A DNA stretch of 64,000 nucleotides, taken from contig OZ241869.1 in NCBI GenBank assembly GCA_965202805.1, forward strand, positions 480,001-544,000, read 5' to 3'. The notes under the pieces are model-generated. The model saw only the letters and a list, made by a program, of their open reading frames with translations. It did not search any database and had not been told where the DNA came from. Shown piece after piece: positions 1-64,000 of this stretch (position 1 is the first letter of the stretch; each line of letters opens with the position of its first letter). Both the position numbers and the translations under genes were made by a program. This DNA is from Longimicrobiales bacterium (GTDB lineage: Bacteria > Gemmatimonadota > Gemmatimonadetes > Longimicrobiales > Gaopeijiaceae).

Positions 1-48
1 GAGGCACGAGGCGCTCCCGGACAGGGTGCGTGGCGCGAGTGCCTGGGC

Positions 49-1407
49 ATGCTTTCCGGCTTCGTTGCTTGCGCGCTGACGCTCGGATCCGGCCTGCTCC
101 TCATGGGCGGCACCGGCTACCTCGGATCTCCGGGTGCGGTCGCGACACCGATCCTGGCCGGCGCAGTCGCTTCTCTTGCGGCCTTGGCGAGTCTGCTCGT
201 TCACAGACAATCGCGGTTAAGACAGCCGGTCCTCCCGCTGCTGGCGCTCGGGGTGCTCGGCGCAGGGTCATGCGCCCGCGAGGCTCCGGATACATCGACG
301 GTTGAGGTCGAGATCTCCCGTTCGGCGCTTACGATCTTCCAGGAGGGTGAGGAGTTGTGGGACGTGCGCGACGTCATCGAGTCCGGCGAGGTGATCTGGG
401 TACTCACCGCAGCCGCACCCTTTCTCCGGGCCTACGATCGCTCCGGCCGCATGCTCGCCGACTTCGGCAAGTCGGGCGACGGGCCGGGGGAACTCCGCAA
501 CCCCTGGGTCCTTTCCGCTGCAACGTCCGGCGGCGAGGTGATCGCCTGGGATCTCGGCACGCGCAGGCGTTCCCGGTTCGATGTGGAAGGCAACTTCCTG
601 ACCTCAACGCCCACGACCATCACCCGGGAGTCCATCCGAGCGGATATCAGGAGCGTGACATTCGGAGATCCGTTCCGAGTGGCCGAAGACGACACCGGAA
701 TCTGGACGGCCAGCTATCCCGGCGGGATCACCCGCGGCGACGACTTCTGGAGCGGCAGGATCGTGCGCCATGCGCACGGTGATGTCGAGCCAGCCGTGGC
801 CGTGGACTTCGCCGTTGACCTTCCCGGAGCCGCAAGCCGCGTTCAGGCCATGGGTCTCGCCCCGGTGCCCCTGTGGGACGGGTGTGCCGATGGCGTCGTC
901 GCCGTGCTCGATCCGGTCGACCGCAGCCTTCATCTCTACGGTCCCGGCGGCACGAAAGTCAGGCAGATTGCGCTGCCCTGGACCAGCCGGCCGCTGTCGC
1001 ATGAAGAGCGTTTGGGCTATGTCCGCGCGATGATGCGCAACGAAACGCGAGGAACGAACGTCAACGACGGCGAGATCGAACGCGCCGCCGAGGACGTGCT
1101 GAAGCAGGCGGGCGGCCACCTGCCGGAAGTGGCCCCGATCGGCATAGATCTTCGCTGCTCCCCTGAGCGGATCTGGATTCAGGAGTTCGACGGTTCGTCC
1201 CATCCTCTCGGATATGGCAGGACCTGGATGACGGTTGCCCTGAACGACACAGCCCCACAATTCCAGAGGATCGTCTTTCCCGATGGGTTCACACCCTATC
1301 GCTTGATGGGCTCGGTAGCGGTCGGCGTGGTGAGAGACTCCATGGAGCTACAGCGCATTGCGATCGTGCGCCTCCCGGTGCCCATGCCCACTGTGGCAGG
1401 TCCTTGA
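49..1407 (+). CDS. Exported/membrane-anchored 6-bladed beta-propeller-like protein (frame is open from base 1, so it may start upstream of the window)
   Basis: Hydrophobic N-terminus, lipobox-like LGAGSC, motif FGKSGDGPGELRNP typical of NHL/6-bladed propeller proteins. Confidence 0.6.
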   Translation: MLSGFVACALTLGSGLLLMGGTGYLGSPGAVATPILAGAVASLAALASLLVHRQSRLRQPVLPLLALGVLGAGSCAREAPDTSTVEVEISRSALTIFQEGEELWDVRDVIESGEVIWVLTAAAPFLRAYDRSGRMLADFGKSGDGPGELRNPWVLSAATSGGEVIAWDLGTRRRSRFDVEGNFLTSTPTTITRESIRADIRSVTFGDPFRVAEDDTGIWTASYPGGITRGDDFWSGRIVRHAHGDVEPAVAVDFAVDLPGAASRVQAMGLAPVPLWDGCADGVVAVLDPVDRSLHLYGPGGTKVRQIALPWTSRPLSHEERLGYVRAMMRNETRGTNVNDGEIERAAEDVLKQAGGHLPEVAPIGIDLRCSPERIWIQEFDGSSHPLGYGRTWMTVALNDTAPQFQRIVFPDGFTPYRLMGSVAVGVVRDSMELQRIAIVRLPVPMPTVAGP

Positions 1408-1474
1408 AGAGCGGTAGATCCGCCCAAGCCGGGCTCGCCGTCGGTCGCGTGCTCCAACGAGCGCCGGCCAGCTT

Positions 1475-1534
1475 GGAACAGGACCCCCTCCCGCCATCGG
1501 CCGTGTCGGCGGACCAGATCATGTCGGGATGGCG
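1475..1534 (-). pseudogene. 60-bp fragment of an Rpn/YhgA-like nuclease gene
   Basis: Encodes RHPDMIWSADTADGGR; closely similar to 2883-2940 and 16203-16260. Confidence 0.8.
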
Positions 1535-1610
1535 TCTGCCCGCCGCGTTGGTCCCGAAGGCCGGGTCGTCGGGCTGGACATGGACGTGTCTGTTGACAAA
1601 ACGCACACAA

Positions 1611-1802
1611 GGCGGTCTGGTGGACGTCCTTGAGCATCCCAACCAGGAACGGTACCGGGGCCAGAAGATCTACGTCGTCGACATCGAACACTACCTCTAC
1701 CTGGTGCCCTTCGTGACCGGCGCGGACGGCACGCGATTCCTGAAGACGATCATCCCGAGTCGAAAGGCGACCAGACACTACCGGAAGAGGCGATCATCGT
1801 GA
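1611..1802 (+). pseudogene. 5'-truncated BrnT-like (RelE-fold) toxin
   Basis: GGLVDVLEHPNQERYRGQKIYVV...YLVPFV...FLKTIIPSRKAT matches the C-terminal two-thirds of this toxin family; no proper N-terminus or start; overlaps the antitoxin start (GTGA). Confidence 0.7.
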
Positions 1803-2080
1803 ACGACCAACTGAACACCGAAGAGCGGGAGATCCTCGAAAAGTTCGAACGGGGTGAACTGAGGTCTGCTCCGGAGGCCCACCACGAGATGGAGATCGCC
1901 CCTCAAGCGGCCCGCAATACCTTCAACAAGACCCGGCGAGTCAACCTGCGGGTAACGGAACTGGACTTCTCCCGAGCGCACGCGAGGGCGCGCGAAGAGG
2001 GCATTCCCTATCAGACGCTGTTGTCGAGCGTCCTCCACAAGTACTTGGCGGGACGGCTCGTGGAGAAGCCGCGGCGCTGA
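1799..2080 (+). CDS. CopG/BrnA-like ribbon-helix-helix antitoxin
   Basis: RRVNLRV...ARAREEGIPYQTLLSSVLHKY motif; coupled to the toxin remnant. Confidence 0.8.
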   Translation: MNDQLNTEEREILEKFERGELRSAPEAHHEMEIAPQAARNTFNKTRRVNLRVTELDFSRAHARAREEGIPYQTLLSSVLHKYLAGRLVEKPRR

Positions 2081-2156
2081 TCGAGGCTGCGGTCGCGGCG
2101 TGCCTCGACATCCGGGGTCGCGAGATGGGGTCTGGGGTGGTGTCGTGAGGGCGACG

Positions 2157-2423
2157 TCAGGCTGTCCGCACCCGCTCGATGAACTCCTCTCCCGTGCCGC
2201 ACTCGAGCAGTGCGTCAGTCACACGGTCGATGCCCTCAGGGCCGCGTAGCCTCTCAATCACATCCGAGACCTGCCCCGCCGTTTCCTCGCCGAACCTCCG
2301 GACGATCTGCCGCCGCAGAACCATTTTCTGACCCTGCCGGCGACCCTGTTGGCGACCCTGCCGAGCGCCCCGCTGGACCAACTCGTCCAGGCTTCGGTGA
2401 AACCTGTCCACCAATTCGGTCAT
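2157..2423 (-). CDS. Putative internally translated RpnS-type small protein (88 aa, in frame within Rpn)
   Basis: AGGAGGAG-CGAAGACG-ATG inside the Rpn gene ahead of MTELVDRFHRSLDELVQ; same layout as described RpnL/RpnS pairs. Confidence 0.65.
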   Translation of the reverse strand: MTELVDRFHRSLDELVQRGARQGRQQGRRQGQKMVLRRQIVRRFGEETAGQVSDVIERLRGPEGIDRVTDALLECGTGEEFIERVRTA

Positions 2424-3092
2424 CGTCTTCGCTCCTCCTAGCCTCAGTTCCTCCGGGTAGTTCCTCAAAACTAACATGGTGTCCATTCGCCCGACCATGA
2501 ACGCGTCCAAGCTCGCGTCCCCGCGCTCCAAGACCCTGAGTCGCAGAGCCGCCACCTGCGCGGCCATCTCCTCAAAAGAGAGGCTGCGGGCCAGGCTCAG
2601 CACCAGGGCCGTCGCGTCGTCCAGCGGATCGCCAGCTCCCGTCTCCGCTCTCCACGAGACCAGACGGAAGCGGCCCGGTTTCGACCGCTGGAAGAGATCG
2701 TCCACCCGAGTCGGACCGCTCCAGGGGCCATCGCCGTGGTAGAGGACCAGGTAGACGAACTCCGGGAGCGGATCCTCCGACCGAGTGTCCCGATCGCCGA
2801 CGATTCTCTCAAGCGCCAACCCCGTGTACGTGGTCGTTCGCAGCGCCATCAGCCGCTCGGCCTTTCGCTGAAACTCGACCAGGAACAGGACCCTGCTGCC
2901 ATGGGCCGTGTCGGCGGACCAGATCATGTCGGGATGGCGGTGTTGCAGGGTTTTCCTGCTGATGAGCTCGGTCGGTTCTTCCCGCAGGGTCGAGAAGTCG
3001 ATCTCGTCCGCCCATTCGGGCACGTGGTCCCGGATCAGGATCTCGATCATGCGAGGGTCGCCGAACACCGACTTGAGGAAGGGATCGTGCAC
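2157..3092 (-). CDS. Rpn family recombination-promoting nuclease / YhgA-like putative transposase with DUF4351-like C-terminus
   Basis: GGAG + GTG start; HDPFLKSVF...IDFSTL...HPDMIW...FLVEFQ PD-(D/E)XK-like core, VLYHGDGPW, C-terminal (R/Q)QG repeats and RRFG. Confidence 0.85.
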   Translation of the reverse strand: MHDPFLKSVFGDPRMIEILIRDHVPEWADEIDFSTLREEPTELISRKTLQHRHPDMIWSADTAHGSRVLFLVEFQRKAERLMALRTTTYTGLALERIVGDRDTRSEDPLPEFVYLVLYHGDGPWSGPTRVDDLFQRSKPGRFRLVSWRAETGAGDPLDDATALVLSLARSLSFEEMAAQVAALRLRVLERGDASLDAFMVGRMDTMLVLRNYPEELRLGGAKTMTELVDRFHRSLDELVQRGARQGRQQGRRQGQKMVLRRQIVRRFGEETAGQVSDVIERLRGPEGIDRVTDALLECGTGEEFIERVRTA

Positions 3093-3415
3093 GGAGACTC
3101 CGTGATTCGGGGAGGCTCCAATCTCGCCGAAATACGCGGGCGGTCGAATGGCTGAATGGGGCGCCAGGGTCGACGTACAGCTCGTCGCCGACGACGAGAG
3201 TGCAGGGAACTCGGAAGCGTTTGACTTCCGAGTACTTCCGGGTCGCCTGCCGCGTGGAACCCGGGGTGGCCGGAAGATGGCCTTTGCGACGTGCTCGGGC
3301 AGTTGCTCTACACCGTTGGCCAGGTCGGACGCCGCTCGTCCCTCAGCCCAATCCACGCGATCCCGTCCACATGCACGAAGTGGCGGGCGGCCGACACCAG
3401 ATCGGCTCCGGTTCC
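3093..3415. repeat. Duplicated block (vapC tail + hairpin-containing spacer + Rpn leader); second copy at about 16414-16735
   Basis: Collinear similar sequence, including the identical inverted repeat ACTCGGAAG-CGTTTGA-CTTCCGAGT. Confidence 0.9.
3308..3415 (-). pseudogene. 3' remnant of a VapC/PIN toxin
   Basis: TGADLVSAARHFVHVDGIAWI, matching the longer remnant at 16631-16818. Confidence 0.7.
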
Positions 3416-3736
3416 GGCGGCCAGTCGCCGGATGTTCTCCCACCGACCACGATCACCGCCGGTCGAGGCCGTCGACTTCGCGGATGCGCCTGGGTCGTCA
3501 CCGGCGCCTGCGTGGTCGGCGTTGCCACCGCTTCGGCGCCGGTGCCTCCAGCCTCCGGGACGGAGTCCGTCCGTCCCTCCGCCGGGGTCGAACCGTCGCG
3601 GCACTCGGAACCGGCCTGCCCGCAGCGTCGGCGCTGCTGGCCAACTGGCTTCTCTGTGCAAGTTGGCGCGGTCCAGTGCGCGTCCTCGGGAAGCGATCCC
3701 TTCTCAGGCTACCATTGGCGGGGGGCGGGTGTACCC

Positions 3737-4373
3737 TTAGATCACACAGTCTCTCCCCGAGCAACGGTTGCCGCCGCGATTCACGCGATAGAGTACGACC
3801 CACAACATCTCGGTCGGGTAGTTCCGGGCGTCCTCGCGGATGTCGAGCGCCCAAACCTCGACACAGCGCCAGAGCCAGTCCGGGCACCTCAGTTGACCGT
3901 TCGCGTCTCTCCACATCGGCTTGCGCTCCAACTGGAGCCTCCAAAGGGTCCGTGGCCTTAAGAGTAAACGCCCCGGAGACCGCCTCGGCGACAAGCTGGC
4001 GCTCGCTGTCTCGGAGTCTTACCACGAAGCCGACTTGTCCAGAATCTGGAAGCCTGGTCTCCCATCTGCGACGCGGTGCCCGGAAATCAGCAGCCGTCAG
4101 GGTGGGGGGACGGCCATCTCCGCCATCGATGCCGGTGATTTCGACTTCGATGCCCGCCATCCCGCGGGGATCATCCGGTGAGTTGATGATGCGGACTGGC
4201 GCATCGCTGGGGCCGCCAGTTCCGTCTCCAGCTAGCTGGACCCTGAGAATGGACCCGTCATCCTCACTGATGCCGAAGGCCGAGCAGGCTTGCAGCGCTA
4301 CCACCAACAAGAGATGTCCGCCGACAGCGCCGCACTTCCTGGCGGGGGGCTGTCGCTCAGAAACAGACGACAT
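3737..4373 (-). pseudogene. Lipoprotein-like exported protein with an apparent frameshift near 3960
   Basis: Lipobox LLLVVALQAC; the protein-like frame switches at GAFTL|RPRTLWRLQLERK...DARNYPTEMLWVVLYRV. Confidence 0.5.
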
Positions 4374-4404
4374 CCGATGCGCAGTCATGGAAGACGGCAG
4401 AGGC

Positions 4405-4644
4405 TCATTTCGGCCATCCCAGCAAGTGCTCCTTGCCAGTCTCAACGGCTACAAACCTGTGCCTGCCTGCCCTGACCTCACGTGATTCTCGTTCCGTGAC
4501 ATTTATCCGATAGCGCCATGACGGGAAACGCCAAGACGCATACCTGTCAAGCAGCGCGTCGGCAGCCTTGGAGAGCAGCCTGAAGAGCACGTACATGGCG
4601 ATCGCAAACAGAATCAGGTTCACCAAATCCGAGCGAAATCCCAT
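4405..4644 (-). CDS. Small membrane protein, hypothetical
   Basis: One hydrophobic helix LVNLILFAIAMYVLFRLL. Confidence 0.35.
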   Translation of the reverse strand: MGFRSDLVNLILFAIAMYVLFRLLSKAADALLDRYASWRFPSWRYRINVTERESREVRAGRHRFVAVETGKEHLLGWPK

Positions 4645-4676
4645 GCCTTGGGCGAGCCGCCTCTCCGGCGGTCGCG

Positions 4677-5546
4677 TCAGCCCTTGGCGCGCAGCCTGCG
4701 CCGACACTCTGGATGCAACGCCGTTACCAGGCGATTGAAGTGTTCGCGCATCCACTCGACGGCTTCGTCAAAGTCGCGGATGGCCGTCCCGTCTACGAAC
4801 TCCGCCGCACGACTGAAACCCAGGCGCGGGCGTCCTGAGGGGTTGGACCAGCGCTCCCAGCCGTCGAGCGCGCCGGCTAGTTCTTCATCACTGTCAAGAG
4901 CGCCCATGATCTCTTCAAAAACTCTCTCCTCCTCGGGGAAGCCCGCCCGCCACGTCAGGTAGGTTCCGATACTGGATTGGCTGCGGTTGAGAAAGGCGCC
5001 GACGTAGGAGACGATGTCTTCGACGCCTTCGCGGATTCCGTCACCGATGATCAGGAGCAGGAACTCGCCTCGTTTGAGTCGGCGGGCGACGGCATCGATG
5101 AAGATGTGCTCCTGCACGTCGCCGTGCGCCTCGGAGACGATGTCGAAGGGCGACCGCTTGACCCGTTTCCTGACCTCTCTCTCCAAGTCGTCGTAGCTCC
5201 ACGACGCGAGTACACGGGCGTAGTCGAGGATCTGGCCGATCACCTCCCTGCGCGCACTCGAATTCCTCCAAAGTTTGAACTCGGCAAGAATGATCCTCCC
5301 GGTCGGGGTCAGGTATAGCGCATCAACGAACCCCACCCGCGTGCCCAATTCCCTACAGACCGGAACCGGCGTTTCGTATGCGGAGTCGATTTCGTCGAGG
5401 GGCAGAGCATCCGCGTGCCGGAACAGGATGTCCTGCAAGCGGTTCTCGTCGATGGTGTCCGCCCGTCCTGACGACACGGGAGTGACGCGCCGCCATGTGG
5501 TTCTCTCGGTGAAATCGCCGCTCAGTTGAATCAGATTTCCGTACAT
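4677..5546 (-). CDS. NucS/EndoMS-like PD-(D/E)XK nuclease with DUF4268-like tail (possible internal deletion)
   Basis: ENRLQDIL...CRELGTRVGFVDALYLTPTGRIILAEFKLWRN...RREVIGQILDYA. Confidence 0.65.
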   Translation of the reverse strand: MYGNLIQLSGDFTERTTWRRVTPVSSGRADTIDENRLQDILFRHADALPLDEIDSAYETPVPVCRELGTRVGFVDALYLTPTGRIILAEFKLWRNSSARREVIGQILDYARVLASWSYDDLEREVRKRVKRSPFDIVSEAHGDVQEHIFIDAVARRLKRGEFLLLIIGDGIREGVEDIVSYVGAFLNRSQSSIGTYLTWRAGFPEEERVFEEIMGALDSDEELAGALDGWERWSNPSGRPRLGFSRAAEFVDGTAIRDFDEAVEWMREHFNRLVTALHPECRRRLRAKG

Positions 5547-5607
5547 GTGCCGCTACCGTTCGAGGTTCCCGCTTCGGCTGCGGCTGCGACTCCCAGAGGT
5601 TGGCGAA

Positions 5608-5985
5608 GGGTGCGATGAACTCCTCTCCCGTGCCGCACTCGAACAGCGCGTCGGTCACACGGTCGATGCCCTCCGGGCCGGGTAGTTCCTCAAGCACATC
5701 TGACACCTTCCCTGCGGTCTCTTCGCCGAACCTCCGGGCGATCTGCTGCCGCAGGACCATTTTCTGACCCTGCCGACGCCCCTGCCGGGCACCCCTCTGG
5801 ACCAATTCGTCCAGGCTTCGGTGAAATCGTTCCACCATCTCAGTCATCGTCTTCGCTCCTCCCAGCTTCAGTTCCTCCGGGTAGTCGCTCAATCGTAACA
5901 TGGTGTCCATCCGCTCGACCATGAACGCGTCGGGGTTTGGATCTTCAGGCGGAAGCGACCCGGTTCCGACCGCTGAAGGAGGTCT
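5608..5985 (-). pseudogene. Internally deleted Rpn 3' remnant that keeps the RpnS SD and ATG (5847)
   Basis: Closely similar to 2170-2520 and 2660-2700; GGGAGGAG-CGAAGACG-ATG; last codons replaced, so the frame runs on to 5353. Confidence 0.8.
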
Positions 5986-6097
5986 TCCACCTCTACACCG
6001 TTGGCCAGGTCGGACGTGGGTAGCGGGGGCTGCGGAGGCGTGGCAGATTTCCGAGGCGGACCTGGCGGGGATGATGTCGTTCAAGGAGGACGAAGAG

Positions 6098-6349
6098 ATG
6101 TACGAGAGAGCAAAGGAGTTGAGGGACCAGGTCCACCGTGACGGGGTCCGGCAGGGCTTGGAGCAGGGCCGCAGGGAGCGGGCGCTTGTAGTGCGGCGTT
6201 TCGCGGCCAGGAAATTCGGAGCGGAGACGGCCGAGCGGCTGACGCGGATCCTCGAAGACAGGGCGGATGCAGATCGGCTCGACGAGGTCGTCGATGCGAT
6301 CATCGATTGTGACAGCGGAGCGGAGTTGTTTGCCCGCGTGCGTGCGTAG
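6098..6349 (+). CDS. Stand-alone RpnS/DUF4351-like small protein of a second Rpn lineage
   Basis: AAGGAGG SD before ATG; GVRQGLEQGRRE...RKFGAETAERL...LDEVVDAIIDCDSGAELFARV. Confidence 0.65.
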   Translation: MYERAKELRDQVHRDGVRQGLEQGRRERALVVRRFAARKFGAETAERLTRILEDRADADRLDEVVDAIIDCDSGAELFARVRA

Positions 6350-6734
6350 CAGCCAGCTCGTGCGCGTGTTTCACACCGTCGGCGGGATCGGTCGGCGCCT
6401 GCCCCTCAGCTGAATCCACGCGTCCCGTCCACATGAGTCATCGATTTCGTTCCTCCTGCTTGATCGCGGCCACGAGCCGGGCCAACGCCTTTCGGTCTGC
6501 TGGACTCAGTTGAGCGGCCGAATGGCTGGGTGTTCCGGCAGGTGTGGCCAAGTCGGAGAGGCTCCGCCGCGAGGCCGTCGTCGGCCCAGTGGGCCGCCCT
6601 CCGGCTAGGAAGAGAGCCGGTTGCCGCAGAGTGGACTTGACGTGGGGGCGTCGGCTCACCGAAATATTCGCTGTCTAGTAGCGGAAACGTAAATGGCCAC
6701 GGACACGACTGAGCATTGCGCGGGAGAAGACGGG

Positions 6735-7700
6735 ATGCCCGAGATAAGAGCGTTGGAGCCCGTGAGCTTGAGGAAGGCTTGGCCCTACGAGGCGCACGAC
6801 TTTACCCCTTGGCTGGCCAAGCACATCGATCGCCTGGCGGACGTGCTGAACTTGAGCTTGGAACGAGTGCGAACGGAGGTAAGGTTGCCGGACGCCGGTC
6901 GCGTCGACATCTACGCCCGGCAAGCCGGAACCGACGCCGTCGTAGTGATCGAGAACCAACTTGGGGAGTCGGATGATTCGCACTGCCTCCGGTTGCTGGG
7001 CTATGCCGCCAACGCAGATGCCAACATCGTGGTGTGGGTGGCGCGTGATTTCACTTCCTACCACCGAAGCATCCTGGAATGGCTGAACGAAGCGGACACC
7101 ATCGATGTGTACGCCGTCGCGGTGCGGGCTTACCGCGTTGGCGAGGCCTTGGCAGCCGATTTCCAGACAGTGGTGGAGCCACCTCAATCGCGACCATCGG
7201 CATCACGTGCTCGGAGAAAGACGGCGACCACGCTGTACGCAGAGTTCTATCGGCCGCTGGTGGCGCGGCTGCGCCAACGAGGGGTGAAGCCAGTCGGGAA
7301 GGGTGGATGGCGCGGCCGGTGGCGGTCGTTCCAGACCGGACACCCCCGTGCCGTCTACGCCACGGGATTTACCGGCGTTCCGGACGGAAAGGGCATGGTG
7401 TTCCTATCCTTTCGCGGGACCGGCCACCAAGAGAGGTTCCGTGCCCTGCGTCGGCACCGGGAGGAGATCGACGGAGAGGTGGGCGGGACCGTCGTGTGGG
7501 AAGAGGGAAAGAAGGCGTCCCACGTCACGTTGGAAAGGAACGATGTGTTCAGTTTGACCGCCCCCGAGGAAGAGCTGGAGGCCGCTCGCCAATGGATGGC
7601 CGACAACCTGCTCTCGTTGCGACACGCTGTGCAGCCACACTTGGATGAGGCGATGCGTGCCAATGACGCCGACCTCGACGAAGTGAAGAGTGCCGATTGA
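6735..7700 (+). CDS. DUF4268-family protein with N-terminal NucS-like nuclease domain
   Basis: LRKAWPYEAHDFTPWL...GRVDIYA...VVIENQLGESDDSH...WVARDF...LEWLNE. Confidence 0.8.
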   Translation: MPEIRALEPVSLRKAWPYEAHDFTPWLAKHIDRLADVLNLSLERVRTEVRLPDAGRVDIYARQAGTDAVVVIENQLGESDDSHCLRLLGYAANADANIVVWVARDFTSYHRSILEWLNEADTIDVYAVAVRAYRVGEALAADFQTVVEPPQSRPSASRARRKTATTLYAEFYRPLVARLRQRGVKPVGKGGWRGRWRSFQTGHPRAVYATGFTGVPDGKGMVFLSFRGTGHQERFRALRRHREEIDGEVGGTVVWEEGKKASHVTLERNDVFSLTAPEEELEAARQWMADNLLSLRHAVQPHLDEAMRANDADLDEVKSAD

Positions 7701-7842
7701 GGCTCGCGGGCAGGTGCCGTGAGCAGCCCGTTCGCGCGTGGAGTGGTGACGACAAGGAGTGCGGCGAAGCTCGGCACGCCGCGTCTAATGGGCGGGCTAC
7801 GTCGCTCGACGGACACGGTGTGAAGTTCTGTCTTCCGCTCCC

Positions 7843-8313
7843 CTACAATTCCCCAACGCGCGTCAGGAAGACCCGTTGTATGGCTTCGGTCCGTTCGAGG
7901 AGCCAGTCGTAGAGCATCGAGTGAGACGCCTTGTCCTCGAAGTCGGTTGGCCCATCGTAGAGACAGTAGGCTCTACGGCGCTCCTTCCCCTCGGGTGGAT
8001 GCCAGGTAAGCTCGAAGCCCAGTTCGCCGTGGATGTCGTCACGTTGTGCTTTCAGCTCTCGGAAAAGGTGGTCGGCATTCGCTCCGGGCATCTTGAGCTG
8101 CAGGCGCAGTTCGTGCGGGCTGTGCGGGCTGACAACCCGGTTCCTCGGCCGGGTGGACGCGATGGCCTGCAAAACAACTCCAGGGAATGTATCAACGTCG
8201 TAGCAATGCTGGCGAGCAGGTGTTCTTGTTAACCGCACGTTGCCATTGTGCTTAGCGTACTCTTGCAGCCCCTGCCAAAACCTCTGTTGCATCCGTCCAA
8301 CACGGGTCGCCAT
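7843..8313 (-). CDS. Stand-alone DUF4268 domain protein
   Basis: QQRFWQGL...FRELKAQRDDIHGELGFELTW...YDWLLE. Confidence 0.7.
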   Translation of the reverse strand: MATRVGRMQQRFWQGLQEYAKHNGNVRLTRTPARQHCYDVDTFPGVVLQAIASTRPRNRVVSPHSPHELRLQLKMPGANADHLFRELKAQRDDIHGELGFELTWHPPEGKERRRAYCLYDGPTDFEDKASHSMLYDWLLERTEAIQRVFLTRVGEL

Positions 8314-8850
8314 GGTTTACCATTCCAAGAAACCGGGTTGACTACAGGTGATGCCTCGCTACGTGTTAGGCGCTCTCAAGATAGCGGGCTGTGTCCGAGG
8401 AGAACAAGCTCGCGCGACCGGGCTCTGCTGGGGTCAGGAAGGGGGCTCGACCCCGGCGGAAGAGGGCGAACTACCCAGCCGAGAACGCTGCCGGGGCGGC
8501 GGTTTTCCGGGGCGATCGACGGGGGGCGGAGCACCCCTCGCAGATGAGGCAGATCTGCGGGGGAAGGCCGTAACCCGTAGCGTCGACTACTCGGAATTGA
8601 AACTGGACGTGGCGATTACGGTGTCAGCGTGGTCCCGGGCGAGCGCCGGAGCTATCGAGAGCACCTGGTCCGCTGGATACCGCAGTAAGATCCGGCTGGC
8701 GTGCGCGACCGAGCCTCAGTGGGGGCAGGCCGGATCCTGATTGGGGTGGCTACGCGCCTGCTGCTACCGTGAAATGCCGTCGCCAGGGAGAGTCGAGAAA
8801 GGCGGAGCAGCGCGCTGCCAGCGGCTTGGCGTGATCCGCGGCGCTCGACC

Positions 8851-10716
8851 TCACGCGTCACCTCGGCGTGCTGTCGCCCGCGTCCGCTCCGCAGCCTCGG
8901 TGAACCGGTCACGGATGTCGGCCGCGACCTCCCGGACTTCCCGCGGGGCGCGAATCTGATTGCCGGCGTGTTCGTCGAGGGCAACGACGAGAGGCTGCAG
9001 CCCGGTGGCCTTTTCGATATCGCTGGCGAAGACAGCCAGCAGATCCGGGGGTGAGACTCCTGCCCCAATCAGCGCGGGCACAAGGCGAACCATCTCGCTC
9101 ATTGTCCCTTCGAGGTTGGGCGGGAAAGCAGCGTAGGCGGCCCGAAACTGCCATATCGAGGCTCGATGTTCGGTTCGAACCGCCAAAGCCAGAGCCCTCG
9201 CGCCCGCGATGCGCCACTTGAGCCACGCGACCCAGGGTACACCGAGGAACTCTTCGCTGTAGTCCGTCCAGGAGCGGGCGATGTCTTCCAGTCTCCGGCA
9301 GCTATCGAGCGCTTCGTCGGCTAGACCGATTTCAGCCTGTGCCATGGACTTGTAGCTCAGGGCAACGGCCGCGTGCCGCCGGCGATCGAGGGAGTCAGCG
9401 AACTCGAAGCGCTCGATGACAGCATCGTACCTGCGAATCTCTTCCTCGGAGTCACCCAGGCGCCGGTATGCCAGGCCCTTGCTCCTCAGCGTTCCCGATT
9501 CCGCCGCTTCGGGGGTCCGCGGACCGGACAGCTTCCACAGATCATCAACCCGGTAGCACGCCACCATGAACCGGATCAGGTTTTCGACGACGACCGCCTC
9601 GTCACGCTCCCGCCGCAGTTTGTAGTACATGCTGTACAATGGTTCCGCGGCCGCATACAGCCGCTTTCGGCCGCGGCCCTGCCGGATGACTGCACCCCGT
9701 TCGACCAGTCGCCCGAGCATGGTCGATGCCACGCGGATGTCGACACGAGCCCGCGCGGCCACTTCGCTCGCTGACGAGGGTTGCCAGAGGTCGATCACGG
9801 CCAGGTACACGCGCCGCTCCGTCTTCGCCAGGGACTTCAGGTGGCTGCGAAAATACTCGGTGTGCTCGTCGATCAGGGTGACCAGTTCGGACATCAACCG
9901 ACGGAGGGACCGATGACGAGCGAACTCCGCCACGATTACCAAAAGGCGCGGATTCCCGCCGGTCAGAATCTGGAGCGGCCTGACTTCGAGCAGGGTCGCG
10001 GCCTTGCCGCTCACGATCTGCCAGAGGCGACCGGATTCCTCCGTGTCCAAGGGCTCCAGACCGACGATGCGGAACATCTCGAAGAAGGGTTCGCCCACGT
10101 CGTCCAACGCACGAAAGCGGCTGGTGGCGGAGGCGAGCAGGATGATCTGCGGCTCCGTCTGAAGCACTTGTCGGAGTTGCCAGCCGAAGTCGTCACGGGC
10201 GTCCCGGCAAAGCGATTGCAGGTTCTCGAGGATGACGACGAGCCGCTTGCCCAACCGATCCGCGGCGTCCAGGACGGCGGCACGAGCCTGCGCCTCCGTT
10301 ATCTGCTCGCGCCAGCGCGGCGCCAGCGCGGTCCGGGTCTCCCGCAATTCCCGAGCCATTGCGGCGTCATGTTGGTCCACTTCGTTGGCCAGATAGAACA
10401 TCGTCTCCAGCCAGAAGTCGGTGAGGGTGAAGATCTCCTGGCTTTCCTCCATGAACCGGACCGGAAGCAGCGCGCCGGCAAACTCGCCGTGGCTGCGCAA
10501 TTCCGCGGCGATCCGGGCAAGGAGCATGGTCTTGCCGCTGCCCCGGGGTCCGACCACGAGAATGTGCTGGCAGGAAGGCGCGGTGGCATTTACGCGCAAC
10601 TCTTCCAGCACCAAGCCCAGTTCGTGGCTGCGAACCACAAACTGCTCCTTGATCTCTTGGTCCGACTGGAGGAGTCCGGGATTGAACTTGCGGATGATCC
10701 GCTCAGCGTCGCTCAT
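8851..10716 (-). CDS. STAND-like P-loop ATPase with winged-HTH and TPR-like C-terminus
   Basis: Walker A GPRGSGKT, Walker B-like VVILENL, TGGNPR, HTH SASEVAARARVDIRVASTMLGRLVERG, helical repeats. Confidence 0.8.
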   Translation of the reverse strand: MSDAERIIRKFNPGLLQSDQEIKEQFVVRSHELGLVLEELRVNATAPSCQHILVVGPRGSGKTMLLARIAAELRSHGEFAGALLPVRFMEESQEIFTLTDFWLETMFYLANEVDQHDAAMARELRETRTALAPRWREQITEAQARAAVLDAADRLGKRLVVILENLQSLCRDARDDFGWQLRQVLQTEPQIILLASATSRFRALDDVGEPFFEMFRIVGLEPLDTEESGRLWQIVSGKAATLLEVRPLQILTGGNPRLLVIVAEFARHRSLRRLMSELVTLIDEHTEYFRSHLKSLAKTERRVYLAVIDLWQPSSASEVAARARVDIRVASTMLGRLVERGAVIRQGRGRKRLYAAAEPLYSMYYKLRRERDEAVVVENLIRFMVACYRVDDLWKLSGPRTPEAAESGTLRSKGLAYRRLGDSEEEIRRYDAVIERFEFADSLDRRRHAAVALSYKSMAQAEIGLADEALDSCRRLEDIARSWTDYSEEFLGVPWVAWLKWRIAGARALALAVRTEHRASIWQFRAAYAAFPPNLEGTMSEMVRLVPALIGAGVSPPDLLAVFASDIEKATGLQPLVVALDEHAGNQIRAPREVREVAADIRDRFTEAAERTRATARRGDA

Positions 10717-10828
10717 CGTCCTTGGCTTCGGCGGCTTTCGGCGAAGGGGATGAAGACGGCCATCAGAGTGGGTCCGTCCATCTCTCCTTCCTACCCGTTG
10801 ACCAGGTGGGATTCCAACCCCAAGAGAA

Positions 10829-10865
10829 TACACAACGGTTTTGTTGTCAACGGATATGTTGTGTA
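10829..10865. promoter_or_regulatory. 37-bp dyad operator-like site with TTGACA on the minus strand (copy 1)
   Basis: TACACAAC-GGTTTT-GTTGTCAAC-GGATAT-GTTGTGTA; repeated at 17422-17460. Confidence 0.6.
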
Positions 10866-11082
10866 GCGGCGAGGAGAAACCGCAGCCGATCGGGCCCGGG
10901 GCGAATCGCCGCATCCCGCAGGGTCCTTGGGGTTGCCGAGGGATGCGCCGGTAGGCCGGGAAGATGTTCCGGCGAGTGTCGGGTTCGAGCCTCGCTGGTT
11001 CTCAAGGTTGCGGAGGTTTCGGGCAGGTCGACGCCCACAGGCGCTCGCCGCTGACCCGGTCGGCACCGGCTCGACTGCGTTC

Positions 11083-11502
11083 CTAGCTTCCTCGCACCGG
11101 CTTCACTATTTCCAAACCGCACTCCGTCCGAACTCGGCAAGACAGCACGTTCTCGGAAGCAACGTTGCCCGACTTATCGGGCCGGTTTTTCTCCAGTAGC
11201 GCGTAGCTGAATCCCTTCCTCCGTCTTGGCTCTATCGCGCCAGACCATGGTAGCATCGCTCGTTTGTCGCCGTCCTTAAGGACGAGTTCGACCGACGCCA
11301 AGGCGACCGGGAACTTGCTCATGTTCGTGACGCTGATGGACACGAACTCGTCACTGAAGCCGGAGACGTTGTCCACCTTCGCGAAGCGCGCAGTGACCCG
11401 GAGCTTGACCCGGTCATCAAGGAAGGTCCGCCAAGCGGCCCATAGACCAAGAAGCAGGCCTCCAAACGCCGCCACCGCAGTAACGTAGTCCAAGACTGGC
11501 AA
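11083..11502 (-). CDS. Hypothetical protein with N-terminal membrane anchor
   Basis: TM helix followed by a beta-rich domain (VSISVTNMSKFPVALASV). Confidence 0.55.
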   Translation of the reverse strand: MPVLDYVTAVAAFGGLLLGLWAAWRTFLDDRVKLRVTARFAKVDNVSGFSDEFVSISVTNMSKFPVALASVELVLKDGDKRAMLPWSGAIEPRRRKGFSYALLEKNRPDKSGNVASENVLSCRVRTECGLEIVKPVRGS

Positions 11503-11557
11503 GGGAACTCTCTGGTTGTGGAGGCTAAGGTGTTATTCGCCGAGGTAGACGGCAGAT

Positions 11558-11812
11558 TCAGGCCGCCCGCACCCGTGCGATGAACTCCTCTCCCGTGCCG
11601 CACTCGAACAGCGCGTCGGTCACACGGTCGATGCCCTCCGGGCCGGGCAGCTCCTCAAGCACATCGGACACCTTCCCCGCGGTCTCTTCGCCGAACCTCC
11701 GGGTGATCAGTCGCCGCAGAACCATTTTCTGACCCTGCCGACGCCCCTGCCGGGCACCCCTCTGGACCAATTCGTCCAGGCTTCGGTGAAACCTGTCCGC
11801 CATCTCGGTCAT
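11558..11812 (-). CDS. Orphan RpnS-type small protein (Rpn C-terminal module), intact
   Basis: Homology to Rpn starts only ~28 bp upstream of the ATG and keeps GGGAGGAG; complete to the stop codon. Confidence 0.75.
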   Translation of the reverse strand: MTEMADRFHRSLDELVQRGARQGRRQGQKMVLRRLITRRFGEETAGKVSDVLEELPGPEGIDRVTDALFECGTGEEFIARVRAA

Positions 11813-11851
11813 CGTCTTCGCTCCTCCCAGCTTCAGTTCCTTGCACCGCGA

Positions 11852-12250
11852 TCACGAAGGTGTCCAGCGGAATCGCTTCGGAATGCGCCCAGCCGCGTTG
11901 ATCGTGATGCCCTCCATTTCCATAAGGGCGAGCCGAAACTTGGTGCCAGGCTTGTCTCCCGGAGGAGAACCGTTCTCGTGCACCACTCGCCACCAGGGCA
12001 CATGACGGCAGTCGTAACCCAACCGTCCGAGTGCTTGGCCGACCGCTTGAGCATGATTGCGGGCGGGGTGGCGCCCTGCCATGCGGGCCACATCCGTATA
12101 GCTGACGACGCGACCGTAGGGGATCATCCCAACGGCGCGGTAGATCTCCCAATCGGCCTTCGTCCATGTCCTGTCGCCCGGCGGTGTCACCAGCGCGTTG
12201 CAGAGCTCCTCGCGGACTATGGTCCGCAGTGTTTCTTCCAGCTTTGACAT
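11852..12250 (-). CDS. Alkyltransferase-like (Atl/YbaZ, MGMT-family) DNA-binding protein
   Basis: IPYGRVVSYTDVARMAG...AQAVGQAL...VPWWRVV (Trp in place of the catalytic Cys of PCHR). Confidence 0.85.
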   Translation of the reverse strand: MSKLEETLRTIVREELCNALVTPPGDRTWTKADWEIYRAVGMIPYGRVVSYTDVARMAGRHPARNHAQAVGQALGRLGYDCRHVPWWRVVHENGSPPGDKPGTKFRLALMEMEGITINAAGRIPKRFRWTPS

Positions 12251-12499
12251 GATGAATCGGCAGTTAGTGGTGTGGCAGGAGGCGAGGCCCGAAGGTAGCA
12301 GCCCATTTCTGGACGCGCTAGACAAGAAGGAATCGGCGTTTGCAGGGTGATTTGACCCCCACGCCGGCGCAGCAGGGCCGTACTTGCCGAAGTCTCCTGC
12401 GTCTCCAGCGTGGTGGTCCTGCAAGGTCACCTCCCGGGGGTCTGGAGACACCCCGTCAAGAAGAGAACGTCGCGTACGCCGGTCGTCGCGTTGAATTCG

Positions 12500-13252
12500 T
12501 CACATACCGGGAGAACGCCAGAATCGACCGACCAAGTCCGCGTATAGGGGCCAGCAATAGCGTCGTTGGGGGTTGAAACGCCCATAGTCGCCGGGGTGGT
12601 AGGTTTGAAGCCAGAGGCTCGTCTTCGTCGGCTCAATCTCGATGAAGCCCACTTCGTAGTGCGCGTCGTTCTTGTAGCGATCCTGCCTTACTGCCTCCAC
12701 ACAATGCTGCTGGACGACGAAGCTCTTGAGAATCGCGTCCTTCGCCGGACCGCCTTGTGTCACGACGATATCCGGACTCAGCACGCGCAGTTCTCCAGGG
12801 ATAAAGCGTCGGCAGTTCTCGAACAACGTCCTGTCAGCTTGGCGCCGGTAGTCTTTGTTCTGGCAACACTTCGCGCTGTTGACGTGGGCGAAATGGAGCC
12901 GCGTATCGGTTACCGTGAGACTCGCCTTGAACTGGTGGAGAAGTACGAGTGCCAGTTCGTGGGTGCGGTACCAATGCTTGTTCTTGGGAAGTGCCGCTAC
13001 ATCCGTGGCGAGGTTTTGACGGCGGACGGCCTTGGTTGTGCGTTGCCGCGGATCGGGATCTGCGCTACCAGAGTCCAGGGAGAGGAAGAGCAAGCGCGGA
13101 AGTTGCCCGTCTTCATAGGCTGGCCCGACGAAGCTCGCCTTGGCGGTCGTGAAGTCCGGGGAATCAGCGGAGCACGCCGGAAGCGAGGGACACCGAAAAC
13201 CGACGGGCGAGATTCCGTGTGACTCGTAGAAGGCGTTGAGTCTTCGGAGCAT
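12500..13252 (-). CDS. Uracil-DNA glycosylase superfamily protein
   Basis: HVNSAKC, NCRRFIPGELRVLSPDIVVTQG, TYHP motifs. Confidence 0.65.
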   Translation of the reverse strand: MLRRLNAFYESHGISPVGFRCPSLPACSADSPDFTTAKASFVGPAYEDGQLPRLLFLSLDSGSADPDPRQRTTKAVRRQNLATDVAALPKNKHWYRTHELALVLLHQFKASLTVTDTRLHFAHVNSAKCCQNKDYRRQADRTLFENCRRFIPGELRVLSPDIVVTQGGPAKDAILKSFVVQQHCVEAVRQDRYKNDAHYEVGFIEIEPTKTSLWLQTYHPGDYGRFNPQRRYCWPLYADLVGRFWRSPGM

Positions 13253-13458
13253 GGCACTGATCGAGTGAAGGGGCGCGCGCTCGAAGCCGGCAACCGTGTG
13301 CCTCAAGGTGAGAGACTTCCCAGCACTGCATAATGCGCGCTGATCGAGGTGCCGCAAGGCCCCGGACCGTCTCCTCCAGCCGATGCCAGCCCAGATCGCT
13401 GGACCTTCCCCTGCCTCTCCGCGTAGCTTCGTTCCTCTCACTCAAATCGGGGAGATCA

Positions 13459-13863
13459 ATGGCTCCAGCAGACGAGATCAAGGAGCAGGGCGTACGCTTC
13501 GTTCGAGCCGGATGGCGCGCTGTCAAGGTGACCGCAGAAAAGCTCCCCGGTGCCGACCGGATTCGCGGCCGGGGAGGAACCGGGACGAAGACGGCGCCGC
13601 CGGAGTACGTCCTCGTCGAGGATCCGCCGGACGACTTCAAGAAGTGCTACCTGAGCATCCTCGTCTGGCTTGTGCACTTCTACGACAACCGGATCGACGA
13701 ACGGGAGTTGGATCTCGGCGGCGATCAGGTCGCGTTCCTTTCTGCCAGCGTCGGCCATCCGCGCGACTCAAAAGGGAGAACGCAACGCGGACCGGGCTCG
13801 AACAAGATTGGGGATCATAACCCAGAGTTGACGAGCCCGCCCCCTCCCCCCGACGTTGCATAA
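13459..13863 (+). CDS. Hypothetical protein (possibly a fragment)
   Basis: GGAG SD + ATG; no recognisable motif. Confidence 0.35.
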   Translation: MAPADEIKEQGVRFVRAGWRAVKVTAEKLPGADRIRGRGGTGTKTAPPEYVLVEDPPDDFKKCYLSILVWLVHFYDNRIDERELDLGGDQVAFLSASVGHPRDSKGRTQRGPGSNKIGDHNPELTSPPPPPDVA

Positions 13864-13975
13864 TCAGCCGTCATCATGCAGGAACCCAGTCGCGAGTTCC
13901 CTGCCGACGACAACAGCCGATGTGCCAACGGACGGGGCCGATCACCCGATCCCGCGACACAGCCCCGGAGGGGTC

Positions 13976-15511
13976 ATGTCGTACCACCCCGCTCAATTGC
14001 CCGCCGGTTGCCTTTTTCTCTCCCTTCTCTTCGCCACGCTGGTCGCATCGTGTGTGGACGAGCCATCGCCAGTGGTTCCGGCTCGGATAACCGCCGTGGA
14101 CACTGCAACCGCCAGCGCCGTACCGAACCCATCCGCTGACTGTGAGATCGGTTTGGGCCGCCTGTCATCGGAAGACGGGTGGACCTCGGACATGCTGTTG
14201 TTCAAAACGGATGTGGGCAGGACTGGTAACGAGGATGAGCAATTCTACTCTCGACCGCGCAACAGAGAGTTCATGGCGCAATTCCGTTGTCTGGGGGCTG
14301 CGCCGCCGTGGACCGGCATTGCCATCGACCCACGGATAGCCACTTGGGAACCGACGGTTTGCGATGAGGCTTTGCTGCAACGCCTTCAGGTAGCCAATCC
14401 CCGCGCCGGAAGGTTGTGCGGCGTTGTGACGCCGGTGGGACACGGTCGCACCGAACTGATCGTGACTCGCGGGTCGTCCCGGCGGACTCTCCCGGTCGTC
14501 GCGAACCGCTCCCCCACCTACGCGTTCGATCAACCCCGGTTGCGGGTGGCAATGAGTGTTGGCGAGTCGGTCGCGGTTGACATCGGCGCGTACTTCATGG
14601 ACCCGGACGGCGACTCGCTGGACATCACGTTGAGCTGGCTGAATCGACCGCCCTTCTTGGACATGACGATGGAAGGCACCTTTGTGACCCTGACGGCAAT
14701 CGACGAGGGACACACCCTGTCGGCCATCCCCGTCAGCGTATCGGATGGCTTTCACGCAACGGAGATGTCCCTCGGGTTGGTCCAGGCGGGGTGCCCGGGA
14801 CTTCGCGAACTGCAACGGCAAGGCACGGGCCGGATCGTCGTTTCCTACAATACGCTGGACGGCTTTTCGGAGTGCTCTCGCGACATCGTGGCCGCTGCGG
14901 CGGCCTATTGGGAACAGGTTCTGGTTCTGGATGACCGGGTCGTTTCGGTCAGCCTCGACCCCAACGCCGCGCTTACCGGCTGGTCCGCGGCCAATGCCGC
15001 TGGCTCCGGTCCGGCGCTGGGGATGGCGGACGGGATTCCCATACCGACACAACACCCCTTCGGCCACATTAACGTCAGAAACACATACCCGCTCTGGGCG
15101 GGACCGAATCGCTTCTACGAGACGATGCGCCACGAGCTGGCTCATGTTCTCGGGATCGGGATGGGTGCGGCTTGGGACTACCGCCTGCGCAACCCCTACC
15201 GGGGGCAGCCCGGCGAACCGCCCGACACATATTTCGACGGCGACTTGGCGTATCGGGCGTTCACCGCGCTGGGAGGCGGCGAGCACTACGAAGCGAGGGG
15301 CGTGCCCGTGCAGAACGGAGCGGGTGGACTGGGCGGGGACCCGAACAGCCACTGGAGGGCCAGCATCATCAGCCACGAACTCATGGCCCTCTGCTCGAGC
15401 GATCCCTCGGAGTACTGCCCCGCGAGCGCCATCACCTTGGGTGCGCTGGCCGACATGGGCTGGACGGTGAAGATGGAGATGGCGGAACCCGGAGCAAGGA
15501 TCGGCAGGTAG
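13976..15511 (+). CDS. Leishmanolysin (M8)-like zinc metalloprotease lipoprotein with Ig-like segment
   Basis: Lipobox LVASC, FMDPDGDSL Ig/cadherin-like motif, HELAH zincin motif, SHW, HELM, SAITLGALADMGW. Confidence 0.8.
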   Translation: MSYHPAQLPAGCLFLSLLFATLVASCVDEPSPVVPARITAVDTATASAVPNPSADCEIGLGRLSSEDGWTSDMLLFKTDVGRTGNEDEQFYSRPRNREFMAQFRCLGAAPPWTGIAIDPRIATWEPTVCDEALLQRLQVANPRAGRLCGVVTPVGHGRTELIVTRGSSRRTLPVVANRSPTYAFDQPRLRVAMSVGESVAVDIGAYFMDPDGDSLDITLSWLNRPPFLDMTMEGTFVTLTAIDEGHTLSAIPVSVSDGFHATEMSLGLVQAGCPGLRELQRQGTGRIVVSYNTLDGFSECSRDIVAAAAAYWEQVLVLDDRVVSVSLDPNAALTGWSAANAAGSGPALGMADGIPIPTQHPFGHINVRNTYPLWAGPNRFYETMRHELAHVLGIGMGAAWDYRLRNPYRGQPGEPPDTYFDGDLAYRAFTALGGGEHYEARGVPVQNGAGGLGGDPNSHWRASIISHELMALCSSDPSEYCPASAITLGALADMGWTVKMEMAEPGARIGR

Positions 15512-15532
15512 GATCTTTTCAACAGGCCGTGG

Positions 15533-15775
15533 ATTGCGTGTGGTAGACGCCGCGGTAACCGCGCTTGAGCATCGCCCAGAACGACTCCACGCCGTTCGTG
15601 GTGCGGGTATGCCCCGGAGTTACTTGCAGCGCTGTGCCGGACGGCCTCGTGCCGCTTGCGGGCCTTGTAGGCGCTGGTCCCGTCCGTGTAGACCATCGCG
15701 TCAGGACCGGCGTGGGCGTCCACGAAGCCGCCCAGCGTCTCGCGGCCGGTCCGCTCGATGACGCGGGGCCGGTAA
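15533..15775 (-). mobile_element. IS1595-family transposase remnant (frameshifted)
   Basis: AMVYTDGTSAY...HEAVRHS and TNGVESFWAMLKRGYRGVYH. Confidence 0.85.
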
Positions 15776-15909
15776 CCAGTTGCTGAGGTTCCTTCACGAC
15801 CACGACCGCTTGCGACCAAGGATCCCCCCAGATCCTCACCATTCGCGGGGGAGCCTCTCCGACCTAGCCACACCCGCCGGAACATCCGAGAGCGTTCGAG
15901 AGCGTCGAT

Positions 15910-16413
15910 CTACATCCCGTTCAGGAAACACGAACATGGTGTCCATCCACTCGACCATGAACGCGTCCAGGTTTGGATCCCCAGGCGGAAGCGGCCCGGG
16001 TCGAAACGCTGGAACAGGTTGGTCACCTGATCCGGACCGCTCCAGGGACCATCGCCGTGGTAGAGGACCAGATCGACGAACTCGGGTAGCGGATCCTCCG
16101 CCCGGGTGTCCCCTTCGCCGACGATTCTCTCAAGCGCCAACGCCGTGTACGTGGTCGTTCGCAGCGCCACGAGCCGCTCGACTCTTCGCTGAAACTCGAC
16201 TAGGAACAGGACCCTGCTGCCGTCGGCCGTGTCGGCGGACCAGATCATGTCGGGATGGCGTTGTTGCAGGGTATTCTTGCTGACGAGCTCGGTCGGTTCT
16301 TCACGCAGGGTCGAGAAGTCGATCTCATCGGCCCATTCGGGCGCGTGGTCCCGGATCAGGATCTCGACCATGCGCCGGTCGGCGAAGACCGACTTGAGGA
16401 AGGGATCGTGCAC
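15910..16413 (-). pseudogene. Rpn 5' part with internal deletion and frameshift
   Basis: Closely similar to 2660-3092; joins to DAFMVE-coding sequence at the same deletion junction as the 5.9-kb copy. Confidence 0.85.
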
Positions 16414-16630
16414 GGAGACTCCGCGATTCAGGGAGGCTCTAACCTCGCCGAAATCCGCGGGCGGCCGAATGGCTGGATGGGGCGCCAGGGTTGCCCGCAC
16501 AGCTCGTCGCCGACGATGGCGGTGAAGGGAACTCGGAAGCGTTTGACTTCCGAGTGCTTCCGGGTCGCGTGCCGCGTGGAACCCGGGCGTGGCCGGAAGA
16601 TAGCCTATGCGATGTGCTTGGGCAGTCGCT

Positions 16631-16818
16631 CTATACCGTTGGCCAAGTCGGACGCCGCTTGCCCCTCAGCCGAATCCACGCGATTCCGTGCACATGTTCG
16701 AAGTGGCGGGCGGCCGACACCAGATCGGCTCCGGTCTCCATGGCGTGGGCGACGATCCAGAGATCGTTAGTGGGGATGCGACGGCCCTTCGCGCGGAGCG
16801 ACGCCGCGATCCTCGAGC
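16631..16818 (-). pseudogene. C-terminal half of a VapC/PIN toxin
   Basis: LRAKGRRIPTNDLWIVAHAMETGADLVSAARHFEHV. Confidence 0.8.
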
Positions 16819-17109
16819 TCGGATTGCGATGGCGGGGAAGGCTTGCGCACCGTTTCGCCAGCACCTTCGGAGTAGGCCATGCCGCCCAGCCGCTTTGCAA
16901 TGTAGTTCTGCTCGGCGGCATCGTAGGCCCGCCTGCGCGCTCTCAATCGGAGCTGCGTTCCCGATCGGACGCGCCTGCTTGAGGGCCTGTTCGGCGGCAT
17001 TGAAGCGGCGCACGGCTTCGTCCTGCTCGCGCAACTGCGTTTTCGTGGGTCCGTCCATCTCCCCTTCCTCCCGTTGACCAAGTAAGTCCTGCAGTCCGCC
17101 GACAAGCTT

Positions 17110-17387
17110 GGGACGGATCGACCGGATGGAGTGTGATCTCCGTCCCGATGGTCGCCAATGCGGTACTCCGCGCAGGTTGAACCCTCGACATCCGCGAACG
17201 GGAAGATCCATCCCCTGGTCTGAAGGCGCCGCCCGAGTTCCCTCGCGATCCTCGTCTTGGCCGATACCCCGCTACTCGGTCAAGAGCAGGTGATTCCGAT
17301 GGCCGAAGTGGGACTCTGGAGCTCGCAGTTCGGGCTCGCGGTCGAAAAGTCGTTGCCGCTCACCCAGCGACCAGCTGTTGGTCTAAT
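17110..17387 (-). pseudogene. Decayed 5' end of a P-loop ATPase gene
   Basis: Across frameshifts and a stop it reads RPTAGRWVSGNDF.DREPELR...NHLLLTE*RGIGKTRIARELGRRL (Walker A remnant); lies just downstream of dyad copy 2. Confidence 0.6.
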
Positions 17388-17421
17388 GGCGCTCCTCGGG
17401 GGTTTGATCCTAACCCATGAA

Positions 17422-17460
17422 ATACACAACGGGTTTGTTGTCAACAGATATGTTGTGTAT
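17422..17460. promoter_or_regulatory. Dyad operator-like site (copy 2)
   Basis: ATACACAAC-GGGTTT-GTTGTCAAC-AGATAT-GTTGTGTAT. Confidence 0.6.
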
Positions 17461-17786
17461 CCCTTGGGTCGCCTTTTCGTGCTGAATCGTCCGTCAGCGG
17501 TGCAGATCCTCAACGGAGTCCCGAGAAGCCCGTTTGCCTGCGGCGGCTACATCATGAACAACGCGTAGGCTACCGCCCAGGATGGCCACCACGCCCATAC
17601 CCGCGCAGACGAGCAGGAGCCGAAGGGCGGCCTCGGATTGGACCTGCCCCGTTTTCACGGACGGTTAGTTGTTGGGGTTGATGATGTCTGAATTGACTCC
17701 TCCTCCACCCTCCAACGGGGGAGAGAAGCGGCGTGCGCCCCGCGCGCGCCGGAGAGCCTCGGCGGTCCCGGCACCGCGGGTTCGCC

Positions 17787-18062
17787 TCAGGCCGCATGGT
17801 TGAGGTTCTCGAAGTTCGCCGGCGACGTGTAGCCGAGCGCGGAGTGGAGCCGGCGAGTGTTGTAGAAACCCTCGATGAAGCCGAAGACTTCGCGCCGCGC
17901 CTCGGCCACGGTCCGGAAGCTCCGCCGGTCGAGGAGTTCGCACTCGAGCGTCGCGAAGAAGCTCTCGCACATCGCGTTGTCGTACGCATCTCCCACCGAG
18001 CCCATCGACTGCACGACGCCCGCCTCGCGGCACCGCTTCCCGAACGACAGCGACGTGTACTG
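17787..18062 (-). pseudogene. IS3 orfB C-terminal part
   Basis: QYTS...SMGSVGDAYDNAMCESFFATLECELL...FYNTRRLHSALGY. Confidence 0.9.
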
Positions 18063-19692
18063 CCCAGGTTCAAGGGGTCGTCGCAACAGTACCGGGTTGA
18101 AGGGGTTCCTGGGCCTTCGATTCTACTGGACACCAGACTGGAGAGCGAGAGCGAAGGGTCGAGAAGGAAGTGGGTTATTGATGTCTCCCAACCCGAGGGA
18201 GTCAGAAGCGACCAAAGGTCGTGGAAGGCAGGAGACCCCCGGGCGGTGGAGCACTTGGTTTAGCGCAAGTTGGAGGTCCGGTTCAGTGATTGTGAGAGAT
18301 CTTCCAGGGTTTCGGCCGGGGTTCTCCAACCCAGGGTCTTGCGGGGGCGGCTGTTGAGAGCGGCCGCGACGGCGGAGAGATCGTCGGCCGTGTGTCTGCT
18401 GAGGTCGGTGCCTTTGGGAAAGTACTGTCTCAACAGGCCGTTGGTGTTTTCGTTCGTGCCGCGCTGCCACGGGCTTTGCGGGTCGCAGAAGTAGACGGCC
18501 AGGCCAGTGTCGATGCGAAGCCGTGCGTGCTGAGCCATCTCTGTTCCCTGGTCCCATGTCAGAGACCGGCGGAGTTGCTCGGGCAGGGTCGTGATCGACG
18601 AAGCGATCGCGTTCCGGACGGCTTCGGCACCGTGTCCAGCCAACGCTGGACCGTTCCTGGTCCTGGGCTCGTCGGGCTTGTTAAGGCGGGGGAGGTAGAG
18701 CAGCATCGTGAACCTGGAGGTCCGCTCGACCAGCGTTCCGATCGCCGAACTGCCCAGCCCCAGGATCAGGTCGCCTTCCCAGTGCCCGGGAACGGCCCGG
18801 TCGTCCGCTTCGGCCGGTCGCTCGCTGAGCATGATCTCGGGGTGAACGAACGTCTTGCCCCGTCTGCGGGTGCGAGCTCGAGGCACCCGCAGCGCCCGTC
18901 CCGTCCGAAGGCACGCTGTCAGTTCCCGTCGCAGCGCACCGCGGCCGTGAACGTAGAGCGCCTGGTAGATGGCTTCGTGCGAAATACGCATGGATTCATC
19001 GTCGGGGAAGTCGACCCGTAGCCGGTTGGAGATCTGCTCGGGACTCCACGAGGTCGCCCATCGCCGGTCTTGCCGGCGACCGCGGCGCCGTCCGGTCCAG
19101 CGCACATCCGGGCCTGCCAGAGCGGCACCGTCCGGAGCTCGGATCAGGCCTCCCAGGCGATCCTGCACATACTGCCTCAGCTCGCCGTTCGTGGCCAGCT
19201 TCGAAGGCTTTGGGCGGCTCGCTCGCCGGTCGGCGTGCCATTGAGCGGTCGTGGCCCGATACTCGAGGTTCCCTCCTCGTGTAGCCGCATTCCGCCGCAG
19301 TTCTCGCGAGATCGTCGAGGGTGAACGGCCCAGGTGCCGGGCGATCTCGCGCACGCCACGACCACGGGCTCGAAGAACGGAGATCTCTTCTCGCTCAACG
19401 AACGAGAGATAGCGCCGCGACTGGGGACGAAAATTGAGTGGTGGCATGCCACCACATTCGCGAAACCAGCGTGTGCCGACAGCGGGAGACACACCCGCTG
19501 CCACGGCGGCCTCCTCGCTCGACAGACCTCGAGCGATCTCTTTCCAGAACCTCTGTCGATGCTCGCGGCGTCCCACCGGCGGACGGCCTGGTGAACGCAT
19601 CCGTGGACGTAGGGCTCGATCCGCTCCTCGGCGCCTGCTTGCCTCCATCGCAACTCCTCCTCGAGGTGTTGCGACGACCGCTTGAATTCACC
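18063..19692 (-). mobile_element. IS30-family element
   Basis: IRs ...TTCAAG(C/G)GGTCGTCGCAACA at both ends, flanked by a CTG duplication (18060-18062, 19693-19695). Confidence 0.9.
18260..19648 (-). CDS. IS30-family transposase
   Basis: HTH GRSPSTISRELRRN, WSPEQIS, ISHEAIY, GHWEGDL, TWDQGTEM, PWQRGTNENTNGLLRQYFPKG. Confidence 0.95.
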   Translation of the reverse strand: MEASRRRGADRALRPRMRSPGRPPVGRREHRQRFWKEIARGLSSEEAAVAAGVSPAVGTRWFRECGGMPPLNFRPQSRRYLSFVEREEISVLRARGRGVREIARHLGRSPSTISRELRRNAATRGGNLEYRATTAQWHADRRASRPKPSKLATNGELRQYVQDRLGGLIRAPDGAALAGPDVRWTGRRRGRRQDRRWATSWSPEQISNRLRVDFPDDESMRISHEAIYQALYVHGRGALRRELTACLRTGRALRVPRARTRRRGKTFVHPEIMLSERPAEADDRAVPGHWEGDLILGLGSSAIGTLVERTSRFTMLLYLPRLNKPDEPRTRNGPALAGHGAEAVRNAIASSITTLPEQLRRSLTWDQGTEMAQHARLRIDTGLAVYFCDPQSPWQRGTNENTNGLLRQYFPKGTDLSRHTADDLSAVAAALNSRPRKTLGWRTPAETLEDLSQSLNRTSNLR

Positions 19693-20268
19693 CTGCGAGC
19701 CCTGGTCGCTATGATGGATGACCGGTCCCTTCGGCTGGCGACGGGTGATCGCCATCGTCAGCGCGTCGCCCACCAGATCGGCCGGCATCCGGGGCGCCAT
19801 CGCCCAGCCGACGATCCGCCGGCTCCACGCGTCCAGCACCACGGCGAGGTACAGCCATCCCGCCCGGGTGCGCACGTGCGTGATGTCGGCCACCCACAGC
19901 TGGTCGGGGCCCTCGGCCGAGAAGTCCCGCCTCACCAGGTCCGGTGCGGGCCGGGCTTTGGCGTCCCTCTTCGTCGTGCCCCGGAAGCGCCTGCGGGTCA
20001 CGCCCTCGATGCCCAGTTCCCCCATCAGGCGCGCCACCCGCTTGCGGCCCGTCCGCTCGCCCCTGGCCCGCAGCGCCGCGTGGATCCGCGGAGCGCCGTA
20101 GACGCCCCCGCTCTCGATCCAGATCGCCAGGATTGCGCCCTTGAGTTCCGCGTCGCGCCGCGCCCGCGCCGAGGGCGGACGCCGCAGCCAGTCGTTGTAC
20201 CCGCTGGGGGAGAGACCCAGCACCCGGCACATGACCGCAAGCGGGAAGGTGGCCCGGTGCGCCTTCAT
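19693..20268 (-). pseudogene. IS3 orfB N-terminal part
   Basis: YGAPRIHAAL...PDQLWVADIT...LYLAVVLDAWSRRIVGW...HHSDQGSQ, cut by IS30. Confidence 0.9.
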
Positions 20269-20582
20269 GAACGCATACCCCCGCTGGGGATCGATCCGCT
20301 CTCCCTCGCGAACCAGGCCGCGGCTTTTTTCAAGATGTCGCGCTCCATTCGCAGCCGCTTGTTCTCCCGCTTCAGCTCCCTCAGCTCCTTGCGCGCTTGC
20401 GTGGTCAGACCGTCGCTGCGGCGGCCCTCGTCCAGGTCCGCCTGCTTCACCCAGTTCCGGATCGTCTGCTCCGAAGGCTCGAACTCGCGCGCCAGAGACG
20501 CCGGGCTACGTCCCGCCCTCACGAGCTCCACCAGCCGCTCCCTGTACTCGGGCGGATACCGCCCCTTCCTGCTTCCCGCCAT
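20265..20582 (-). CDS. IS3 orfA
   Basis: YPPEYRERLVELV...LAREFEPSEQTIRNWVKQ...LKRENKRLRMERDILKKAAAWFA. Confidence 0.9.
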   Translation of the reverse strand: MAGSRKGRYPPEYRERLVELVRAGRSPASLAREFEPSEQTIRNWVKQADLDEGRRSDGLTTQARKELRELKRENKRLRMERDILKKAAAWFARESGSIPSGGMRS

Positions 20583-20804
20583 GGCACACCTCCTCGGTTG
20601 GCCCAAATGGAAAGGTGTCCGTCATAGCGGGGCAACTCCAGGCTAACCCCGTCGGTCGACCAGCAACGTGCTGCATCTGCGCGAGCTGTGTCCAGCTCTT
20701 GCGCACATTCTGGTATCCGTCCCATCTGCCCGTAGACTTCAACAAGTGGGGTTGCTAGGTTCGGGCTCCCTCAGCGCTATTCCCCCACGGGAAAGGAGCA
20801 AACG

Positions 20805-21062
20805 ATGTCGGTCGCGCAAAAAGACTACGAGCGCAAGGGCGTCGTTAGCCCGAGGTCCGTATGGCTCATCGTTGATGTGGATGATCCGTTCGGGGATATC
20901 AGCAACGAGGACGCGCTCGAAGAGCTGATCCAAGAGCTGGACAACGCCGTCCAGTCGTGGAAGGAAAAACACCGAAACCTGAATCGGACCCCCCGGCCGA
21001 GCATCAGCCGGCGCTCAGGTGTCGTCGACACCGAAGCGCTGCATGTGATGAAACGATTGTGA
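20805..21062 (+). CDS. Small hypothetical protein
   Basis: AAGGAG SD, 85 aa, protein-like composition. Confidence 0.45.
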   Translation: MSVAQKDYERKGVVSPRSVWLIVDVDDPFGDISNEDALEELIQELDNAVQSWKEKHRNLNRTPRPSISRRSGVVDTEALHVMKRL

Positions 21063-21562
21063 CTCCCTAGCCTTCCACCAACTCTCTCCACGTCAGCCGT
21101 CTCCCGATGAGCGGGGTCACGATTTAGCCATCCTGCCCCTCGGACGAGAACCGCTGGGCGAGTTCCAGGAGCGAGAGTTTCTTCCTTGGGGTGCGCTTTG
21201 TCGCGATCATCGGGTACTGCCCCTCCTGCCTGCGGTTACTGCTAACTGAAAGAGACCGGGCTGGCTCTGACACCAGCCTGGCCTAGAGCGGCTGCACACC
21301 CTTTAGGCGGCATGAGGCGTTGACCGTTGGCCCCCGGATACGGACCCGAGGGCGTCCAGAAGACCTCTGCGATTCCGATTTGCGGCCCCACCGCTCCTTG
21401 AGGCCGTCCGCGACGCGGAATCTCACCCTCGCGCTGGTCGAGTCCGTCCACCCGCCGCTGTTACATCCGCCGCGCTTCTGCGGCGCAACCTCCTAGCGCT
21501 TCTGGCGGTCCTCTGCGTGTTCACCGTAGGTTTGCTGGTTCCCCAAAACGGAGAGACGCTTC

Positions 21563-21784
21563 ATGTCATCAGGCAAGCAGCAATACTGGCTTCGCTACAC
21601 CGAAAGGGCAGCGTTCTACATGCCGGTCATCACGGAAGAGTCCGTCAGACGGAGACCAGAAATCGGAGATCGCATTGAGTCCCCCGGCTATCCGCCACCG
21701 GAGGGCTTCAGCTTCACCGTGGTTAAGGTGGGGGACGACTACGCTCTCGTGGACCTCACACCTCGTCAGCATGAACCGGGGTAG
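21563..21784 (+). CDS. Small hypothetical beta-rich protein
   Basis: GGAG SD, 73 aa, PEIGDRI...FTVVKV. Confidence 0.45.
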   Translation: MSSGKQQYWLRYTERAAFYMPVITEESVRRRPEIGDRIESPGYPPPEGFSFTVVKVGDDYALVDLTPRQHEPG

Positions 21785-21789
21785 AATCT

Positions 21790-22080
21790 GGCTCGTGATG
21801 GCGGATCTTTTCGATCACCTTGAGCGAGGTTCCATCGCGGGTGGCAAGTCGCCGAATCACTCGGGATGCAGAGCGCGGGTCCAGCCTTCGCTGTCGAGCT
21901 CATCCAGCGCAATCGGAGTGGGGGAAGGCTTTGGTGGCAGCACCAATTACAGCGCACCAGGATTCGTCCGGCCACGAGGTGTCGTGGCACCACCCCCTAT
22001 CGCGGGAGCAGAAGGGCAGTTATCTTTAAGATTCCCGCCAGAAATGGGAGAGCCCTCGGTGTTGCAGCACCACGGGCTCG
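21790..22080 (+). ncRNA. Candidate structured non-coding RNA (run of hairpins)
   Basis: Stems TTGGTG-GCAG-CACCAA, GGA-TTCG-TCC, GCCACGA-GGTG-TCGTGGC, GCGGGA..TCCCGC, GAGCCC..GGGCTC; no convincing ORF. Confidence 0.35.
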
Positions 22081-22082
22081 GA

Positions 22083-22165
22083 AGGGGGGCCGTGTATCGG
22101 TGAACACACCGGATTTTAAATCCGGCAGCTGCTAGGCCTTGCGGGTTCGAATCCCGTTCCCCCTG
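22083..22165 (+). tRNA. Atypical long-variable-arm tRNA-like gene with TTA anticodon (possibly a pseudo-tRNA)
   Basis: Acceptor AGGGGGG/TCCCCCT, D-arm GTGT-ATCGGTGA-ACAC, anticodon arm CCGGA-TTTTAAA-TCCGG, 15-nt variable region, T-arm GCGGG-TTCGAAT-CCCGT. Confidence 0.7.
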
Positions 22166-22314
22166 TTGTGGAAACAGGTGTTTACCCTGTCTCCGTGAGG
22201 CACTCTATACGAGGATCAGGCATCATGGCAAGTGGTGTATGCGCGCGTGGACCGAGATTCGGTTGACGTTCGCCGTCACTCTGCCGCAACCCAGCATCAA
22301 GGGAGCACTAGCAA

Positions 22315-22530
22315 GTGTCAACCACCAGCTATTACATCAACCTCAACGCCCAGGCAAATGGCGATCACGAGGTTCACGCGGAGGGATGCTACTGGCTAAC
22401 CCTGGTTCAGAAGAGACGGTATCTCGGCAGCTTCTTCTCATGCTTTCCAGCAGTCGCCACGGCAAGAGCACTCGGGTACCGGACGGCGAACGGGTGCTAT
22501 CACTGCTCACGAGCCTGTCACGACAAATAG
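22315..22530 (+). CDS. Small Cys/His-rich putative metal-binding protein
   Basis: GGAG SD + GTG; YYIN.NAQANGDHEVH..GC...YLG.F.SC..AV..A...ANGCYHCS..CH, a pattern I recognise from a conserved hypothetical family. Confidence 0.7.
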   Translation: MSTTSYYINLNAQANGDHEVHAEGCYWLTLVQKRRYLGSFFSCFPAVATARALGYRTANGCYHCSRACHDK

Positions 22531-22580
22531 CTCATCCTTTCCCCGGTACCAAGTTGCAACAACTCAAGGAGGACGATCTC

Positions 22581-22883
22581 ATGGCAGAAACCGCGAAGTG
22601 GCTCGACCTAACCTTCGAGGTACATCACCCCGACCGCGTGAGTTGGAACGCAGTGCCGGGTGTATACGTATTCGCCGGCGAAAACCTATCTGGCAATTGG
22701 TTTGCGTTGTATGTTGGCCAGACGGCATCACTGGCTGACCGTCTAGCCACTCACGAAAGGTGGCAGGAGGCGGTGCGGTGGGGCGCGACACATATTCACG
22801 TGCGGGTTGTCCACGCCGAAGGATCGCGGCTTGCTTTGGAAGGTCAATTGATTCAGGCATATCAACCTCGGTTGAATGGCTAA
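22581..22883 (+). CDS. Minimal GIY-YIG nuclease
   Basis: AAGGAGG SD; PGVYVF...LYVGQT..LADRLATH...E..LI..YQP.LN. Confidence 0.8.
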   Translation: MAETAKWLDLTFEVHHPDRVSWNAVPGVYVFAGENLSGNWFALYVGQTASLADRLATHERWQEAVRWGATHIHVRVVHAEGSRLALEGQLIQAYQPRLNG

Positions 22884-22932
22884 AGATTGTAAACTGCACC
22901 GGGAAACGACAAGAAAGGGGAGGACGCACACC

Positions 22933-23196
22933 ATGGCCATCTCAGAAGGAACCCGCGACGTGCTGCTCTTGGCGGCCAATAACAGGTGTCAGTGTTTGGG
23001 CATGTATGGCTGTGAACCACCACACACAAGATGCAACCGCATAGGAAGCCTGCTTGTCCCACTTGAGATCGACCACATAAGACCCTTATTTGCTGGCGGC
23101 ACAGACGATATCGGGAATCTCCAAGTGCTGTGTTATCAGTGCCACAAAAACAAGACCGCGCGGGATCGGGTCATATATGCTCACCTGCTCCCCTGA
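22933..23196 (+). CDS. Small HNH endonuclease
   Basis: GGAGG SD; CQC...LEIDHIRPLFAGGTDDIGNLQVLCYQCHKNKT. Confidence 0.85.
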   Translation: MAISEGTRDVLLLAANNRCQCLGMYGCEPPHTRCNRIGSLLVPLEIDHIRPLFAGGTDDIGNLQVLCYQCHKNKTARDRVIYAHLLP

Positions 23197-23197
23197 A

Positions 23198-23440
23198 TGT
23201 ACAAGTACGGGTAATCACCTGACACCCACCCTCATCTAGATTAGGTCCTACGCTGCTTTCTTCACCCCTTCCCGGCCGGGGGTTGGCGGGGGATCCCGGC
23301 CTTGGAGACCGCGTAGGGCGCGCGTCCCTTCATGCCGCAGCCCTAGTGCGGGCGGCGCTGTTTGTAGGTCTCAAGATACACGTCCAGGTCCTTCTGCATC
23401 TCCTTGACGGTCTCGTATCAGATCGTCCGCCCCGTGATCG
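23198..23440 (-). mobile_element. IS481-family right-end remnant
   Basis: Begins TGTACAAGTACGGGTAATCACCTGACA; homologous in inverted orientation to 30800-31053. Confidence 0.8.
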
Positions 23441-23766
23441 TCAGTGCTTTTCGAGGGGGGTACGGTGGAAGCGTTCGTATGTGGACGTCCCCTAGTGGGG
23501 AAGCTCGACTTCAAACCGAATCGGTAACAACCTGGTCAGGTACTGCCGTATGTCCGGGCCTCTTGATGCAGCTCTCGTTGGCTGCGGGCTCGTTATGGTG
23601 TTCCTGAGGATCGGATCCCAAAATCGATAAGCGGGCTCGACGACCCTTGAACACTTGCTGGTTTACCGATCCTATCTTCTAGACCGTTTTGCCCTACCCG
23701 TTTTGCGTCCTACCCACATCTCTCGACCGCTATCCGCTTTCGCTTCTCTCCTCTCCTAGAGGCTGG

Positions 23767-24050
23767 TCAAGCGGCAGCACGAACCTGGTAGACCTCCTCT
23801 CTCGTGGTCACCGCCCAGACAATCCCGCCGGCCTGTTGGCGACCGCCACCACGACCAGCATCGTCGGCTTGCGTGCCAGCATCCCGGTCAACCACGGGTC
23901 CGTAGTCTCGCCGCGCCGGATCGCGTGTTGGATGACCGCCATGGCTCCGGTGATCAAGAGCTGTCTGAGATCGCGCTGGCCCATCTTCGATATCCTGCCC
24001 AGCCTCGGCTGGCCCCGGTGGTGTGCTGTCGCGGCACGAGGCCGAGCCGG
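23767..24050 (-). mobile_element. IS110-family transposase 3' remnant
   Basis: LGLVPRQHTTG, LGRISKMGQRDLRQLLITGAMAVI, IVWAVTTREEVY across frameshifts. Confidence 0.75.
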
Positions 24051-24701
24051 GCCGAGAAGTCATCGCTCAAGGAGTCGCGGGCGTGCTGGTTGAGGTCTCA
24101 AAGCCGGTCCTGCAGGTCCTCTCGCCCCCGAAGACAGGCTGTCGCCCGACGACGAAGAGGACTGGGCGAGAGTGGTCGCGTCGATGGAAGACTGGTACTT
24201 CGAGCCATGCCGACTCCTCGGCAGAGTGTGTGTGGCATGACTCGCGGCACAAATCGTCTAAGTTCAACCAAGGCTGCACGATCTGCGTTTCTGCCGTTAG
24301 ACCGTGCCGGTCCCGCCGTGCGCTTAACTAGCAGGGAATCCCTATCAGATGGTGGGAAAGCCAATCATCGTGGGCTTGCCCTCGGGGTTGCTCGGCTAGA
24401 GCAGCCGATGCTGTGATCACGGGACTCGCTGTCGAACGTTGATCGGGGATTATCGGGCCAGGCTGAATCCCGATGGTTTGAACATGCCCAGCCTTCCCGA
24501 TGCCGATCAAGGCTTCGAGGTCAAGGCTTCGAGGACTTGCCGAAGACGGTGTTCTCCGCCAAAATCCATGGCATGTCTCGAACCGGTGCTGACTTCATCC
24601 AGCCACTCGCCCTTCCCCGCAGCAGCGCGGAACAGAATCGAGTTCCGCAGCGCGGGCTTGGTGACCCGGGCTGATCCTCGGACCCCCTGCTCCTCGGCTG
24701 T

Positions 24702-25934
24702 ATGAATCCACAGAGTCATCCGCGAAGCCCTCAATCCCCTGCCGGGGTTACCGGCGAAGACCAGCCATCGCCGCTCGATATCAATCTCTTCGCCGGTGCG
24801 GGAGGAATGGCTCTCGGCCTGATTGCCGCCGGTTTCTCACCACGGCTGCTCTACGAGGTGGATCCGTATGCATGCACTACCCTCCGGGACAACGCGGTCC
24901 CGGTCGATCCTCCCATTTCGGATGGCGTACGCGAGGTTGACGTCCGAAAGGTAGCGTGGCGCGAAATCGGTGACCTGAAGATCTCCGTACGACTCTTGGC
25001 TGCGGGCGTTCCCTGCCAACCGTTTAGCCTCGGCGGGAAACATCTTGCGGACAAGGATCCGCGCAACCTCTTTCCCGAGTTCCTCGACGCAGTGCGGCAG
25101 CTCAACCCTCAAGCGGTCTTCATCGAGAATGTCCGTGGCCTACTGCGACCATCCTTTAAACCATACCTTACGTATCTGCTCCGGCAGCTTGAGTTCCCTT
25201 CCCTTGGGCCCGGAGATGGAGAATCTTGGCAGGATCACTATGAGCGCCTCCGACGCCATTTGTCATCACCCGGCGTCGCCGTGCAGTATCGGGTAGAAAC
25301 GCAGCTGGTCAACGCCGCCGATTATGGAGTTCCACAGATTCGGTCGCGCGCATTCATCGTGGCTGTTCGTTCTGATATTCCCAGTGAGTACACTTTTCCG
25401 GCGCCGACCCATAGCCGGAAGGCGCTGCAACGAGTTCAACGAAACGGCGAGTATTGGCAGCGTCACAATGTCCCCGCGCCTACATCAACCCCTAAGGTGG
25501 AATCTTCCGACACCGACTGCGAAACACAACTCCCTTGGGTCACCGTCCGCGACTGCATATCCGACCTGCCCAAACCAGCTCTTCAAGCTGCTGACGCGAC
25601 TATGGATCACTGGTTCATTCCCGGAGCTAGGGAGTACCGCGGCCATACTGGTAGCAGCCTCGACTGGCCTGCGAAGACCATTAAAGCAGGGGTTCACGGT
25701 GTTCCAGGGGGAGAGAATACGGTCGTGAATGGATCAGGGGACCTCAGATACTTCACACTCCGCGAGACAGCCCGTATACAGACCTTCCCGGACGGCCATT
25801 TGTTTCATGGCGCGCGGATACACGTCACTCGGCAGATTGGAAACGCCGTTCCGACTACTCTGGCCTGTGCATTGAGTCGACCGCTCTACGAACTGCTCGT
25901 TTCTCCCGATACTTTAGCAAAGGTACGCATCTAG
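24702..25934 (+). CDS. dcm: C5 DNA cytosine methyltransferase
   Basis: LFAGAGG, GVPCQPFS, ENVRGL, YGVPQIRSR, QTFPD, QIGNAVP. Confidence 0.95.
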   Translation: MNPQSHPRSPQSPAGVTGEDQPSPLDINLFAGAGGMALGLIAAGFSPRLLYEVDPYACTTLRDNAVPVDPPISDGVREVDVRKVAWREIGDLKISVRLLAAGVPCQPFSLGGKHLADKDPRNLFPEFLDAVRQLNPQAVFIENVRGLLRPSFKPYLTYLLRQLEFPSLGPGDGESWQDHYERLRRHLSSPGVAVQYRVETQLVNAADYGVPQIRSRAFIVAVRSDIPSEYTFPAPTHSRKALQRVQRNGEYWQRHNVPAPTSTPKVESSDTDCETQLPWVTVRDCISDLPKPALQAADATMDHWFIPGAREYRGHTGSSLDWPAKTIKAGVHGVPGGENTVVNGSGDLRYFTLRETARIQTFPDGHLFHGARIHVTRQIGNAVPTTLACALSRPLYELLVSPDTLAKVRI

Positions 25935-28306
25935 TGGAAATGCACACCAGCCGTGAGCGAACACGGATGTTCGATCTTCAACCTCACCCGCGGATCCTGC
26001 CGATGTTAGGTGAGATCAACATCCACCCTTGGCAGTGCATCGCCGAGTTGATCGACAATTCACTTGACGCGTTCATCGCTGCCAAAGCTGAATCTGGAAC
26101 TAGTGTTCCGGATGCCCAGATAGTCGTGTCGTTACCGACAAGGAATGTTCCTCACGCGTTAGTCACCGTCAAGGATAATGGGCCCGGCATGGATGCCGAG
26201 ACGTTGGAGAACGCGGTCAAGGCCGGGTGGACCAGCAACGATCCTATGGGGCATCTCGGGATGTTTGGAATGGGATTTAACATAGCCACGGCGCGCCTCG
26301 GAAAGGTGACGCGGGTTTGGAGCACTCGTCAATCAGACTTGGAGTGGCACGGATTAGAAATCGACTTCGACAAGCTCTCACAACAACGTCACTTTTTGAC
26401 TCCCGTACTGACCCGACATAAAGAGGATCCAGACGAACACGGAACAGAGGTCCGAATCGAGCGACTGAAGCCTAGCCAGCGAAAACTCCTCGCCACATCG
26501 GCAGGTCGCGCAAACATCAATCGGCGGCTTGAGCGTGTATACTCCTCCATGTTGAGACCTAACGGTGTGCCGCTCACCGTTAGAGTGCATGTGAACACGA
26601 AAAGGTTGGAAGGACATCGGCACTGCGTTTGGGGTGATCCTTCGAACTCGCCCGAACGTGCTGTGACTCACGGTCGATTCGGTACGATTGACGCTTTCCA
26701 GCATGTCGACACTCCGCCAACGGAGCGACCCTTTTGCACGAAGTGTTGGACATGGCTCGCGAACGAGGAAGACGCGTGTGTGACCTGTCAGAGCAGTGAT
26801 GCGGTGCGCATCTTGCAGCGCCGGATTCACGGTTGGATCGGGCTGCAGCGATACCTCGATCCGAACGACTACGGTATCGATTTCTTGCGTCACGGCCGAA
26901 AGATCGAAATCGGGAACCGAGACCTGTTCAAATGGCGGGATGACATCAAGGAGGAACTGGAGTATCCGATCGACGATCCCCGTAGTCGTGGGCGACTAGT
27001 TGGTGAGATCCACTTGGATCATTGCAGAGTTCATTACACGAAGGACCGGTTTGAGCGAAGTGATCCTGCTTGGCAGGAAATGGTCCGAGTTGTTCGTGGC
27101 GACGGTCCTCTCCGTCCTGACAAAGCCAAGAGCCTCGGATACCTTACCAACAGGTCACCGCTCTTTCTTCTATTCCAAGCCTTTCGCAGGTCAAAGCCGA
27201 AGAAGGATGCCGGATCTTATGCTCGCAACCTCGTTGTAGATAACAACGACTTGGCGATTGAGATGGCACGACGGTTTCGGGCGGGTGAGGCCGAGTACCA
27301 AAGCGACGCGAAGTGGTGGGAGTTGGTCCAGGAAAAGGACGCGGAACTCCTCTACAAGAAGGAATCTAGTCGCTCAACAAACGACATACTCTGGCAGAAG
27401 AAAGATCAGGTTGATGACAACTCGCAGGAGCCTGACCACAGCTCATCTGCTGACGATGTTACCGAGACGCCACGGCCTCTTCGCAACAGAATCCCATCCC
27501 TAAGCCGAGAATACCGGCATGACGATACCGAGCAACGCTGGCCGGTGGAAGCCTTCTCCGTGCACGCGAAGGATCCCGACCTCGGCGGAGGGATGTACCC
27601 TTGGAGACTTCGACAGATCTCTGCAGGTGAGTTTCAGTTTCTAATTCAGTCCGATCATCCTGTTTTCGCATCCGCAACGATGACGCTTTTGGATGCCCTT
27701 CTCGCCGAGCTATCCTGGTCCGCAATGGACTTCCTGCATGGACGTGAAACCACGGCTACATTCGGCTCTGTCCTCGCGGATCTGCGAGAACGTTACGCTC
27801 AGATAACCAAGTTGGATCCGGTCGATCTAGCTGCGGATGCGGCGCGAGTGCTCCGTGGCTTCTCGGCAAGCCTTGAAAACACCCTGTCGCCTGACGATGC
27901 GAAAGCGTTGTTTGACGAATTGGCACCTCGAGAACGGGAGTCGATCCTCACGAGACTCGCTCAGCTTGATGGATCGCAAGCGATTCATGCGATTCATAGT
28001 GGATCGTTCCTAAAATACGCTACGGGCGCCACCACACTTCGCTTTTTCGAAGAACATCCGGAACTGTTCTTCGACGGACAGCATTGGGACATTCAATACG
28101 ACGATCTCGATTTGCCGAGTCCCGCAGCCACCGAGACCGCCAAGAGAGAGCTCGTCCGTCGGTTCGTCTCGCTGCTTGCCGACGCCATTTGGCTGGCGGA
28201 GAGCAATCCTGAAGACTTAGAAGAGGCAGGCAGGCCGCGCTTGTTACGCGCTCACCTCGCCCTCGACCTCCTTGCGTTTGACGTAAGGAACGATCACGCC
28301 GAATGA
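25934..28306 (+). CDS. MORC-like GHKL ATPase with Zn-ribbon and long C-terminal region
   Basis: ELIDNSLDA, KDNGPGM, GMFGMGF, GTEV; CTKC...CVTC; S5-like GEIHLDHCRVHYTKDRF; start overlaps the dcm stop. Confidence 0.85.
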   Translation: MEMHTSRERTRMFDLQPHPRILPMLGEINIHPWQCIAELIDNSLDAFIAAKAESGTSVPDAQIVVSLPTRNVPHALVTVKDNGPGMDAETLENAVKAGWTSNDPMGHLGMFGMGFNIATARLGKVTRVWSTRQSDLEWHGLEIDFDKLSQQRHFLTPVLTRHKEDPDEHGTEVRIERLKPSQRKLLATSAGRANINRRLERVYSSMLRPNGVPLTVRVHVNTKRLEGHRHCVWGDPSNSPERAVTHGRFGTIDAFQHVDTPPTERPFCTKCWTWLANEEDACVTCQSSDAVRILQRRIHGWIGLQRYLDPNDYGIDFLRHGRKIEIGNRDLFKWRDDIKEELEYPIDDPRSRGRLVGEIHLDHCRVHYTKDRFERSDPAWQEMVRVVRGDGPLRPDKAKSLGYLTNRSPLFLLFQAFRRSKPKKDAGSYARNLVVDNNDLAIEMARRFRAGEAEYQSDAKWWELVQEKDAELLYKKESSRSTNDILWQKKDQVDDNSQEPDHSSSADDVTETPRPLRNRIPSLSREYRHDDTEQRWPVEAFSVHAKDPDLGGGMYPWRLRQISAGEFQFLIQSDHPVFASATMTLLDALLAELSWSAMDFLHGRETTATFGSVLADLRERYAQITKLDPVDLAADAARVLRGFSASLENTLSPDDAKALFDELAPRERESILTRLAQLDGSQAIHAIHSGSFLKYATGATTLRFFEEHPELFFDGQHWDIQYDDLDLPSPAATETAKRELVRRFVSLLADAIWLAESNPEDLEEAGRPRLLRAHLALDLLAFDVRNDHAE

Positions 28307-30000
28307 CTATAGGCGTGAGGGGCGACGCTGGCTTCCTCGACGATCGTCGCCTGTTGCATGGCCCCTGGCAAGCCTTCGAACGTGACACGGCTCGGCTGTT
28401 TTTGGCGAACGGGTTTGACGACGTTCGCCTGATCGGTGGACCCGGTGAACAGGGTGCAGACGTGCTTTGCGTTCGCGACTCGAAACTCTGGGTCGTGCAA
28501 TGCAAGTGGACTGGGCAGTACGGTCCTCCGAAGACCGCCATCGACCAAATCGTTCGAGCTGGGCGCTCCTACGAAGCAGATCACCTCGTTGTCGCGGTGT
28601 CTCGGCATCCTAAGGAATCGTTCAGACAAGAACGCGCTCGTTACCAGCGACGCGGCCTCAGAATCGATGTCGCTACCCCTACCGTTCTTAGGGATCTCTT
28701 GGTCCGAACACCGGAATACCCACCCTCGCGGCGCAACCTCCGTGATTATCAAGAGGATGCTTCCACCCGGTTACGCGAAGCCCTCATCGACACGGGCCGC
28801 GGGCAGGTTGTGATGGCGACCGGGCTTGGCAAGACCGTGGTTATGGCCGAACTCGTCGCGGATCTCCTTCGCGATGATCGGATTCCAGCCCGCCAGGTTC
28901 TGGTACTGGCTCATACTCGAGCACTGGTCGATCAGCTACACCAGAGCTTTTGGCATCAACTCCCGAGATGGATCCCTACGCATCAACTTGCCGGCAACGA
29001 GATGCCTACGTATTGGGAAGGTATCACTTTCGCCACGATTCAACGGGTAGGCACTTGTGTCGGCAACCTACCGGCATTTGGACTTATTCTCGTTGACGAG
29101 GCACACCACATCGGCGCAGCCACTTTTCGGTCCGTTATCGACGCCCTGCAGCCCAGCATGTTGGGAGGAGTTACGGCCACACCATGGCGAGGTGACGGCT
29201 TCGAAATCGACAGCCTACTGGGGCCGCCACTCGTCCAGATCGGCATTGCGGAGGGTCTCCGGCGCGGCTTCCTCTCCGAGGTGGACTACCGGATGTTTGG
29301 GGACAACTTGGACTGGACGTTAATACAGCGCATGTCGCGTTACAACTATTCACTGTCTCAGTTGAATAAGAAACTGATCCTTCCTACACGTGACGCGGAA
29401 GCCGCGCAGATCATTAGAGATGTTTTTGCTTCGGAACGACGTCGAAATGGAATCGTTTATAGTCCGTCGATCGAACATGCGAACGCATTTGCAGCGTCGT
29501 TGCGTCAGTACGGCATGAGGGCCGAGGCTGTGTCATCGCGGATGAACGCGCGTGACCGCGACGCGCTCATGGCTTCGTTCCGCGCTGGCCGTCTGGATGT
29601 CGTTACTACTGTGGATCTCTTCAACGAGGGCGTCGATGTTCCGGATGTGGATCTCATCGTATTCATGCGAGTGACGCACAGTAGGAGGATATTTGTACAG
29701 CAGCTCGGAAGAGGACTGCGAGTCAGTCCTGGGAAAGATCGGGTGATCGTCTTGGACTTTGTGTCTGATCTGAGAAGGATCGCTGAAGTGGTCCGCCTAG
29801 ACCGCGATGTTCGCCAAGGCAATGTAGAGCAGCTTGGGCTGGGTGGCCACCTCGTCCAGTTCAGTGATAGATCGGCAGGCGACTTTCTGGTGGAGTGGAC
29901 GCTAGATCAGGCAGACCTGTTCTCGCGTGAAGGAGAATCTCATCTAGACTTGCCGCAGTTTCAATTCCCGGCACCGAAAGGTCCTGGAAGTGTTCAGTGA
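28303..30000 (+). CDS. Mrr-like restriction endonuclease fused to an SF2 (Res/DEAH) helicase
   Basis: AFE..ARL...GF.DV...GEQGADV...VVQCK; ATGLGKT, DEAHH, TATP, LFNEGVDVP, QQLGRGLR; ATGA overlap. Confidence 0.9.
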   Translation: MTIGVRGDAGFLDDRRLLHGPWQAFERDTARLFLANGFDDVRLIGGPGEQGADVLCVRDSKLWVVQCKWTGQYGPPKTAIDQIVRAGRSYEADHLVVAVSRHPKESFRQERARYQRRGLRIDVATPTVLRDLLVRTPEYPPSRRNLRDYQEDASTRLREALIDTGRGQVVMATGLGKTVVMAELVADLLRDDRIPARQVLVLAHTRALVDQLHQSFWHQLPRWIPTHQLAGNEMPTYWEGITFATIQRVGTCVGNLPAFGLILVDEAHHIGAATFRSVIDALQPSMLGGVTATPWRGDGFEIDSLLGPPLVQIGIAEGLRRGFLSEVDYRMFGDNLDWTLIQRMSRYNYSLSQLNKKLILPTRDAEAAQIIRDVFASERRRNGIVYSPSIEHANAFAASLRQYGMRAEAVSSRMNARDRDALMASFRAGRLDVVTTVDLFNEGVDVPDVDLIVFMRVTHSRRIFVQQLGRGLRVSPGKDRVIVLDFVSDLRRIAEVVRLDRDVRQGNVEQLGLGGHLVQFSDRSAGDFLVEWTLDQADLFSREGESHLDLPQFQFPAPKGPGSVQ

Positions 30001-30027
30001 CTCGATGATGAGCCAGGTACCGGGTCA

Positions 30028-30468
30028 ATGACAGAGGAGTCCCGGCGAGATCCGCTCACGCCGCAGCAACGTTCGTCATTGATGAGGCGCATTCGCAGTA
30101 AGGATAACCGCTCGACAGAAAGGCTGGTGGAAGACACACTCAGGCGCCGCAGCATCGGCGGCTGGACGAAGCATGCTAAGGAGTTGCCGGGGACGCCCGA
30201 CTTCTATTTTCCTGACTGCAAGCTCGCGGTGTTTGTGCATGGCTGCTTCTGGCATGTATGCCCAAAGTGCAAGAGAAAGACGCCGCAGAGTAGAAGGAGT
30301 TTCTGGACTCGCAAGCTTGACGAGAATCGACGACGTGACCAAAGAGTTCGCCGAAGACTGTGGAGAGACGGGTACCACGTTATCCGGGTGTGGGAACATG
30401 ATTTGAAGGGAGACACTTGGATCCGACGGCTGGAGTCCAAATTGGAGAAGCTTAGGGCGATGGACTGA
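30028..30468 (+). CDS. vsr: Very short patch repair endonuclease
   Basis: RSSLMRRIRSK, LPGTPDF, FVHGCFWH, FW..KL..N..RD, IRVWEH. Confidence 0.95.
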   Translation: MTEESRRDPLTPQQRSSLMRRIRSKDNRSTERLVEDTLRRRSIGGWTKHAKELPGTPDFYFPDCKLAVFVHGCFWHVCPKCKRKTPQSRRSFWTRKLDENRRRDQRVRRRLWRDGYHVIRVWEHDLKGDTWIRRLESKLEKLRAMD

Positions 30469-30483
30469 GTCCTCGTTATCCAG

Positions 30484-31053
30484 TCACCCCTTTAGCGGTC
30501 GGCAGAGAAACCGCACCCGAACCGCGTCGCGCCGCCGATCGAGAAGGCGATCCTGGCCCACGCCCTCAAACACCTGACCCACGGCGCCCAGCGGGTGGCC
30601 AACGAGCTGATGCTCAGAGGGCTCCAGGTCAGTTCGGGTGGGGTGCGGGGCGAGTACTGCGGCCGGCCGGACAAGCACCCCTACGACCTTTTCCTGCAGC
30701 TGGAGGAACATCGAGCACCGCACCACGAAGGTGGGGAGGCCCCAGTCCAACGGCTTTATCGAGCGCTTCCACCGCACGCTCCTCGAAGAGCATCTCCGGA
30801 TCAAGGGACGGACCACCTGGTACGAGACCGTCGAGGAGACGCAGAAAGACCTGGACGTGTATCTTGAGATCTACAACCCGACGGCGCCCGCACCAGGGCC
30901 GCGGCATGAAGGGACGGACGCCCTACGCGGTCTTCAAGGCCGGGATCGCCCGGAAGCGCACTCGCAAACCCTCGGCCGGCAAGGAGGTGAAGAAAGCAGC
31001 GTAGGACCTGACCTCGGTGAGGCCGGGTGTCAGGTGATTACCGTATTTGTACA
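30484..31053 (+). mobile_element. IS481-family internally deleted remnant with intact right end
   Basis: EYCGRPDKHPY.LFLQLE, PQSNGFIERFHRTLLEEH; ends TGTCAGGTGATTACCGTATTTGTACA. Confidence 0.85.
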
Positions 31054-31072
31054 ACCCGGCGATTTGCATTCT

Positions 31073-34000
31073 TCAAGGTCTCGGAAACAACGGTCGCCAT
31101 CTCCCTTTCGTTCCTTCACTCCATAAGATCGGCAGACTGTTGTTCGGGCAGGTATTCTCGAACACCACGAGCGCCTGGCAGTTTCCATAACCCAGCGGAC
31201 TCCGCTTCACCAGGTCCTTTCCATATTGCCCCGCGATCTCCTTCGCCCGCGCTCGCCTCGCTTCGTCTTGGATGACTGCCGACATATCGGAAAAGCACTT
31301 GTCAGATTCATCAAGAGGTTCAGCAACCGTCACCCGAAGGTCGCTTGCCACCGACCTCAAATTCTTCTCCAAGCGCTCTGCAGCCCTTTTGAAGCCAGAT
31401 ATGAACACAACAAATACACAAATCTCCGCCTTCTCAAGAGAATCGGTAATCTCTTCCAAAATCTCCTTCAATTCCCGTTGCGCCGTCCGTCCAGTACCGA
31501 TAAAGTCGTCAACAAACACTATTCCCTTTACGTCCGAAAATTCCTCGATTTTCGCGTTCAAGTGATCAGGCCGCACAATTCGATTAGAATAAACCTGATT
31601 CTCGTCTGCATAATGCTTGGCATAGGTCGGACCTCTCTTGCCGTGGCTTCCAAAGAAACTGATGACAATGTTGTACGTCTCTCTGCGCTGACGCCGCTCC
31701 CGTCCCTTACGCACCACACCGCGGGCTGCAAGTTCAGCCACAACAGATCGATGCCTGTCTCGCAACTTTTCTCTTATCACCGCCCCGGAATAGAATCGCA
31801 ACTCCATGAGTAAATCGAACATTGACCGTTGCTCTTCTACTGTGGCAAATTGATCCAGCCACGCTCTTAGATTGTTGTCAGTGATCGACTTTCCGCGATA
31901 GCTTCCCCAATTGTCCACCAACTCGCTGATCTCCCTCGCCTTGACGCGCATTCCCTCCTCGCGCTCCTTGCCCTCCCGAAGTGCTTCCTCCTCAACCAAC
32001 GTCAAGCTCAGTTCTCCTACACCCTCGTCAACAAGCCATCGTTGAAAGAGGCGTACTTTGCACTCATATTGACTCTCTATTTTTACCAGTACTTTCCGTT
32101 TTTCGAATTCCGCTAGTATCCGTTCGACGTCAGATTCCCCCATTCCAAATCGCGACACTCTCTCGGTGACGTTGTCCAAAGTACTGCTCTGCTTGGACCT
32201 GAGGACCTCGCCAAGCGCTAGCAACACTCGGCGTCGGGCAGCCCTCTCTTCGGCAACTTTCTCGTCAGTCGGCGCGATTACGCCGTCGTCCCAGAAATGC
32301 TGAAAGCTGTTGATGCCCACTGCTTCGACCGCCATACCGATCGCTTGATCCATCTCAACGCGGGTAACATCCGCATCTTTGCGCCGCTTCATATCCTCTA
32401 CAAGCTCCGCACAAACGACCTTCGTAAAGTATGGGTTCCCTGCAGTATTGTCGTAGAGTTTCGCAACAGCCTCTTCCGAAATCGTAGCCCACTTGTTCCA
32501 CTTGTTTAGTGGCCTTCGGACCAAGTCGACGAAATCCGACCACTGCGACTCGCGATCCAAATAGTCAAGCCGCAGCAGCGAGAACTTGTTGAGTCTCCCT
32601 CCATGCGTACTCAGTATTTCGGCCATCCTCTCGCCACCGACCAAGATGAAGCCGAGAGATGCTTTGGCACTCAGCGACCTCAGGGTCACAAAAAAACTGC
32701 GGCTCATATCGCCGCGGCGGTAGAGTTGGGTCGGAAGTTCGTCAAACTCATCGAGGACCACAACCAATCGGAGATCGGGATCTCGCTGGCGTGCCGCGTT
32801 CAAGAAGTGATCCAGCGGCGCGAGCGTGCCCCGAAACTCCGGCACGGACAACCCCTGTAGTTTCGGATTGCCATAAATGAGGCGTGTACAGATCTCGTTT
32901 CCAAGGTTACGAATAGTTTGTGTGGCATCGGGGACCACGAACAATCCAGCTTCCAGGGTGAGCAGTGTCACTCCCGCCATTTTGGGCAAGTCGGCCAACG
33001 TGACGACGACAGATGTCTTGCCGACCCGTCTCTGGCCGTAGACAAAGAACGACCCGACGCTGGGAGCAGTCAGTTTTGACACCAGCCGGGCAGTCTGTTC
33101 GGCACGGCCAATCAGATCGTCGGGCTCGCTCACGGGTTCAAGGCTGTAAGGCTGAGCATCGAGGCTCTCCCATGGGATATCGGCCGGTTGGGTGGGAAGC
33201 TCGATGAGCGCGTCCATATCCCCGTCCGTTCCGTCGCCGTTTTTCCACGTTAGCTTGTACTGCGCGAAGACAGAATCTTCCGGGGGCTTGCACACTCTGG
33301 CCGGAAATTCGACCGGCCCAAAAAACTGACCGGACTCGACATGGTCGAGGAATTGGGATGGTGACGGCAGCGAAAAGCAGTCGGCCGGTTTGATCGACAA
33401 TTCGACATCAAACGCAGGTCCTGGGCCTTTGTTCTCCACGACAAAGGCCAGTCGTATGTCTGCATCGACATTGACAAAAGGATACCTCTTACGGACGTCT
33501 TGCAAGACGAGCCGGCCGGGGCGATTCGCGGGACTGGCCTCGAAATGCGTCGTGACCTGGCGCTTCAGTTGATTGAAGAACGGTCGAAAGAATTGGGTGA
33601 CGTAAAAGGTGTCGTGTCGCGCACAGTCTTCGAGTACGCAGGTGAGGCTGGCTCTCGCGTCGTTGTGGGCCTGCATCGCGGATCGAGAGTGTGCCGACAT
33701 GTAATTGCCCACTCGCTTTAGGATTGCAGCGAGCTCTTGCTTTGACAGAAATTTCGGTAGGAACGGTTTGACGATCGCTCCGAACAGCAGTTGGCTGTAG
33801 AGCCGCATAATACGCTGACGGACCTGCTCGAAGTCGGCGAGAGATTCAGGGGGAGTCAGGGCCTTGGCAAGCATGACGTGAGCCTCTTCCGCAGCCCGCT
33901 CGTGTGCTTGCAGCTGTTCGTAACCCTGAAGTCCGCGGTCAATCTTTAATGCCTTGGCGACGTGGGGTAGCTTGCGGAATAGCTTTCGGACTGCCAGCTG

Positions 34001-34285
34001 TTGGTCAGAAGGTAGGTCGTAGACTTGCTTCGGCTGTGCGGAAAAGAGGCGAAGGAATACTGCGGCGAAAAACCGCTGATCGGCATTGGACTGGGTGTGT
34101 GACAGGACCTCTTTGAGAACTTCCGCATCGCTCGCCTGACCAGCGTCTCGACCCTGATGCGCAAGCATGGCTCGACAAAGCTGGCTGAATCGGTCCCGTC
34201 GACTTGACGCCGATACCAAGAGGAGGTGGTCGATCCGGCGACATGCGCGGGCCTGTCGACTAAGGTCCGACTGGCTAGGCATCAT
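31073..34285 (-). CDS. Large STAND-like ATPase with C-terminal phosphoribosyltransferase-like (PRTase-CE-type) domain, ~1070 aa
   Basis: YGQRRVGKTS, VVLDEFDE, TAGNPYF; IVFVDDFIGTGRTA and LGYG...VVFENTCPNNSLPILW; visibly lower GC than the cox genes; start estimated. Confidence 0.8.
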   Translation of the reverse strand: MMPSQSDLSRQARACRRIDHLLLVSASSRRDRFSQLCRAMLAHQGRDAGQASDAEVLKEVLSHTQSNADQRFFAAVFLRLFSAQPKQVYDLPSDQQLAVRKLFRKLPHVAKALKIDRGLQGYEQLQAHERAAEEAHVMLAKALTPPESLADFEQVRQRIMRLYSQLLFGAIVKPFLPKFLSKQELAAILKRVGNYMSAHSRSAMQAHNDARASLTCVLEDCARHDTFYVTQFFRPFFNQLKRQVTTHFEASPANRPGRLVLQDVRKRYPFVNVDADIRLAFVVENKGPGPAFDVELSIKPADCFSLPSPSQFLDHVESGQFFGPVEFPARVCKPPEDSVFAQYKLTWKNGDGTDGDMDALIELPTQPADIPWESLDAQPYSLEPVSEPDDLIGRAEQTARLVSKLTAPSVGSFFVYGQRRVGKTSVVVTLADLPKMAGVTLLTLEAGLFVVPDATQTIRNLGNEICTRLIYGNPKLQGLSVPEFRGTLAPLDHFLNAARQRDPDLRLVVVLDEFDELPTQLYRRGDMSRSFFVTLRSLSAKASLGFILVGGERMAEILSTHGGRLNKFSLLRLDYLDRESQWSDFVDLVRRPLNKWNKWATISEEAVAKLYDNTAGNPYFTKVVCAELVEDMKRRKDADVTRVEMDQAIGMAVEAVGINSFQHFWDDGVIAPTDEKVAEERAARRRVLLALGEVLRSKQSSTLDNVTERVSRFGMGESDVERILAEFEKRKVLVKIESQYECKVRLFQRWLVDEGVGELSLTLVEEEALREGKEREEGMRVKAREISELVDNWGSYRGKSITDNNLRAWLDQFATVEEQRSMFDLLMELRFYSGAVIREKLRDRHRSVVAELAARGVVRKGRERRQRRETYNIVISFFGSHGKRGPTYAKHYADENQVYSNRIVRPDHLNAKIEEFSDVKGIVFVDDFIGTGRTAQRELKEILEEITDSLEKAEICVFVVFISGFKRAAERLEKNLRSVASDLRVTVAEPLDESDKCFSDMSAVIQDEARRARAKEIAGQYGKDLVKRSPLGYGNCQALVVFENTCPNNSLPILWSEGTKGRWRPLFPRP

Positions 34286-34320
34286 ACTCGAGCTATCCGG
34301 TATCGGTGACTCACCCCCCC

Positions 34321-36687
34321 CTACTCCGCCACCCCCTTCTCCCGCAAAATCTCCCACACCCGATCCGGCCGAATCGGGATCTCCACATGCGTCACCCCCA
34401 GGTGCGCCAGCGCATCCACCACCGCGTTGGCAATCGCCGGCGGCGCCCCCACCGTAGCCGACTCCCCGACCCCCTTCGCCCCCAGCGGATGATGCGGCGA
34501 CGGCGTCACCGTATGCCCGGTCTCCCACATGGGCGTCTCCACCGCGGTCGGCACCAAGTAGTCCATGAACGAGCCGGCCAGGTTGTTGCCGTCCTCGTCG
34601 TACGCCATCTCCTCGTACAACGCGGGACCCAGCCCCTGGGTCAACCCACCGTGGATCTGCCCCTGCACGATCATCGGGTTGATGATGTTGCCGCAGTCGT
34701 CCACCGCCACGAAGCGCCGCACGGTCACCTCGCCCGTCCCGCGGTCGATGTCCACCACGCAGATGTACGTTCCGAACGGGAACGTCAGGTTGGGCGGGTC
34801 GTAGTAGTTGGTCGCCTCCATTCCCGGCTCCATTCCCGGGGGCAGGTTGGTGTAGGCGGCGAAGGCGCAGTCCTGGATGGACACCGACTTGTCCGGGGCG
34901 CCCTTCACCGAGAAGGTGCCGGGCTCCCAGTCCAGGTCCTCCTCGCTCACCTCGAGCAGGTGCGCGGCGATCTTCGCGGCCTTGTCGCGGATCTGGCGCG
35001 CGGCCATCGCGCCCGCGGCGCCCGCGGTCGGGGTCGAGCGGCTCGCGTACGTCCCCAGGCCATACGGCGCCGTATCCGTGTCGCCCTCCTCCACCTGCAC
35101 GTGCTCGGCCGGGAGGCCCAGTTCCTCGGCGATGATCTGCGCGTACGTCGTCTCGTGGCCCTGGCCCTGCGACTTCGTCCCGAACCTGGCGATGGCCTTG
35201 CCGGTCGGGTGCACGCGCACCTCGGCCGAATCGAACATCTTGATGCCCAGGATGTCGAAGTCCTTCGACGGGCCGGCGCCGAGCACCTCGGTGAAGCTGC
35301 ACACGCCGATGCCCATCAGCTCGCCGCGCGCGCGCTTCTCGGCCTGCTCCGCGCGCAGGTCGTCGTAGCCGATCATCTCCCTGGCCTTGTCCATCGCGGC
35401 CTGGTAGTCGCCGCTGTCGTACTCCCAGCCCAGTGGCGAGTGGTACGGGAAGGCGTCCTTGGGGATGAAGTTCTCCTCGCGCAGCGTCGCGGGGTCCTTG
35501 CCCACCTTGTGCGCGAGCGTGTCCACGATGCGCTCCATGCAGTGCACGGCCTCGGTCACGCGGAAGGAGCAGCGGTACGCCACGCCTCCCGGCGGCTTGT
35601 TGGTGTAGACCGCGTCGACCTCGGCGTACGCCTGCTCCATGTCGTAGGACCCGGTGCAGATCGAGAAGAGGCCCGCGGGGAACTTGGACGGCGCGGCCTG
35701 GGCGTCGGAGTAGCCGTGGTCCGCGAGCGTCTTGATGCGGAGCGCCCGGATCTTGCCGTCGGCGTTGGCCGCGAGTTCGGCGTCCATGTGATAGTCGCGC
35801 GCGAAGGAGTCGGCCTGGAGGTTCTCCATCCGGTCCTCGATCCACTTGACCGGGGTGCCCAGCACCACCGACGCCGCGATGGCGATCACGTAGCCGGGGT
35901 AGACCGGCACCTTGCCGCCGAAGCCGCCCCCGATGTCGGGGCTCACCACGCGGATCTTCTCCTCGGAGAGCCCCACGTGGCCCGCCACCAGCGCGAGCAC
36001 GGTGCGGATGGCGTGCGGGGCCTGGGTGGTCATGTAGACGGTGAGGTGCCCCTCGACCGGGTTGAAGTCCGCGAGGCAGCCGCAGGTCTCGATCGACGCC
36101 ACGTGGATGCGCGGCACGTGCATCTTCTCGCGCACCACCACGTCGGCCTCGTCGAAGATCCGGTCCGTGGCCTCCTTGTCGCCCGCCTCCCAGTGCCAGA
36201 TGCGGTTGTCGGTCTTGCCTTCCTTGTCCACCCGCAGCACCGGCGCGTCGTCCTCGAGGGCCTTGAACGGGTCCATCACGGGGGTCATCGGCTCGTATTC
36301 GACCTCGACCGCGGCCACGCCGTCGGCGGCCGCATAGCGCGAGGTCGCGATCACGCCGGCCACCTCCTGCGCCTGGTACATGACCGTGTCGGTGGGGAGC
36401 ACCATCTGGGTGTCCGACATGAGGGTCGGCATCCAGTGGAGGTTGTACGCCTCCAGGTCCTTGCCCGTGAGCACGGCGAGCACGCCGGGGATCTCGAGCG
36501 CCTTGGAGCTGTCGATGTTCTTGATCTTGCCGTAGGCGATGGGGCTCCGGACGACGTCCAGCCACAGCATCCCCGGGAGCGTGAAGTCGTCGATGTAGTT
36601 GCCCTTGCCCTGCAGGAAGCGCGGGTCCTCCTTGCGCTTCATGGAGTGGCCCATGCCGCAGATTTTGGCGGATGTCTTCGGTGCCAT
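34321..36687 (-). CDS. coxL: Aerobic CO dehydrogenase large subunit, form I
   Basis: GGVAYRCSFRVTEA form I active-site motif, GGGFGGK, QGQGHETTYAQI, AKGVGES. Confidence 0.97.
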   Translation of the reverse strand: MAPKTSAKICGMGHSMKRKEDPRFLQGKGNYIDDFTLPGMLWLDVVRSPIAYGKIKNIDSSKALEIPGVLAVLTGKDLEAYNLHWMPTLMSDTQMVLPTDTVMYQAQEVAGVIATSRYAAADGVAAVEVEYEPMTPVMDPFKALEDDAPVLRVDKEGKTDNRIWHWEAGDKEATDRIFDEADVVVREKMHVPRIHVASIETCGCLADFNPVEGHLTVYMTTQAPHAIRTVLALVAGHVGLSEEKIRVVSPDIGGGFGGKVPVYPGYVIAIAASVVLGTPVKWIEDRMENLQADSFARDYHMDAELAANADGKIRALRIKTLADHGYSDAQAAPSKFPAGLFSICTGSYDMEQAYAEVDAVYTNKPPGGVAYRCSFRVTEAVHCMERIVDTLAHKVGKDPATLREENFIPKDAFPYHSPLGWEYDSGDYQAAMDKAREMIGYDDLRAEQAEKRARGELMGIGVCSFTEVLGAGPSKDFDILGIKMFDSAEVRVHPTGKAIARFGTKSQGQGHETTYAQIIAEELGLPAEHVQVEEGDTDTAPYGLGTYASRSTPTAGAAGAMAARQIRDKAAKIAAHLLEVSEEDLDWEPGTFSVKGAPDKSVSIQDCAFAAYTNLPPGMEPGMEATNYYDPPNLTFPFGTYICVVDIDRGTGEVTVRRFVAVDDCGNIINPMIVQGQIHGGLTQGLGPALYEEMAYDEDGNNLAGSFMDYLVPTAVETPMWETGHTVTPSPHHPLGAKGVGESATVGAPPAIANAVVDALAHLGVTHVEIPIRPDRVWEILREKGVAE

Positions 36688-37166
36688 CAGTCGCCCTCCC
36701 CCATCCTGGCGGCGGCGTATTCCACCGCCTTGACGATGTTCACGTATCCGGTACAGCGGCAGAGGTTTCCGGAGATGGCCTCGCGGATCTCGGCTTCGCT
36801 GGGATTCGGATTGTCTTCGAGCAGCGCGGTCCCGGTCATGAGCATGCCGGGGGTGCAGAAGCCGCACTGGAGGCCGTGCTCCTGCTGGAAGCCTTCCTGC
36901 AGCGGCGTCATGCCGTCCGCGCCGGCGAGTCCTTCGACCGTGCCGATCTCGGCGCCGTCGGCCTGGACCGCGAGCATGGTGCACGACTTGGTGGGCGCGC
37001 CGTCGACCAGGACGGTGCAGGCGCCGCAGTGCGTGGTGTCGCAGCCGATGTGGGTGCCGGTGAGCGCGAGGTCGTCGCGGATCAGGTGCACGAGCAGGAG
37101 GCGCGAGTCGACCGTGGCCGAGTGCGCCGTGCCGTTCACCGTGACGGTGATCTGGTGTGTCGCCAT
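36687..37166 (-). CDS. coxS: CO dehydrogenase small 2Fe-2S subunit
   Basis: [28 protein letters not shown]. Confidence 0.95.
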
Positions 37167-37170
37167 GTCC

Positions 37171-38037
37171 CTAACCTCCTGCGCGCGCGAGCGCCTTGCG
37201 GATGGCACGGGCCGTGAGCACGCGGGCCATGTTCTGCTTGTATTCGACGGAGCCGCGCCGGTCGGCGATGGGCTCGGTGGCGTCGGCGGCGGCCTGCGCG
37301 GCGGCGGCGATGGCGGCGCCGCCGGGGGCCTGGCCCGTGAGCGCTTCCTCCGCGGCGGTCGCGCGGATGGGGGCGATGCCCAGGTTGGTGAGCCCGATGC
37401 CCGCGCTCGCCACGGTCCCGTCGTCGGCCAGCGAGAGCTGCACCGCGGATCCGGCCACGGCGTAGTCGCCCACCTTGCGCTCGAGCTTGACGTAGGCGCC
37501 GCCGCTGTTGGGGGCGGGCGCCGGGATGCGGATTTCGGTCAGGATCTCACCCTCTCCGAGCGCCGTCATGAAGAGCCCGAAGAAGAACTCGCCGATGTCG
37601 ATGGTGCGCGCGCCGTCCGGTCCCGTGGCCACCACCTCGGCGCCGAGCGCCAGCATGGTCGCGGGATGGTCGTTGGCGGGGTCGCCGTGCGCGATGTTGC
37701 CGCAGATGGTGGCGCGGTTCCGCACCAGCGGGTCGGCGATCACCTTCGCGGTGTCGAGCAGGATGGGATAGCGCTCCGCCACCACCGCCGACTGCTCGAG
37801 CTGGGTCTCGGTCACCAGCGCGCCGATGCGCAGGACGCCGTCCTCTTCCGCGAGCGTGTCGAGGCCCGGGATGCGCCCGATGTCCACGATGTTGGCCGGC
37901 GAGGCCAGGCGCAGCTTCAGCATCGGCAGGAGGCTCTGCCCGCCCGACATCACCTTCGGGTCGTCGAGGGAGCCGAGCAGCCCCAGCGCCTCGTCCAGCG
38001 AGCCGGGGGCGTGGTAGTCGAACTGCGGGGGAATCAT
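37171..38037 (-). CDS. coxM: CO dehydrogenase medium FAD subunit
   Basis: [40 protein letters not shown]. Confidence 0.95.
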
Positions 38038-38058
38038 GTCTCAGCTCTCCTCTGCCGG

Positions 38059-38502
38059 TCAGGCCAGCGCTTTGGTGAGGTTTCCCACGAACTCCTGTAG
38101 CATCTTCTTCGACACGACCTGGATCATGCCGCGTCCCATCTGGGCCAGAATTCCGGTCACGACGACATCTGAATCGATCGTCACCTCGGTGCGCGTGTCG
38201 CCGTGGGCGACCACCTGGCTGGTCATGGTCATGTCGGCCGTGCCCATGCCCCGCTTGCCCCGGCCCCGCGCGCGCACCTCGACGGATCGCTCGTCCTCGT
38301 CCAACTGGAAGGATACGGTCCCGTCGTATGACACCGCGAGGGGTCCGACCTTCACCGACATCCCGCCCGAGTAGGTGTTGTCGTCGATCTGGTCGCCCAT
38401 GCTCGCGCCGGGAAGGAGGGTCGCGACCCGCTCGGGGTCGGAGAGCAGCGCCCAGACCTCGGCTGCGGGCGCGTCGATGGTGAAGCCGTCCTGGATTTTC
38501 AT
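38059..38502 (-). CDS. coxG: CoxG/SRPBCC family protein
   Basis: FTIDAPAAEVWALLSDPERVATLLPGA...VKVGPL...GILAQMGRGMI. Confidence 0.85.
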   Translation of the reverse strand: MKIQDGFTIDAPAAEVWALLSDPERVATLLPGASMGDQIDDNTYSGGMSVKVGPLAVSYDGTVSFQLDEDERSVEVRARGRGKRGMGTADMTMTSQVVAHGDTRTEVTIDSDVVVTGILAQMGRGMIQVVSKKMLQEFVGNLTKALA

Positions 38503-38518
38503 TCGGATGTTTCTCCGG

Positions 38519-39670
38519 TTATTTCAGATGGGGCAGGATCGCTTCCAGCGCTTCGAGATTGTGGGCGGGCACGAGACGGTCCACGTGCGGCAGCGCCGCC
38601 TGCATGCCCTTCGCCTCCGGGCGATAGCGCGGGTCGCCCATGAGCGGGTTCAGCCAGATGATCCGGCGGGCGCGCCGGCGGATGGCCAGCAGGGCCGTCT
38701 CCAGCGACCCGGTATCGCCCCGGTCGAGCCCGTCGCTCAGGATCAACACCGTGGTATCGCTTCGCACGGTGTGCCGCAAGTGGTTGTCGACGAACGCGAG
38801 CAGGCACTCGCCGATGCGGGTCCCGCCGGACCAGTCCTCCACGTTGCGCGCGAGCCGCTCCAGGGTGCCGGTCACGTCGCCGGTCCGGAGCCACGGGGTC
38901 AGGCGCGTGAGCGAGGTGTTGAAGGCGAAGATCTCGGTGCGGCGCGTGACCTTGCGCAGCGCGAAGACGAAGGCGAGCAGGAAGCGCGAGCAGGCGTCCA
39001 TGGACCCGCTGGTGTCGCAGAGGACGACCAGGCTGGGGAGCTCGACGGCCCGGGCGCGGCGCGCCAGCTCGACCATTTCGCCCCCGTGGGCCAGGGAGCG
39101 GCGGAAGCTCCGGCGCACGTCCACCACCGGGCCGCGCGCGGACGGCACCATGCGGCGGCTCGGCCGGGTGGCGATGCGGGCCGCGAGGCGTTCCAGCAGG
39201 CGCTCCATGTCGCGGAGGTCGTCCGGGGTGCACTCGTCGAAGACCTTCCTGCGCAGGAGCGCGCGCGGGCTGTAGCCGGGGAGGTCGCCGTCGGCGTCGG
39301 GCGCCTCGGCTTCGCCGCTGCCGGTACGTTCGTCGAGTTCGCGGCGGATGCGCGCGAGGGGGGCCTCGGTGTTCTCGTCGCCACGCCAGCGGCGCGGGGG
39401 CCGGGGGGCGCTCCGGTCGCGGGCGGGGCGGGGGAGGGCGGCGCGGCGCCAGCTCTCGTCGAAGAGGCGTTCGAACGCGGCCCACCAGCGGCGCGGGATC
39501 TTGAGCGCGCTGCGGAGCGCCAGCCGGACCTCCTCCGGGTCGCCGACGTCGATGAAGCGGAGGGCGGCGGCGCCGTCGATTTCGTCGCGCAGGCCGACGG
39601 GGACGCCGGCGTGGCGGAGTTCGCCGGAGAAACGGGCGAGGTGGGTGATGAGGTCCTGGCCCGCCATCAT
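38519..39670 (-). CDS. coxE: CoxE-like VWA domain protein
   Basis: LCDTSGSM, WSGGTRIGECL, ILSDGLDRG, IIWLNPL. Confidence 0.9.
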   Translation of the reverse strand: MMAGQDLITHLARFSGELRHAGVPVGLRDEIDGAAALRFIDVGDPEEVRLALRSALKIPRRWWAAFERLFDESWRRAALPRPARDRSAPRPPRRWRGDENTEAPLARIRRELDERTGSGEAEAPDADGDLPGYSPRALLRRKVFDECTPDDLRDMERLLERLAARIATRPSRRMVPSARGPVVDVRRSFRRSLAHGGEMVELARRARAVELPSLVVLCDTSGSMDACSRFLLAFVFALRKVTRRTEIFAFNTSLTRLTPWLRTGDVTGTLERLARNVEDWSGGTRIGECLLAFVDNHLRHTVRSDTTVLILSDGLDRGDTGSLETALLAIRRRARRIIWLNPLMGDPRYRPEAKGMQAALPHVDRLVPAHNLEALEAILPHLK

Positions 39671-40740
39671 CCGGCGCTCGCGCCCGCGAGCAGGGTTTCG
39701 ATGTCCTCCGCGTGGAGCAAGCTGATGTCGTGCTGATCCTTGACGACGCAGCCCAGGGTCTCGGAGACGATCTCTGCATCGAGGTGGTCCTGATGCAGGG
39801 TGACCAGGGCGCGGGCCCAGTCGAGCGTCTCGGCCACGCCGGGCGGCTTCATGAGGCGTCGCGTGCGCAGGCCCTGCACGACATGGGTGATCTGTGCGGC
39901 GAGGGCGTCGGTGATCCCGGGCACCTTGGCGCGGATGATTTCGACCTCCTTGGCGAAGGTCGGGTGCTCGATGTAGAGGTAGAGGCAGCGCCGCCGGAGC
40001 GCGTCGCCGATCTCGCGGCTCCGGTTGGAGGTGAGGACCACGAGGGGCCGGTGGGTCGCGCGGATGGTGCCCAGTTCGGGGATGGTCACCTGGAAGTCGG
40101 AGAGCACCTCGAGCAGGAAGGCCTCGAACCCCTCGTCGGCCCGGTCGATCTCGTCGATGAGCAGCACGGGCGGCGTGTCGCGGGTGATGGCGCGCAGCAG
40201 CGGCCGCTCGAGCAGGTAGCGGCGCCCGAAGATGACGCCTTCCAGGTGGTCGGCGCGGGTGTCGGGGCTTTGGCTGTATGGATTGCCATATCGGCCATCT
40301 GGTTTGCCATATGGACCATCTGGTTTTCCATACGCAGGGTCTGGTGGGCCACCCTCGTGCGCGGCGGTGGTTGTTCCGGGTAGGTCCCCGGCGTCCTGAT
40401 GCGCCCGCGCGCCCTCGGCGCGATCCGGCCCGCCCTCGGCGCGGTCGCCTGCGGCTTCCTCCGCTCCCATGCGCAAGCGCAGCAGCTGCTTCTGGTAGTT
40501 CCACTCGTAGAGGGCGGTGTTGACGTCGAGGCCCTCGTAGCACTGGAGGCGGATGAGCTCGGTCTCCATGAGGGCCGCCATCACCTTGGCGATCTCGGTC
40601 TTGCCGACCCCCGCGTCGCCTTCGACCAGGAGCGGCTTCTCCATCGCGCGCGCCAGGTGGACGGCGGTGACGATGGATGGCTCGGCGATGTAGTCCGCCC
40701 GGCGCATCGCCTCCTGCAGCGCGCGGATCTCGGGTCTCAC
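39667..40740 (-). CDS. coxD: CoxD MoxR-type AAA+ ATPase with a low-complexity insertion
   Basis: EGDAGVGKTE, RLQCYEGLD, LLIDEIDRADEGFEAFLLE, DALRRRC. Confidence 0.9.
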   Translation of the reverse strand: MRPEIRALQEAMRRADYIAEPSIVTAVHLARAMEKPLLVEGDAGVGKTEIAKVMAALMETELIRLQCYEGLDVNTALYEWNYQKQLLRLRMGAEEAAGDRAEGGPDRAEGARAHQDAGDLPGTTTAAHEGGPPDPAYGKPDGPYGKPDGRYGNPYSQSPDTRADHLEGVIFGRRYLLERPLLRAITRDTPPVLLIDEIDRADEGFEAFLLEVLSDFQVTIPELGTIRATHRPLVVLTSNRSREIGDALRRRCLYLYIEHPTFAKEVEIIRAKVPGITDALAAQITHVVQGLRTRRLMKPPGVAETLDWARALVTLHQDHLDAEIVSETLGCVVKDQHDISLLHAEDIETLLAGASAG

Positions 40741-41855
40741 GCCGGACCCGTCGCGGGGTTGGCGGCGAAGACCTCCGGGGTCGACTCGAAGAGGCCGCGG
40801 CAGCCCTCGCAGCAGAAGTAGAGGGTCCGGCCGGCGTGGACCGCCGAAGCGGACCCCGCCACCGGCACCGTCATCCCGCACACCGGGTCGGTAGCCCAGG
40901 CGGCCGCCTCCGCGCCGGCCGTGCCGGATCCGTTCCCCGTGCCGGCCCCTTCACCCGCTTCGGGCGTGCCGCCCCCGCCCGCCAGGTCCGCGCCGGCCGT
41001 GCCGGCCGCGCCACCCGTGCCGCCCGCGGCCGCGTCGCCCCCGCCCGCCGCGGCGTCGGTCGTTCCTCCCCCGCCCGCCCGCCGCGCCTCTCCGACGATC
41101 TCGGCCAGGATGCTCACGGCGATCTCCTCCGGCTGCTCGGCGCCCAGGTCGAGCCCGGCGGGCCCGCGTATGCGGCCGATCGCGTCGTCGCCGAGCCCGA
41201 GACCCGCCAGCACCGCGCGCACGCTCCGCATCCGCTTCGGGGATGCCACCACGCCCAGGTAGTCGGGCCCGGCGCCTGCCAGCAGGGCGAGCGTCCGCTC
41301 GTCCTCCCGTCCCATGGTCGCCACGACCGCGAACAGCCGCGTTCCGGGAGGACGGGAGGCGAGCAGCCCCGCCCGGGCCGCGAGGTCCTCCGCCTGCTCG
41401 TCGGCGAGGTCGGACATCTCCTCGCCGGTGGACGCGGCCGCCACCGTCCGGTATCTCATCGCGCGCCCCAGCCGGAGCAGCGCCAGCGCCACGGGAGAGT
41501 CACCCACCACCAGCAGGACGGGCGCCGGCAAAACGGGGTTGATGTGCACTTCCACTTTTCCTCCGCTCGCGCAGGACATGGATACCTTCACCAGGTCGTC
41601 GGGGCGCCCCTCGTCCGCCCCGAAGGCCAGCAGCCGGGGTTCTCCCAGGCGGAGCGCCTCCAGCGCATGGCGGATCACCTCGGAGCGGGTGCAGCTCCCG
41701 CCGATCCAGCCGTGCATGACTCCGTCCGGGTCGATCAGCGCCGCGTTGCCCGGCTTGCCGGAGGTGGGGCGCTCGCTCCGCACCACCGTGGCCAGCGCGA
41801 AGGGCCGCCGCTCGCGCTCCATCCGCGCCGCCCGGCGGAGCAGGTCGCCGGTCAA
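40737..41855 (-). CDS. XdhC/CoxF-family maturation factor with C-terminal YHS domain
   Basis: GWIGGSC, SCASGG, GPAGLDLGAEQPEEIAVSILAEI, DPVCGM...YFCCEGC. Confidence 0.9.
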   Translation of the reverse strand: MTGDLLRRAARMERERRPFALATVVRSERPTSGKPGNAALIDPDGVMHGWIGGSCTRSEVIRHALEALRLGEPRLLAFGADEGRPDDLVKVSMSCASGGKVEVHINPVLPAPVLLVVGDSPVALALLRLGRAMRYRTVAAASTGEEMSDLADEQAEDLAARAGLLASRPPGTRLFAVVATMGREDERTLALLAGAGPDYLGVVASPKRMRSVRAVLAGLGLGDDAIGRIRGPAGLDLGAEQPEEIAVSILAEIVGEARRAGGGGTTDAAAGGGDAAAGGTGGAAGTAGADLAGGGGTPEAGEGAGTGNGSGTAGAEAAAWATDPVCGMTVPVAGSASAVHAGRTLYFCCEGCRGLFESTPEVFAANPATGPA

Positions 41856-42541
41856 TTGCCCTCACCGGAGGCGGCTGTGGCCCCACCCGCCGCGGCGTCC
41901 CCTCCGTCCGCTGCGTCGGCGGCCGCCGCGTCCGCTCCGGCGCGCGCGAACTCCTCGACTGCGGCCTCGTAGTCCTCCGGGCGGTCGAGGTCGCGCAACC
42001 GGGCCGCCGGCCAGTCGACCTGCACGGCCCGGTCGTGGTGGCGGCGCACCACCTCCCGCCCGCACCCCGCGCGCATGCGGGTCACCTCGGGGAAGAGCAC
42101 CTGGTCGTAGAGCATCGGCGGCGCGTTCACCTCGCCCCCGTACCGCGACACCACCAGCGGCGGCGCCTCCGCGGCGTAGCGCTCCACCAGCGTGCGCAGC
42201 ATGCGCGCGGTCACGAACGGCATGTCCGCGAGCATCACCACGGCGGCGTCGCACGCGCCGGCGACCCCGGCCACACCGGAAGCCGCGGAGGTCTGGATGC
42301 CCGCGCCGTGGTCGGCGTTGAACACGGGCGTGCAGTCCATGTCCGCGATCTCCCTCTCGATCCGCTCGCGCGCGTGCCCAGTGACCACCACCACCGGATC
42401 GAGGCCGGCCTCCCTCGAGACCCGCACCGCGCGGCGCACCAGAGTTTCGCCCGCCACCTCCAGCAGCAGCTTGTTCCGACCCATCCGGGTCGAAGAACCG
42501 GCTGCGAGCACGATCCCCGCTACGCGTTGTCCCCTGGCCAC
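41852..42541 (-). CDS. mocA: Molybdenum cofactor cytidylyltransferase-like (MocA/MobA family)
   Basis: VLAAGSSTRMGRNKLLL, LADMPFV, DLDRPEDY. Confidence 0.8.
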   Translation of the reverse strand: MARGQRVAGIVLAAGSSTRMGRNKLLLEVAGETLVRRAVRVSREAGLDPVVVVTGHARERIEREIADMDCTPVFNADHGAGIQTSAASGVAGVAGACDAAVVMLADMPFVTARMLRTLVERYAAEAPPLVVSRYGGEVNAPPMLYDQVLFPEVTRMRAGCGREVVRRHHDRAVQVDWPAARLRDLDRPEDYEAAVEEFARAGADAAAADAADGGDAAAGGATAASGEGN

Positions 42542-42599
42542 CTGAGTCCCGGTGCTTCCGGCTCCTTGTTCGTTGCTGGAGGGACGCGGTCCCGCCTGC

Positions 42600-43370
42600 C
42601 TACGGCGACAGACTGAATCCGAAGACGAGAAAGGCGCGGTCGGGATCCGGCCCGTGCTCGTGCTCGTGCTCGTGACCCATGTGGTCCTCTTCGCCGAGGC
42701 GGTTCGCGTTGACGATATACGAGACGCTCACCGGCACCGCAAAGTCGTCGGTGATGACCAGGTCCTTGCTGGCCGATATGCCCAGGTTCACGAACGCGGT
42801 CCCCTCCGTCCCGTAGAACTCGCTCTCGCCGGCGACCATCCCGGCCGTCAGGCTGACGTCGACGTCCTCGAAGGCCGACACCGGAACGCTGGCTTCCAGG
42901 TACAGGGAGTTGTCGGGGTCGTTGCGCGACATCCTCCCGGCGTAGAGCGAGATCGGGAAGCTCTCGGGCCCGCTGAAGGAAGCCGACAGCTCGAGTGTGT
43001 GGGCGTCGGTCACGAAGAAACCGGGTTCCCCCGGGCCGGGGAAGTAGTAGTCCGTGAACCCGAACGAGAACGAGGCGCCGTTCGAGGTGGCGACGGTATA
43101 CGTGGCCCAGAGGTCGTTCTCGTTGGCGCCGGCTCCCGAGGCGGAGATGGAGTAGGAGCCCCAGGCGCCCACCTCCAACCCGCCGAAGCCGAGCGTCAGC
43201 GCGGGCTGCACGGACATCGATTCCCCGAAGTCGATGCCGCGCCAGACGTAGCGGCTGACGACGTCGGCGCCGATGGAGGCGGACTGGCCCTGGACCGGGC
43301 CCGCGAGGGAGAGCATCAGGGCAAGGGTCAGGGTGGACAACAGGACGCGTGCATTACGGGTCGGAAGCAT
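42600..43370 (-). CDS. Outer-membrane beta-barrel (TorF-like putative porin) with His-rich loop
   Basis: Signal peptide, DVVSRYVWRGID, GAWGS, FTDYYFP, C-terminal VFGFSL. Confidence 0.7.
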   Translation of the reverse strand: MLPTRNARVLLSTLTLALMLSLAGPVQGQSASIGADVVSRYVWRGIDFGESMSVQPALTLGFGGLEVGAWGSYSISASGAGANENDLWATYTVATSNGASFSFGFTDYYFPGPGEPGFFVTDAHTLELSASFSGPESFPISLYAGRMSRNDPDNSLYLEASVPVSAFEDVDVSLTAGMVAGESEFYGTEGTAFVNLGISASKDLVITDDFAVPVSVSYIVNANRLGEEDHMGHEHEHEHGPDPDRAFLVFGFSLSP

Positions 43371-43409
43371 CTGTTTTCTCCATGCGGTTGAGTAGACCTG
43401 CTGGATTCC

Positions 43410-44282
43410 TCACGGCTCGATCCCGGCGTGTTCCTCCCGCACCACCTCCACGCGCGTGGTGAGGGTGGAGTTGGCGGTTCCGCGAAACACGCCACGCACC
43501 GGTGGAACGTCGGCGTAGTCCCTGCCGACCGCGGCGCGCACGTGGCGCTCGTCGCAGTCGCAGTTGTTGGCGGGATCGAAGCCACACCATCCCAACCCGG
43601 GCAACCAGCATTCCACCCAGGCGTGACTTTCGTTGGTTGATTTCTGGCTGGCGTCGGGTCCGAGGTACCCCGAGACGTAGCGGGCGGGGACGCCCCAGCC
43701 CCGCAGGACGGAGATCATGACGTGCGCATAGTCCTGACACACGCCGCGGCCGCTCTCGAGGATGTGCTCGATGGGAGAGTCGGCCGCGGTGGTGCCGGGC
43801 GAGAACTCGAACGCCTCGTAGAGGCACGCAAGCAGAGCGCGAATGCTCTCCAGGACATCGTCCTGCCTCTCGATGCCGTGCGCGGAGGTGAACTGTGCCA
43901 AAGCGGCGGATGACGGCTGCGCGAAGCGGCTGGGCTCGAGCATCAGCCACAGTTCCGGCGTCCGGATGGCCGATGCCAGCGTCTCCCAGGAATCGGGTGC
44001 CGCGTTGGCGGGCATCGCGTCGGGGCGAGAGGTCTCCACGCTGGAGCGGGCGACGATGCGGAGTGCCCGGTGAGAGCCGGGCCGGTCGAAGTAGTGGCCC
44101 TGGTTGCCGAACGGTCCCCGGAACTCGAATGTCGCTCCCCCGGGATCCGTCTCGATCGACAGGTGGTGCACTTGCTGGCGTCGATCCCGAACCGGGGACA
44201 GGAAGAGGGTCATGACCGATCCCCGTACCGGAGCGTCGTAGCGGAACTTCAGTTCGTGCCGGATGGAATAGCGCGCGCTCAC
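43410..44282 (-). CDS. Transglutaminase-like protein
   Basis: GVCQDYAH, PARYVSGY, SHAWVE, GFDPAN, VGRDYADVPP. Confidence 0.92.
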   Translation of the reverse strand: MSARYSIRHELKFRYDAPVRGSVMTLFLSPVRDRRQQVHHLSIETDPGGATFEFRGPFGNQGHYFDRPGSHRALRIVARSSVETSRPDAMPANAAPDSWETLASAIRTPELWLMLEPSRFAQPSSAALAQFTSAHGIERQDDVLESIRALLACLYEAFEFSPGTTAADSPIEHILESGRGVCQDYAHVMISVLRGWGVPARYVSGYLGPDASQKSTNESHAWVECWLPGLGWCGFDPANNCDCDERHVRAAVGRDYADVPPVRGVFRGTANSTLTTRVEVVREEHAGIEP

Positions 44283-45256
44283 GAGGGCAGCCCGGTTTCC
44301 ACGGGATAGTCGAAGTACGTCGCCACGATGATGCCGTGCAGCGCCCGGCTGTCCTTCAGCAGCTCCTCGAGAGGACCTCGACCCTCTCCGGGATCGTCCC
44401 CGTCTGCCGGGTCCGCCTCCACGGCCGCGGACAGGCGCAACACCATGCGGTGGGGAGCCGCCAGGGGATAGCGGGCGCCCCTCGGGTCGATGCCGGCAAG
44501 GAACTTCTCGATGCGTTGCACGGCGAAGGACAGCGACCAGGGCAGCTCCGGGTTGCGGGCCAGGAAAGCGACCGCGGGACCCCGGCGGATCACCATGGAG
44601 TGGGCGCGACAGTAGAACTCGTAGGCGCCGCAAACCCGCAGCAGCCCCGCCCAGGACAGCGAGGGCGCGTCGCCGGAATCCTGGCCGACCCGGTCCCAGG
44701 CGTCCAGCAGAGCCGCCTGGTGCTGAAGGCGTTCGACGAATCGGCCCAGCTCCAGGAAGCGCCATGCGTCGTCCCGGGGCATGCGGGCGTCCACCACGCC
44801 CGCCAGCAGCCGCAGCCGGTCGATCGCCTCGCCCGCGAGCCCCGCCGGTCCCTCCCCCCACGCCCTGGGGAAGTCGCAGTCCCGGATCCAGAAGAAGCCC
44901 TGGTTGAGACAGGTCCAGACGCGGACCGGGAGCCAGGGCCTGAGCTGCTTGGCGTTTTCCCGCGCCATGGTCCAGCAGCGGATCATGGAGTCGGGGTTGG
45001 TGGTTTCCTCGACCAGGCTCGCGGCGAGCGTATAGGCATCGGCGAGCAGAAAGGATTCGGCCTCGTCGGCTACGGTGGGGGTGACGAGCGCATTCTGTCC
45101 GAGGGCGCGATAGACGACCCTCCAGCTCAGCGCCAGCTCGTCGGCGGGGGTGTCCACGAGACGCGTGAGCTGGTACTGGAGGAGCCGGGCCGTGTGCTCG
45201 GTGCGCTCGAAGTAGCGCCCCATCCAGTAGAAGTCCGCGGCCGCCCGCGCGAGCAT
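44279..45256 (-). CDS. Alpha-E domain protein (DUF403)
   Basis: MLARAAADFYWMGRYFERTEHTAR, ARENA, LGRFVER. Confidence 0.9.
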   Translation of the reverse strand: MLARAAADFYWMGRYFERTEHTARLLQYQLTRLVDTPADELALSWRVVYRALGQNALVTPTVADEAESFLLADAYTLAASLVEETTNPDSMIRCWTMARENAKQLRPWLPVRVWTCLNQGFFWIRDCDFPRAWGEGPAGLAGEAIDRLRLLAGVVDARMPRDDAWRFLELGRFVERLQHQAALLDAWDRVGQDSGDAPSLSWAGLLRVCGAYEFYCRAHSMVIRRGPAVAFLARNPELPWSLSFAVQRIEKFLAGIDPRGARYPLAAPHRMVLRLSAAVEADPADGDDPGEGRGPLEELLKDSRALHGIIVATYFDYPVETGLPS

Positions 45257-46776
45257 CAGTCCGGCACCCCGTGGCCCCGCAGCACCCAGAGGTCCTTGCA
45301 GCCCCCGCCCTGGCTGGAGTTCACCACCAGCCCGCCCCTCCGCAGCGCTACCCGGCAGAGGCCGCCGGGAGCGATCCAGGTGTCGGAGCGGCCGCGCAGC
45401 ACGAACGGGCGGACATCCACGTGGCGCGGTTCCAGATTGCCCTCCACGAAGCAGGTCGCCCGCGACAGGGCGAGCACCGGCTGGGAAATGAAGTTGTCCG
45501 GGTGGTGGCGCAGGCGCGCCGCGAACCGCTCGCGCTCGCCGGCGGTGGAGTGCGAGCCGACCAGCATTCCGTATCCGCCCGATCCTCCGACCTCCTTGAC
45601 CACGAGGTTCTCGAGGTTGTCCAGGGTGTACGCGAGTCCCTCGCGCGTGCGGCACATGTGCGTTTCGACGTTGGCCAGGATGGGCTCCTCGTCGAGGAAA
45701 TAGCGGATGAGGTCCGGCACGTAGGCGTAGACCGCCTTGTCGTCGGCGACGCCGGTGCCGGGGGCGTTGGCGATCACCACGTTGCCGGCCCGGTACGCGT
45801 GGAAGAGGCCGGGGACCCCGAGCAGCGAGTCGGAGCGGAAGGTGACCGGGTCGAGGAAGTCGTCGTCGACCCGCCGGTAGATGACGTCGATCCGCCTGAG
45901 TCCGGTGACGGTGCGGGCGTATACGATGCCGTCGTGCACCACGAGGTCCCGCCCCTCCACCAGGTCGGCGCCCATCTCGCCGGCCAGGAAGGCGTGTTCG
46001 TAGTAGGCGGAGTTGTACCGCCCCGGGGTGAGCACCGCCACCCTGGGCGAACCCGCCCAGGAGCCCAGCGATGCCAGGGTCGCGTAGAGCTGCTCCGGAT
46101 AGCGGGCGATCTCGCGCACGTTGTGCGAGCGGTACAGCCGGGGGAACGCCTGCTTCATGGCGACCCGGCAGGCCAGCATGTACGAGACCCCGGAGGGAAC
46201 CCGCAGGTTGTCCTCAAGCACCGCGAAGCCGTCGTGGGTGCGTATCACGTCGGTGCCGCAGACGGAGACGTAGACGTCGTTCGGGACCCGCAGGCCCCGC
46301 ATCTCGACCCGGTACTGGGGGCACCCCAGCACCAGGTCGGGGGGCACGATGCCGTCCTTCAGCGACTTCCCGTTGTGGTAGATGTCCGCGAGGAAGAGGT
46401 TGAGCGCGGTCAGGCGCTGCGTGAGGCCCCGGTCGATGTGGTCCCATTCCTCGGCCGTGAGCAGACGGGGCACGCAGTCGATGGGGATGATCTGCTCCGA
46501 CGCCCGCTCCGCGCCGATGACGGTGAAGGTGATCCCCTCGTGGATGAACCGGCGGGCGACGCCTTCCTGAAGCTGCGCCAGCTCCTCGGGCGGCGCCTGC
46601 GACAGCGCCGTGCCCAGCCGCCGCGAGACGCCGCGGAGGCTTCCGTCTCCGCGGAACATCTCGTCGTAGAAGCGAGCGTCCAGTTCGTAGCGGGCGAACC
46701 CGTCCGACCCGGCCACCCCGGGTCGGGAGTCGTCGGGACAGGCCCGGTCGAAGGATGCGTGCGCGGACGCAGTCAA
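45256..46776 (-). CDS. Circularly permuted type 2 ATP-grasp protein
   Basis: VLEDNLRVPSGVSY, NSAYYEHAFLA, IYRRVDDDFLDP, NAPGTGVADDK, VNSSQGGGCKD. Confidence 0.93.
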   Translation of the reverse strand: MTASAHASFDRACPDDSRPGVAGSDGFARYELDARFYDEMFRGDGSLRGVSRRLGTALSQAPPEELAQLQEGVARRFIHEGITFTVIGAERASEQIIPIDCVPRLLTAEEWDHIDRGLTQRLTALNLFLADIYHNGKSLKDGIVPPDLVLGCPQYRVEMRGLRVPNDVYVSVCGTDVIRTHDGFAVLEDNLRVPSGVSYMLACRVAMKQAFPRLYRSHNVREIARYPEQLYATLASLGSWAGSPRVAVLTPGRYNSAYYEHAFLAGEMGADLVEGRDLVVHDGIVYARTVTGLRRIDVIYRRVDDDFLDPVTFRSDSLLGVPGLFHAYRAGNVVIANAPGTGVADDKAVYAYVPDLIRYFLDEEPILANVETHMCRTREGLAYTLDNLENLVVKEVGGSGGYGMLVGSHSTAGERERFAARLRHHPDNFISQPVLALSRATCFVEGNLEPRHVDVRPFVLRGRSDTWIAPGGLCRVALRRGGLVVNSSQGGGCKDLWVLRGHGVPD

Positions 46777-46810
46777 GGTCCTCGTTGCTCCGGTTGGCGG
46801 TCCGTGGCTG

Positions 46811-48223
46811 CTAGGGATCGCGGTAATCCTGACCCTCGTCGGGATCCACCATCAGCACGAACTCGGGATAGGCTTCCAGCCCCAGCTCGGCGGCATCCTG
46901 TCCCACCTCCTCGACGGTGCGGGACACCCGGACGCCCATGGTCTTCTCCAGGATCGTCCAGACCACGAACGAGACCGCGAAGACGAAGGCGCCCACGCTC
47001 ACGACGCCGATCAGCTGAACGCCGACGTTGGCGCCCGCGGCGATCGACGTGGCGAGCGTGCCCCAGATGCCCGCGAAGAGGTGCGCGGGGACCGCCCCGA
47101 CCACGTCGTCGATCCGGCGCTGCTCCAGGAACTTGAGACCCAGGGTGCAGACGATTGCGCCGACGGCGCCGATCGCCACCGCCCAGCGGGCGTCGACGAT
47201 GTCGGGACCCGCGGTGATGGCGACCAGGCCGGCGAGCGCGCCGTTCAGGCCCGCGAAGAGATCGATGCGCCCGAGAATGGGCCGGGAGACGGCGAGCGCG
47301 GTGATCACGCCCGCTGCGGCCGCCAGGTTGGTGTTCACCAGGATGTTGCTCATGGCCAGCGCATTGACCGCGCCGTCGAGGGCGAGCTGCGAGCCGCCGT
47401 TGAACCCGAACCAGCCGAGCCAGAGGATGAACACGCCCAGGGTGACGGCCGGAATGTTGGACGGCGACATGATCTTGACCGTCCCGTCCTTGCGGAACCT
47501 GCCCCAGCGCGGCCCCACCACGAGGGCGCCGGCCAGCGCGGCCCATCCCCCGGTGGAGTGCACCATGGTGGACCCGGCGAAGTCCTGGAAGCCCATCTCG
47601 GCGAGCCAGCCGCCGCCCCAGTGCCAGGAACCGATGATCGGGTAGATGAAGGCGGTCAGGATCGCCGTGAAGGCGAAGAAGGCCCACATGTTGACCCGCT
47701 CCGCCAGCGCCCCGGAGACGATCGAGGCCGTGGTGGCCACGAAGACCATCTGGAAGAACCAGTCCGAGGTGACCGCGTAGCCGTTCTCGACCACGGCGGC
47801 CAGCGCGCCCTCATCCCCTCCCAGCAGCGCGGCCTCCTCGGCCGACGGGCCGTAGAACAGGTTGATCGACCCGATGAAGCCGCTCACGTCGACGTACATG
47901 AGGCCGTAGCCGACGAAGTAGTAGGTGAGCCCGGCGATCGCGTAGATGCCGATGTTCTTGAGGCAGATCATCGATGCGTTCTTCGATCGCACGGTCCCGG
48001 ATTCGAGCATGGTGAAGCCGGCGCACATCCACATCACCAGCGCGCCCCAGATCAGGAACGAGAAGGTGTTGAGGACGTAGCTCATCTCCGATCCGGATTC
48101 CTGGGCCAGGGCGGGGGCGGGAGCGAGAAGGAGGACGGCGGCGAACAGGCCTGTGAGTGTGCCGATGCGACCGATCCGGGTTCGAAGGGCGCGGGTGGTC
48201 GTGCTGCGTGGACGAGCGTGCAT
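46811..48223 (-). CDS. amt: Ammonium transporter
   Basis: GFTMLESG, FFQMVF, SGALAER, DFAGSTMVHSTGGW, GWFGFNGGS, DDVVGAVPAH. Confidence 0.95.
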   Translation of the reverse strand: MHARPRSTTTRALRTRIGRIGTLTGLFAAVLLLAPAPALAQESGSEMSYVLNTFSFLIWGALVMWMCAGFTMLESGTVRSKNASMICLKNIGIYAIAGLTYYFVGYGLMYVDVSGFIGSINLFYGPSAEEAALLGGDEGALAAVVENGYAVTSDWFFQMVFVATTASIVSGALAERVNMWAFFAFTAILTAFIYPIIGSWHWGGGWLAEMGFQDFAGSTMVHSTGGWAALAGALVVGPRWGRFRKDGTVKIMSPSNIPAVTLGVFILWLGWFGFNGGSQLALDGAVNALAMSNILVNTNLAAAAGVITALAVSRPILGRIDLFAGLNGALAGLVAITAGPDIVDARWAVAIGAVGAIVCTLGLKFLEQRRIDDVVGAVPAHLFAGIWGTLATSIAAGANVGVQLIGVVSVGAFVFAVSFVVWTILEKTMGVRVSRTVEEVGQDAAELGLEAYPEFVLMVDPDEGQDYRDP

Positions 48224-48472
48224 GGTGTCTCCGGTGATGATGTGGTTTATCGGGTGCATCCCGCGTTTTGTCGCCCCCATGAATGAAATCGTCGCTTTCT
48301 CGAACGGTTTCCCTGTCGACGGACACCCATCGCCCTGACGACGGGTTCAACATCGAATGCGTCATTATCTGTGTCGGTTTCCCGTTCCGCAAGCCGTCAC
48401 AGGCTCATGTTGCGCGGGTCGCCGGGGGGCCGCTTTGCGCATCGCCAGGCGGAAGTGTGATATCTTTCCTCC

Positions 48473-49468
48473 ATGAGATTTCCCTACCTTCCCGACGCTC
48501 CGGGCGGCTGCGTTCCACTCTTCCTGGCCCCCCAGGCGGGAGTGAGCGAGTCGCCCTTCCGCCGCCTGTGCCGGCGCTTCGGCGCGGATGTGGTGGTGAC
48601 GGAGTTCGTGAGCGCGGAGGGCATCTGCCACGGAAGCGAGAGAACGCGTGCCTACCTGCGCTTCGAGGAGGAGGAGCGGCCCATCGGGGTGCAGATCTTC
48701 GGCGCGCGCCCGGAGAGCATGGCCGAGGCGGCTGCGCTGGTCTCCGACGTGTACCAGCCCGACTTCATCGACATCAACTTCGGGTGCCCGGTGAAGAAGG
48801 TGGTGAAGCGCAACGGCGGCTCCGGCTGCCTGCGGGATCTGGGGCTGGTGGAGCGCATCGTGCGCGCGGTCGCGCGCGCGACACCGTTACCGGTGACGAC
48901 CAAGATCCGTAGCGGCTTCGACGAGAAGACGCGCGACCCGGTCACCATCGGTCTGCGCTGCCAGGACGCGGGCGCCGCCGTGGTCACCCTCCACCCGCGG
49001 ACGCGCGCGGACATGTATTCCGGACACGCGCGCTGGCACGAGATCGCGGCCCTGGTGGACGCGCTGGACATCCCCGTCGTGGGCAACGGCGACATCAAGA
49101 CCGGCGAGGACGCCCTCCGCATGCGCGAGGAGACGGGGTGCGCCGGGGTGATGATCGCGCGTGCCTCGCACGGCAGCCCCTGGGTGTTCGCGGGGGCCCG
49201 GGCCGCCCTCGACGGCGAGCGCCTTCCCCCGCTTCCAGACCCGGCCGAGCGCCTGGCCATCTGCCTGGAGCATGCGCAGAACGCGGTGGACTTCGAGCGG
49301 GATCACCGGAAGGCGGTCATCGAGTTCCGCAAGCACATGGGCTGGTATACGAAGGGGCTGCCCAACGGGCGCCGGCTCCGGACCCGGCTCTTCAGCCTGA
49401 CCACCCTGGAGGAAACACGGGAAGTGCTGAAGTGCTATCTTGAACGGGAGCTGGCGAGCGCCGCCTGA
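48473..49468 (+). CDS. dusB: tRNA-dihydrouridine synthase B
   Basis: LAPQAGVS, IDINFGCPVKKV, KIRSG, HPRTR, GNGDI, RKHMGWY. Confidence 0.9.
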   Translation: MRFPYLPDAPGGCVPLFLAPQAGVSESPFRRLCRRFGADVVVTEFVSAEGICHGSERTRAYLRFEEEERPIGVQIFGARPESMAEAAALVSDVYQPDFIDINFGCPVKKVVKRNGGSGCLRDLGLVERIVRAVARATPLPVTTKIRSGFDEKTRDPVTIGLRCQDAGAAVVTLHPRTRADMYSGHARWHEIAALVDALDIPVVGNGDIKTGEDALRMREETGCAGVMIARASHGSPWVFAGARAALDGERLPPLPDPAERLAICLEHAQNAVDFERDHRKAVIEFRKHMGWYTKGLPNGRRLRTRLFSLTTLEETREVLKCYLERELASAA

Positions 49469-49549
49469 GCGCGGCGGACGCGAGCGACGGGCGACCACAA
49501 GAGCAAAGGAGAACGTGCAACGGACCCAGAGCCGTCTGCACCAGACCGA

Positions 49550-49902
49550 GGGGGCGTAACGGCTTCGACGTGTTTGGTGAACGCGAGGTAGCGTGCCGAG
49601 GTCCGGGACGCCTCGAAAAAAACCCGGAATCAACACAATTGCCAACAATCACATGGCGATGGCTGCCTGAGTTTTCTCACAGCCCGTCTCCTGGCCCGCC
49701 CGCCCATGGCAGGCCCTGCAGGCGTCGACAAGTTGGGCTGGCCCGCGGCGATGCCGTCGCACCGCGGGCGAGACATTCGACGGCTAGTCGGGGAGTCGGC
49801 GGGTCGCTGGCCGCTCACCCGATGAAGCGCAACAGCGATCTACGCACGTAGAAGCTTCGCCGGACCCACTCGCGGACGCGGGTTCGACTCCCGCCGCCTC
49901 CA
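49550..49902 (+). ncRNA. ssrA: tmRNA; predicted tag (A)ANNHMAMAA encoded at 49641-49670
   Basis: 5' GGGGGCGTAACGGCTTCGAC, 3' GGACGCGGGTTCGACTCCCGCCGCCTCCA, G3-U alanine determinant, tag frame ending AA-TGA. Confidence 0.95.
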
Positions 49903-49920
49903 TCCCACCCTCCCAGGAAC

Positions 49921-50508
49921 GTGAACAGCAAACTCCGCATCCTCGCCGCCATTCTGCCGGCGGTGCTTCTTCTCGACGTCATCACCAAGCGCTGGGCGCT
50001 GAACGCGCTCGGCGGCGGACGCCGGATGGAGATCCTCGACGGCCTCGTGCCGCTGACCCTCGCCTTCAACCGGGGCGCGGCCTTCGGCATCTCGATCGGC
50101 AACGATCCGCGCTGGTTCTTCATTCCGGTCACCATCCTGGCCATGGGGCTGCTGGCCGTCCTCTTCGTGCAGAGCGAGAGCGGGGACCGGGTGAAGGTGG
50201 TGTCGATCTCGCTCATCCTCTCCGGCGCGCTCGGCAACCTGGTGGACCGGGTGCGCTGGGACCGGGGCGTGGTGGACTTCATCGGCCCCATCGACCTGGG
50301 CTTCATGGACTGGCCGATCTTCAACGTGGCCGATTCCGCCATCACCTGCGGCGCCGTCCTGCTCGGCATCTCCTTCTGGCGGGAGGAGCGCACCCGCGCC
50401 CACGAGACGGCTGCGGCCGAAGAGCCCGGCTCCGGCGGGCCGGAGCCGGGCCTTCCGGCGCAGGCGGAGGAGGCCTCCCGCACCACGGAAACGACCCCCG
50501 GCGGCTGA
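49921..50508 (+). CDS. lspA: Lipoprotein signal peptidase II
   Basis: DVITK, NRGAAFG, GALGNLVDR, VVDFI, WPIFNVADSAI. Confidence 0.95.
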   Translation: MNSKLRILAAILPAVLLLDVITKRWALNALGGGRRMEILDGLVPLTLAFNRGAAFGISIGNDPRWFFIPVTILAMGLLAVLFVQSESGDRVKVVSISLILSGALGNLVDRVRWDRGVVDFIGPIDLGFMDWPIFNVADSAITCGAVLLGISFWREERTRAHETAAAEEPGSGGPEPGLPAQAEEASRTTETTPGG

Positions 50509-50547
50509 GGGTCCCGAGGGACCCTGAAGCCGCCGGGGGTCGTTTTT
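50488..50547. terminator. Long hairpin between convergent lspA and glnA (likely terminator)
   Basis: AAACGACCCCCGGCGGCT..AGGGTCC-CGAG-GGACCCT..AGCCGCCGGGGGTCGTTTTT. Confidence 0.75.
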
Positions 50548-50600
50548 CCGGCCGGGGCACCCCGGCCGCTCCCCCGCGGACTACGGCACGAGGTGCTTCG

Positions 50601-52016
<1,416 letters not shown>

Positions 52017-52144
52017 GGTCACGCTCCGCTGAGGTATGAAAAGGGTCTGGGACGCGGACCGCGCGCCCCGGGATTCCGGTTGGGCCAATGGGAGGTCTGC
52101 GGGAACGCAGACGAGGGGAGGACCCGCGGGTGCCGCGGACCCCC

Positions 52145-52215
52145 GAAAAGAGAAGCGGCCAGGTTCCCGGAGACACTTCGTCCGGGTCCTGGCCGGAGAC
52201 ACCTCCGCCCGGGGA
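52145..52215 (-). promoter_or_regulatory. Candidate attenuator in the glnA leader
   Basis: Twin hairpins GGC-GGAGGT-GTC and GAC-GAAGT-GTC; the second sits inside GGCCAGG...CCTGGCC followed by TTCTCTTTT. Confidence 0.4.
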
Positions 52216-52325
52216 CAACGGCCCTCATGGGGCGATCCTGAGCGGGTCAACCATGTTCAGCACGAGGGACGTTATCAGCGGCTCGCGAGCCTGTCAACCT
52301 CCGGACAGGCTCATAATCACGGTCA

Positions 52326-53570
52326 TCATGGCGTGTCCTTCCGGACCGCGACATTCTCCGGCAGAAACACGACAAACTCCACCCGTCTGCCCCGCATGCG
52401 CGCGACCCGCAGCCTGCCGCCATCCACCGCGACTTCGTCGCCCGGCCGGGGAACGCGGTGCAGGCTGCCGAAGACGTAGCCCCCGATGGTGTCGGCCGCG
52501 TCGGAGGGCAGTTCCAGCCGCAGCCGCTGGTTGGCCTCGCGCACCGACACGCCTCCCCAGACCCGGACGCTCCCGTCGGCCAGGAGCTGGAATTCGGCGG
52601 GCTCGTGCGCCTCGTGCTCGTCGCGGATCTCTCCCACGATCTCCTCAATGAGGTCCTCGAAGGTCGCCAGTCCCGCGGTGCCGCCGAACTCGTCCAGGAC
52701 GATCGCCATCTTGGCGCCCTTGTCGCGGAGCTCCGGGATGAGTTCCTGAACGGGCCGGGAGACGGGGGCGAAGATCGGCGCGCGGGGCAGATCGCGGATC
52801 TCGGTCACCCCGCTCTGGTCCGCCCGCCACAGGTCGCGCGCCACCAGCACGCCCACGATCCTGTCGAGGGTTCCGGTGTGCACCGGGAGCCGCAGGTGGC
52901 CGTGGTCGAGCATGACCTCCTTGGCCTCTTCCACCGTTGCGCCCGCGTCGATCGCGACGATGTCGGTGCGCGGCGTCATGACCTCTCCCACCGGCACCTC
53001 GCCCAGGCGCATGACGTTGGACACGACCTGCCATTCGTCTTCCGCCAGAGTTCCGGTGGTCCACGCCATCCGCGCCATCACCTCGATCTCCTCGCGGCTG
53101 ATCCCGGGGTTCTTCCCGGATCCCTGGATCAGCTTCTGCAGCCACGAGAGCGGCACGACCAGCGGGCTCATCGAGAAGGTGAGCGCCTTCAGCACGTAGG
53201 CCGACGACGGGGCGAGCTGGTTGCAGAAGCGGGCCCCGGCAGTCTTGGGGATGATCTCTGAGAAGACCAGGATGGCGAAGGTGAACACGCCCGAGAAGGC
53301 AGCCACCCAGGCGCTGCCGAAGAGCTCGAAGGCGAGCGACCCGGCGAACGCCGCGCCCGCGGTATGGGCCACGGTGTTCAGCGTGAGGATGGCCGCGATC
53401 GGCTTGTCGATGTGGCTCTTGAGCTCGTGCAGGAGGCGGCCGGAGCGTCGACCCTCGGCGCGCCGCAGCTCGACGTAGCTGGTGTCGATGGACAGGAGCA
53501 CGGCCTCGAGAATCGAACAGAGCCCGGAGACGGCTAGCGTTGCGATCAGGGTCGCGATCAGGATCGTCAT
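52326..53570 (-). CDS. CNNM/hemolysin-family CBS domain membrane protein (CorC/HlyC-like)
   Basis: SILEAVLLS, ILVFSEIIPKT, VMTPRTD, VLDEFGGTAGLATFEDLIEEIVGEIRDE. Confidence 0.92.
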   Translation of the reverse strand: MTILIATLIATLAVSGLCSILEAVLLSIDTSYVELRRAEGRRSGRLLHELKSHIDKPIAAILTLNTVAHTAGAAFAGSLAFELFGSAWVAAFSGVFTFAILVFSEIIPKTAGARFCNQLAPSSAYVLKALTFSMSPLVVPLSWLQKLIQGSGKNPGISREEIEVMARMAWTTGTLAEDEWQVVSNVMRLGEVPVGEVMTPRTDIVAIDAGATVEEAKEVMLDHGHLRLPVHTGTLDRIVGVLVARDLWRADQSGVTEIRDLPRAPIFAPVSRPVQELIPELRDKGAKMAIVLDEFGGTAGLATFEDLIEEIVGEIRDEHEAHEPAEFQLLADGSVRVWGGVSVREANQRLRLELPSDAADTIGGYVFGSLHRVPRPGDEVAVDGGRLRVARMRGRRVEFVVFLPENVAVRKDTP

Positions 53571-53664
53571 CGTACCGATGATCGCAGTTTGGAAGTACGG
53601 GTGCAAACCCCGCGGGCCGCGGGTGCCACCTTCCATTTGGCGTGCGCCGGACCGAAATTCAGAA

Positions 53665-54798
53665 ATGAGCCGAACACGGCCCGTCCCCACCGATTCCCCA
53701 GGCCCCCCTTCGCCGCGGCGAAGGGCCGAGCGGCTGGCCCCCGAGGTCTTCGGGCTGCCCGTGATGGCGATGCGGGCCGGCCATTACACCGACCAGTACT
53801 TCAACTGGACACGCCGGGTGCTCGAGGCCGAGGGGCGCGCGCCCTCCGTGACCATGCAGGTCTTTCAGAAGAAGGATGTCCTGCTGGCGGGTACCGACGA
53901 GGCCGTGGCGATGCTCAGGCTGTGCCTGGCGGACGGGTACCGGTGGGAGGACCTCGAGGTTTGGTCGCTCGGCGACGGGGACCGGGCGGCCCCCCTCGAG
54001 TCGGTGATGCACGTGCGCGGTCCCTACCCGGCCTACGCCCATCTCGAGACCCTCTACCTGGGCGCGCTCGCGCGGGGCACCCGGGTGGCCACCGGCACCC
54101 GCAGGGCGGTGGAGGCGGCCTGGCCGCTTCCGGTGCTGTACTTCGCCGCGCGCCACGACCACTGGGCGGTGCAGATGGCCGACGGCTGGGCGGCGCATGT
54201 GGCCGGAGCGGCCGGCGTCTCCACCGACGCGCAGGGGGCGTGGTGGGGCGGGCGGGGAGAGGGGACGCTGCCGCACGCGCTGATCGCGGCGTACTCGGGA
54301 GACACGGTCGCCGCCACGAGGGCGCTCGCCCGCCGGGTGCCCGACCCGGTGCGCGTGGTCTCGCTGGTGGACTTCGACAACGACTGCGTGGGGACGGCAC
54401 TGAAGGTGGCGCGCGCGCTCGGCGAGAAGCTGTACGCCGTCCGCCTGGACACGGCAGAGAACATGGTCGACCGGTCGCTCGCGGAGGAAGCACAGGGGGA
54501 AGGCGCGCACGGGAGCGACCTGCGCGGCGTGAACCGCTGGCTCGTGTACAAGGTCCGGGACGCTCTCGACCGGAACGGGTTCGCGCACGTGCGCATCGTC
54601 GTTTCGGGAGGGTTCGACGGCGCGAGGATCCGGCGCTTCCGGGAGGCGGAGGTTCCGGTGGACGCCTTCGGGGTGGGCTCGTCCCTGATCCGCGGCCAGG
54701 TCAACTTTACGGCCGACGTGGTGAGAGTGGGCGGCGAATGGGTCGCCAAGGCGGGACGGAGCTACCGGCCGAACCCCTCGCTCGAGCGGGTGAAGTGA
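53665..54798 (+). CDS. Nicotinate/quinolinate phosphoribosyltransferase (PncB-like)
   Basis: YTDQYF, HLETLYLG, GTLPHALIA, LVDFDND, VRLDT, VSGGF, FGVGS. Confidence 0.85.
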   Translation: MSRTRPVPTDSPGPPSPRRRAERLAPEVFGLPVMAMRAGHYTDQYFNWTRRVLEAEGRAPSVTMQVFQKKDVLLAGTDEAVAMLRLCLADGYRWEDLEVWSLGDGDRAAPLESVMHVRGPYPAYAHLETLYLGALARGTRVATGTRRAVEAAWPLPVLYFAARHDHWAVQMADGWAAHVAGAAGVSTDAQGAWWGGRGEGTLPHALIAAYSGDTVAATRALARRVPDPVRVVSLVDFDNDCVGTALKVARALGEKLYAVRLDTAENMVDRSLAEEAQGEGAHGSDLRGVNRWLVYKVRDALDRNGFAHVRIVVSGGFDGARIRRFREAEVPVDAFGVGSSLIRGQVNFTADVVRVGGEWVAKAGRSYRPNPSLERVK

Positions 54799-54867
54799 CG
54801 GTCCGGTGCGGAGTGGAACCGTGAACACGGGGCTGACGACGGACGTTCATCGGCGGGGAAGACAGGG

Positions 54868-55641
54868 ATGACGCGTATCGGATGGGTGGTGGACGTGCAG
54901 CGGGACTTCATGGAACCGGACGGGCGGCTCTATGTGCGCGACCTGTTCGACGATCGCGATCCCGGAGCGGTGATGGCCGGGCCCCGGCTGGTCGAGGCCG
55001 TCGAGTGGATGCACGCCCACGCCGACCTGGTGGTGTACACGGCGGACTGGCACGGCTACGACGACGCCGAGATCGATGCCGCGAACCCGGATCCCGGCAA
55101 GGGCACCTACCCGCCGCACTGCATGGGTCGGTCGGCAGATCCCGCGGAGCGCCTCGGCGCGGAGATCATTCCGTCGCTGGCCGCCTCCGATTGCCTTGTG
55201 CTGGAGGTGGGGGCAACACCCGCCGACGTGCGCGCACTGCTGGCGCGCTGGCGCCGCCGGCCCCGGCCGGTGCTCATCCGCAAGAGCCGCTTCGACGTGT
55301 TCGAGGGCAATCGGGCTGCCGACCTCTTCGTGGAGTCGGTCACGCGCGCGCTCGATCCGGTGGAGTTCTTCGTGGCCGGAGTCGCGCGCGACGTGTGCGT
55401 CACGCAGGCCATCGACGGCCTCCAGGCGCGCGGCCACCGGGTCACCGCCATCCGGGACGCCATGTGGGGTCTGGGGCTCGAGGCCGAGGAGGACACCCTC
55501 GCGCGCTGGCGGGGGAAGGGGCGCGTCATCGAGGTGGCCGACCTGCCCCGCGTTGGGGCGGAAGCCGGCGACCCGGGCGGCGGGGTGTGCGCACCGCCGT
55601 CGTCGGCCGCCCATGCGCCCGTGGAGGACCGCCAGACATGA
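54868..55641 (+). CDS. Isochorismatase-family hydrolase (nicotinamidase PncA-like)
   Basis: VVDVQRDF, TADWH, YPPHC, GVARDVCV; next to the pncB-like gene. Confidence 0.8.
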   Translation: MTRIGWVVDVQRDFMEPDGRLYVRDLFDDRDPGAVMAGPRLVEAVEWMHAHADLVVYTADWHGYDDAEIDAANPDPGKGTYPPHCMGRSADPAERLGAEIIPSLAASDCLVLEVGATPADVRALLARWRRRPRPVLIRKSRFDVFEGNRAADLFVESVTRALDPVEFFVAGVARDVCVTQAIDGLQARGHRVTAIRDAMWGLGLEAEEDTLARWRGKGRVIEVADLPRVGAEAGDPGGGVCAPPSSAAHAPVEDRQT

Positions 55642-57689
55642 CGGATGCCGCCGCGCCGCCGGCCTCCGGCTCCCCGCCCACCTTCGCCGGCATCACCGCG
55701 TCCGGCCTGGGGGCGTCCGTGCGCGCGGCGCTGGAGCGCGCCCAGGGGGAGATCGACGACCTCGCCGCCAGCCGCGGGACGCCCGCGACCTACGACGCGA
55801 CCATTCAGCGCCTGGACGACATCGTTCAGTGGGTGGAGGAGGAGCTGGCGCCGGTCACGGTTCTGCTCTCGGTTGCCGAGACGCCCGAGCTGAGACGCGC
55901 CTATAACGCGGTCCTGCCCGAAATCGCGGCGTTCTGGTCGCGGCTCCCGCTGCACCGGGGCCTGTGGGCGGCCGTGCGGAACTTCTCGGCCACTCCGGAG
56001 GCGGAAGCGCTCGGCCCGTTGCGCCGCCGCAACCTCGACAGGCTGATGCACCAGTTCCGGTCCGCCGGGGCCGATCTGGGCGACGAAGCCCGCGGCCGCG
56101 TTCAGGAGATCCGGATCGAGCTGTCCCGGCTGGAACGGCGCTTCTCGGAGAACGTCCTCGATGCCACCGAAGCCTTTCGGCTGCACATCACCGACGACGA
56201 GCGTCCCCGGCTCGACGGGATCCCCGACACGGCGCTGGAGCTGGCCCGCCACAAGGCCCGGGCGAAGGACCTGGACGGCTGGCTGCTGACGCTGGACTTC
56301 CCGTCCTTCGAGCCGGTCCTCAAATATGCCCACGACCGCAAACTGCGCAGGCAGCTCCACCAGGCCTACGTGGGGCGCTGCCGGGACGGCGAGCTGGACA
56401 ACCGCCCGACCATCACGCGCATCCTGGAGCTGAGGCGCGAACTCGCCGGCCTGCTCGGATACGGGGACTTCTCCGACTATCGCCTGGACGACGCCATGGC
56501 GCGCAGCGGCACCCGCGCGTTCGACTTCGTCCGCGACCTGCGCGAGCGCACCCTCCCGTACTGGGAGCGCGATCTGGCGATGATCCGCGAGAAGGCCACC
56601 CGCATGGGGATCGGGTCGCTGAGGCCGTGGGACCTGGCGTACGTGTCGGAGGCGCTCCGGCGCGAGCGTTTCCGGTTCGATGACGAGGTCACGCGGCCCT
56701 GGTTTCCCCTCGACCGGGTGCTGGACGGCCTGTTCGAGATCGTGGAGCGGGTGTTCGCCGTCCGGGTCGAGGAGGTGCCGGCCGGGGACGTCTGGCACGA
56801 GGACGTGCGTTCCTATCGCCTGGTCGCGGAGGACGGCACCCGCCTCGGATCCTTCCACACCGACTGGTTCCCGCGCAGCGGAAAGCGCCAGGGCGCGTGG
56901 ATGGCGACCCTGACCACCGGGGGTCCGCGGCCGGACGGCGACTTCGTGCCCCACACCGGCATGATGGCGGGCAACTTCGCCCCGCCCGTGCCGGGCAAAC
57001 CGGCCCTGCTCACCCACCGGAGCGTCCAGACCATCTTCCACGAGTTCGGGCATCTCCTGCATCACTGCACGTCGCGGGTGCCGCTGCCCTCCCGGTCGGG
57101 GATGCAGGTGCCCTGGGACTGGGTGGAGGTGCCCTCCCAGATCATGGAAAACTGGACCTGGGAGCGTGAGGCGCTGTCCATCTTCTCCGGGCACCACGAG
57201 ACGGGGGAGCCTCTGCCCGACGAGCTGTACCGGCGCATGCTGGCGGCGCGCCGCTTCATGGGCGGCCAGGCGCAGATGAGGCAGCTGGGGTTCGCGACCC
57301 TCGACCTGCGGCTCCATCGCGAGTACGATGGCAGGCAGGAGCTGATGTCGTACGCGGAAGAGGTCATGAGGCCGTTCGTCCTGGATGAGAGCTTCGCCAG
57401 GAGCCACATCCTCACCACCTTCAGCCATCTGTTTTCGGGCGGCTACGCTTCGGCCTACTACAGCTACATGTGGTCCGAGGTGCTGGAGGCGGACGCCTTC
57501 GGGCGGTTCCGCGGGGAAGGGATCCTCTCGCGGGAAACCGGCGCGGCCTTCATGGACACGATCCTGGCGCAGGGGGACAGCCGGGAACCGGACGAGATGT
57601 TCCGCGCCTTCATGGGAAGGGACCCGGATCCGGACGCCCTCCTGAGGCGAAACCTGGGAGAGCTGGACGAGAGCCGGGCGGCGACGTGA
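55638..57689 (+). CDS. M3 family oligopeptidase A-like
   Basis: KRQGAWM, FHEFGHLLH, WDWVEVPSQIMENW, FSHLFSGGYASAYYSYMWSEVL. Confidence 0.92.
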   Translation: MTDAAAPPASGSPPTFAGITASGLGASVRAALERAQGEIDDLAASRGTPATYDATIQRLDDIVQWVEEELAPVTVLLSVAETPELRRAYNAVLPEIAAFWSRLPLHRGLWAAVRNFSATPEAEALGPLRRRNLDRLMHQFRSAGADLGDEARGRVQEIRIELSRLERRFSENVLDATEAFRLHITDDERPRLDGIPDTALELARHKARAKDLDGWLLTLDFPSFEPVLKYAHDRKLRRQLHQAYVGRCRDGELDNRPTITRILELRRELAGLLGYGDFSDYRLDDAMARSGTRAFDFVRDLRERTLPYWERDLAMIREKATRMGIGSLRPWDLAYVSEALRRERFRFDDEVTRPWFPLDRVLDGLFEIVERVFAVRVEEVPAGDVWHEDVRSYRLVAEDGTRLGSFHTDWFPRSGKRQGAWMATLTTGGPRPDGDFVPHTGMMAGNFAPPVPGKPALLTHRSVQTIFHEFGHLLHHCTSRVPLPSRSGMQVPWDWVEVPSQIMENWTWEREALSIFSGHHETGEPLPDELYRRMLAARRFMGGQAQMRQLGFATLDLRLHREYDGRQELMSYAEEVMRPFVLDESFARSHILTTFSHLFSGGYASAYYSYMWSEVLEADAFGRFRGEGILSRETGAAFMDTILAQGDSREPDEMFRAFMGRDPDPDALLRRNLGELDESRAAT

Positions 57690-57774
57690 GGGGTTGGCGC
57701 CGGTCGGCGGCGGTGGAGGCGACACACGTCCCGCCGGGCGAGTGCCGGCGCGAGGCTGCAACGAGGAGGGAGCG

Positions 57775-58956
57775 ATGAGGTCGATACCACGTGCCGGCGC
57801 CGCGGCGTTTCTGCTGCTCTCGGCCGGGTGTGTCTCCGGGTCCGGAGCCGGCGCGGCCGCGGAGGGTGGCCCGGTGGCCCGTGCGGCCGACCCGGGCGCG
57901 GTGTACTGGCTGTACGTCGGGGCGGAGTCGGCCGACCTGATCCACCGCGTCCGCTTCGACGGCACGCTCACCCTGGAGCAGACCACCATGGTAGGGGAGA
58001 TCCCCACCGAAACCGAGGGGCCCCACGGGCTCCGCATCTCCCCCGACGGCCGCCACCTGTACATGACCACCGGACACGGCTTTCCGGACGGGAAGCTGTG
58101 GAAGTTCGAGGCGGGCGTGGACACCGTCGTCGCGGAGCCCATCCTGCTGGGCTACTTCCCGGCCACCATCGACCTCACCCCGGACGGGCTCTACGCCTTC
58201 GTAGTCAACTTCAACCTGCACGGCGAGCACGTGCCCTCCACCGTCTCGGTGGTCTACACCCCCGACCTGGTCGAGGTCGAGCAGATCGAGACCTGCACCA
58301 TGCCGCACGGCGCGCGCATGGCCCCGGACGGCCTCTTCCTGTACTCCAACTGCATGATGGACGAGCAGGTGGTCGAGATCGACACCCGCACCTTCGAGGT
58401 GGCGCGCAGGTTCTCGGTCGCGCCCGGTCGCGAAGGCCCGCTCGATGCGGAAGGGGTTGCGGGACGCATGGCGGGAGGCATGAGCGGGATGGGCGCTGGA
58501 GCGATGGCGGAGTCTCAGTGCTCGCCCACCTGGGTGCAGCCTTCGCCCGACGGCCTCAGCCTGTACGTCGCCTGCAACGCGGGGAGCCGGATCCTCCACC
58601 TCGACCGGCAGAGCTGGGAGCTGACCCGCGTGCTGCGCGCCGGCACCGGTCCGTACAACCTGGCGATCACGCCCGACGGCCGGATGCTGGTGGCGACGCT
58701 CAAGCAGGGGGCGGGAGTGGAGTTCTTCGACCTCCGCACCGGCGAGAGCCTCGCGCGTGTGCCCACCACGACCACGGTCACGCACGGGGTGGAGGTGTCC
58801 CCCGACTCCCGCTACGCCTTCGTGAGCTCGGAGGGCGTGGGAGCCGAGCCGGGCAAGGTGGACGTGTTCGACCTCTCCGATTTCTCCCGCGTGGGCGACG
58901 TGGAGGTCGGGCAGCAGGCCGGCGGCATCGCCTTCTGGAAGATGGAGCTGCCCTGA
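57775..58956 (+). CDS. YncE/YVTN-like beta-propeller lipoprotein
   Basis: Lipobox LSAGC; repeats GPHGLRISPDG, PHGARMAPDG, GPYNLAITPDG, HGVEVSPD. Confidence 0.8.
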   Translation: MRSIPRAGAAAFLLLSAGCVSGSGAGAAAEGGPVARAADPGAVYWLYVGAESADLIHRVRFDGTLTLEQTTMVGEIPTETEGPHGLRISPDGRHLYMTTGHGFPDGKLWKFEAGVDTVVAEPILLGYFPATIDLTPDGLYAFVVNFNLHGEHVPSTVSVVYTPDLVEVEQIETCTMPHGARMAPDGLFLYSNCMMDEQVVEIDTRTFEVARRFSVAPGREGPLDAEGVAGRMAGGMSGMGAGAMAESQCSPTWVQPSPDGLSLYVACNAGSRILHLDRQSWELTRVLRAGTGPYNLAITPDGRMLVATLKQGAGVEFFDLRTGESLARVPTTTTVTHGVEVSPDSRYAFVSSEGVGAEPGKVDVFDLSDFSRVGDVEVGQQAGGIAFWKMELP

Positions 58957-59143
58957 CGAGTGAAGCTGCCTCCGTCGCGCGCGCTCCCGGCGTCGAGGCT
59001 GGCCGCCGGTTCGGGGTGGTGTCGCCCGCGTTTGCGCGTCGGTTCGGCGCCCGTTTGTTGACGGTCCGAGGTCCCGCGGCAAAGAATCACATCAGCGCCG
59101 GGCGCGAACAGTTCCGGCGCTTCCATACGAAGAGGATGTTCCC

Positions 59144-61924
59144 ATGCGCATGATCACGCGAAATCGTCGGTACTTCCGTGGCCGGGCACTCCCGGGGCCC
59201 GTCTTCCTCCTCCTCGTCCCCGTGTTGTGGGCGTGCGAGGAGATGGCCACCGCCACCCGCGTCACCTCCCCCCTGGAGCAGTTCGGGCACGAGATCGGGG
59301 CCGACTACGTCCTCCCCAACTACGTGGAGCTGACCGAATACTGGGAGCTGCTGGCGTCGGAGTCGGATCGCATGACCCTCGAGTCGATCGGCCGGACCGA
59401 GGAAGGCCGCGAACAGCTGATGGCGACCATCACCTCCCCCGGCAACCACCGCAATCTGGCCCGCTACAAGGACATCGCGGAGCGCATGGCGCACGCCGAA
59501 GGGGTCTCGGAGACCGAGGCCCGGGCGATGGCGGCCGAGGGCAGGGCGGTGGTCTGGATCGACGGCGGCCTGCACGCCAACGAGGTGCTCGGGGCGCAGC
59601 AGCTGATGGAGCTGGTCTACCACCTGGTGAGCAGCACCGACGACGAGACCATGCGCATCCTCGACGACGTGGTGGTGCTGGTGGCGCACGCCAACCCGGA
59701 CGGCCACGACCTGCTCGCCAACTGGTACATGCGCATCGAGACGCCCGAGGAGCGCAGCACGGGCGGCGTCCCGGTTCTCTACCAGAAGTACGCGGGCCAC
59801 GACAACAACCGCGACTTCTACATGTCGGCGCTCGCCGAGACCACCAACGTCAACCGCATCATCGCGCGCGAGTGGTTCCCCCAGATCGTCTACAACCACC
59901 ACCAGACCGGCCCGCTGGGCACGGTCATGTTCGCGCCGCCCTTCCGCGATCCGCCCAACCACTACCTCGATCCGCTCATCCTCACCGGCCTCGACCAGGT
60001 CGGCTCGGCGATGCACCAGCGCTTCGTGCTGGAAGGGAAGGGGGGCACGACCATGCGCAGCGGGGCGAGCTACTCGACCTGGTGGAACGGCGGCCTGCGC
60101 ACGACGCCCTACTTCAAGAACCAGATCGGGCTGCTGACCGAGACCATCGGCAACCCGACGCCCATTGCGATCCCCTTCCTCCCCCGGCGCCAGTTGCCCC
60201 ACGGCGATCTGCCGCTGCCGGTGGAGCCCGGCGTGTGGCACTTCCGCCAGTCGGTCGACTACTCGATGACCGCCAACCTCGCGGTGCTCGACTTCGCCTC
60301 GCGCAACAAGGACCACCTGCTGTTCAACATCTGGCGCATGGGCACCAACTCCATCGAGCGCGGCAGCCGCGACCACTGGACAGTGCTGCCCTTCGAGATC
60401 GACGAGGCCAGCGAAACGATCGCGCGCATGGGCTCGCGCGATGACTACGAGCGGCTTCTGAGGGATCCCGCCGACCGCGATCCGCGCGGCTTCATCCTGC
60501 CCTCCGACCAGCCGGACTTCCCGACGGCGACCAGGTTCGTGAACGCGCTGCTGAAGGGCGGAGTGCAGGTGCATCGGGCGACCGCCGATTTCGAGGTCGG
60601 AGGCACGAGCTATCCCGCCGGGTCCTGGGTGGTGCTGGCCGCGCAGGCGTTCCGGCCCCACGTCCTCGACATGTTCGAGCCGCAGAACCACCCCAACGAC
60701 TTCCCCTATCCGGGCGCGCCCCCGACGGCTCCGTACGACAACGCCGGGTGGACCCTGGCCTACCAGATGGGCGTCGAGTTCGACCGCATTCTGGACGGCT
60801 TCGACGGCCCCTTCGAGCCCATCGAGTGGCTGGCCGAGACGCCCGCGGGCATGGTCGCGGGAGCGGCCGACGCCGCCGGCTACCTGGTCAGCCACGACGC
60901 CAACGACGCCTTCGTGGTCGTCAACCGCGTGCTCGCGGCGGGCGGGAGCGTTCACTGGATGAGGGATGACTTCCAGGCGGGCGGAGCGGAGCACCCGGCG
61001 GGGACGTTCTTCGTTTCCGGCGCCGGGGCGGACGAGACTTCCGTGAGCGCGATGGCCGCGGAGCTGGGCATCGACTTCGCCGGTGTGGAGTCGGCGCCTG
61101 CCGGACGCGCCTTCGAGCTTACCGCCCCGAGGATCGCGCTCGGCGACTTCTACGGCGGTTCGATGCCGTCGGGGTGGACGCGCATGATCCTCGAGGACTT
61201 CGAGTTCGACTTCGATGTGGTCTTCCCGCCCGACCTCGACCGGGGCGACCTGATCGACAGGTTCGACGTGCTGGTGCTCGAGGACGGCGCGGTCCCGCTG
61301 CCCGGACGCGACGCCGGCAGGACCATGCTGCCCGAGTTCGCGGCTACCGTGCCGGACGAATACCGCGGCCGCATCGGAGCCTTCAGCTCGGCGACCACGG
61401 TGCCGGCCGTGCTCGACTTCATCCGCGCCGGGGGGACGGTGGTGGCCATCGGCAGCTCGACCGCGCTGGCCTACCATGCGGGGCTGCCGGTTCGCGACTA
61501 CCTGGTCGGAGCCGACGGTCAGCCGCTGCCTTCCGAGGAGTACTACGTGCCCGGCTCGGTGCTCGATCTCCGCGTGGACGGCACCCATCCGCTGGCTGCC
61601 GGCGTCGGCGAGCGGGCCAACGTGCTCTTCAGCCGCAGCCCGGTGTTCGGTCTTCAGGGCGCCGCGGCGGGGGTGACGCCGGTCGGGTGGTTCGACACCG
61701 ATGCGCCGCTGCGCAGCGGATGGGCCTGGGGCCAGCACCACCTGGAGGACGGGGTCTCGATCGCCGACGCCCGGGTGGGCGAGGGACGCCTGCTCCTGTT
61801 CGGTCCCAAGATCACCTTCCGCGCCCAGTCGCACGGGACCTTCCCGTTCCTGTTCAACGGCATCCACTACGGGGCGGCCCGCGAAGTCATCCTGCCGAAC
61901 GCCATGTTGGCGGGTGGAGGATGA
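59144..61924 (+). CDS. M14-family zinc carboxypeptidase, exported
   Basis: IGRTEEGR, DGGLHANE, ANPDG, HDNNRD, YNHHQ. Confidence 0.85.
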   Translation: MRMITRNRRYFRGRALPGPVFLLLVPVLWACEEMATATRVTSPLEQFGHEIGADYVLPNYVELTEYWELLASESDRMTLESIGRTEEGREQLMATITSPGNHRNLARYKDIAERMAHAEGVSETEARAMAAEGRAVVWIDGGLHANEVLGAQQLMELVYHLVSSTDDETMRILDDVVVLVAHANPDGHDLLANWYMRIETPEERSTGGVPVLYQKYAGHDNNRDFYMSALAETTNVNRIIAREWFPQIVYNHHQTGPLGTVMFAPPFRDPPNHYLDPLILTGLDQVGSAMHQRFVLEGKGGTTMRSGASYSTWWNGGLRTTPYFKNQIGLLTETIGNPTPIAIPFLPRRQLPHGDLPLPVEPGVWHFRQSVDYSMTANLAVLDFASRNKDHLLFNIWRMGTNSIERGSRDHWTVLPFEIDEASETIARMGSRDDYERLLRDPADRDPRGFILPSDQPDFPTATRFVNALLKGGVQVHRATADFEVGGTSYPAGSWVVLAAQAFRPHVLDMFEPQNHPNDFPYPGAPPTAPYDNAGWTLAYQMGVEFDRILDGFDGPFEPIEWLAETPAGMVAGAADAAGYLVSHDANDAFVVVNRVLAAGGSVHWMRDDFQAGGAEHPAGTFFVSGAGADETSVSAMAAELGIDFAGVESAPAGRAFELTAPRIALGDFYGGSMPSGWTRMILEDFEFDFDVVFPPDLDRGDLIDRFDVLVLEDGAVPLPGRDAGRTMLPEFAATVPDEYRGRIGAFSSATTVPAVLDFIRAGGTVVAIGSSTALAYHAGLPVRDYLVGADGQPLPSEEYYVPGSVLDLRVDGTHPLAAGVGERANVLFSRSPVFGLQGAAAGVTPVGWFDTDAPLRSGWAWGQHHLEDGVSIADARVGEGRLLLFGPKITFRAQSHGTFPFLFNGIHYGAAREVILPNAMLAGGG

Positions 61925-62442
61925 TGGCGGTGTCCGCGGATCACGGCATGGCCGGGCGGGCCCGGCGGATGGTGATCGCTGCGGCCCTGGTTTTCGCCGG
62001 GGTCGCGGCGGCGGGTTCCGCGCCCGCCCCGGCGTCTGCCCAGGTGCGCCTGGGCGGGCAGATTTCCTACGCCAGGGATGTTCTGGGCGGTACCGTCGGA
62101 ATAGGGCCCCGGGCAGAGTTCGGGTTTCCTGCCTTTCCGGTGCGGCTGGCGGCGGCCGGCGACTACTTCTTCCCGAACTGCAACCAGTGCCGCTACTGGG
62201 AGGCGAACGTCAACGCCCTCGTTTCCCTCCCGATACTCCCCATTCCCTTCTTTCGCTACGTCGGGGGCGGCTGGCACCTGCAGAGCATCAAGGCCAACCC
62301 GTTCGAGGATGCGACCCGGGCCCGGGGCTTCAACGCCGTCGCGGGTCTGGGCTCCGACAACACCAGCGTCGAGATCCGCTACGAGATCGTGAAGGACGTG
62401 GACAATCAGTTCGTGCTCTCGTTCGCGATCTTCGTGCTGTAG
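61921..62442 (+). CDS. Small outer-membrane beta-barrel protein
   Basis: Signal peptide ending ASAQ, alternating strands, aromatic C-terminus. Confidence 0.6.
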   Translation: MMAVSADHGMAGRARRMVIAAALVFAGVAAAGSAPAPASAQVRLGGQISYARDVLGGTVGIGPRAEFGFPAFPVRLAAAGDYFFPNCNQCRYWEANVNALVSLPILPIPFFRYVGGGWHLQSIKANPFEDATRARGFNAVAGLGSDNTSVEIRYEIVKDVDNQFVLSFAIFVL

Positions 62443-62516
62443 CCGGGGGGCCCTTCCTGTAGCCGGGGCCGTTTTCCGTCTGCGGAGCCTGTGCGCCCTT
62501 CTCCTCCGCGGCGCCG

Positions 62517-63269
62517 TCAGGTCGGCTGGTCGCGCGGGCGCATCAGGATCTCGTTGATGTTGACGTGCGCGGGAGCCGTAACGGCGTAGAGGATGGCCGC
62601 GGCCACGTCCTCCGCGTCCATGGGCTTCTTGTCCCGCCAGCGCTCGATGAACCCCTCCCGGGTTTCCGGGTCCGGGATGTGCTCCACCAGCTCGGTGGCA
62701 ACCACGCCGGGCTGAATGTCGGTGATCCGGATTCCGTGGGCCGCCGAAAGCTCCAGCTGCATGCCGGCCGAGATGCAGCGCACAGCGAACTTGGTGGCCG
62801 CGTACACGGTGCCGCCCGGGAAGGGGCGCCGCCCCGCCAGAGAGCCCACGTTCACGATGTGACCCCGGCGGCGCTCCAGCATGGCCGGAAGCGCGGCGGC
62901 GATGCAGTGCAGCACGCCCTTCACGTTCACGTCGACCATGCGCAGCCAGTCGTCCAGATGGATCTCCCTGACGGGCGAGGTGGGCATGATGCCGGCGTTG
63001 TTCACCAGGAGGTCGGCCGGTCCGAACTCCGCCGCCGCGCGCTCCACCAGCGCGAACACGGCCTCGCGGTCGGCCACGTCCGTGGCCACGGCCAGTGCGC
63101 GACCCCCGTCCCGCCGGATCCGCGCCACCACCTCGTCCAGTCGGTCGGCGCGCCGCGCCGCCACCGCCACCGCGGCTCCCGCCTCGCCCAGCGCGATGGC
63201 GGTGGCCCGGCCGATCCCGCTCGACGCCCCGGTAACGATGGCGATGCTGCCCGCGAGGGATTCGGACAC
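62517..63269 (-). CDS. Short-chain dehydrogenase/reductase
   Basis: TGASSGIG, NNAG, YAATK, IQPG. Confidence 0.95.
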   Translation of the reverse strand: MSESLAGSIAIVTGASSGIGRATAIALGEAGAAVAVAARRADRLDEVVARIRRDGGRALAVATDVADREAVFALVERAAAEFGPADLLVNNAGIMPTSPVREIHLDDWLRMVDVNVKGVLHCIAAALPAMLERRRGHIVNVGSLAGRRPFPGGTVYAATKFAVRCISAGMQLELSAAHGIRITDIQPGVVATELVEHIPDPETREGFIERWRDKKPMDAEDVAAAILYAVTAPAHVNINEILMRPRDQPT

Positions 63270-63379
63270 GATACAGCCTCCTTTGCGTGTGAATACGACC
63301 CCGAGGCATTATACTGAATCACGCCCCCGGGTAGCAGGGTGGTTATGGGCGGGGCAGCCACTACAGGAGGAGGACTCCG

Positions 63380-64000
63380 ATGAAGCTGGTACGGAATCTG
63401 GTGTTGATCGCCTTTGCACTCGCCGTGGCGGCAGGGCAGGCGCGCGCGCAGTTCGAGAACGTGGGGGTCATCGACTTCCCCACGTCGGCGACCGGTGAGG
63501 CGCAGGACCGCTTCCTGCGTGGTGTGGCGATCCTGCACAGCTTCGGCTGGATCCAGGCCCGGGAGCAGTTCCACGCTGCCCAGGAGCTCGATCCCGACTT
63601 CGCCATGGCGTACTGGGGAGAGTCGCTCGCATACAACCATCCGCTGACTTCGCAGATGGACGCCACCGAGCCGCGCAAGGCTCTCGAGCGCCTGGCTCCC
63701 ACGCGCGCGGAACGCCTCGCCAAGGCGCCGACGGATCGGGAGAAGGGATTCCTCAACGCCGTCGAGATCCTCTGGGGCGATGGGGAGCACGTCGATCGCC
63801 GGATCGGCTACATGGAAGCGATGCAGCGGCTGTACGAGCAATACCCGGACGACCCCGAGGTGGCCGCCTTCTACTCGCTGTCCATGCTGAGCGCGGTGGC
63901 CGCGACCCGCGACCTGAGCGGGCGCCTGAATGTCAAGGCGGGCACCATCGCCCTGAAGCTGTTCAAGGACAACGCCTACCACCCCGGGGCGGTCCACTAC
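63380..64000 (+). CDS. Exported TPR-like protein (runs off the window end)
   Basis: AGGAGG SD, signal peptide, AQDRFLRGVAILHSF, DPDFAMAYWG, HPGAVHY. Confidence 0.75.
   Translation, partial: MKLVRNLVLIAFALAVAAGQARAQFENVGVIDFPTSATGEAQDRFLRGVAILHSFGWIQAREQFHAAQELDPDFAMAYWGESLAYNHPLTSQMDATEPRKALERLAPTRAERLAKAPTDREKGFLNAVEILWGDGEHVDRRIGYMEAMQRLYEQYPDDPEVAAFYSLSMLSAVAATRDLSGRLNVKAGTIALKLFKDNAYHPGAVHY

Follow-up and report, generated by a model that had tools for sequence, protein, structure and literature searches.

A minus-strand gene at 31073..34285 of a 64,000-nt stretch of Longimicrobiales bacterium DNA (contig OZ241869.1; hereafter the window) fuses a STAND-type ATPase to a PRTase-like domain and lies beside a MORC locus. 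We asked where this gene starts, what its product may do, and whether it is a fifth component of the adjacent locus, as had been suggested by the initial annotation.

The gene and its domain architecture

The STAND–PRTase-CE gene is real and intact, and was delimited as follows (residues refer to the encoded protein).

34286..36565, minus strand: artefactual upstream part of a 1830-codon ORF (coxL shadow frame)
31073..34285, minus strand: STAND–PRTase-CE gene, 1,070 aa; ATG at 34285 or 34282, stop ending at 31073
33521..34285, minus strand: N-terminal region, residues ~1-255; poorly conserved, helical-looking, candidate sensor
33170..33520, minus strand: tentative Ig-like beta segment, residues ~256-372
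32276..33169, minus strand: STAND-type P-loop NTPase, residues ~373-670; GR 393-394, Walker A GQRRVGKTS 417-425, Walker B DEFD 512-515, GxP 616-618
31871..32275, minus strand: putative winged helix and linker, residues ~671-805
31076..31870, minus strand: PRTase-CE domain, predicted type I PRTase fold, residues 806-1070; PRPP loop VFVDDFIGTG 923-932, G1032-x14-PNNSLP

The 1830-codon ORF (31073..36565, minus strand) is present, yet it proved artefactual, as initially proposed: it is a coxL shadow frame running into the intact 1,070-aa gene. Specifically, GC at the three codon positions was 0.96/0.65/0.44 over its first 760 codons, which is the pattern of the coxL frame (0.65/0.44/0.96) rotated by one position, and 0.62/0.41/0.62 over the remaining part, the real gene. 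Such shadow frames are common in this genome: of 755 stop-free frames with 760 codons or more, 395 did not have their highest GC at the third position. Both a protein of 1,830 aa and read-through from coxL were ruled out by this codon pattern and by homolog lengths, the longest being 1,299 aa among the 120 matches listed from a search that admitted up to 1,873 aa. The real start was correctly placed just after coxL, with the ATG at 34285 (or 34282) lying 35 nt past the coxL stop; the closest homologs (~1066 aa) align from residue 2 of the 1,070-aa protein. For this genome, the database lists a gene call (P0002) of 933 aa, which falls 137 residues short and is corrected by our analysis. The lower GC content noted earlier was also borne out (54.9% for the gene, compared with 68.4% genome-wide and 55-58% in the neighbouring four-gene operon), and a promoter and terminator scan gave results at chance level.

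The C-terminal domain is a PRTase-CE domain, modelled with a type I PRTase fold. PF24390 (PRTase-CE) covers residues 806-1069 over its entire profile (1-253 of 253; 175.1 bits vs a cut-off of 27, E 3e-51), and PADLOC PRTase_III-A matched the domain at E 2.5e-39. The AlphaFold model of the domain (pLDDT 93.9) recovered 6 Foldseek matches at E <= 0.001, all of them PRTases, and the 9 best rows from VIA-align were led by a uracil PRTase (Z 11.6, rmsd 3.2, 145 aligned). When the PRTase profile was searched against PDB sequences, no individual match reached significance, though PRTase-fold proteins made up 21 of the 22 rows at E <= 10. Both motifs originally quoted, VDDFIGTGRT and PNNSLPILW, are present in the protein. 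Across 208 full-length homologs from many phyla, on which all conservation figures here are based, the PRPP-loop residues D926, D927 and G932 were kept in 203, 205 and 208, respectively, and the G-x14-PNNxxP motif in 183. We also looked for swapping of the C-terminal effector and found none among 18 homologs of atypical length, those without PF24390 appearing truncated or frameshifted.

STAND proteins are recognised by Walker A and B motifs, an N-terminal GR motif and a GxP motif. The predicted STAND-type NTPase was well supported by AAA_22 over residues 411-558 (31.1 bits, cut-off 27) and by conserved motifs (G393/R394 99-100%, D512/D515 ~100%, G616/P618 100%; Walker A intact in 207/208 homologs). 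With regard to profiles among homologs, AAA_22 and AAA_16 matched 51/51, ATPase_2 49/51, and NACHT 13/51, and Atlas neighbours include nSTAND1 clusters. The region that follows may form a winged helix, to judge by weak matches to DUF5817_CT in two homologs, WH_DRP in 1/51, and an MCM C-terminal domain (E 0.35). An Ig-like segment ahead of the NTPase had also been proposed; it was weakly backed in homologs (CARDB in 6/54 members, DUF7077 in 3, Ig_VWA7 in 3, DUF11 in 2), none was detected in the window protein itself, and its PDB matches were exclusively V-set Ig chains at non-significant scores.

The N-terminal ~255 residues contain zero positions conserved at >=90% and are the least conserved part of the protein (mean 0.31 vs 0.49-0.54 for the other parts), which fits a sensor under an arms race. 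This region had no significant PDB match, no usable Atlas match, and no match to a known effector. It is tandem-duplicated in one homolog (P0064), and the shorter homologs that we examined for it appear to be fragments. A HEPN domain (DUF4145) was considered and rejected, being a single weak match in P0064 with no conserved residues.

Genomic neighbourhood and proposed function

The single-gene architecture is fixed at ~1,050-1,080 aa across many phyla, with a patchy distribution (of 60 relatives examined, 1 had a full-length ortholog). No copy was found in 72,556 plasmid records, and no fixed partner emerged, the most frequent neighbour family occurring at no more than 14 of 160 homolog loci. 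Homologs reside in defence islands and prophages. Specifically, an RM marker was present within 10 kb in 9/49 genomes against ~1.3% expected (p 1e-8, ~14-fold), and their neighbours include GmrSD, Mrr, BrxA/BrxC, DndB, CBASS cyclase, and transposases. Two viral copies are located after lysis genes or before an integrase-like gene. Housekeeping genes surround the homologs at several loci, and a type I/III/IIG RM gene was absent within 5 kb at 45 of 53 loci with long flanks. The defence role suggested initially is probable given the RM-marker enrichment, the patchy distribution and an effector family common to retrons.

We consider it fairly probable that the protein is a stand-alone NLR-like anti-phage switch, with sensing at the N-terminus and PRPP-consuming killing at the C-terminus. 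Recognition of a phage product would fall to the variable helical and Ig-like N-terminal region, and the STAND ATPase, by analogy, would then oligomerise. Retron III-A effectors provide the analogy for the last step, in which the PRTase-CE domain is predicted to consume PRPP; such a drain may halt the infected cell, amounting to abortive infection. In Retron-Eco11, mutation of the PRPP loop is reported to abolish defence, and activation to lower PRPP by ~50%, a modest drop (P =.04, three replicates; PMC12746101). For ShosT, the PRTase is reported to bind PRPP, and the filamentation phenotype to be lost in its DD mutant (PMC11961720). The Eco11 effector that was tested belongs to type III-A3, while a published table groups PF24390 with III-A1 (PMC13712802); the enzymology assumed here therefore comes from a sister family. 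The Ophion PRTase is described as defending without abortive infection (10.1101/2025.09.30.679545).

Another reading, which we regard as rather unlikely, is that the protein is a general guard of restriction. It would monitor either a type I/III/IIG restriction complex or an anti-restriction protein from a phage, and kill once restriction is disabled; PrrC kills the cell under that circumstance. A type I/III/IIG RM gene or Mrr-helicase was found within 5 kb at 24/139 non-redundant loci, and some copies sit inside operons (hsdR-STAND-hsdM-hsdS at L075, between hsdS and hsdR at L120, and between DUF1156 and DUF499 at L009). Adjacent RM genes were co-oriented in 22/24 cases vs 73/126 for non-RM neighbours (Fisher p 0.001), a background that spurious antisense ORFs may deflate. 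However, proximity to RM genes equalled that of control defence genes from the same genomes, the CBASS cyclase and OLD nuclease genes (9/49 vs 5/30, Fisher p 1.0), and the partner RM systems are of unrelated types. The RM label was also scattered on the tree (17 changes vs 18.6 when shuffled, with 122/500 shuffles as low), which revealed no RM-linked subclade.

The layout is the reverse of that in Avs/NLR proteins, where the effector is N-terminal and the sensor C-terminal, which makes the PRTase domain a possible sensor. In that case, the C-terminal PRTase fold would sense PRPP or a nucleotide changed by the phage and so trip the STAND switch, with the N-terminal helical/Ig region as output; we give this a small chance. 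PyrR, whose PRTase fold acts as a ligand sensor, was among the structural and sequence matches. Sensors of Avs/NLR proteins sit at the C-terminus (PMC13581612), and ShosT is reported to lack PRTase activity on the four purines assayed (PMC11961720). Nonetheless, the N-terminal 255 residues, with neither a strongly conserved position nor a known effector match, argue against an output role, the alignment of free-standing PRTase-CE homologs extends along the full domain (99.7%), and related PRTase domains are the effector in retrons; ORC/CDC6-clade NTPases with C-terminal effectors are also described (PMC10853773). If true, this polarity would define a class of NLRs, found across many phyla, that sense metabolites as opposed to phage proteins.

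That the gene regulates something other than defence, or is carried along by mobile DNA, is improbable. Housekeeping neighbours at many loci are consistent with such a role, as is the interspersion of STAND clades with and without defence roles, but the enrichment near RM markers, the patchy occurrence, the retron-shared effector family, and the strong conservation of catalytic-type residues oppose it.

The neighbouring MORC module

Beside the gene lie a separate four-gene module, outside the STAND system, and two remnants flanking that module.

24702-25934, plus strand: C5 DNA methylase (DCM)
25934-28306, plus strand: GHKL/MORC-like ATPase
28303-30000, plus strand: Mrr-REase and SF2 helicase
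30028-30468, plus strand: Vsr, end of the four-gene module (24702..30468)
30510..31053, plus strand: transposase remnant, presumably IS481-like, between the STAND stop and vsr; rve_3 match, repeats elsewhere in the genome
23198-23477: second remnant, inverted, on the far side of the four-gene module

The STAND–PRTase-CE gene is convergent with the four-gene operon, with the IS481-like remnant in between, an arrangement missed by the initial annotation.

The STAND–PRTase-CE gene is independent of this module, and its proposed membership as a fifth component of the DCM–MORC–Mrr/helicase–Vsr locus, highly improbable on our data, was rejected: MORC and DCM each occurred at 0/160 homolog loci (64 of them non-redundant with 6.5 kb or more of downstream sequence), MORC in 0/50 homolog-bearing genomes, and a STAND gene at 0/6 other MORC-module loci. 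Homologs thus occur independently of MORC and Mrr-helicase genes. Adjacency and shared low GC favour membership, as does one locus (L144) where Vsr and an Mrr-helicase of 43% identity are arranged in the same convergent way and the contig stops short of the MORC position; however, the STAND copy there branches far away on the tree. For the closest orthologs (L001 and L002, 57-58%), the 10 kb downstream does not contain the module, and 5 plasmids carry MORC homologs whereas none carries the STAND gene. In addition, the gene is on the opposite strand, and the IS remnants bracket the four-gene module, leaving it outside. Two systems that are neighbours in one island without belonging together can now be told apart.

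Comparison with known defence systems

The window protein has the PRPP loop and the G-x14-PNN motif in common with type III-A retron effectors (Retron-Eco11; Mestre 2020 clusters 67 and 113), but its PRTase is fused to a STAND ATPase, and its putative winged helix precedes the PRTase, whereas that of the retron effectors follows it. The family motif reads PNNxxP, against PNNxP as printed for retron effectors in PMC12746101. No reverse transcriptase was found among 160 nearest-neighbour ORFs (E <= 1e-9) or 9 window neighbours, and a crude motif scan gave no credible RT. Avs/AVAST proteins are likewise single-gene STAND-type switches with an enzymatic-type domain, found in defence islands and prophages; in the window protein the layout is reversed, with the candidate effector C-terminal, and no TPR/WD40 or PADLOC Avs model matched it. 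The terms 'PRTase' and 'phosphoribosyl' were not found in the text or in 7 of the supplements of the 2026 STAND survey (PMC13581612).

Multi-gene systems offer a further comparison. Nicastro et al. 2023 (NAR 51:11479) reportedly describe conflict cassettes combining PRTase-CE (PF24390) with a DNA methylase and an ORC-CDC6-like ATPase (PF24389), and the STAND–PRTase-CE fusion may already be listed there. These cassettes have the same effector family as the window protein, and a free-standing PRTase-CE (L181) aligns with the window domain at 99.7% probability. The cassettes, however, encode the PRTase-CE, the ATPase and the methylase separately, whereas the window protein fuses a different ATPase and its own N-terminal region; PF24389 had no match at E <= 0.1 in it, and homolog loci had no fixed adjacent methylase. 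ShosTA, DS-32 and Ophion also use a type I PRTase fold in defence, but are multi-gene with an antitoxin or partner and none has a STAND switch. The DS-32A model NF053875 scored 36.4 bits on the window protein vs a cut-off of 250, and no NADAR partner was found among the homolog-locus neighbours scanned.

If the anti-phage switch is confirmed, PRPP depletion would join the effector range of bacterial NLR-like proteins, in a reversed sensor-switch-effector layout outside the design of the 2026 survey's sensor clustering (C-terminal regions of at least 400 aa). As a single gene apparently without RT, ncRNA or antitoxin, it offers a simple handle on what PRTase-CE domains make or destroy.

Gene boundaries and domain architecture

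The STAND–PRTase-CE gene is real, its domains are confirmed and its link to the MORC module is rejected. The initial annotation had placed it within an artefactual 1830-aa ORF with a start near 34285, and both points held. That ORF is present (31073..36565, minus strand), and there is a break in codon-position GC along it: the first 760 codons, which overlap coxL in a different frame, have GC1/2/3 of 0.96/0.65/0.44 (coxL: 0.65/0.44/0.96), and the last 1070 have 0.62/0.41/0.62. Across the 68% GC genome, 755 frames run for 760 codons or more without a stop, and 395 of these look shadow-like. The true start codon, ATG 34285 or 34282, follows the coxL stop by 35 nt, and alignment of the protein with its closest homologs (~1066 aa) begins at residue 2; the database gene call in the source genome is 933 aa. 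As first noted, the gene shares its lower GC (54.9%) with the four MORC-module genes (55-58%). CoxL and a coxS-like gene (34321-37208, minus strand) form the core-genome edge of the island; coxL carries AYRCSFR, the signature motif of form I CO dehydrogenases.

Domains of the STAND protein (gene 34285 to 31073, minus strand; Pfam)
Residues 411-558: AAA_22, E 3.3e-7
Residues 806-1069: PRTase-CE, E 3.1e-51

Conservation was assessed in 208 homologs chosen by length (1000-1120 aa). Walker A was intact in 207, and Walker B D512/D515 and G616/P618 were essentially invariant; AAA_22 and AAA_16 matched all 51 NTPase segments compared (ATPase_2 49/51, NACHT 13/51), bearing out the proposed STAND-type NTPase. 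Its GR and GxP motifs are hallmarks of STAND NTPases. In the C-terminal domain, D926 was found in 203, D927 in 205, G932 in all 208 and G-x14-PNNxxP in 183 homologs, and no position of residues 1-255 was conserved at ≥90% in this set. For the putative Ig-like segment the matches are weak (CARDB in 6/54), and weak matches likewise point to a putative winged helix. The predicted PRTase-like domain was confirmed by fold search: a model of the C-terminal 271 residues, built with 56 sequences (pLDDT 93.9, pTM 0.90), matched uracil PRTase 1vst best (Z 11.6, rmsd 3.2, 145 aligned), with PRTases or PRTase-like proteins as the top nine structural matches. All six Foldseek matches at E <= 0.001 were also PRTases, with low TM-scores (about 0.3).

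Family distribution, defence islands and proposed role

A profile scan yielded 400 confirmed stretches in a species-genome collection and at least 462 in metagenomes, and 80 of each were kept (160 loci); the family scans were seeded by two NTPase peptide patterns, which divergent members escape. Record titles included Chloroflexota, Acidobacteriota, Bacteroidota, Planctomycetota, Cyanobacteria, Actinomycetota, Proteobacteria, Bacillota and a few archaeal bins. The closest homologs among the loci kept were Gemmatimonadota (57-58% identity), and the architecture was retained in the best 150 representatives after clustering at 50% identity. ESM Atlas clusters of 133 and 125 members carry PF24390 (PRTase-CE) with AAA_22, so the combination is already catalogued automatically. 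The gene also occurs on two viral contigs, after tail and amidase genes in one and before an integrase-like ORF in the other. One homolog (P0064, 1299 aa) has its N-terminal helical region duplicated in tandem, and another (L180 in genome G011, 7563-11177, 1204 aa), adjoining a GmrSD-DUF4268 gene, has a different, longer N-terminus, which suggests that this region can be exchanged. Several homologs in long contigs (L020, L032, L039, L048, L072 and others) are interrupted by a frameshift or an insertion, which may reflect either errors of assembly or decay of a toxic gene.

Our best reading, somewhat favoured and drawn largely by analogy, is that the protein senses, switches and consumes PRPP. 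In this scheme a phage cue would be bound by the variable N-terminus; nucleotide exchange and oligomerisation of the STAND domain would follow, and the PRTase-CE domains, thereby clustered, would use up PRPP and so starve nucleotide synthesis. The predicted effector step is borrowed from Retron-Eco11 (PMC12746101) and ShosT (PMC11961720); in Retron-Eco11, defence is lost in PRPP-loop mutants and PRPP falls by about 50% (PMC12746101).

A role as guard of restriction–modification (RM) systems is unlikely, but has evidence in its favour. The commonest neighbours of the homologs were hsdS, hsdM, type III mod, hsdR and res, and HMMs built from the same neighbours that they then scored placed such a gene within 5 kb in 24/139 loci (8/53 among loci whose flanks reach 5 kb or more in each direction). 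Adjacent RM genes were co-oriented in 22/24 cases vs 73/126 for other neighbours (p 0.001). One genome flagged unpublished (G444, locus L012) accounts for a single entry in each of three sets (the 160 loci, the 50 genomes searched for MORC, and the 24 RM-adjacent loci, where it is co-oriented) and is absent from control and tree; without it, co-orientation was 21/23 (p 0.002). For a matched control, distances to N6_Mtase and RE_endonuc matches were measured in 49 genomes (N6_Mtase among the matches listed; three more exist). On this basis, STAND-fused PRTase-CE lay within 10 kb of an RM marker in 9/49 genomes, against a random expectation of ~1.3% (p 1e-8). However, with N6_Mtase again among the matches listed, a small control of defence genes gave 5/30 (CBASS cyclases 1/8, OLD nucleases 4/22; Fisher p 1.0), and the RM label required 17 changes vs 18.6 when shuffled on a 65-row FastTree, whose set omits short-flanked loci lacking RM except L002 and L003. 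Proximity far above chance but equal to controls, with a scattered label, indicates a gene that resides in defence islands and frequently falls within RM operons; a dedicated guard function is at most a hypothesis.

An inverted arrangement, with the PRTase fold as sensor and the N-terminal region as output, appears less likely still, and a non-defence function improbable. The same island holds a second STAND-like ATPase (8851-10914, minus strand; AAA_16, nSTAND5-like) with an HTH and a TPR-like tail. A plasticity region (2157-21000) contains YhgA/Rpn-like genes, transposases of the IS30-like and IS3-like kinds, and one protein each of DUF4268 and of the UDG superfamily.

Relation to the MORC module

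The plus-strand neighbours, to which the STAND gene is convergent, encode a C5 methylase (DCM), a GHKL/MORC-like ATPase, an Mrr-REase/SF2 helicase and Vsr; transposase remnants (23198-23477 and 30510-31053) flank these four, and the STAND gene lies outside. It had been proposed as a possible fifth component, with homologs expected beside MORC and Mrr-helicase genes. By tblastn, MORC and DCM occurred in 0/160 STAND loci, Vsr in 2/160 and a true Mrr-helicase relative in 1/160 (L144); in 64 of 139 non-redundant loci the downstream flank reaches 6.5 kb or more, which would accommodate the module at the position it has in the window. MORC was found in 0/50 STAND-bearing genomes (50 of 80 genome loci searched). 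Since the same query matches orthologs in 2/400 phylum genomes, this empty result fits independence, not obligate linkage. Among 60 relatives we found one full-length ortholog, one diverged homolog and one free-standing PRTase-CE, and no MORC ortholog matched in these three, whose genomes may overlap the 160 loci. Reciprocally, STAND or PRTase-CE occurred in 0/6 MORC-module loci (four of five plasmid matches and two genomes), five of which keep DCM, MORC and Mrr-helicase together. L144, with its Mrr-helicase relative, is the one observation against full independence; its STAND copy is 32% identical to ours and distant on the tree. Membership is rejected on these absences and we consider it extremely improbable.

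The module (24702-30468, plus strand) is itself a conserved mobile unit, also present on Ruegeria, Pseudosulfitobacter, Deinococcus and Rhodococcus plasmids and in genome G117; its MORC-like gene had no PADLOC match. Elsewhere a gene of ~175-200 aa follows the helicase, and in two copies a GIY-YIG/Eco29kI nuclease follows the methylase; neither is present at the corresponding position in the window. Small GIY-YIG-like (weak, E 0.035) and HNH nuclease genes (22239-23196, plus strand) precede the methylase operon.

Relation to known systems

No published description of a STAND–PRTase fusion was found in the literature searched; Nicastro et al. 2023, to whom the PRTase-CE name is reportedly due, may describe this architecture. 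In PADLOC, the C-terminal domain matched the PRTase_III-A models of type III-A retron effectors (best E 2.5e-39), and the protein matched no Avs model. A cassette in a same-genus genome (G004, L181, 5745-10200) combines an N6/N4 methylase, PRTase-CE and an ORC-CDC6-like ATPase (PF24389) in one operon; there PRTase-CE is free-standing, whereas ours is fused to the STAND NTPase. Systems with established PRTase-like effectors include type III retrons (PMC7736814; PMC13712802), ShosTA and DS-32 (bioRxiv 2025.01.08.631726; PMC13092281) and Ophion (bioRxiv 2025.09.30.679545), and ORC/CDC6-clade NTPases with C-terminal effectors are known (PMC10853773). The accessible part of PMC12839542 makes no mention of PRTase, and the term is absent from the text and seven supplements of a 2026 STAND survey (PMC13581612), three larger supplements lying outside that search. 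STAND–PRTase-CE is a widespread single-gene architecture and a candidate defence system.
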